Assembly: GCA_043755055.1 (NCBI GenBank)
Contig: JAYUTQ010000780.1
Span: 1 to 32,095, forward strand
Origin: Chitinophagaceae bacterium
GTDB lineage: Bacteria > Bacteroidota > Bacteroidia > Chitinophagales > Chitinophagaceae
DNA length: 32,095 nt
Reading direction: 5' to 3'
Each line of letters opens with the position of its first letter. Position 1 is the stretch's first letter. A program made the translations under genes and the position numbers. Below are positions 1 through 32,095 of this stretch, piece after piece. The notes beneath the pieces are model-generated. The model saw only the letters and a program-made list of their open reading frames with translations. It searched no databases and had not been told where the DNA came from.

Positions 1-153
1 TTGGTATCCATCAAGCTGGAAAATAGGGATTTTTTGCGGTGGGGCAAATATTTAAGATTTTCAATTTTATAAAAACGAGCTTTAAATAGTCGGCAGAAAT
101 GGCCTTTCGTTTGACTGATTTGAAAAAATATTTTTCTTAAAAACCCAGAACCA

Positions 154-161
154 TATATTTG
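154..161 (+). promoter_or_regulatory. Candidate Bacteroidota -7 promoter box (TATATTTG) for tRNA-Ala
   Basis: Exact match to the TAnnTTTG consensus, ending 10 nt before the tRNA 5' end. No well-spaced -33 TTTG was seen; the nearest TTTG (119-122) is too far away. Confidence 0.4.
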
Positions 162-171
162 CAGCCCTAAA

Positions 172-244
<73 letters not shown>

Positions 245-253
245 CACCACTTT

Positions 254-291
254 CCCCAAATCCTTTACCAGTAAGGTTTTGGGGATTTTTT
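254..291 (+). terminator. Intrinsic terminator after tRNA-Ala
   Basis: The inverted repeat CCCCAAA ... TTTGGGG encloses an inner CCTTTACCAGTAAGG hairpin and is followed by ATTTTTT. Confidence 0.6.
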
Positions 292-298
292 ATAATTC

Positions 299-322
299 TA
301 CAGACAAAACTACAGACAAAAC
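299..322 (+). repeat. Exact tandem 12-mer TACAGACAAAAC x2 between the tRNA terminator and the integrase start
   Basis: Read directly at 299-310 and 311-322. The position at the att-proximal junction suggests a recombinase or accessory-factor binding site, but this function is inferred only. Confidence 0.5.
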
Positions 323-326
323 CACC

Positions 327-1487
327 ATGGACGGCGGCCTCTACAAATTAGCCAAAATCTACAACGCCGGTGGCGATTTACAAAAACAGTGGTTTGTATA
401 TTTTTATCAGCGTAAAACTTTAAGTGAAAATTTTGTTCGTCAAAGATTATATGCCAACATCAATCAGTACAGGGAAAAGAAGGACAGAATGGAAATGGCC
501 AGACTGCTCCGGGACACTGTAAACACTTGTTTAAAAAGGGGTGATTTGTGGGCTTCTGATGAGCCGGACGAACAACAGGAAATTGATGGCCGCTATTATA
601 ACTGCATAGCAGCTTTACGTGAGGTAGTTAAAAACAAAACAGATCTAAGAAAAAAATCTGGTGCCACTTATTCCAGCATTGTAAACCTATTTGCCAAATA
701 TTGTAAAAAAACAGGCATTGATGTTTTGCCGGTTACATTCATTAAAGGCATTCATATACAACGGTATCAAACTACCATGGTTGCTGATGGTTTGTCACCC
801 ACTACAATAAATAACCGTATCAGGGACCTGGGCAATTTATTTAGTAAGCTGTGTAAATTAGATATTATACCAAAAAATCCCTGTGATGCTGTTGATAATT
901 TAAAACAAATTGAGAGTACTGTTTTTGAACCTTATACGGCTGAAGAATTGACCACAATAGCAGAGCATTTAAAACAACATGACCCTGAGTTATTTTTATT
1001 TTGGTTGCACATATATTACTGTTTTATGCGGCCTGCCACCATTGTAAAAATGAGGGGTTCGGATTATGATTTCGTCAATAAGAAAATACGAATAGCCGCT
1101 GTTGACCACAAAAACAATAAGAGTGCTACAAAGCAAATGATGCTGCCACTTTTTGAATATTTACTTGCATTTGGTGTAGATAAAATTGCACCGGGTACTT
1201 ATTTATTTGCTTCAAACTTAAAGCCTGGGCCAAAGCCCGGACATCCCAATAGAGCAGCTGAAAGATGGAGACAGCAAATAATTATTGGGCTTGGTATTGA
1301 TAAAAAATTGTATGCCGCTAAACATACCGGCGGTATTGATTACATAAATGCAAACTCCGGAGTTGAAGATATTAATTGGCTACAGCAGCAAATGAGCCAC
1401 CATAGTTTGAGTGAAACTCAAACCTATATTAAAAACCGCCAAACAAAAATGTTGGATGAAACAAAAGCCAACATCAAGAAAATTTAA
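327..1487 (+). CDS. int: Tyrosine recombinase / phage integrase
   Basis: The N-terminus KIYNAGGDLQKQWFVYFY is the arm-binding motif typical of Bacteroidota integrases. The C-terminal catalytic region carries FMRPATI (R), AAKHTGG (H) and SETQTYIKN (Y). The gene is adjacent to a tRNA. I prefer the start at Met17 (327) because the longer ORF from 279 overlaps the tRNA terminator. Confidence 0.9.
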   Translation: MDGGLYKLAKIYNAGGDLQKQWFVYFYQRKTLSENFVRQRLYANINQYREKKDRMEMARLLRDTVNTCLKRGDLWASDEPDEQQEIDGRYYNCIAALREVVKNKTDLRKKSGATYSSIVNLFAKYCKKTGIDVLPVTFIKGIHIQRYQTTMVADGLSPTTINNRIRDLGNLFSKLCKLDIIPKNPCDAVDNLKQIESTVFEPYTAEELTTIAEHLKQHDPELFLFWLHIYYCFMRPATIVKMRGSDYDFVNKKIRIAAVDHKNNKSATKQMMLPLFEYLLAFGVDKIAPGTYLFASNLKPGPKPGHPNRAAERWRQQIIIGLGIDKKLYAAKHTGGIDYINANSGVEDINWLQQQMSHHSLSETQTYIKNRQTKMLDETKANIKKI

Positions 1488-1563
1488 GTTCCATGAAATT
1501 TTATTGTTGTTAAGGCAGGAATGAGAGTTTAGCCCCTGCTTAGGCACCGGTCTTTTGCGTTGG

Positions 1564-1795
1564 CCAAAAATCCAAAAGGAAACGGAATAAATTGTGCCAG
1601 CCCGGTTCTTGCCGGGCGTGGGGGATTTTGAAGTTCAAGGGTGCGGCGTTGGGGCGGGTGGAAGGCTGTGGAAGCGTGGGCTGTGTGGGCGGCTCACAGT
1701 GTTCCAGCCGCTGTATTCTGTGCGTTGGCCTGCCGCTCCCTTGAACTTCAAAATGTGCGGTGGCTTTATGCCGTAGTCTTTTGGATTTTTGATGT
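1564..1795. repeat. MITE-like long imperfect palindrome, copy 1
   Basis: The termini CCAAAAATCCAAAAGG and CTTTTGGATTTTTG are inverted. The internal arms GGATTTTGAAGTTCAAGGGTGCGG and CCGCTCCCTTGAACTTCAAAATGTGCGG are also inverted. The element is visibly more GC-rich than its flanks. Confidence 0.8.
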
Positions 1796-1916
1796 GTGGC
1801 AGCAGCTTTGCCGGTGCAGGGGCTGAACGGTTGTTTTGTAGAAAAGCTTACAAAATAGGCCACCCCACTTTTAGATTTTTTAAACCTCGTACTTCAATAA
1901 CAAACCCCACTGTGCC

Positions 1917-2187
1917 CCAAAAATATCAAAGGTTGCGGGCTGTGTGTTGGGGTTTTGAAGTTCAGGGGTGTGGCTCAGGGGGCGGTTGAAAGTCTGTGAC
2001 TGGAGGGAGGCGAAATGAAGTGGCGTGGAACGATTGTAGCGTAGCGTAATGAGTGAAACAGAACGGAATGCAGCCGACTGGAAGGAACAGTCTTTCAAAC
2101 GCTGTATTTTGTGCGCTGGCTTGCCACTCCACTGAACTTCAAAATGTGCGGTGGCCTTTGCCCGTTGGCTTTGGGATTTTTGATAGT
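1917..2187. repeat. MITE-like long imperfect palindrome, copy 2
   Basis: Same architecture as copy 1: CCAAAAATATCAAAGG ... GGTTTTGAAGTTCAGGGGTGTGG ... CCACTGAACTTCAAAATGTGCGGTGGC ... CTTTGGGATTTTTGAT. The 3' arm is nearly identical to that of copy 1. Confidence 0.8.
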
Positions 2188-2210
2188 GAGGCCGCTTTCA
2201 ATTACCAGAA

Positions 2211-2245
2211 CAAAAAAATAACCCACATTACGAGTGTGGGTTATT
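2211..2245 (-). terminator. Intrinsic terminator ending the long minus-strand operon
   Basis: An 11-bp stem AATAACCCACA/TGTGGGTTATT with a 7-nt loop is followed on the minus strand by TTTTTTT. It lies about 60 nt after the last minus-strand CDS. Confidence 0.75.
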
Positions 2246-2304
2246 AAAACGATAAAAGCTTGACTTGTCTTTTTATTCAGTGGTTGTAAATGTACAATTA
2301 AATT

Positions 2305-2556
2305 TTAATTGTACACATCACCCCGGGGACCAACTTTAACTATGTCTACAACTACTTCTTCTTCGTACACATCATACAAAATTCTGTAAGAACCAACCCT
2401 GTATTTAAACCCTGCATCGTGGTTGGTAAGTGGTTCGCCTATTGTCGGATCATTGCCAATATTAATAATTGCACGCCTTATTCGCAGAGCGGTTGGCCGG
2501 TCCAGGCGTTTAATGTATTTTTCTGCATCACGCTTGATACTGAGTGTGTAGGGCAT
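2305..2556 (-). CDS. RelE/ParE-family type II toxin
   Basis: 83 aa. It has the family pattern ...KYIKRL...I...I..L..DP..GEPL.....G.YKYRVGSYRILYDV.EEEVVV.IVKVGPRGDVY and is coupled with a 3-nt gap to an upstream small ORF. Confidence 0.8.
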   Translation of the reverse strand: MPYTLSIKRDAEKYIKRLDRPTALRIRRAIINIGNDPTIGEPLTNHDAGFKYRVGSYRILYDVYEEEVVVDIVKVGPRGDVYN

Positions 2557-2559
2557 GTG

Positions 2560-2760
2560 TTATTCTTTAAATCCAAATTTTTTATCAATTCTTTTTTTTG
2601 CTTCCTCCCATGGAACACTAACGCCTTTTCTGGCTTGTTCCATTTCGGCTGCATCAATTAAATCTTCCAAATATTTTGCATGGTGTTTCATGCTTAATGT
2701 GGCATGTGTAACCTTACCGCTGTTATTTTTTATCAGTTTAACCCCTGCTATCCTTGCCAT
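2560..2760 (-). CDS. Putative antitoxin partner of the RelE/ParE toxin
   Basis: 66 aa counted from Met14 of the tracked ORF; the longer form would overlap the upstream CDS. It lies directly upstream of the toxin. I do not recognise the family. Confidence 0.6.
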   Translation of the reverse strand: MARIAGVKLIKNNSGKVTHATLSMKHHAKYLEDLIDAAEMEQARKGVSVPWEEAKKRIDKKFGFKE

Positions 2761-2770
2761 AATGTAAATT

Positions 2771-3751
2771 TTAATAAGCAAATCTACTACTTTTCCCAAA
2801 TGCTAAAAAGTGGATCATGGCCGGTTTTTGTTTAACAGCAGCATCAATAGCAGCTTTCATTGTTCGGCCACGGTATATCACATCATCAATGATCAGGATT
2901 CTTTTATCCTTCACCTCAGGGGTACAAGTAGCGTTGTGATTACTGAGCAGTTCCCGGAAAGGAATTTTATTTTTAGTGGCCACTCCCTTGGCCAAAGCTT
3001 TTGCTAAATCAAATGGGGAATCCCGGCCGTTTACAGATGTAACATAATCGTATTGGTTTGTTTTAACCTGGTCGGCCAATAAAACGATCATGCGGAATAA
3101 GGAAACCTTATCATCATAAAATTTGGCACTAATAACCAAGCGACCGGTAATATTAGGTTCACCGGCACCACCAGTAAACTTACCGGTATTTTTACCACGG
3201 TATACATCGCAAGGTAATAGGTAAACATGCTCTTTTATAATTTCCTGAATCCCTGCAAGCCTCACCTGCTGCAGGTAATCTTCCTCAATGTCGTACTGTG
3301 CAAAAATCATTTGTTTGAGTTTGCACAGATTAATAACATCCTCTCTGTTGTACTGCAGCACTAAACTTCTAACATGCGGCTTTCTCCAATCCTGGAAGAT
3401 GGAAAAGATATTGGCTTTGTATTCCATCCGGGATCGGTTAACATGATACAATTTTTCGATGGTGGCCAGCTTGTAGTTTTTTAAACCGGGCAAGGAATCT
3501 TTAAATACTTTTAAAAGGTTCACACAGTGGTAATTGCTCCGGATATCAATCCCAAAATATTTTTCAACAATCCCAATGTCCGGACCATAGAAATAGATAA
3601 TCCCTGTTGTGCCTTGCAACAGGGATTCAAAGTTTTCTGCAGTAAGTGAATCTTCATACATCTGGCCAAACACTTTTGAAGTCCGGCACCAGCCCAGGAG
3701 AAAGATATCGCCACCGATAAACCATTCAGCATCTAAATAGAGGTCAGCCAT
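2771..3751 (-). CDS. Fusion protein: RNase-H-like (YprB/PolB-exo-type) 3'-5' exonuclease domain plus ComF-type phosphoribosyltransferase domain
   Basis: The N-terminus has LYLDAEW (the DxE exo I motif), IIYFYGPDIG, and YNREDVINL near the end of the domain. The C-terminus has the PRPP-binding loop RILIIDDVIYRGRTMKAAIDA, preceded by a ComF-like DYVTSV...DLAKALAKGV segment. Confidence 0.65.
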   Translation of the reverse strand: MADLYLDAEWFIGGDIFLLGWCRTSKVFGQMYEDSLTAENFESLLQGTTGIIYFYGPDIGIVEKYFGIDIRSNYHCVNLLKVFKDSLPGLKNYKLATIEKLYHVNRSRMEYKANIFSIFQDWRKPHVRSLVLQYNREDVINLCKLKQMIFAQYDIEEDYLQQVRLAGIQEIIKEHVYLLPCDVYRGKNTGKFTGGAGEPNITGRLVISAKFYDDKVSLFRMIVLLADQVKTNQYDYVTSVNGRDSPFDLAKALAKGVATKNKIPFRELLSNHNATCTPEVKDKRILIIDDVIYRGRTMKAAIDAAVKQKPAMIHFLAFGKSSRFAY

Positions 3752-3765
3752 TATTTGACTGTTTT

Positions 3766-6700
3766 TTAGTTGTAAAAAACATTTGGTACCTCATACCATA
3801 ATCCATTTACCTTATCGTTCACAAACCGGATAGGAACGCCCACTGCTCTGCTAACAGTAATCAAAGGGGTAAGTTTGGCTCCGCTATTTGTAATGAATCC
3901 ATCTTCGGTTGGTACAAGCACGATGCTTACCCCATTTCTATGCTTGTATTGAGCAAACAGGTTGAAGTCCATTGACAAGTTAACCAGGTAATTGCTGAAT
4001 CGTATTTCATCGATGGTAGTGGCGCCTATTGTGTATTCATCAGCCACACCGCCATCTATGTACAATATGCGTCCTGAACCGGCAGAAGGAATACCCATAG
4101 CTGTTCTGTTAATGACCGCCACGGGATATGCTTGTGGTAGTGCCAAAGTGAATCCGGCATTGTAGGTAACAATATTAGGGTATCTGCCACGCTTGATGCT
4201 TATGTCCATTGGAATATCATTCACTATACCAAGTCCATCGTTATGGGTAGCTTTTAAACCGCTTCTTGTAAATTTGATGGCATTTCTGGCTATTATTCTT
4301 TCACCTGCTGAAAGCGCCCCTAAATTCACACTACTTAATACAGCAGTATCTAAGAAAGTCACATCAGTTAAAGGTAAATTAACAGCCGGTGATCCCTGAT
4401 CATAGAAAAGCTGTAAACCAACTTCTGAATCTTTGATAAGAACTTTGCCGCCATTTACAAACAGTAAACCATTGCTGTTTGTTACTACAATATCACTTGT
4501 TGGTCTTGTTATTGGATAATCAAAGAAACACTTGTTTATCTCTATTTTGTTTTGTGACAAACTCATGTTCCTGAGTGTACAATTTTCTATTTTGCCACCA
4601 ATAAACGGAAAGCCTGTTAACGTTTTACAGTTTTTAATTGAACCACTAATAGCGAAGTCATTAACAAAGTCACCGGCATTATCTATATCAACAGCACCTT
4701 GACATTGATAGTAGATTTGATATTCGGTGAAGAAACCTGTACCTCTTACAGCTTTACCTCGGGTTTTAGGTTGTGGTGAATCTTTGATAGTAAACAATCC
4801 ACCCTTGTTAGTAGTTCCATCACTGATCCTGAATACATCAGGACATTCTTCCACTATGAATCTTTCAAACTTAGTGTTTAGATTATTGTGATTGTATATA
4901 GGGTGACCTTTAGCACCTTGACCTGCTTCTCTAAAAGTAGCATTGATAGTCACATCACATAATTCATTCAAACATGCTTCCGTGATTGGATATGTCACAC
5001 CACCAATGGCAGCTGTTGTATTCCACTGACCTACTTTTATCTTCCTGTTATTCTGAAAATCAGTTAGCATTACATAGTCAATACGAGAGTACAATCTTAC
5101 TGTCTTGCCAATATAATGGTGCATCTCATCCAACGTCCGTTGAGTAGCAGATATAGGAACGGTTACAGTTGGTGAACCGTTAGTTACAGACACTCCACCG
5201 GAGGCTGGTTCGGCATCAAGATACAACTCGGTAAGTTTTTCACCCGGGTCAAACCACATCTTAGCATTAGCTTTTGTAACATCAGCATAGTTGGTTGACA
5301 ATGTTACTATGTAGTTATTTCCAGATATAACGATATTGCTTATGGTATGGGTGTTACGCTTTTTAATCTCAATTGGCGTGTTGAACACATTTATAGTGGA
5401 CTTGTAGAAATGATTATTGAATAAGAATGGTGAGTATTCTTTCTCAACTATTTCAAGGAAGTATTCAGCTCCTGTTTTGGTGTACGTACCGGTAAAATCT
5501 CTGTAGTGAACTATGGCTCCACCGGTTAACTTACTATCGATAACGTGAAACTCTTTACCACATATTTTAGAAGGATCACCATACAGTTCTGAATGCTTAA
5601 TCTCAAAACCAGCACATTCCAGCATACAATTTTTGAAATAGATACCTGCATGCATAAGAACTCTGTTGTGCCACAACTTAGGATTAAGGTTAGTTCCGTT
5701 AAAGAACATATAGTAGCATTTTTTTGCAGCATCCATGTAAACATCATTCTCTACATAAGTAGCTCCTGCATCATAAATTCCTCTGTATGTGAACCCGGTA
5801 ACAGCATCAAAGTCATGCGTGTAAACATCTCCATAGTTACTACGAAAAGGGGCCACATTTCTGTCAGGACAGTCAATATTTATATCAGCGTAGACTTTTT
5901 GACCGTGTCTTGTTGGTGTTATGTATGCGTTATTACCTATATCTCTAAAACAATCATAAGGTTGACTTACAGACAAATCTCTCGGAAATCTAACTGTAAA
6001 GTCTTTGAAGTATTTGATTGTTTCCGTGTTAAGAATGGGCTCACAGAAAAACAATACGCAATGAAATACGTGTATTCCAGGTGATGATTGTGGGTTATAT
6101 ACACCAACTCTATTCGGAACAGCATAATGAACACTAAGTATTGACTTGCCTTTACCCCGACCCCGTAAACCCACATTCTTACTAAACCAGAACGGGCTTT
6201 TTTCAACGGTGTTCGGTAGTGTTCCAAATGCAGGTTTAGCAGCCCATGTCGTTGAATGAAATGGCATAACACCTAAAGTACCGGCAGGAAGTAAAGGACT
6301 GTCTTTATTATTGTCTTCACAATGTTTGATTGCTTTAGCGATGCCGTCTGTAGCATCCCTAAACACCACTGCATTTGGTACAGGGTTGCCTCCCGAAAAT
6401 AAACCGGTTGTATCATTCAGAACTCCACGAGCTGTATCCAAGTTAACAATCGTTGCTACACCACTATTGATTGCAGTTATCTTGCAATTAAGACCTACCG
6501 GCATAGTGTTATAAGCAGTCCAAAGTCTGGCGCCTTCGATAACCATTGTTCGTCCTACATCGGAAGTTTTAAATGCAACCGAAGTTGGACCACTCACTCT
6601 TGTTTGATAGAAGATAGTGTCGTTTATTAATCCTAATTCATTAGAAACCCGATAACCATCTCCTACGTGTGCAGTGTACACCACTCCTATACGCACCCAA

Positions 6701-7251
6701 ACACCACCACGAAACTGTTCTACTATATCACCAACCAAAGGAACGGGCGTTGCTGTTGGGTGCATTTGAATAATGTTTGTGGCATTTCCATCTGCGCCTG
6801 TTGTAGCCTGAGAGCCAATGATACCATTACCCCAATATCTATATAAGTTTGAACTACTGAAACCGTTCCATCCAGTAACGATGCCTTTTAAACCTATACC
6901 TTTCTTTGTAGCTGTACCAGCTGCAGCATTTACATCAACAGTGATGTTTTCCAAATCTCCTATGGCGCCAAAGTAAGCTGCTTCAATATCACCTGCGTAC
7001 ACCCTTTCAAAAGCACCAGCCGCTACACCTACAATGGTAGGTTTTATGTTCATACCCGCGTTATCAGCAAGGTTGTTTAACGGGTTGTAATAAAAGGTGC
7101 CGCCACCGCCATCAGACGGAGTAAAGTAACCTAATACATCAACCGTTTTATTATTGATCGGAGTTAAATCTGTATATGCTTTTAATGCGGCTATGTTTTG
7201 AAAAACAATACCACTATTACCAGGTTTAGAAAATGTTGAGAATGAGGACAT
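3766..7251 (-). CDS. Large receptor-binding spike/fibre protein, probably right-handed beta-helix (pectate-lyase-like)
   Basis: 1161 aa. The sequence is Gly/Asn/Thr/Val-rich and beta-strand dominated. The N-terminal region (YFGAIGDLEN...) resembles the start of pectate-lyase-3-type tailspikes. It is the last large gene of the late module. Confidence 0.6.
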   Translation of the reverse strand: MSSFSTFSKPGNSGIVFQNIAALKAYTDLTPINNKTVDVLGYFTPSDGGGGTFYYNPLNNLADNAGMNIKPTIVGVAAGAFERVYAGDIEAAYFGAIGDLENITVDVNAAAGTATKKGIGLKGIVTGWNGFSSSNLYRYWGNGIIGSQATTGADGNATNIIQMHPTATPVPLVGDIVEQFRGGVWVRIGVVYTAHVGDGYRVSNELGLINDTIFYQTRVSGPTSVAFKTSDVGRTMVIEGARLWTAYNTMPVGLNCKITAINSGVATIVNLDTARGVLNDTTGLFSGGNPVPNAVVFRDATDGIAKAIKHCEDNNKDSPLLPAGTLGVMPFHSTTWAAKPAFGTLPNTVEKSPFWFSKNVGLRGRGKGKSILSVHYAVPNRVGVYNPQSSPGIHVFHCVLFFCEPILNTETIKYFKDFTVRFPRDLSVSQPYDCFRDIGNNAYITPTRHGQKVYADINIDCPDRNVAPFRSNYGDVYTHDFDAVTGFTYRGIYDAGATYVENDVYMDAAKKCYYMFFNGTNLNPKLWHNRVLMHAGIYFKNCMLECAGFEIKHSELYGDPSKICGKEFHVIDSKLTGGAIVHYRDFTGTYTKTGAEYFLEIVEKEYSPFLFNNHFYKSTINVFNTPIEIKKRNTHTISNIVISGNNYIVTLSTNYADVTKANAKMWFDPGEKLTELYLDAEPASGGVSVTNGSPTVTVPISATQRTLDEMHHYIGKTVRLYSRIDYVMLTDFQNNRKIKVGQWNTTAAIGGVTYPITEACLNELCDVTINATFREAGQGAKGHPIYNHNNLNTKFERFIVEECPDVFRISDGTTNKGGLFTIKDSPQPKTRGKAVRGTGFFTEYQIYYQCQGAVDIDNAGDFVNDFAISGSIKNCKTLTGFPFIGGKIENCTLRNMSLSQNKIEINKCFFDYPITRPTSDIVVTNSNGLLFVNGGKVLIKDSEVGLQLFYDQGSPAVNLPLTDVTFLDTAVLSSVNLGALSAGERIIARNAIKFTRSGLKATHNDGLGIVNDIPMDISIKRGRYPNIVTYNAGFTLALPQAYPVAVINRTAMGIPSAGSGRILYIDGGVADEYTIGATTIDEIRFSNYLVNLSMDFNLFAQYKHRNGVSIVLVPTEDGFITNSGAKLTPLITVSRAVGVPIRFVNDKVNGLWYEVPNVFYN

Positions 7252-7277
7252 GAAAATGATTTATGGTGTGTGATGAT

Positions 7278-8702
7278 TTAGCTACAAGCTGCGCAATCCA
7301 AAACAATAGAGAAGTTGCCAGCTGCGGTAATGGCAAAGTTTACAAACGTATAGGTCTGGATGTATTGTGGATCCGGACTATGGTTGATACAAGTAGTAAC
7401 TCCGTTGCTGTCGGTTACCCGGATTGAACCTGCATCGCCATAGACCTGAACCATTAATAACCCGACACCTACCGGTGCCCTACTTGTATTTTGTTGGCCG
7501 CTGGACAATGAGAACGGATGACCGCCTAAGACAATGACCGATTGCGCCCTGAATGCAACATCAATAATTTCGCCGCTGGTTACACAATTCAGGGTTTGTA
7601 TGATACCGCTTTGATGTGTTATAGGGCTGAAAGTAAAATTCCCTTCACCTGAATCCCCTATGCCGCCACCGGCGCAAACAGGATCTATGCGGAAAGTATG
7701 GAGATAACTGTCAGCCGCTCCGGATATTAAATAGCTAAGTGTGTTTACCTGCAGCCGGAATGTATTGTCAATATAAATATTGAATGCAACAGCACCGGTG
7801 CCCTCCCAGGTTAATAACACATCGTTACCCTGTTGAGTAGTAGCTACATTGAAAACGACAGCACTGCAAGCCGGTGGATCCGGAATAAAACTCCATTCCC
7901 CATTGATGCTGGTGCCCGGACCATTGGCGCACTTTGAAAGAATTGTGTACACATGCTGCAGGCCATCGACACCGTTTACTTTAAGATAAGTGGATCCAAT
8001 GGTATTTGTAATAAATGCGCCGTCAATAAATACATCATAGCTAACTGCACCGCTACCCGTCCAGGCAATTAATACATCGTTTCCTTGCCTTGTAGCAGTG
8101 CTCTGGCTTACGGTTGCAGCACAAGGAACGCAATACTGAAATGTGCCATTTAAAGAAGTACCACCAATACCGTTACTGCATTTAGCTACAATCAGGTAGG
8201 TATGTAAGCTGCAATCAGCACCATTCAAAACCTTAAATACATTACTTACTGCCTGAGCGGATGAATTCCCAAAAAAAATGCCATCAATAAATAAATCTGC
8301 AGTAACACCTGCAAGTACACCAAGTGTATAAGAAATCAGTACATCGTTATTATCCCGGGCTGTGTTTGCAGTTAAAACTACGCCCGTACATACACCGCTA
8401 TTGTCGAAACTGAATGCACCGCTGCGGGCCGTGCCTGCCACACCATTTAAACATCTTGGAACAATGTTATAAGTGTGTGCTCCGGGAGATGGACCTGAAA
8501 TATTGAAAAATGTATTTGTAGTGTTAATCTGAAATGCACCGTCAATAAACACATCGTAAGAAACAGCACCGGTGGCCACCCAACTAATTATAATATTGAT
8601 GCCGGCTTGTATGTAAGACGAACCGGAAACAACAGCATTGCAAACAGGTGTGGATGCAGCGCAACAGATATTATTGAAGAAATTATTTTGTGTGCTGTCC
8701 AT
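7278..8702 (-). CDS. Virion-associated protein with four tandem Cys-framed Ig/FN3-like repeats
   Basis: There are four units of about 90 aa with the pattern C..VV......GNDVLI.W.G.GAVSYDVFIDGAF....HTY.I...C.NG.G....G.F.F. The matching DNA repeats are visible around 8020-8060 and 8535-8575. Confidence 0.6.
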   Translation of the reverse strand: MDSTQNNFFNNICCAASTPVCNAVVSGSSYIQAGINIIISWVATGAVSYDVFIDGAFQINTTNTFFNISGPSPGAHTYNIVPRCLNGVAGTARSGAFSFDNSGVCTGVVLTANTARDNNDVLISYTLGVLAGVTADLFIDGIFFGNSSAQAVSNVFKVLNGADCSLHTYLIVAKCSNGIGGTSLNGTFQYCVPCAATVSQSTATRQGNDVLIAWTGSGAVSYDVFIDGAFITNTIGSTYLKVNGVDGLQHVYTILSKCANGPGTSINGEWSFIPDPPACSAVVFNVATTQQGNDVLLTWEGTGAVAFNIYIDNTFRLQVNTLSYLISGAADSYLHTFRIDPVCAGGGIGDSGEGNFTFSPITHQSGIIQTLNCVTSGEIIDVAFRAQSVIVLGGHPFSLSSGQQNTSRAPVGVGLLMVQVYGDAGSIRVTDSNGVTTCINHSPDPQYIQTYTFVNFAITAAGNFSIVLDCAACS

Positions 8703-8717
8703 CCTGAAGAGTGTGAA

Positions 8718-9269
8718 TTATGGTTTTGTAATAGCAATTTTTATTGTGCCATTTAAAGCCTGAAAAAAGAAACTTTTATTGAGGAGTGTTGTGGCTGTCC
8801 ATCCATCACTTTCACCAACCACGATAGGTATTGCAGTTGCACCGTCAATACTTAAAGTACCACCTTGCCCATCAGTTACTTTATAGCTAATGCTATGAAC
8901 TGTATTGGCAGCAATGTTTACAGAATCATCAGCTGTTAAAAAGATAAACTGAGGTGTGTTGTAATTAGCTCCACCACTACCGCCACCACCAATGGCATCT
9001 GCCAGTTCATCAATATTGCAAATCTGAACAATTTGTTTATTGATTGCCACCACCTGCAGGGCTTTTTGTGGTGTGCCAATATTAACACCTGCACAATCCT
9101 TTGGCTGAAATGTGGTGCTTACCCCACAGATGTCTACTTTAAGCACATTGGGGTCAAGGTCCCCGCATTGTGCATATAGTTTATCTTTAATTTCTTCCAG
9201 CAGCTCCCTGCTACTTGCTAAAGCATAATCGCCGCTATCGTAAGGTTTTACCCGTCCTGTTTTGTACAT
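8718..9269 (-). CDS. Hypothetical virion protein (beta-rich, GGGGSGG linker)
   Basis: 183-aa ORF, co-oriented and tightly spaced within the late module. Confidence 0.6.
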   Translation of the reverse strand: MYKTGRVKPYDSGDYALASSRELLEEIKDKLYAQCGDLDPNVLKVDICGVSTTFQPKDCAGVNIGTPQKALQVVAINKQIVQICNIDELADAIGGGGSGGANYNTPQFIFLTADDSVNIAANTVHSISYKVTDGQGGTLSIDGATAIPIVVGESDGWTATTLLNKSFFFQALNGTIKIAITKP

Positions 9270-9314
9270 GTTCTAAGAATTTAGTATTAAGTATTTAGTA
9301 CAGAGACTAGATGC

Positions 9315-9749
9315 TTAACTGATTTTATTTAAAGAGAACTGTACTTGAACAGCGGTGTCGTATTCGTTCTGGCTTAGTTTATGGCCATCTAAATATTTGG
9401 TAATAAGTGCGGCAAGTTTAATTAGCAATGCATCTGCTACATGCGGGTACTTTGATTTAAGGTATACTTTGAGGCAGGCCAGTTTTTCTTCTATTGAACT
9501 CTCCTGATTGCAGTTTTTAAAACCTTCAAGCAGCGGTATTGCATAATTCAGAGCATCAATAAGCCTTGCTTTTACAATGTCGTCTACACTACCCGGGATG
9601 ATGACAGTGAGAATATCTCCAAGCGGAGATTGTAAAAACTTTTTGATGCCACCGGTTACATTTAATGCAAGTGCTGCATTTTCTAAAACTGCTTCACCAA
9701 TACGGCGAATCAGCTGTTTAATTTTGGAACGAAATTTTGAACAAAACAT
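9315..9749 (-). CDS. Hypothetical protein (helical)
   Basis: 144-aa ORF in the late module, preceded by the conserved AAATCATACATCATAAATCA leader. Confidence 0.6.
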   Translation of the reverse strand: MFCSKFRSKIKQLIRRIGEAVLENAALALNVTGGIKKFLQSPLGDILTVIIPGSVDDIVKARLIDALNYAIPLLEGFKNCNQESSIEEKLACLKVYLKSKYPHVADALLIKLAALITKYLDGHKLSQNEYDTAVQVQFSLNKIS

Positions 9750-9816
9750 GGTGTGGGATTTTTTGATTTATGAAGTGTGATTTATGATGTATGATTTTTC
9801 TTTTTGAACTTTTTAA

Positions 9817-10503
9817 TTAAAAAAAAAAGCCTGCAGCAGCTGCTGCACCAAAGAACCATTTGAACACTGGTTTGGAGGTAATTACTGCTGCTGAATTTTT
9901 TACGATTGTTGCTAACTTATCTGTCCAGCGAATACGATCGGGCATTCCATTTGGCGTGTATTTTTTATTTACGCTGGCAGGTCCACCATTAACAGTTTTA
10001 GAAATAGAAAGGGTGTCGTCTTTATCAGCATAGAAATTGGGTTGGCCATCAGGAAAGGCAGTTTTTCGGTTACAGTTGTACCACCACCATGCAGCAACAA
10101 TTACAGCATTATACATAGATGTAATTACAAGGTCCGGATTTGTCAACAATCTATTATCACCATACAAACCTTTAGAAGCAGCTGCATAATTACTTTTACC
10201 AGTCAATTGAATAAGGCCACGACCGCGAAATTTATAACCATCACCCGGCGCAGTATTACCCAAATTTTTACCTGTTGATGTTTGATAACCGTATTTTTTC
10301 TCACAATAAGCGGAGCCACCTCTTTCACTTAAAATGGTAAGTCCACCTGTTTCATGCAGGCATTGCCCCATAAAATGTTTGAAGCGCAGCGGTGTATTAA
10401 TCTTGTATTTATCAGCAGCTACTTTAAAAGCTTCAACTACTTCACTACTTTGTTGAGGGGTAAGCTTAAGCCCGAGTGTTTGTATATTTTGTACAGATAA
10501 CAT
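9817..10503 (-). CDS. Glycoside hydrolase family 19 (chitinase-like) lysin with a C-terminal hydrophobic anchor
   Basis: GH19 signature motifs are present: FMGQCLHETGG and YKFRGRGLIQLTGKSNY. The C-terminus PVFKWFFGAAAAAGFFF is hydrophobic. Confidence 0.85.
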   Translation of the reverse strand: MLSVQNIQTLGLKLTPQQSSEVVEAFKVAADKYKINTPLRFKHFMGQCLHETGGLTILSERGGSAYCEKKYGYQTSTGKNLGNTAPGDGYKFRGRGLIQLTGKSNYAAASKGLYGDNRLLTNPDLVITSMYNAVIVAAWWWYNCNRKTAFPDGQPNFYADKDDTLSISKTVNGGPASVNKKYTPNGMPDRIRWTDKLATIVKNSAAVITSKPVFKWFFGAAAAAGFFF

Positions 10504-10528
10504 GGTTAACTATTTTTTGCATGGTTGA

Positions 10529-10918
10529 TTAATTTTCTAATCTGGGGCCACCACGAGGGCTTAGAAAGCTTCTGGTAATCTCAAGCCTGTTATCTGGCGC
10601 CTGCGGATTATTGGGGTCGTAAGGGTCGTTTGGCAGGCTAGGATCACGGCCGGGTAACAATGCATTGTCGTAGATGGCGCTCACTCTGTCAAATTCAATA
10701 TTCCAAACTGTGTCTATAGCTACACGCGGATCATTCATGCCACTGCTAAACCATTCACCCGGACGCAATATTTTGGTTCTCATTACGGTGCAGTTGGTAT
10801 TGCCCCGATTGTACATCATGTACCCATGGCATCCCTGAGCACCCCAGCTGCAGTCTTTATCTATAATCTCTACCGTTTCTGTCATGGAAAGTGAATTCCA
10901 TTCTTTTGGGTCGAACAT
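10529..10918 (-). CDS. Hypothetical protein
   Basis: 129-aa ORF separated by a 3-nt gap from the upstream gene. Confidence 0.6.
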   Translation of the reverse strand: MFDPKEWNSLSMTETVEIIDKDCSWGAQGCHGYMMYNRGNTNCTVMRTKILRPGEWFSSGMNDPRVAIDTVWNIEFDRVSAIYDNALLPGRDPSLPNDPYDPNNPQAPDNRLEITRSFLSPRGGPRLEN

Positions 10919-10921
10919 GAG

Positions 10922-11878
10922 TTACATTATTTTATATAGAATAAAACCACCGGCCGCTACTGCTGCCAGTGTAGTTAATTTATCAATGGTGGATTTGCTT
11001 TCTTCTGTGGTTAAAGTGGTAATAACCTTGTTGTTAGTTGCAGTATTTTTAATTGCTTGCTGCTGAATTAAGTCTCTGGTTTCTTTAGAAATTTTGCCCG
11101 CCTGAAAATCTTTATCAGCTTGTGCTATGGCATCCAGATTCCTAATCTGTGCATCAAATAGCATTTGTTTGGTTTTTACCTTGGAAATTCCATCAACAAT
11201 AATGGCCGTAACACCAAGAGCGGCAACAATGGCAATTACTGCCCACACAACTATAGGTATAACACCGATGCCACTAATTGTGCTGGTTTTAAATTCTTTC
11301 AGCTGTACCGTTACCCCGGGTATCTGTTTTATTTCAAGGACAGAAAAATTATACATGGCAACAGCATCTACAAATTTTTTTCTCATATCTGCATCCATGG
11401 GCTTTTTGCTCATAACAACGAGTAAGTCAAAAGTTTTTCTTGCTTTTGCATTTAGCAGATCGCATTCTGTTTGCAATTGTTTTTGTTTGTTGATACTTGC
11501 AGCTTCGCTTTCTTTAATTCCTCTAAATTGTAGCAACATTTTGTCAGGATAGTATTTGAAATACCTTGTCTTACCGTTAACAGTTGCATACATGTTCATG
11601 CCTACTTTGGCAGCTATAGCCCTGGCTTTGGTTACGTTTTGCAGTTGCTCTAATGCTTCTAAAAATATTTCTGCAGGATAGCACCCAACAATAACCGGTG
11701 TACTTTTGGGATCATAGTATTTTGGTTTCTTATCGTAATCGAGATTTGCAACGGTTTCGGCAATAGAGTTAAAATACCGGATCGGTGTGGTGTATTTGCT
11801 AATAGAAAAATCCACCAGTTTGATTTTGTCAACGGGTGTAGTTTTATTCCAATTTGATGTTATTACTTCGCCTATCAT
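10922..11878 (-). CDS. Membrane protein (central and C-terminal TM segments, coiled-coil stretch)
   Basis: 318 aa. The hydrophobic segments are GIGVIPIVVWAVIAIVAALGVTAIIV and LAAVAAGGFILY. Confidence 0.65.
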   Translation of the reverse strand: MIGEVITSNWNKTTPVDKIKLVDFSISKYTTPIRYFNSIAETVANLDYDKKPKYYDPKSTPVIVGCYPAEIFLEALEQLQNVTKARAIAAKVGMNMYATVNGKTRYFKYYPDKMLLQFRGIKESEAASINKQKQLQTECDLLNAKARKTFDLLVVMSKKPMDADMRKKFVDAVAMYNFSVLEIKQIPGVTVQLKEFKTSTISGIGVIPIVVWAVIAIVAALGVTAIIVDGISKVKTKQMLFDAQIRNLDAIAQADKDFQAGKISKETRDLIQQQAIKNTATNNKVITTLTTEESKSTIDKLTTLAAVAAGGFILYKIM

Positions 11879-11935
11879 GTATTAAGTGTTTAGCCCCCGC
11901 CGTAGCCGGTGGCGGAATTGGAAGACATAATTTAA

Positions 11936-12121
11936 TTAAGCAGGGATTTTAAGAGCTGTACAGCCAAACTTCCATTTGATCGGATTATTTTCTTTCAGGT
12001 CTGCAAGCTTTTCTAATTGTACAACTACGTTCTGATTGTTTTTGCAAAGCATGTCTATTGCTTTCCAAATACGTTCCTGTGATGGCTGATCCAGGTTGTT
12101 GAAGTTTGTAAGTGCTTCCAT
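11936..12121 (-). CDS. Small hypothetical protein sharing a motif with the C-terminus of the upstream scaffold-like protein
   Basis: 61 aa. NQNVVVQLEKLADLKENNP in this protein matches NPNVVEEIEMLAKLKANNP in 12162-12968. Confidence 0.5.
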   Translation of the reverse strand: MEALTNFNNLDQPSQERIWKAIDMLCKNNQNVVVQLEKLADLKENNPIKWKFGCTALKIPA

Positions 12122-12161
12122 GATTTACTTGTATTTTTTGACCCTATTTAGAGATAATAGG

Positions 12162-12968
12162 TTAATCGTTCATGCCTTTAATAAAATCCAAGCCCTGTGC
12201 ATACATATCAGGATTATTGGCTTTAAGTTTTGCTAACATTTCTATTTCTTCTACCACGTTAGGATTGTCTTTGCTAAGCCCTTCAATGGCACTTTCAAAA
12301 CGTTGTTGCTCATTGTCGGCCGTGTTGCCGATTTGCTGGGTTTCAGTTCCTCCAGTTCCACTTCTGGAGCTGCTTGCATTACCGCCCATCAGGCCACCTA
12401 TTACATTTATTACTTCGACAGCTTCAGGCATTTTTTTTACCATTGGCCACAGAGTTGTACCAAGCCCTAAAATGCCATTTCTAAATACATTGTCGTTTGC
12501 TGATTTTTCGGCCTCCAGTGTTTTGATCTTTTCTTTCAAATCTTCCAGTTCTTTTGCTTTTCGCTCTTCTTCCTGGAATTTTTTTATTTTGGTTTCAATG
12601 GCCGTTTCAAAGTTCTCTGGTGTAACTTGGCCAATGCCCTCCATATAAAAACCGGATACTGCAGTACCACTAATGGCAGGTGTTTTGTTTTGAGCAAAAT
12701 CACTCATTTCAATATCAATATCCACATCCGGACGGGTACTCCCTTTTTTGCGCATCGCACAAAAAACATACCGTCCGGGTGTAAGCCTGTCTAATCCATT
12801 CATCAGCTGATCAATGCTTGCATCAAGGCTAAGATCATCGCCACCATACACCTCAATAGCCGGGCTACCAGCTTTGCGTTTGATGTCGGTATCGAATATT
12901 TTCCACCATCTTGCATCTGCATTACGCACTACATAGATGATATTCTCTTTACCTCTTATTGCGCCCAT
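12162..12968 (-). CDS. Acidic coiled-coil protein, scaffold-like
   Basis: 268 aa. The central segment KKFQEEERKAKELEDLKEKIKTLEAEK looks like a coiled coil, followed by a Gly/Ser-rich linker. It lies next to the capsid candidates. The function is inferred. Confidence 0.55.
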   Translation of the reverse strand: MGAIRGKENIIYVVRNADARWWKIFDTDIKRKAGSPAIEVYGGDDLSLDASIDQLMNGLDRLTPGRYVFCAMRKKGSTRPDVDIDIEMSDFAQNKTPAISGTAVSGFYMEGIGQVTPENFETAIETKIKKFQEEERKAKELEDLKEKIKTLEAEKSANDNVFRNGILGLGTTLWPMVKKMPEAVEVINVIGGLMGGNASSSRSGTGGTETQQIGNTADNEQQRFESAIEGLSKDNPNVVEEIEMLAKLKANNPDMYAQGLDFIKGMND

Positions 12969-13006
12969 TTTCTCTGATTTTTGATTTATGATGTATGATT
13001 TCTGAT

Positions 13007-13034
13007 GCCGCTGTCCCTTGAAGGGGTAAAAGAA
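13007..13034. repeat. Intergenic hairpin repeat family, copy A (variant CCCTTGAAGGGG)
   Basis: GCCGCTGTCCCTTGAAGGGGTAAAAGAA. It lies between CDS 12162-12968 and CDS 13040-13444. Confidence 0.7.
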
Positions 13035-13039
13035 ATGGT

Positions 13040-13444
13040 TTACTCAAAGAAAATTGTGATCACAAACACCATCCCATTTGTAATGCCAGTAGCGTCGCCC
13101 AATTCAATAAAACTTTTCCGCAGGTCAATATCCAGGTTGTTCAGTTCCAGGAATGAAATGCCGTTTGTATTACTGATTATTTCTAAAGGCAGCCGGCGTA
13201 TGATCTGTTCACCTGCCATTGTTGAAAGTGTTAGGAATGACTTTTTAACGGCTGCATCCGGAACAACCTGATCACCGTCAAAACTTGCTGTAAGAGCCTG
13301 TGAATGGATTAATAGCCCTTTGAATTTTTTACCATTCAAAGTAGTCTCATTATCTGTAAACTTAAATTGGCGGCTATTTACATTGTTCACCACAACTTTT
13401 ACCGTTTCGCTTTTAGAAATGGGGTAGGAGAGTTTTGCAATCAT
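13040..13444 (-). CDS. Beta-rich 134-aa virion protein (small capsid-protein candidate)
   Basis: ORF flanked by the hairpin repeats, with a beta-strand-like alternating pattern that ends in MVFVITIFFE. The capsid assignment is inferred. Confidence 0.55.
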   Translation of the reverse strand: MIAKLSYPISKSETVKVVVNNVNSRQFKFTDNETTLNGKKFKGLLIHSQALTASFDGDQVVPDAAVKKSFLTLSTMAGEQIIRRLPLEIISNTNGISFLELNNLDIDLRKSFIELGDATGITNGMVFVITIFFE

Positions 13445-13460
13445 GATGCTTAATTTTTTT

Positions 13461-13491
13461 GTTGCCTCTATCCCCTAAAGGGGAAATAATC
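13461..13491. repeat. Intergenic hairpin repeat family, copy B
   Basis: GTTGCCTCTATCCCCTAAAGGGGAAATAATC. Confidence 0.8.
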
Positions 13492-13505
13492 TGCAACGGC
13501 GTTTT

Positions 13506-13533
13506 AAAAATCCCCCGCCCCGGAGGGCGGGGG
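13506..13533 (-). terminator. GC-rich intrinsic terminator/attenuator between the 272-aa and 134-aa genes
   Basis: On the minus strand the hairpin CCCCCGCCC-TCCG-GGGCGGGGG is followed by ATTTTT. Confidence 0.6.
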
Positions 13534-13550
13534 TGAGTGTGAAATGTGTT

Positions 13551-13583
13551 GTTGGCCCCTGTCCCCTAAAGGGGTAAAAGAAC
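13551..13583. repeat. Intergenic hairpin repeat family, copy C
   Basis: GTTGGCCCCTGTCCCCTAAAGGGGTAAAAGAAC. Confidence 0.8.
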
Positions 13584-13610
13584 AAACAACGGCTTTGGTT
13601 TTGTGTGGGT

Positions 13611-13641
13611 GTTGCCCCTGTCCCCTAAAGGGGAAAAGAAC
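13611..13641. repeat. Intergenic hairpin repeat family, copy D
   Basis: GTTGCCCCTGTCCCCTAAAGGGGAAAAGAAC. It abuts the stop codon of 13642-14460. Confidence 0.8.
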
Positions 13642-14460
13642 TTACTTGCCGGTAATATGCAAACCACGTAGTATTAATACTGCACGGTGTTCGGTTCCTG
13701 CTACTGCACTGGCACCAGCCCAACCGGTAAAAGTTGCAAACTTTAAATTGATGTCGTTGGTACCGCTGCCATGGATAGTGATGTTTGGCGTAAGCATTGC
13801 AAAACCAGCATTTTCATGCTGCTGGTCGTAATTGGTGATGGCTGTTTTTTGTACTTGTGGTACATGCAGGAAACGGTGGGTGTCGTAGGCAATTAACTGC
13901 TGTACACGGTCAATCGTAATGCTCAATTCACCTGCTGTGTAAATGCTCCGCAAATCGTCGGCTGCTGTTTGCCCGAATGTGAACACGTTCGGATATGAAA
14001 ATAGTTCACCATTTGTTTTGCCGTTTGCAATATCCTGCTTTAACAATTTCAATGCTATTTTGTCGATAACAAAACTGTCGTTCTTGTCAAGCCTGCGTTC
14101 TGTAGGATATACGGAAGCTCCGTCGCCATCAAAGGTTTTGAATGTAAGTACCGCTTTGGGCCCGGTGATGACAGCTTCCAGCCTGAGGTAACCTTGTACA
14201 ACCGTTCTTTCCGGAAATTTGCTTTGGTTATTGATGAAAGTTGCACGGTCTCTTTCGCTTGAAATTACCTGTACTGCAGGTTGGCCATCCGGACCTACTA
14301 CGCCTACATAAACTCCAAGGATGTTTTGTGGTAATTCCACAAATTGTGTAGCGTATGTAAGTGCGCCCCCTAAGAAAGCTGCTGCAGGTACATTTTTGCT
14401 GATAAGGAAAGCAGTGACAAATAATGCCAGAAACGTTCCAATTAATTTAAGATGCTTCAT
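13642..14460 (-). CDS. Beta-rich 272-aa virion protein with hydrophobic N-terminus (major capsid-protein candidate)
   Basis: The ORF is bracketed by repeat hairpins and followed by an attenuator, an arrangement typical of a highly expressed structural gene. The N-terminus LIGTFLALFVTAFLI is hydrophobic. I cannot assign a fold by eye. Confidence 0.55.
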   Translation of the reverse strand: MKHLKLIGTFLALFVTAFLISKNVPAAAFLGGALTYATQFVELPQNILGVYVGVVGPDGQPAVQVISSERDRATFINNQSKFPERTVVQGYLRLEAVITGPKAVLTFKTFDGDGASVYPTERRLDKNDSFVIDKIALKLLKQDIANGKTNGELFSYPNVFTFGQTAADDLRSIYTAGELSITIDRVQQLIAYDTHRFLHVPQVQKTAITNYDQQHENAGFAMLTPNITIHGSGTNDINLKFATFTGWAGASAVAGTEHRAVLILRGLHITGK

Positions 14461-14490
14461 TGTTGTGTGTTGTAATGTGAAATGATAATT

Positions 14491-14538
14491 GTTAGCCCCT
14501 GTCCCCTTCCCGAAATAATCGGGATAAAAAAGGGGTAT
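14491..14538. repeat. Intergenic hairpin repeat family, copy E (variant with an inserted inner hairpin)
   Basis: GTTAGCCCCTGTCCCC-TTCCCGAAATAATCGGGATAAAAAA-GGGGTATG. Confidence 0.65.
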
Positions 14539-14553
14539 GTTAATAAACGGTTT

Positions 14554-14575
14554 GTACCCCTAAAGGGGTAAAAGC
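14554..14575. repeat. Intergenic hairpin repeat family, copy F (short)
   Basis: GTACCCCTAAAGGGGTAAAAGC. It abuts the stop codon of 14576-14947. Confidence 0.75.
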
Positions 14576-14947
14576 TTAGTTATCCATGCCACTAATGGCC
14601 GGAGCATTCATAAGGTCTTCCTGTGCGGCGTAGCTGATGTGATCCATGCCATCACTACCAATACCGGAAAGGCCGGGTACACCGAATGCACCCGCCAGGC
14701 CGGTGGCACTTTCTGCCAGTATGCCATTGGCTACATCGTTTATGATAGTTGCTTTCTTACCGCTGCCACCTCCTGCTATAGCAGGAAGAAAGACACCAAT
14801 ACCCAACCTGATTAAAGCACTTGTTTTGGGGTTTACTTTGTTGGCCAATGTTTTGGCTACAAACTTGGAAGCTGCAACACCTGCTACTAGCCCTGCGGCT
14901 TGCATACCACGTTCGCTGATTTGTTTGAAATTAAATTTACTTGCCAT
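14576..14947 (-). CDS. Gly/Ala-rich small membrane protein
   Basis: 123 aa counted from Met18 of the tracked ORF. The hydrophobic stretches are AAGLVAGVAA and LIRLGIGVFLPAIAGGG. Confidence 0.6.
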   Translation of the reverse strand: MASKFNFKQISERGMQAAGLVAGVAASKFVAKTLANKVNPKTSALIRLGIGVFLPAIAGGGSGKKATIINDVANGILAESATGLAGAFGVPGLSGIGSDGMDHISYAAQEDLMNAPAISGMDN

Positions 14948-15049
14948 TTGTTTTTTTGTTGGTGGCTTGTTTCGTGTTACAGGTGATAACACCAGCAACG
15001 GCGTTTACATGCCGGGTGTGAATGAATTTTTTTTGAGCGTTTCGGGGTA

Positions 15050-15081
15050 GCTGCCCCTATCCCCTAAAGGGGGAAATAAGC
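15050..15081. repeat. Intergenic hairpin repeat family, copy G
   Basis: GCTGCCCCTATCCCCTAAAGGGGGAAATAAGC. Confidence 0.8.
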
Positions 15082-15098
15082 ATTGCTACCCCCACTGC

Positions 15099-15299
15099 TT
15101 AGGCCTTGCGCCGTTTGGTACGTACGCCTGCACTTTTTTTAGCAGTTGCAAGCTTTCTCTTTAGCGAATCGAGGGTGCGGCGTTGTTTCACCAACCTTGC
15201 GGCTTCCCTTTTTTTGCGGTTCACTTCAGAGATTTGTTTGCGTGTGGCAGATATGGACCGGGCTACTGCTCCGATGCTGCCTACTTTTTTCTTTGCCAT
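15099..15299 (-). CDS. Extremely basic 66-aa protein (candidate nucleic-acid-binding/genome-condensing protein)
   Basis: The sequence is dominated by K/R: MAKKKVG...RKKREAARLVKQRRTLDSLKRKLATAKKSAGVRTKRRKA. It lies in the virion module. Confidence 0.55.
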   Translation of the reverse strand: MAKKKVGSIGAVARSISATRKQISEVNRKKREAARLVKQRRTLDSLKRKLATAKKSAGVRTKRRKA

Positions 15300-15371
15300 G
15301 ATTGTAATGGGTTTTTGTGTGTGATGAGAAATAGTTGATTAGTAAATTGGTTGAATAGTTGATTTTATTTA

Positions 15372-21792: not shown

Positions 21793-23748
21793 TTAAACAT
21801 CAACCAGGCTTTTTTTCTTAGATTTTTGTGGTGGTATTTTAATGGCCGCCTCCGGCTCCTGTACTTCATCAGCTTCAATGGGGTCTGTATTCCATACATT
21901 CCATTTGCCATCTTTTATTTCTGGTTCGCTGATTGCCGGAGCCGGGTTTTCTGTAGCATTTATTTTACTTTGGATGGCATCAATTTGCTTTTGAATATTG
22001 CAACTACGTTTTCCTGATTTGTGCTCCTGATCCGTACTAATTTCAACAACCGTTTTGGTTATCCATAAATGAGCGACCTTCATCATCGCAGCAGCTTTGC
22101 CATACTTGTTCCAATCGCCGTATATCTTATTTACCATTTTATCATTCATGGCCACCCGAATCATATTGCAGGTAAAATCAGAAAATGCAGTACTATCCAG
22201 ATCGTTGAGGTGTTGGAAAAGCTCTATGTGATTGTAATCGTTTGTATCGCTACCAATTTTACTGTGGGCCCATACCCTCGTTTTGTATGAATACTCTGCC
22301 AGCATGATCACTAAGGCAATCCATTCGGCTTTTTGTAACGGATCCTTTTTTTGTATTAAAACAGGTGCCAAGGAATCAGCTACCTGAGCATAAATTTTTT
22401 CCCGGTCCAGTTCTTTGTTGCGTTTTTCTTTGTCTTCTAGTTGGGTGATTTCTTCTTTTAGCAATGCGGTTTCTTCGCTATTGCCATTCGCTATATTGGC
22501 CTGTTTCCTGTCTGTTACAATTACATCCACCGTTTTACCTTTATCGCTGTAGCCACACACAACAAACGCCTTTTTAATAAGGCCGCTGGCTATTTGATTA
22601 TTGTATTCTTCAAGCTCTTGATTGTAATCGGCTACTTCAGTTTCAAAATCCTCTTTGATGCTAGCTATATAAGCTTGTCGGTCTTCTTCGGTGTCTTCTT
22701 CGTCTTTATCATTTTCCCAATCATCTGCATTTTTTAAAAATGTATCCCAATCATCAACCGGTTCCGGTTTACTTACAATTTCAATATCACCGGAAGCAAT
22801 TACCACACGCCCCAAATCTTTTACTTTTTCTATGCTTTGGTTATCTTCTTTATCTAAATAGCCTTTTGTGCTTACAAATAAAATTTCCGGATTCGAAGCC
22901 ACCGATTTTATTTTTTGCTCGTAAGCCCTTTCTGTTTTTATCTTGAAACAAAGGCTGTTGTGGCAGATACGTTTTTTGTTCAGGTCTTCGAACAACAGCG
23001 GGTTATTGGCACTGTTAAACCTGCAATTTCCACAAGTGCCGGCTTCCTGGTATAGTAAAGGATCTTCTGTTTTAAAAGTAGCATCACCCAGATTACACAG
23101 CTCTTCTTTGATATAGTAGTTTATATTGTCTGTCATCTGCCAATCCTTTCGTTTGTTCCAATCTTTTGGCGCCACATTTTCGAGGATCCCTTTTTGCCCG
23201 GCACCATCCAGTCTGCAAAGCTGCATAGCATCTTTTAGCATTAATTTGTTTTGGAATAGCATTTCCTGAAAGCCTGGTACGAGATCATTTAGTTTAAGCC
23301 GTTGTGCAACATATGTGGCACTTTTACCCACACGGTGTGCAATTTCTGTAATGTCGAATTTGTGTTGATCCTGCAAGCTTTTAAAAGCAGTGGCTTCCTC
23401 CATAGGCTGTACATTTTCACGTTGCAGGTTTTCCATGATTTGTATTTCCAATGCTTGTTCATCGGTTAAAACACGGATGGTAGCAGGAATGGTTTTTGCC
23501 CCTGCAGTAATGGAAGCCCGGTACCTGCGTTCACCACACACAATCATGTACTTGGCTTTACGGTGGTCTTTAATTTTAGTTTCTGTTAATGGCCGTAATA
23601 ATACCGGCTGAAATACGCCTTGCTGACTTACAGATGAAACAAGTTCAATCATGGCCTGTTCATCGTAGTAATGGCGTGGCTGGTTGGGATCCGGTATGAT
23701 ATACTTGATATCGATTTCCGGTGCTGTAGGAAAAGTAGTTTGTGACAT
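21793..23748 (-). CDS. ParB/Srx N-terminal-domain protein with Cys-cluster and acidic regions
   Basis: It has IIPDPNQPR...ELVSSVSQQGVFQPVLLRP...IVCGERRYRAS (the ParB GERRxRA box), followed by an HTH-like segment EIAHRVGKSATYVAQRL and a CGNC...CHNSLC cluster. Confidence 0.85.
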   Translation of the reverse strand: MSQTTFPTAPEIDIKYIIPDPNQPRHYYDEQAMIELVSSVSQQGVFQPVLLRPLTETKIKDHRKAKYMIVCGERRYRASITAGAKTIPATIRVLTDEQALEIQIMENLQRENVQPMEEATAFKSLQDQHKFDITEIAHRVGKSATYVAQRLKLNDLVPGFQEMLFQNKLMLKDAMQLCRLDGAGQKGILENVAPKDWNKRKDWQMTDNINYYIKEELCNLGDATFKTEDPLLYQEAGTCGNCRFNSANNPLLFEDLNKKRICHNSLCFKIKTERAYEQKIKSVASNPEILFVSTKGYLDKEDNQSIEKVKDLGRVVIASGDIEIVSKPEPVDDWDTFLKNADDWENDKDEEDTEEDRQAYIASIKEDFETEVADYNQELEEYNNQIASGLIKKAFVVCGYSDKGKTVDVIVTDRKQANIANGNSEETALLKEEITQLEDKEKRNKELDREKIYAQVADSLAPVLIQKKDPLQKAEWIALVIMLAEYSYKTRVWAHSKIGSDTNDYNHIELFQHLNDLDSTAFSDFTCNMIRVAMNDKMVNKIYGDWNKYGKAAAMMKVAHLWITKTVVEISTDQEHKSGKRSCNIQKQIDAIQSKINATENPAPAISEPEIKDGKWNVWNTDPIEADEVQEPEAAIKIPPQKSKKKSLVDV

Positions 23749-23761
23749 TCGTTTTTAAATT

Positions 23762-23965
23762 TTAATGGTTAAATATTTCTTGTTGTTCAAAACCTTTTTT
23801 GCCTGTATTTAGCTTTACCGGACAAATGAAAGTCTGGTACTCCGGGTAAGGATATTTTACTTCGGCTTTTGCTTTTTCGTACAGGCCTTCTGTGTGGCTG
23901 TTTACTAATACCTGGGCTACAAGCTTGCCATTGGCAATCCATGTATTTACATAGTAATTAGTCAT
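23762..23965 (-). CDS. Hypothetical small protein
   Basis: 67-aa ORF preceded by the conserved AAATCATACATCA leader. Confidence 0.55.
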   Translation of the reverse strand: MTNYYVNTWIANGKLVAQVLVNSHTEGLYEKAKAEVKYPYPEYQTFICPVKLNTGKKGFEQQEIFNH

Positions 23966-23995
23966 AAAATCAGATGATGATTTTTGATGTATGAT

Positions 23996-24544
23996 TTATG
24001 AAGTGTGGGGGCTTATGCCTACTCCGGGAGAAGGGGCCGGTGTAGTTGTTGGGGTTTGTACGGCCTGGGTAACAAGCTGCTTAAATTGGGTGGGTGTGGG
24101 GATGGCTTCAAGTTTCCAGGATTTATCTGGGGCGTAGTTGATTTTGTAGTGTGCTTTTTCGTTTGTAGCTGTAAATTTTGATTCCTGCCATTCTACTAAT
24201 TCGCTTCCAACGTATTTTCTAATTTCTTTTGAAATCCATTTGCCGGTTTCGTCCCGGTGTGTTTTGTAAAACAGAATGGCTGTTTTAAATTCTCCTTTTA
24301 GTTTTTCTGCCAGTGCAACTAAATCGTCATATCCTTTTTTTCTGTCAAATATTACTTCCGTAGCATGTTGCCGGTAAATCTGCGCTACTGTAACATTCGA
24401 TTCTTTGCCATAGTACCTGGAGTTTTGAGCTTTGCCCTTTCGGGGTTTTTTGTAGCTAACCCATAAAACAAACCGGTAATAATCTTCTTTGTACCTTATT
24501 TCCCATTCATTTAGCTGTTCCTGATAGCTTTTTTGTTGCTGCAT
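23996..24544 (-). CDS. Hypothetical protein with a Thr/Pro-rich tail
   Basis: 182-aa ORF. Confidence 0.6.
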   Translation of the reverse strand: MQQQKSYQEQLNEWEIRYKEDYYRFVLWVSYKKPRKGKAQNSRYYGKESNVTVAQIYRQHATEVIFDRKKGYDDLVALAEKLKGEFKTAILFYKTHRDETGKWISKEIRKYVGSELVEWQESKFTATNEKAHYKINYAPDKSWKLEAIPTPTQFKQLVTQAVQTPTTTPAPSPGVGISPHTS

Positions 24545-24583
24545 ATGTTTTTCATTTTTTTGGCGAAATGGGTGGTATTGTAC

Positions 24584-24632
24584 CTCTACGAACCACTACT
24601 AAGCTTTACGAACCACTACTAACCTCTACTAT
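24584..24632. repeat. Iteron-like direct repeats (20-bp period)
   Basis: CTCTACGAACCACTACTAA (24584-24602) and CTTTACGAACCACTACTAA (24604-22) are followed by a partial CCTCTACTAT. They lie between the 346-aa and 182-aa genes. Confidence 0.7.
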
Positions 24633-24681
24633 CAGGTTTTAACTAGAAAGTATCCATATTTGTAGTTACCAATTTTTACCC

Positions 24682-24706
24682 GATGGGGGCGGGGGCCGCA
24701 CCCATC
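24682..24706 (-). terminator. GC-rich hairpin directly after the 346-aa gene (terminator-like, weak U tract)
   Basis: GATGGGGGCGGGGGCCGCACCCATC forms an imperfect stem-loop. It belongs to the same GC-rich GGGGGCGG family as the other hairpins. Confidence 0.4.
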
Positions 24707-24708
24707 CG

Positions 24709-25749
24709 CTAGGCGCTGGCTTGTTTTAAGCCCTTTCCGGCCGCTCTTTTTTCGATTGGATTCATTGGTTGACCTGTTTGTGTAGTGGCTGTAAATGCAA
24801 CGGCAATGGGTGTAATGTCATCGCAGAAAACCATGAGGGTGCTCTTGTTATGCTTGTTCCATTTGCTCTGCTTTTCGTTGGTGCTGCGGTCGCATGTAAG
24901 AAAGCTAACCCTGTTACGTTCTTTGCTCTCTACCACGTTGTGTTTTACTGTAACCAGATTATATTTTACCAGTACATTTTTCATGTAGCTAACGCTACTG
25001 AGCCCTTTGTATGCATGATCGTTCTGTATGCCCTTAACGCCTCGGTTAATATCTGCCCGGCGGTGGTGTATTATCTCATAAATGGCTGACCCTTCTTTGA
25101 AGCTGATAGTTTGAAGCTGGTACAATCGCTGCTGAAAGAAAACTCCGTTTTCGAGTTTCTTCCGGTCGTCGTTAAAGTAGCGCTCCATTTCCTGCATCAA
25201 AGACTCTTTGAGTAACGGATTTTTTGTTATGTGATAATTCAACGCCTTGAGTTGTTTCAACTTAGCGTTTTGTATTTCGTCTACCCTAATCAGGTATTGA
25301 AACACCTGGCATCCCTTGTGGGTGGCCGTATCGTAAAAAATGGTAGTTGTGCCTTCATATTTTATGTCTAATAGTTCAGCTGCTTTTTGGTAGCTGACCA
25401 GCGTTATGTTTTTTGTTCGTTTGGATAACTGGCACAGGCCTATACCTGCCATATGGGCTAGCCTGGCACGCAAGGTTTTTTCGTTGCATTGCAATACGCT
25501 TTCTAGGTCGCCTGATTGTTTGGTCCATTCTTTTATGATTGATGATGTGGTAAGACTTTTTAATATGAAATATGCCGACCATGTTTTAATGTCCCGGTTG
25601 GTGTAGTATTTATTGCGGAGCTCACGGCGGGCTACTAATATTTCGGGGGCACCTGTTAGTACGGGTACTTTGTGTAAGGAAGCCCCCTCCGCCCCCGGTG
25701 GGGGAACTGGTGGAGCAGTTTTATTTGTATGTGTGGGTGCTGTATTCAT
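24709..25749 (-). CDS. HTH-containing protein, candidate replication initiator/regulator
   Basis: 346-aa ORF with an HTH-like segment NEKTLRARLAHMAGIGLCQL. It is flanked by iteron-like repeats downstream and an AT-rich repeat region upstream. Its N-terminus carries the in-frame GC-rich element (PVPPPGAEGA). The function is inferred. Confidence 0.65.
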   Translation of the reverse strand: MNTAPTHTNKTAPPVPPPGAEGASLHKVPVLTGAPEILVARRELRNKYYTNRDIKTWSAYFILKSLTTSSIIKEWTKQSGDLESVLQCNEKTLRARLAHMAGIGLCQLSKRTKNITLVSYQKAAELLDIKYEGTTTIFYDTATHKGCQVFQYLIRVDEIQNAKLKQLKALNYHITKNPLLKESLMQEMERYFNDDRKKLENGVFFQQRLYQLQTISFKEGSAIYEIIHHRRADINRGVKGIQNDHAYKGLSSVSYMKNVLVKYNLVTVKHNVVESKERNRVSFLTCDRSTNEKQSKWNKHNKSTLMVFCDDITPIAVAFTATTQTGQPMNPIEKRAAGKGLKQASA

Positions 25750-25753
25750 ATTT

Positions 25754-25917
25754 AAAAAAGTGCCGGTCTTTCCCGGCTGTCAGGCTCCACCAGTAGCCAT
25801 AATTTATTAAAATAAACAGGGTGTCCGACGGTTTCTGTGAGGAACGATTGTTGCCGCAATCGCTTCTGTACTTATGCCTGCATCCTTACGGGTAGCAGCA
25901 CCCTGTTTATTTTTTAC
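25754..25917 (-). promoter_or_regulatory. Structured 5' leader (multi-stem junction) plus terminator-like hairpin immediately upstream of the 346-aa gene
   Basis: A 13-bp closing stem AATAAACAGGGTG (25811-23) / CACCCTGTTTATT (25899-911) encloses at least three sub-hairpins, for example CGATTG-TTGCCG-CAATCG. On the minus strand it is followed by GCCGG-GAAAGA-CCGGC, ACUUUUUU and then the AUG. Confidence 0.5.
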
Positions 25918-25970
25918 CGGTTTCGATTTTAGCCGTAGGATCTGTGACCGGTGACAACTTTTACCCGTGC

Positions 25971-26060
25971 TGCAACGAAAGGATTCGAACCTTTACCTGC
26001 CATTTGAAAAAATCAACATGAAAAAACAACTGGCAATGCACCGATTTACAACACGCTGCA
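25971..26060 (-). other. tRNA-like acceptor/T-arm mimic (not a canonical tRNA)
   Basis: The minus strand has a perfect T arm, AAAGG-TTCGAAT-CCTTT, flanked by a 7-bp acceptor-like pairing TGCAGCG/CGTTGCA. The 59-nt interior does not fold into D and anticodon arms. Confidence 0.35.
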
Positions 26061-26105
26061 ATATTTGCCCGGTGTGGAAACACCAGGCCTTTTTAACCTT
26101 GCCCC

Positions 26106-26393
26106 TTATGAAAATTCTTTTTCTATTGATTTGCACACATCATCCATAAAAACCTTTGGGTCTGTTGCATCTGCTTTGGTTAACAGTTGCTGCAGCTTGT
26201 ACATAGTGGCATTTATTGTAGCAATGCGTTTGCCGTAATATTCTTTCAGATATTCCTTTGCCTCGGCTGTGAGCTCTGCCAGATGATCGGTTTTTTCTTT
26301 TTGCTCTGTGGCTTCTGCAATGCCGCTGTTGCAGCATTGGGCAAGCAAGTGCAATTCTTTTTTACTGAGTTCTAATGTGCATGTAGTGTCCAT
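26106..26393 (-). CDS. Hypothetical early protein
   Basis: 95-aa helical ORF in the co-oriented array. Confidence 0.6.
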   Translation of the reverse strand: MDTTCTLELSKKELHLLAQCCNSGIAEATEQKEKTDHLAELTAEAKEYLKEYYGKRIATINATMYKLQQLLTKADATDPKVFMDDVCKSIEKEFS

Positions 26394-26619
26394 GGTTGAG
26401 TTCGTTTAATAGGTTGGTAAAATCTAATTGCATGGCAGCGGCTATATCGCTTTCCCGTTGGTATATTTCCCGGGTGTACACCATTATGCGATGGTCTAAG
26501 AAATTTTGGTGTTCATCACTTTTGGCAGTTTGCTCCAGATAGCTGTTACGTATAACGTAAAGCGTGGCCAGGCTAAAGGTTTGTAGTGGTTGCATGGTAG
26601 TTTTATTTAAAATGTTCAA
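26362..26619 (-). CDS. Hypothetical early protein
   Basis: 85-aa ORF that overlaps its neighbours. Confidence 0.55.
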   Translation of the reverse strand: MNILNKTTMQPLQTFSLATLYVIRNSYLEQTAKSDEHQNFLDHRIMVYTREIYQRESDIAAAMQLDFTNLLNELNHGHYMHIRTQ

Positions 26620-26887
26620 TGGTAATTAGTGCATCTATTTTGTTAGCGTCTTCGCAGGCATCTATATATCTTGTAAGCTTGTGAGCATTGTTTTTAAGTT
26701 TGGCAAACATGCCTTTTTTGGATAATGCCGCTATGTAGCCCAAATGAAGGATGCGATGCTGTCTTTCTTCTGGTGTTACTTTTGTTGCTTGTTTTATTTT
26801 GCCATTATTACCCACTACCATTACTGGCCTTAACGCTTTGTTTTCGGCTTTCAGGGTTTGGTTTTCTTTGGCCAGATTGGCCACCAT
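26603..26887 (-). CDS. Hypothetical early protein
   Basis: 94-aa ORF. Confidence 0.55.
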   Translation of the reverse strand: MVANLAKENQTLKAENKALRPVMVVGNNGKIKQATKVTPEERQHRILHLGYIAALSKKGMFAKLKNNAHKLTRYIDACEDANKIDALITIEHFK

Positions 26888-26925
26888 TTCCTGCAGTAGT
26901 GTTATGGTTTGTTCGGAGGTGATGG

Positions 26926-27135
26926 TTAGCGGTATTTTTTAATTTGAACCAAAAAATTTTGGAACCACTCCGGGTCTAATCTTACCCACTTATTTTTTCC
27001 CGGAAAATGCTGTTCTAATGCAGCCCCAATAGCGTTGGATTCGCTTTTAAATCGATTGAGGAGAACCCCACATTTCTTTACTTGAAAAACACTCATTTCT
27101 TCAATGGTCATTTTTTCGATAGTGATGTATGACAT
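26926..27135 (-). CDS. Hypothetical early protein
   Basis: 69-aa ORF. Confidence 0.55.
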   Translation of the reverse strand: MSYITIEKMTIEEMSVFQVKKCGVLLNRFKSESNAIGAALEQHFPGKNKWVRLDPEWFQNFLVQIKKYR

Positions 27136-27231
27136 GGAGTAAACTTTTAGAAGATTACTCCAGGCCCCACCCTGTGTGTATTAGGGTGGGGGTACCGGAG
27201 CGGATTGGATTGGGAAAACAAACCAAAAAAA

Positions 27232-27660
27232 TTAGGCTTTGCCTTTCATGTAGTTGAAAGATGCTTCGATAACATGTTTAATAATTGTGGGATTTTTTTG
27301 CTGTACACTCTTTGCGAGTGCAGACATTATTTCAACCAGAGAAACCGGATTGTCTTCACCCAAAGCTTCTACTACTTCGCTGAGATAAGCAGGTATCATT
27401 CCAAGGCCTTCCCCATTTGCATTAGTAATATCCAAACCCTCCAAACTTACTTTGTCAGCATTAGAAGGATCATGAGCAGGCACCATTGATTTTAAAAATG
27501 AAGCTGCTATGGGAATAATCATTTGCATTATATCATCTAAGGGGCCGGGCTTCTTTTCTTTTAACGGTAGGGGATCAGCCGATTGGCTTATTTGGTTGGC
27601 CATGGCAAATAAGATGGCTGCAAAGCCTAACTGAACGGTGGTTTCGTTTCTTGTGATCAT
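27232..27660 (-). CDS. Hypothetical early protein
   Basis: 142-aa ORF. A 9-bp GC hairpin CCCCACCCT/AGGGTGGGG lies at 27165-27191, after its stop. Confidence 0.6.
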   Translation of the reverse strand: MITRNETTVQLGFAAILFAMANQISQSADPLPLKEKKPGPLDDIMQMIIPIAASFLKSMVPAHDPSNADKVSLEGLDITNANGEGLGMIPAYLSEVVEALGEDNPVSLVEIMSALAKSVQQKNPTIIKHVIEASFNYMKGKA

Positions 27661-27845
27661 TGTTTTTTGTTTATATGATGATTAGGTGTTTTGCGTTTGG
27701 GGCTTTGCACAATGTGGATGGCCACCCCCTGCCATTTCATTTTATTAAAGAGAATGAGCCAGATTTTTAACTCATCATTTGTTAGCCTGGTACCAGTGGC
27801 CAGCAATTCGCCAGTGGCTGTGTATAGTGCCAGGTCTTTAGGCAT
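27657..27845 (-). CDS. Hypothetical small early protein
   Basis: 62-aa ORF with a 4-nt overlap with the downstream gene. Confidence 0.55.
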   Translation of the reverse strand: MPKDLALYTATGELLATGTRLTNDELKIWLILFNKMKWQGVAIHIVQSPKRKTPNHHINKKQ

Positions 27846-27923
27846 TGGTTATTGTTGTTAAAAAATGCAGCTGTGGACACAGCCGCCCCCGGCTTACATT
27901 TGCGGTAACTAAAAAATACAGCG

Positions 27924-28232
27924 ATGAAAAAACATATTACTAATGTGCTTATTTCTGGCGCCGGTGGCTTATTTACAATCGGCGTCATGTATATAGTACC
28001 TAAATTTTTTACTATGAGCCACACTGCTATTTGGGTGATTTGCATTTTTGCCGGCATACTTGTTACTGCTGGCATATTAGCTTTGATTGAACTGTACCAA
28101 AAACATCAGAAAAAAGCTAAAGACCATGTAATGATGCTTTATAATCAAACGTACGAGCAAGCCAGAAACGATTTTGAACGTTTGAACCGTCGTATTGCTG
28201 CTCTCGAAGCAAAAGCGGAAAATCTTAGTTAA
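27924..28232 (+). CDS. Opposite-strand two-TM membrane protein with a coiled-coil tail (moron-like)
   Basis: 102 aa. The TM segments are ISGAGGLFTIGVMYIV and AIWVICIFAGILVTAGILALI. I prefer it over the antisense ORF 27782-28075, which overlaps a co-oriented gene. Confidence 0.55.
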   Translation: MKKHITNVLISGAGGLFTIGVMYIVPKFFTMSHTAIWVICIFAGILVTAGILALIELYQKHQKKAKDHVMMLYNQTYEQARNDFERLNRRIAALEAKAENLS

Positions 28233-28579
28233 CCGCTGTTAAATGGGTCGCATTGTTTTAAAATTTCTTTTGCGATCAAAATTTGCTCGGCAATTAATTG
28301 CGCTGGAGTTAGTTCTAGAGCATGCCAAGAGTACCCTGAAAAACGTGCTGCACACAGCATTGCAGTTACATACTCTACTTTTGTAAGGCCGGGTCGGTCG
28401 CCCAACGTATTGGGAAAAGCGGCATTACTAGCCTGCCAGCTTTTTAGCCGAATTTTTGCAGCCTCAACTTTTTCTTTTAAGTAAAAAATATGCCTTTCGT
28501 CTTTAGAGTTATTCATCTCTTTTGTTAGTCCGGATATTATTCCTTGTAGCCGCTGTTCTTCCAGTTGGTATTGGCTCAT
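28229..28579 (-). CDS. Hypothetical early protein
   Basis: 116-aa ORF. Confidence 0.6.
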   Translation of the reverse strand: MSQYQLEEQRLQGIISGLTKEMNNSKDERHIFYLKEKVEAAKIRLKSWQASNAAFPNTLGDRPGLTKVEYVTAMLCAARFSGYSWHALELTPAQLIAEQILIAKEILKQCDPFNSG

Positions 28580-28596
28580 TTTTTTTAGTTTAAAAT

Positions 28597-28794
28597 TTAT
28601 TCTACTACAATTACCTTTTCATTTTTTTTGCACCAAACCAATTGGCCAAATGGGTTGAAGGCTCCTATTTGTTCGCCTTTTACTAATGCAGATTTTTTAA
28701 GTATCAAGCCAAAAGGCTGTGTACGAAATGCAGACATCCATGGCAATTGGGCTAATGCCATTTGATTGTTGGAAGTGAAAACGGGGTTACTCAT
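28597..28794 (-). CDS. Hypothetical small early protein
   Basis: 65-aa ORF. Confidence 0.55.
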   Translation of the reverse strand: MSNPVFTSNNQMALAQLPWMSAFRTQPFGLILKKSALVKGEQIGAFNPFGQLVWCKKNEKVIVVE

Positions 28795-28824
28795 TGGGTG
28801 TTGTTTTTTTAGTTTTTAGCTTGG

Positions 28825-28853
28825 GCCCCCGCTGTACATTGCGGGGGCTTTTT
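28825..28853 (+). terminator. Plus-oriented intrinsic terminator-like hairpin
   Basis: GCCCCCGC-TGTACATT-GCGGGGGC is followed by TTTTT on the plus strand. Confidence 0.5.
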
Positions 28854-28952
28854 GCTGCTGTTAACTGCTTGCCCCTATTTGGGTAGGGGTGTTTGGGTTG
28901 AACCCGGCCAGCCCTTAAAGCCGGCACTTCTCACACTTTAAACCAAATCTGC

Positions 28953-29036
28953 ATGAAGAGCCTTTTCATCAGAATTGCTTTTCGTTACCTCCACTATTTT
29001 GCTTTTAGCATTACTATGAGGGTAAAGAAGAAGTAA
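28953..29036 (+). CDS. Speculative 27-aa hydrophobic/basic peptide (MKSLFIRIAFRYLHYFAFSITMRVKKK)
   Basis: A short plus-strand ORF read by hand inside a 275-bp structured gap. A plus-oriented terminator follows 6 nt later. I found no promoter. Confidence 0.2.
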   Translation: MKSLFIRIAFRYLHYFAFSITMRVKKK

Positions 29037-29042
29037 CACACT

Positions 29043-29072
29043 GCCCCCTGCCTTAGTCTGCAGGGGCTTTTT
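29043..29072 (+). terminator. Plus-oriented (possibly bidirectional) intrinsic terminator
   Basis: GCCCC(C)TGC-CTTAGTCT-GCAGGGGC is followed by TTTTT. The T tract overlaps the stop codon of the minus-strand gene 29071-29379. Confidence 0.5.
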
Positions 29073-29379
29073 ATCGCCAGGAGATAAAAAGATTTCTATC
29101 GGCGGAATTGGGAATAGTCCACTCCATTGTAGTAAATCCTAAATTTTTAAAATGCTCTTCAACGGCTTTTACCAGATGTCTTTTAATCGTGATTTGCACT
29201 CCGACATGGCCGTCTGCTACATTGTCTTTAATCGCTTCGGTAGCCTCTTCTATTCTTTGGGCTAATTCTAAGGCATGTTGTGCGGCAGTAAGTTTTTCTG
29301 CTTCTGCTCTGGTGAGTTGCTTTTGCATAGGGCTGGTTATTATTTTACTAAATGATAATCGGGGTTTGGTTACTTCCAA
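29071..29379 (-). CDS. Hypothetical early protein
   Basis: 102-aa ORF. An alternative start is Met18 at 29328. Confidence 0.6.
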   Translation of the reverse strand: MEVTKPRLSFSKIITSPMQKQLTRAEAEKLTAAQHALELAQRIEEATEAIKDNVADGHVGVQITIKRHLVKAVEEHFKNLGFTTMEWTIPNSADRNLFISWR

Positions 29380-29445
29380 GAGATTTGAAGATTTGTTGCC
29401 TCAATCATGTAGCCTATCCTTTGTGTTATTTAGGTAATTAATTTT

Positions 29446-29640
29446 TTAGAATGTTGACCTTTGCGTTTCGATATTAATTTTTTGTAGCTCTAAGATTTCA
29501 CTATAGAGGTTTATTAATCTTTTTCTCAACTCGTCATTTTCCATACACACCTTTCGCCAGTGTTGATATACCTGAGCATACATGTGGTCCCAGCCGCAGC
29601 CGCATTGATTCTTTTCTGTATTATTTTTTTTGGTACTCAT
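29446..29640 (-). CDS. First leftward early gene, hypothetical (CGCG...coiled-coil)
   Basis: 64-aa ORF adjacent to the divergent control region. Confidence 0.55.
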   Translation of the reverse strand: MSTKKNNTEKNQCGCGWDHMYAQVYQHWRKVCMENDELRKRLINLYSEILELQKINIETQRSTF

Positions 29641-29688
29641 ATTGGCAAAAAATGGTTTTCCTAATTGATAAATGGGGTTTACTCTTTA

Positions 29689-29712
29689 GCCCATACCGTG
29701 GGCGGTTTTTTT
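29689..29712 (+). terminator. Plus-oriented terminator-like hairpin in the control region
   Basis: GCCCA-TACCG-TGGGC is followed by GGTTTTTTT. Confidence 0.4.
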
Positions 29713-29760
29713 GCGTCTTGCCTTAAATTATTATCTTGGTGCGTTTATGGGCTTGAAAGA

Positions 29761-29805
29761 CCCAAAAACAAAACAGGCTCACCCGGAGAACCGGAGAGCC
29801 TGTTT
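29761..29805 (-). terminator. Minus-oriented promoter-proximal terminator between the operator region and the first early gene
   Basis: A 10-bp stem AAACAGGCTC/GAGCCTGTTT with a 15-nt loop is followed on the minus strand by TGTTTTTGGG. Confidence 0.5.
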
Positions 29806-29977
29806 AGCGAAAGACTTAACCCTTAAAACACTACGGAGGTTGTTGTTTACCAAACAGCCCATGCCTATGCATGTGCCACCACCGTATTTATTTGAAGCAA
29901 TACCCTGCCTGTTGGCCGGTGATAAAGCTGATAATGATGTTGATGTGTTCATCGGAGTATGTCTTTCGAGTGTAAAA

Positions 29978-29997
29978 GTGATACAAATATTTATCAC
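29978..29997. promoter_or_regulatory. Operator candidate O1 (GTGATA-N8-TATCAC)
   Basis: Perfect 6-bp inverted arms are separated by CAAATATT. The site ends 41 nt upstream of the CI-like gene start. Confidence 0.55.
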
Positions 29998-30008
29998 TTG
30001 CAACTTTA

Positions 30009-30028
30009 TTGATAAAAATATTTATCAA
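30009..30028. promoter_or_regulatory. Operator candidate O2 (TTGATA-N8-TATCAA)
   Basis: Same architecture as O1, with the spacer AAAATATT. The centres of O1 and O2 are 31 bp apart. Confidence 0.55.
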
Positions 30029-30038
30029 ACAATAAAAT

Positions 30039-30668
30039 ATGATAGAAAGAATACATCAATTCATTGAAAAACAGAGCATTAGTAACAGAGAGTTTTATAG
30101 AAGAACTGGGCTCTCAAATAGCTATTTGAGTATGGCCAAATCAATCGGAGGTGATAAACTGATAAAAATTCACTCCGCTTTCCCTGAAATCAATATGGAT
30201 TGGGTTGTGACTGGTAGGGGGGAAATGATTTATACAAGTGTCACCTTTAAAACAACTAATACGATGGAAGAAAAAAAAGAGTATTTACATTTCGGTACAT
30301 TTCTACGTGCCTATTGTGATTATGAAAACATGGGTATTGAAGACATTGCAAACAATTTAGCATTACCACAAAAGGACGTTTTGGAAATATTTCGTTCTTC
30401 ATTTGTGAAAATGGATTTTATTATCCACTTGGAAGAAGAGTTAGGTTTTAAAATCTATCGATCAAAACCTAATAATTATTCAACTGGAAAGGAATCAGAT
30501 ACTGACACAATTAGGGGAAAAGCTGTAACACAGTATTTTGTTGATAACAATATTTCTATCCATACCGAACATGAAGTGCTGCCACCAGGTTCATTGTTTT
30601 ATTCCTTAGACTTTTTAGAATTTTATATGAAACTGCACAAAAAAGGACTTATTAAAAAAGCTGCTTAA
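30039..30668 (+). CDS. CI-like phage repressor (N-terminal HTH)
   Basis: It has ISNREFYRRTGLSNSYLSMAKS (HTH) and INMDWVVTGRGEM, the WLLTGxGxM signature of Bacteroidota phage CI-type repressors. It is divergent from the early operon. Confidence 0.75.
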   Translation: MIERIHQFIEKQSISNREFYRRTGLSNSYLSMAKSIGGDKLIKIHSAFPEINMDWVVTGRGEMIYTSVTFKTTNTMEEKKEYLHFGTFLRAYCDYENMGIEDIANNLALPQKDVLEIFRSSFVKMDFIIHLEEELGFKIYRSKPNNYSTGKESDTDTIRGKAVTQYFVDNNISIHTEHEVLPPGSLFYSLDFLEFYMKLHKKGLIKKAA

Positions 30669-30886
30669 AATTGGTTTGGGCAAATACTGTCATACCCAAA
30701 CAAATAATCAACTGAGTGGGGGAGTAGTGTATTTAGTGTAATGTGGTGATAAGGTAGAAAACATAAGTCTGTAAACATTGACGTTTCTTCAATGAAATCC
30801 ATCTTTATACCCAAGAGTGAATAACTTTTACTAAAAAATGTAAAACTTTTATAAAAATTTCAAAAGTATAGTTGTAACTAAACCTA

Positions 30887-31303
30887 ATGCCTAATTTCAC
30901 ACTCAAATTAATAGAATCTGTTACTGGTAAACAAGCATTTTACCAACTTGTAATAGATAAGATTGGCCAGTTAGATGCATTTGAAAAACAGCTTGAAACA
31001 ATATATGAAAAGGATTTTAATCGCTTATTGGCCATAATGGATAAAGTCTCTAACAACGAACATGTTCCAGGCACCCAATATCATCTCTTAAAGAATAAAA
31101 AGAATGACCCGAACCCATCCAGTGAATTTAAAAGCGGAGATTTAAGAGCCTATGCATTTAAAACTGATACCGGAAAATTGATAGCTGTAGTTGGTTATAA
31201 GAATCAACAAAAACAAGATATCCGTAAACTAGAATCTATCAAACAACAATTTATTGCCAACAACAAAATTGCAAATCATGACAAGAAAAGAATTGCTAAG
31301 TAG
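30887..31303 (+). CDS. HigB/Gp49-like (RelE superfamily) toxin
   Basis: The C-terminal core EFKSGDLRAYAFKTDTGKLIAVVGYKNQQKQDIRKLESIKQQ fits the Gp49/HigB pattern. The toxin-first gene order is typical of HigBA. Confidence 0.6.
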   Translation: MPNFTLKLIESVTGKQAFYQLVIDKIGQLDAFEKQLETIYEKDFNRLLAIMDKVSNNEHVPGTQYHLLKNKKNDPNPSSEFKSGDLRAYAFKTDTGKLIAVVGYKNQQKQDIRKLESIKQQFIANNKIANHDKKRIAK

Positions 31304-31730
31304 CCCCGACTATTGGGTGTACCAAATTCAAAACGAATTATTTCAGCTAATAGATACTTACTTAGAAAACAATAAAATTAGCCGAACTGATTTTGGCCAA
31401 AAATTAGGGGTTACCAAAGGTTATGTTTCTCAGGTATTAAATGGCAGTTTTGACCATAAAGTTAGTAAACTAGTAAGTTTGGCCATGGGCACCGGTAAAG
31501 TGCCTTGCATCACTTTTAAAGATTTAAAACAAGTCATTGATGATGACGCTCAAGGCATTACCTACAAACAAACCCCTAAACCTACAATTTTATTAAATTA
31601 TACACCTTCTAAAACTGGCATTACAACTACCATTCATTTAACTAATAAAAGTGTTTGTGTGCATGAAAACCAAATTACAAATTTACAAGCCGATTTATTG
31701 AGCATTGAAAATGGTGAATTTGATTATTGA
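31278..31730 (+). CDS. HigA-like XRE-family HTH antitoxin with a roughly 70-aa C-terminal extension
   Basis: ISRTDFGQKLGVTKGYVSQVLNG is an XRE-type HTH. The start is taken at Met9 of the tracked ORF. It overlaps the toxin gene by 26 nt. Confidence 0.65.
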   Translation: MTRKELLSSPDYWVYQIQNELFQLIDTYLENNKISRTDFGQKLGVTKGYVSQVLNGSFDHKVSKLVSLAMGTGKVPCITFKDLKQVIDDDAQGITYKQTPKPTILLNYTPSKTGITTTIHLTNKSVCVHENQITNLQADLLSIENGEFDY

Positions 31731-31735
31731 AAATT

Positions 31736-32095
31736 ATGACTACAAAAGAAACTATAGATGTAAACATGGCCATAAGGAAAATGAGGGTGTTAAATTTTCA
31801 TCAGCACATTATTCCAGAGCCTACAAAAATGCCGAGGCCAGAAGATTTTCTGGTGGATTTACAATTTGCGTTTTCACCAGTTTTTAGTAAAGGTCTTTTT
31901 ACGATTGCGGTTTTTGTTGATATTAAATTTAGTGAAACCAACGATGTAACAATTCCTTTAGTTAATAGTACAGTAGAGATAACCTATGAGATTAAAGAAC
32001 TTTCTGAAATTGGCAAGCCTTTATCTGACGGTAGTTTTGAAATGGAAGATGAATTAATGAAAGCTTTGTTAATAGAATCAATAGCAACTGTAAGG
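31736..32095 (+). CDS. SecB-like chaperone candidate (3' end truncated by the window)
   Basis: This open frame, read by hand from ATG 31736 to the window edge (120 codons), is absent from the ORF track because no stop is reached. It begins 5 nt after the antitoxin stop. Its pattern of alternating beta strands (VDLQFAF, LFTIAVFVDIKF, STVEITYEI) followed by a helix (EDELMKALLIESIATV) resembles SecB. Confidence 0.45.
   Translation, partial: MTTKETIDVNMAIRKMRVLNFHQHIIPEPTKMPRPEDFLVDLQFAFSPVFSKGLFTIAVFVDIKFSETNDVTIPLVNSTVEITYEIKELSEIGKPLSDGSFEMEDELMKALLIESIATVR

Follow-up and report, generated by a model that had tools for sequence, protein, structure and literature searches.

Gene Organization at the End of the Element

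The window, the whole 32,095-nt stretch of Chitinophagaceae DNA analyzed here, begins with a tRNA-Ala gene (172–245, plus strand) and a tyrosine integrase gene (279–1487, plus strand; PF00589, E = 8.4e-8). Together they mark the end of an integrated element and confirm the att/int end proposed in the initial annotation. The window was also searched for a second copy (attR) of the 3' end of this tRNA, with a 14-nt chance match as the sole outcome. The gene studied here lies on the opposite strand (2771–3751, minus strand, stop codon included). In the list of open reading frames it has an ATG start and encodes 326 residues, in which Pfam recognizes a nuclease and a phosphoribosyltransferase (PRT) domain. 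The motifs previously quoted for this nuclease-PRT reading frame are present, with LYLDAEW at residues 4–10 (3722–3742) and YNREDVINL at residues 134–142 (3326–3352).

The fusion is followed by two small genes on the same strand. The first encodes a 66-residue antitoxin candidate beginning MARIAGVKL (2560–2760, minus strand), with its ATG at 2760, 10 nt past the fusion stop codon. The mechanically compiled list of reading frames takes this gene back to a TTG at 2799; the ATG at 2760 was used here. After a gap of 3 nt from the antitoxin stop comes the gene of an 83-residue toxin of the ParE/RelE superfamily (2305–2556, minus strand). The toxin matches ParE_toxin (PF05016, E = 1.9e-9, 38.4 bits against a cut-off of 23) and phrog_1213, "RelE-like toxin" (2.2e-21), in agreement with the RelE/ParE toxin-antitoxin (TA) pair and the 10-nt gap described initially. 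The antitoxin belongs to no family of Pfam, NCBIfam, or PADLOC, and its one weak PHROG match is of unknown function. The three-gene unit of fusion, antitoxin, and toxin is closed by a hairpin resembling an intrinsic terminator, with an 11-bp stem and a T-run (2217–2245, minus strand).

Upstream of the fusion is the gene of an 1161-residue protein (3766–7251, minus strand), whose stop codon lies 14 nt before the fusion ATG. The protein has no family match, and relatives of the element carry other large proteins in its position, such as a 961-residue GDSL-lipase protein and proteins of 729 and 744 residues. Searches of the 1161-residue protein and nine other reading frames against PHROGs and Pfam gave no structural or packaging match. 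The same two collections gave no match to terminase, portal, or major capsid genes in the 10+10 reading frames searched, and the window may hold only part of the element. PHROGs, Pfam, the PDB, and phage records identified almost none of the large proteins of the host element, and two of these proteins have no homologues among 50,697 phage records. Because no phage hallmark gene was detected, the earlier label "prophage" is an inference, as are "spike" for the 1161-residue protein and "late operon" for the upstream genes.

The N-terminal Exonuclease Domain

The N-terminal half of the protein (residues 1–165; 3257–3751, minus strand) was assigned as a DEDDy 3'-5' exonuclease domain from profile, conserved residues, and fold. 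The Pfam family RNase_H_2 (PF13482) aligns with residues 14–148 (E = 1.9e-9, 38.1 bits against a cut-off of 22). The catalytic set comprises Asp-7 and Glu-9 in the DxE motif, Asp-58 in a GPD motif, and Tyr-134 and Asp-138 in the Yx3D motif. These five residues and Asn-135 are invariant in an alignment of 27 sequences. Among 36 diverse fusion and solo sequences Glu-9, Tyr-134, and Asp-138 are invariant, and Asp-7, Asp-58, and Asn-135 are at least 90% conserved. The domain is modeled by AF2 with a pLDDT of 95.8, and Foldseek against the PDB retrieves E. coli Pol II exo, Rrp6, NrnC, and WRN exo (TMq 0.6–0.74). Profile matches in the PDB are to a diDNase ancestor (8e-6), NrnC, and MrfB/YprB.

The initial assignment of a YprB/PolB-exo-like DEDD nuclease is thus upheld by the above-threshold family match, the conserved catalytic residues, and the fold. 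With every hallmark present, the domain is predicted to be an active, metal-dependent DEDDy 3'-5' exonuclease of the Pol II-exo/NrnC/YprB kind. DEDDy exonucleases work from a free 3'-OH, on DNA, RNA, or short oligonucleotides, and their products are 5'-mononucleotides. The domain shares its fold (TM ~0.6–0.7) and DEDDy constellation with NrnC, the proofreading domain of Pol II (PolB), and MrfB/YprB, and at ~165 residues it has the compact size of NrnC. Unlike the fusion, none of these proteins carries a PRT domain, and sequence identity to them is just 12–17%.

The C-terminal Phosphoribosyltransferase Domain

Foldseek and profile searches identify the C-terminal half (residues 170–326; 2774–3244, minus strand) as a minimal type-I PRT domain with an N-terminal hood. 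The PRPP-binding loop, ILIIDDVIYRGRT, lies at residues 285–297 (2861–2899, minus strand), as quoted initially, and includes Asp-289 and Asp-290. Pribosyltran (PF00156) matches with E = 1.1e-7 and 31.7 bits against a cut-off of 26.3, the aligned part being residues 275–316 only. The domain was matched by Foldseek to HGPRT, PyrR, PurF, and Prs in the PDB (E ~3e-5 to 4e-4, probability 1.0, 110–190 columns aligned), and the best PDB match of the PRT family profile is PyrR (2.7e-11, ~107 profile positions). In NCBIfam, every score is far under the cut-off.

The two aspartates, a glycine, and a threonine of the loop are invariant across fusion and solo PRT proteins. The fusion clade reads DDVIY[KR]G[TR]T, with Lys or Arg at the canonical Thr/Ser site, which the solo relatives retain as Thr/Ser. 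The Arg that follows strand 2 (Arg-243, within VNGRDS) is present in the fusion and is not invariant across the solo PRT family. These features identify the domain as a type-I PRT of minimal size whose PRPP/5'-phosphoribosyl-binding loop is intact. It is predicted to bind PRPP and may catalyze phosphoribosyl transfer; several PRT-fold proteins, such as PyrR, PurR, and ComFC, are binders or regulators.

The initial annotation described this half as a ComF/PRTase domain. The PRT assignment and the intact loop stand; the ComF type does not. The ComF model TIGR00201 gives the fusion 14.8 bits against a cut-off of 233.55 (E = 0.02), there is no 4-Cys zinc finger or other Cys cluster, the N terminus being taken up by the exonuclease, and the context is not one of competence. 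Solo PRT relatives match TIGR00201 weakly throughout, the best at 3.2e-8, not above their matches to PyrR or Prs. The strand-helix hood ahead of the PRT domain has a Y-x-G ... K-F pattern typical of ComF proteins, and this pattern together with the weak TIGR00201 match is what would speak for a host ComF competence gene that merely adjoins the integrated element. The family score and the neighborhood survey refute this reading: the homologues all lie inside integrative elements and none in a competence operon, and the fusion is limited to about a dozen Chitinophagales metagenome-assembled genomes (MAGs). In line with the mobile context suggested at the outset, the neighborhood survey found no homologue that is a housekeeping ComF gene; all are in integrative or virus-like elements, often beside restriction-modification (R-M) genes.

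Defense-system models were searched with PADLOC. The fusion matches ShosT (2.6e-5) and PsyrT (0.027), both alignments being confined to the PRPP loop, and the best matches of the solo PRT family, which speak for a role in conflict, are ShosT (1e-11), PsyrT (6e-12), and the retron PRTase III-A (3e-7). On the other side, these similarities are mostly the generic PRPP loop and are only marginally better than the matches to PyrR, Prs, or ComF, which counts against a role in conflict.

The AF2 model of the entire fusion has a mean pLDDT of 85.4 and a pTM of 0.52, so that the placement of the exonuclease relative to the PRT domain is of low confidence. In total 61 homologues were found, with 60–92% identity over the full length. 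Since both Pfam scores exceed the curated thresholds and the pair recurs in 61 homologues, it is not a chance combination. We regard the biochemical identity of both domains, a DEDDy exonuclease and a type-I PRT, as very probably correct.

Distribution and Origin of the Fusion

At 50% identity, a single cluster (P0024) out of 1.84 billion representatives contains the full-length fusion, which is confined to Chitinophagales. Among 185,579 species genomes it was found only in about a dozen MAGs of that order. The exonuclease-PRT architecture is rare and, as the initial annotation had supposed, uncharacterized. Solo proteins corresponding to each half are numerous in related Bacteroidota elements, where they measure ~165 residues (N-only) and 145–160 residues (C-only). 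The PRT domain of the fusion belongs to a family of such small solo proteins, carried by Bacteroidota elements of the same integrative, virus-like class. In two loci (L109 and L111) the halves are adjacent and separate at the element end, in the order C-only (plus strand), N-only (minus strand), integrase (minus strand). Some relatives have lost the PRT domain and retain 196-residue forms (Lacibacter, L007, and L027), so the coupling of exonuclease and PRT is not obligatory. A cultured strain, Lacibacter cauensis CGMCC 1.7271 (L026), has the truncated gene in a related element. In three loci with a solo exonuclease gene (L014–L016), the conserved 432-nt gap past that gene contains no hidden PRT reading frame.

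Viral collections were also searched. An IMG/VR scan with the fusion alignment gave 27 pattern matches, none of which was confirmed, and the fusion is absent there. A scan with the solo-PRT alignment returned only distant generic PRTases, never with an exonuclease nearby. tblastn searches of 50,697 deposited phages, made with the fusion and with one solo protein for each half, turned up nothing of use. Taken together, the distribution suggests that the two halves were originally separate genes that were fused once in a lineage of Chitinophagales elements.

Genomic Context of the Fusion

With one exception (L020), every fusion locus of sufficient length has an integrase 0.5–4.3 kb downstream of the fusion, encoded on the other strand. 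The fusion is the most conserved gene at the element end, with 64–70% identity against 22–54% for the neighboring large proteins. The fusion or a truncated form of it is present in all related loci, and the variable genes are those downstream. Between fusion and integrase lies variable defense cargo (R-M genes, DndB-like, Mrr, and TA genes), for example a Dam methylase, a DndB-like protein, and Mrr in L017 and an MmeI-type R-M enzyme in L024. The fusion thus sits, with its TA pair, at the edge of a defense-gene hotspot in an integrated mobile element. The initial annotation had placed the fusion itself in the classic position of conversion or defense cargo. Its place is instead that of a conserved flank, and the variable cargo lies downstream toward the integrase. 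A variable cargo gene (moron) was considered as an identity for the fusion and rejected, given its presence in all related loci and a conservation exceeding that of its neighbors. Its proposed place as the last non-TA gene of the upstream operon is likewise not supported: of the 10 relatives with a gap between the two, 9 have a hairpin there that resembles a terminator, with covarying stems, and that sets the fusion apart from the operon.

Defense-type genes also surround the solo exonucleases, a context that speaks for a conflict role. In at least 13 further loci, an N-only homologue has type I or III R-M, PLD-SNF2, or MTase-HNH genes beside it; with three fusion loci included, 16 of 67 loci have such genes within eight genes. 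Other N-only homologues occupy replication or integration contexts, which counts against a conflict role. They directly follow an integrase(-excisionase) in L008, L064, L109, and L111, or lie near primase-VapE or DUF3854/DUF5906 genes and in DUF4326 clusters of early type. Such neighbors would be expected of a helper in the DNA metabolism of the element, in which the exonuclease trims 3' ends during replication, recombination, or integration/excision, a ComFC-like PRT domain handles single-stranded DNA, and the position by the hotspot is incidental. The high conservation and fixed synteny of the fusion fit this account, as do the nearest structural kin of its exonuclease, which include a polymerase proofreading domain and the repair exonuclease MrfB/YprB, and the single-stranded DNA binding of ComFC (PMC9005727). 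Against it, the fusion itself sits in most relatives behind a terminator at the far element end, distant from ParB and the early genes. BLAST of immediate neighbors and all-against-all neighbor clustering identified the TA pair, not replication genes, as its only conserved partner, and no polymerase, helicase, or recombinase was found as a conserved neighbor. We consider a helper role unlikely, if still worth weighing seriously.

The same data bear on nucleotide salvage, whereby the exonuclease would break host nucleic acid down to mononucleotides and the PRT domain would make nucleotides from free bases and PRPP for replication of the element. Both domains formally yield nucleoside monophosphates, the PRPP loop is intact, and the nearest solved structures, by sequence as by fold, are the salvage or regulatory PRTases PyrR, HGPRT, and Prs; the fusion also evolves slowly, as metabolic enzymes typically do. 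The PRT domain is, however, much smaller than the salvage PRTases, with a profile match to the loop region only and Lys or Arg for the canonical loop Thr/Ser in the fusion clade. In addition, some relatives do without the PRT half, and a gene that supplies replication would not usually be placed behind a terminator and beside a TA pair and R-M genes. Salvage is accordingly an improbable function.

Linkage to the Toxin-Antitoxin Pair

The same TA family directly follows the fusion in 6 of ~15 distinct loci (the window, L018, L022, L024, L107, and L110). The toxin orthologues of the five other loci are 44–62% identical, and antitoxin orthologues occupy the same position in each of them. The gap between fusion and TA pair is 2–40 nt across the six loci, with 267 nt in L022. 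In the window no terminator lies between them, and a strong one follows the toxin. This arrangement and the recurrence in six independent loci make the initially suggested co-transcription plausible. A sigma-70 promoter scan of the window yielded fewer sites than shuffled sequences, the sigma-70 model not being applicable to Bacteroidota, and no Bacteroidetes -7 motif (TAnnTTTG) precedes the fusion gene in the window.

The TA-bearing loci fall in different parts of the fusion tree, and the similarities among their TA pairs mirror its branching; together with the frequency of the pair, this indicates that the linkage is old. We infer that fusion and TA pair constitute a compact terminator-bounded unit, situated between large surface or tail-like genes and the variable defense hotspot by the integrase. 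The arrangement resembles type II ParDE/RelBE systems in its small antitoxin gene followed by an 83-residue ParE/RelE-superfamily toxin. It differs from them in that the antitoxin is of no described family and the pair is co-inherited with the upstream fusion in a third of the loci.

The spread and congruence of the TA family, and the single terminator past the TA pair in the window, could be read as signs of a three-gene abortive-infection module, with the fusion as effector or sensor functionally coupled to the antitoxin and toxin. We give this little credence: about nine fusion loci have no TA pair, among them L017, which is 94% identical and has R-M-type genes there instead, and no such TA pair adjoins the N-only or C-only solo genes. 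TA pairs are also frequent independent residents of such hotspots.

Discussion

PRT-fold domains appear repeatedly in systems of DNA uptake and of conflict. They are found in ComFC, which accompanies the ComFA helicase, in RqlH/PsyrT, in ShosT with a DprA-like protein, in retron effectors, and in polyvalent proteins of phages. The fusion shares features with several of these systems. RqlH/PsyrT also joins a nucleic-acid-processing enzyme to a C-terminal PRT domain in one polypeptide. Its partner domain is a RecQ-like helicase, however, and PsyrT pairs with a DprA-like antitoxin (psyrTA/rqlHI) that is absent here; the PsyrT match to the fusion spans just ~40 residues.

ShosT of ShosTA is likewise a PRT-fold protein from accessory hotspots of prophages. 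Its toxicity requires PRPP binding (PMC12961424; PMC11961720), and a PRTase plus DprA system is located in a P2 prophage hotspot (PMC9122126). Unlike ShosT, the fusion carries an exonuclease domain and matches through the loop only, and its loci lack a neighboring DprA-like ShosA. Membership in ShosTA or PsyrTA was rejected, as no locus has an adjacent DprA-like antitoxin and the precomputed Pfam annotations of neighbors include no DprA domain. A retron was rejected as well: no reverse transcriptase is found among the annotated neighbors in 13 loci, and Rfam searches of the window and eight relatives, including the conserved leader, detected only tRNAs. The analogy to retrons drawn at first, like that to ShosTA, thus lacks the defining partner.

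With ComFC and GntX the fusion shares the small strand-helix hood before the PRT core. ComFC works with the nucleic-acid motor ComFA. The PRT domain of ComFC binds PRPP and nucleoside monophosphates (PMC9005727). ComFC differs in its 4-Cys zinc finger (PMC9005727) and competence locus, whereas the fusion is without the finger and lies in a mobile element. The PRTases of invasive elements have been described as a distinct and enigmatic clade, whose members stand alone or form part of polyvalent proteins (Iyer, Burroughs, Anand, de Souza & Aravind 2017, PMC5512222). These are small type-I PRT proteins with a DD loop, carried by (pro)phage-like or integrative elements, solo or fused to conflict or DNA-handling domains, as here. 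They differ in coming mainly from Proteobacteria and Verrucomicrobia and in being joined to MuF-type polyvalent proteins. The text consulted describes no PRTase fused to an RNase-H-fold exonuclease.

By analogy with ComFC, RqlH/PsyrT, and ShosT, the PRT domain may serve as a module that binds PRPP or (d)NMPs or handles single strands. In that case nuclease activity would be tied to nucleotide status or to the products of the nuclease itself, and the domain would not be a salvage enzyme. The function of the fusion would be neither virion-related nor housekeeping; it could be accessory, in conflicts among mobile elements or with the host, either excluding incoming DNA or acting in counter-defense. 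We tentatively favor such a conflict role with regulatory coupling, at somewhat less than even confidence. That the fusion is conserved in every related element and evolves more slowly than its neighbors would suit a core enzyme no less than a conflict protein. A more specific version holds that the fusion and its anciently linked TA pair form a self-contained, unrecognized conflict module, carried by a still uncharacterized class of virus-like integrative elements in Bacteroidota. Within it the PRT domain, of the type found in mobile elements, would sense or convert PRPP, or the mononucleotides that the exonuclease releases when it attacks nucleic acid entering the cell, and would thereby control the nuclease or the toxin. 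This version is speculative and, in our judgment, distinctly unlikely.

The fusion is nonetheless a credible candidate for a part in conflict among mobile elements. It also draws attention to a class of integrative elements that is widespread in Bacteroidota yet unannotated; these have a defense hotspot by the integrase and no match in the viral reference collections searched. Together with the neighboring split genes, the fusion is an independent "Rosetta stone" that points to a link of this PRT clade with 3'-end processing or nucleotide release. As a simple two-domain protein it is directly testable, and if it does act in a conflict module, it would give a first mechanistic handle on the action of ComFC- and ShosT-like PRT domains that are paired with nucleic-acid enzymes.

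Domain Composition of the Fusion Protein

The 326-residue protein encoded on the minus strand at 2771-3751 of the window combines a nuclease with a PRT domain, as the initial annotation proposed. Pfam places RNase_H_2 (PF13482) at residues 14-148 with 38.1 bits against a cut-off of 22, and Pribosyltran (PF00156) at residues 275-316 with 31.7 bits against a cut-off of 26.3. An alignment of 27 homologues shows no variation at D7, E9, D58, Y134, N135, or D138. In a set of 36 more diverse sequences that includes solo proteins, E9, Y134, and D138 are again invariant, and conservation of D7, D58, and N135 is at least 90%. Judged by sequence, these residues are a DEDDy signature. The predicted fold of the isolated N-domain (pLDDT 95.8) superposes on the E. 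coli Pol II proofreading domain, Rrp6, NrnC (TM ~0.7), and WRN exonuclease, and the nearest solved proteins by sequence profile are a reconstructed "diDNase" ancestor (8e-6), NrnC, and MrfB (= YprB; 0.01).

In the full-length model (mean pLDDT 85.4, pTM 0.52), the C-domain matches HGPRT, PyrR, PurF, and PRPP synthetase by structure comparison. A profile of solo PRT relatives matches PyrR at 2.7e-11, spanning the PRT core. The PRPP loop D289-D290...G...T is invariant, and the fusion clade has K/R in the loop at the canonical T/S position. One polypeptide carries two intact signatures, catalytic or binding, and the identity of its domains as exonuclease and PRT is highly probable. Nucleotide salvage, one of the main rival readings, is quite improbable as the function of the fusion.

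The "ComF-type" label given to the PRT domain does not hold, since the family score is 14.8 bits against 233.55, the zinc finger is missing, and the genomic context is wrong. ShosTA and PsyrTA membership was rejected for lack of a DprA-like partner; the model matches are restricted to the loop. Retron membership, and with it the earlier analogy to retron PRTase effectors, fails for want of an RT among the annotated neighbors in 13 loci. The nearest description in the literature, by Iyer et al. 2017 (PMC5512222), covers a "PRTase of invasive elements" clade, whose members are solo or lie within polyvalent proteins and whose function is enigmatic.

Distribution of the Fusion and Its Halves

In a word-indexed search, 61 relatives came up; those of full length are 60-92% identical and, where named, come from Ferruginibacter, Sphingobacteriales, and Lacibacter. 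When 1.84 billion cluster representatives were searched exhaustively by profile, 191 proteins matched. Of these, P0024 alone is full-length and covers both domains, the remainder being fragments or solo proteins of the exonuclease (~165 aa) or PRT type (~145-160 aa). In line with the initial view, the architecture is uncharacterized, and it is rare. Among 185,579 species, with one genome each, the full fusion is present in about a dozen Chitinophagales MAGs, one of which (L017) has a fusion 94% identical to that of the window, and the solo exonuclease is spread across Bacteroidales, Marinilabiliales, Saprospiraceae, and Paludibacteraceae. The fusion has no match in IMG/VR or deposited phage genomes.

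A 196-aa exonuclease-only form, 69-73% identical to the N-half of the fusion, occurs in L007/L026 (10001-10591) and L027. The stability of such forms indicates that the PRT half is dispensable. Among the carriers is a cultured strain, Lacibacter cauensis CGMCC 1.7271, which offers a culturable test system.

A distant relative from the profile search, P0160 (431 aa), has its PRT domain mid-protein, the only domain found there by Pfam, and a C-terminal D...E-x-K pattern (YADVV...IVEAKGG). The pattern suggests a PD-(D/E)xK nuclease, in which case P0160 would be a possible second, independent nuclease-PRT fusion. Separately, loci L071 and L073-L077 are near-identical gut contigs in which a solo exonuclease adjoins a DUF4326 gene; they are filed under MAG labels as diverse as Firmicutes, Azospirillum, Mycobacteriaceae, Bacteroides, and Prevotella, apparently because an abundant free element was mis-binned.

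Gene Organization and the Toxin-Antitoxin Pair

The fusion gene (G+C ~0.40, the same as its surroundings) is preceded by a 1161-aa ORF, the "spike" of the initial annotation (3766-7251, minus strand), whose stop lies 14 nt before the fusion start. On the same strand, a 66-aa ORF in the antitoxin position (ATG at 2760, end at 2560) starts 10 nt past the fusion stop, and an 83-aa toxin ORF (2305-2556) follows after 3 nt. The toxin matches ParE_toxin (1.9e-9) and the PHROG "RelE-like toxin" (2e-21), and family searches gave no match for the 66-aa protein. The RelE/ParE pair proposed at this position is confirmed, as is its 10-nt gap from the fusion. A terminator scan of the window found no terminator-like site between the three genes; a hairpin with an 11-bp stem and a T-run follows the toxin gene, the last of them (2245-2217, minus strand). 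A non-coding stretch of ~700 nt separates this hairpin from a plus-strand tyrosine integrase (279-1487), beyond which lies tRNA-Ala (172-245).

Between the integrase and the toxin gene, an imperfect palindrome of ~230 nt is present in two copies (1555-1800 and 1945-2195), the first with a folding energy of -122.6 kcal/mol (z = -7.0). It is common only to the window and L017 (14691-15094), and has no Rfam family match; possible readings are a MITE-like insertion and a structured element.

The same TA family lies directly downstream of the fusion in the window, L018, L022, L024, L107, and L110, with gaps of 2-40 nt (267 nt in L022). These loci are dispersed over a neighbor-joining tree of the fusion proteins, and L018 and L022, the closest TA-bearing loci, also have the most similar TA proteins, as judged by eye. 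The pattern favors an old linkage that was repeatedly lost or replaced, for example in L017, over one that was repeatedly gained. Recurrence in six loci supports the proposed co-transcription; the pairing does not prove a functional tie, and a truly tripartite module of fusion and TA pair, a further main rival reading, is very unlikely.

A Conserved Flank of a Defense-cargo Hotspot

In every fusion locus, large, fast-diverging proteins precede the fusion gene, and an opposite-strand integrase beside a tRNA lies 0.5-4.3 kb past it, except in L020 and in loci cut by contig ends. The fusion is 64-70% identical between loci and the neighboring proteins 22-54%; for the window and L017, the values are 94% and 43-81%. 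The variable part is the stretch between fusion and integrase. It holds the TA pair in the window; a D12-class (Dam-type) adenine methylase, a DndB-like protein, and an Mrr-type nuclease in L017 (11096-14506); a complete MmeI-family R-M enzyme adjoining the same kind of TA pair in L024 (11894-14710); DUF6943 in many loci; and other genes elsewhere. The fusion, located at the edge of this integrative-element defense hotspot, is its conserved flank and not a variable occupant. This inverts the earlier positional argument, which had put the fusion itself in a classic cargo position.

In seven loci with the fusion or its truncated form (including L001, 11617-12024), the DUF6943 gene is convergent with the integrase and directly abuts it. 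Elsewhere (L050, L060, L065), it is found no more than four genes from a solo exonuclease gene. It may be a further recurrent companion.

The fusion had also been described as the last gene of a late operon. Ten relatives have an intergenic gap upstream of the fusion. In 9 of these 10, the gap contains a GC-rich hairpin and T-run ending 10-25 nt short of the fusion ATG, and the stems show compensatory changes among relatives. An identical 23-mer, TTCTCATAAGCAGTTAGTTTTGG, which includes the Bacteroidetes -7-like TAGTTTTG, precedes the hairpin just upstream of the fusion ATG in L001 (9927-9990), L007 (9930), and L022 (1465) despite different upstream genes, and occurs once per locus. The leader has no Rfam match. 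The 23-mer is absent from the window, and the hairpin spacer is missing in the window, L017, L004, and L027. With a terminator-like hairpin dividing the fusion from the upstream genes in the 9 relatives above, the unit appears to be a separate cassette and not just the final gene of a late operon.

Split Versions and the Host Element

A metagenome scan with solo PRT proteins revealed two distinct elements with split halves, L109 (of which L108 is a copy) and L111. Both have a solo PRT gene on one strand and then, on the opposite strand, a solo exonuclease gene and the integrase. In L099-L105, which have no exonuclease gene, the solo PRT gene is flanked by small proteins on one side and by lysozyme-like or large repeat proteins on the other. 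The solo exonuclease adjoins an integrase/excisionase in L008 and L064; elsewhere it lies beside a DUF4248-type HTH gene followed by type I/III R-M, PLD-SNF2, or MTase-HNH genes, or adjoins primase-VapE genes. Recognized R-M-type genes are no more than eight genes away in at least 16 of the 67 loci. These elements and the window all have several gene families in common, among them that of a transglutaminase-like large protein. Both halves thus recur as components of a single broad class of Bacteroidota elements, and they are associated in evolution. Element-internal DNA processing, another of the main rival readings of the fusion's role, is unlikely.

Among ten large window ORFs, PHROG matched only a ParB-like protein (ParB_N+HTH_ParB, 651 aa, with a Walker A motif; 21793-23748) and an XRE-type regulator (30039-30668); Pfam added a transglutaminase-like domain (622-aa protein, 15372-17240) and a GH19 lysozyme-like domain (9817-10503). 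No terminase, portal, or capsid gene was recognized by PHROG or Pfam in the window ORFs scanned, including 7278-25749, and for two large window proteins the deposited phages contain no relative. GH108 or SLT lysozymes are encoded in relatives, which also give weak baseplate-like matches. The integrase and tRNA mark the end of an integrated element; the original terms "prophage," "late operon," and "spike" are plausible labels rather than findings. The host element may belong to an undescribed class of Bacteroidota virus-like elements, and the window may end before it does.

At 30000-32095, G+C falls to 0.31-0.33, and the plus-strand genes include one for a 138-aa protein, overlapped by the next gene, which encodes a 158-aa HTH-type protein. 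This couple is possibly another TA-like pair or the element edge.

Possible Function

PRT domains are joined to nucleic acid enzymes elsewhere, RqlH/PsyrT being a helicase-PRT fusion. ComFC binds PRPP, NMPs, and ssDNA, and its authors speculate that it is regulated by nucleotides from strand degradation (PMC9005727). ShosT toxicity depends on PRPP binding (PMC12961424, PMC11961720), and ShosT is located in prophage hotspots (PMC9122126). The fusion would link 3'-5' exonuclease action to a PRT module that binds PRPP or mononucleotides, and it would serve an accessory conflict function, a role that we put forward tentatively. The fusion is real, rare, and uncharacterized, a variant on the known theme of mobile-element PRT domains and nucleic acid enzymes, and it provides a clean, testable clue to the puzzling function of the PRT domain.
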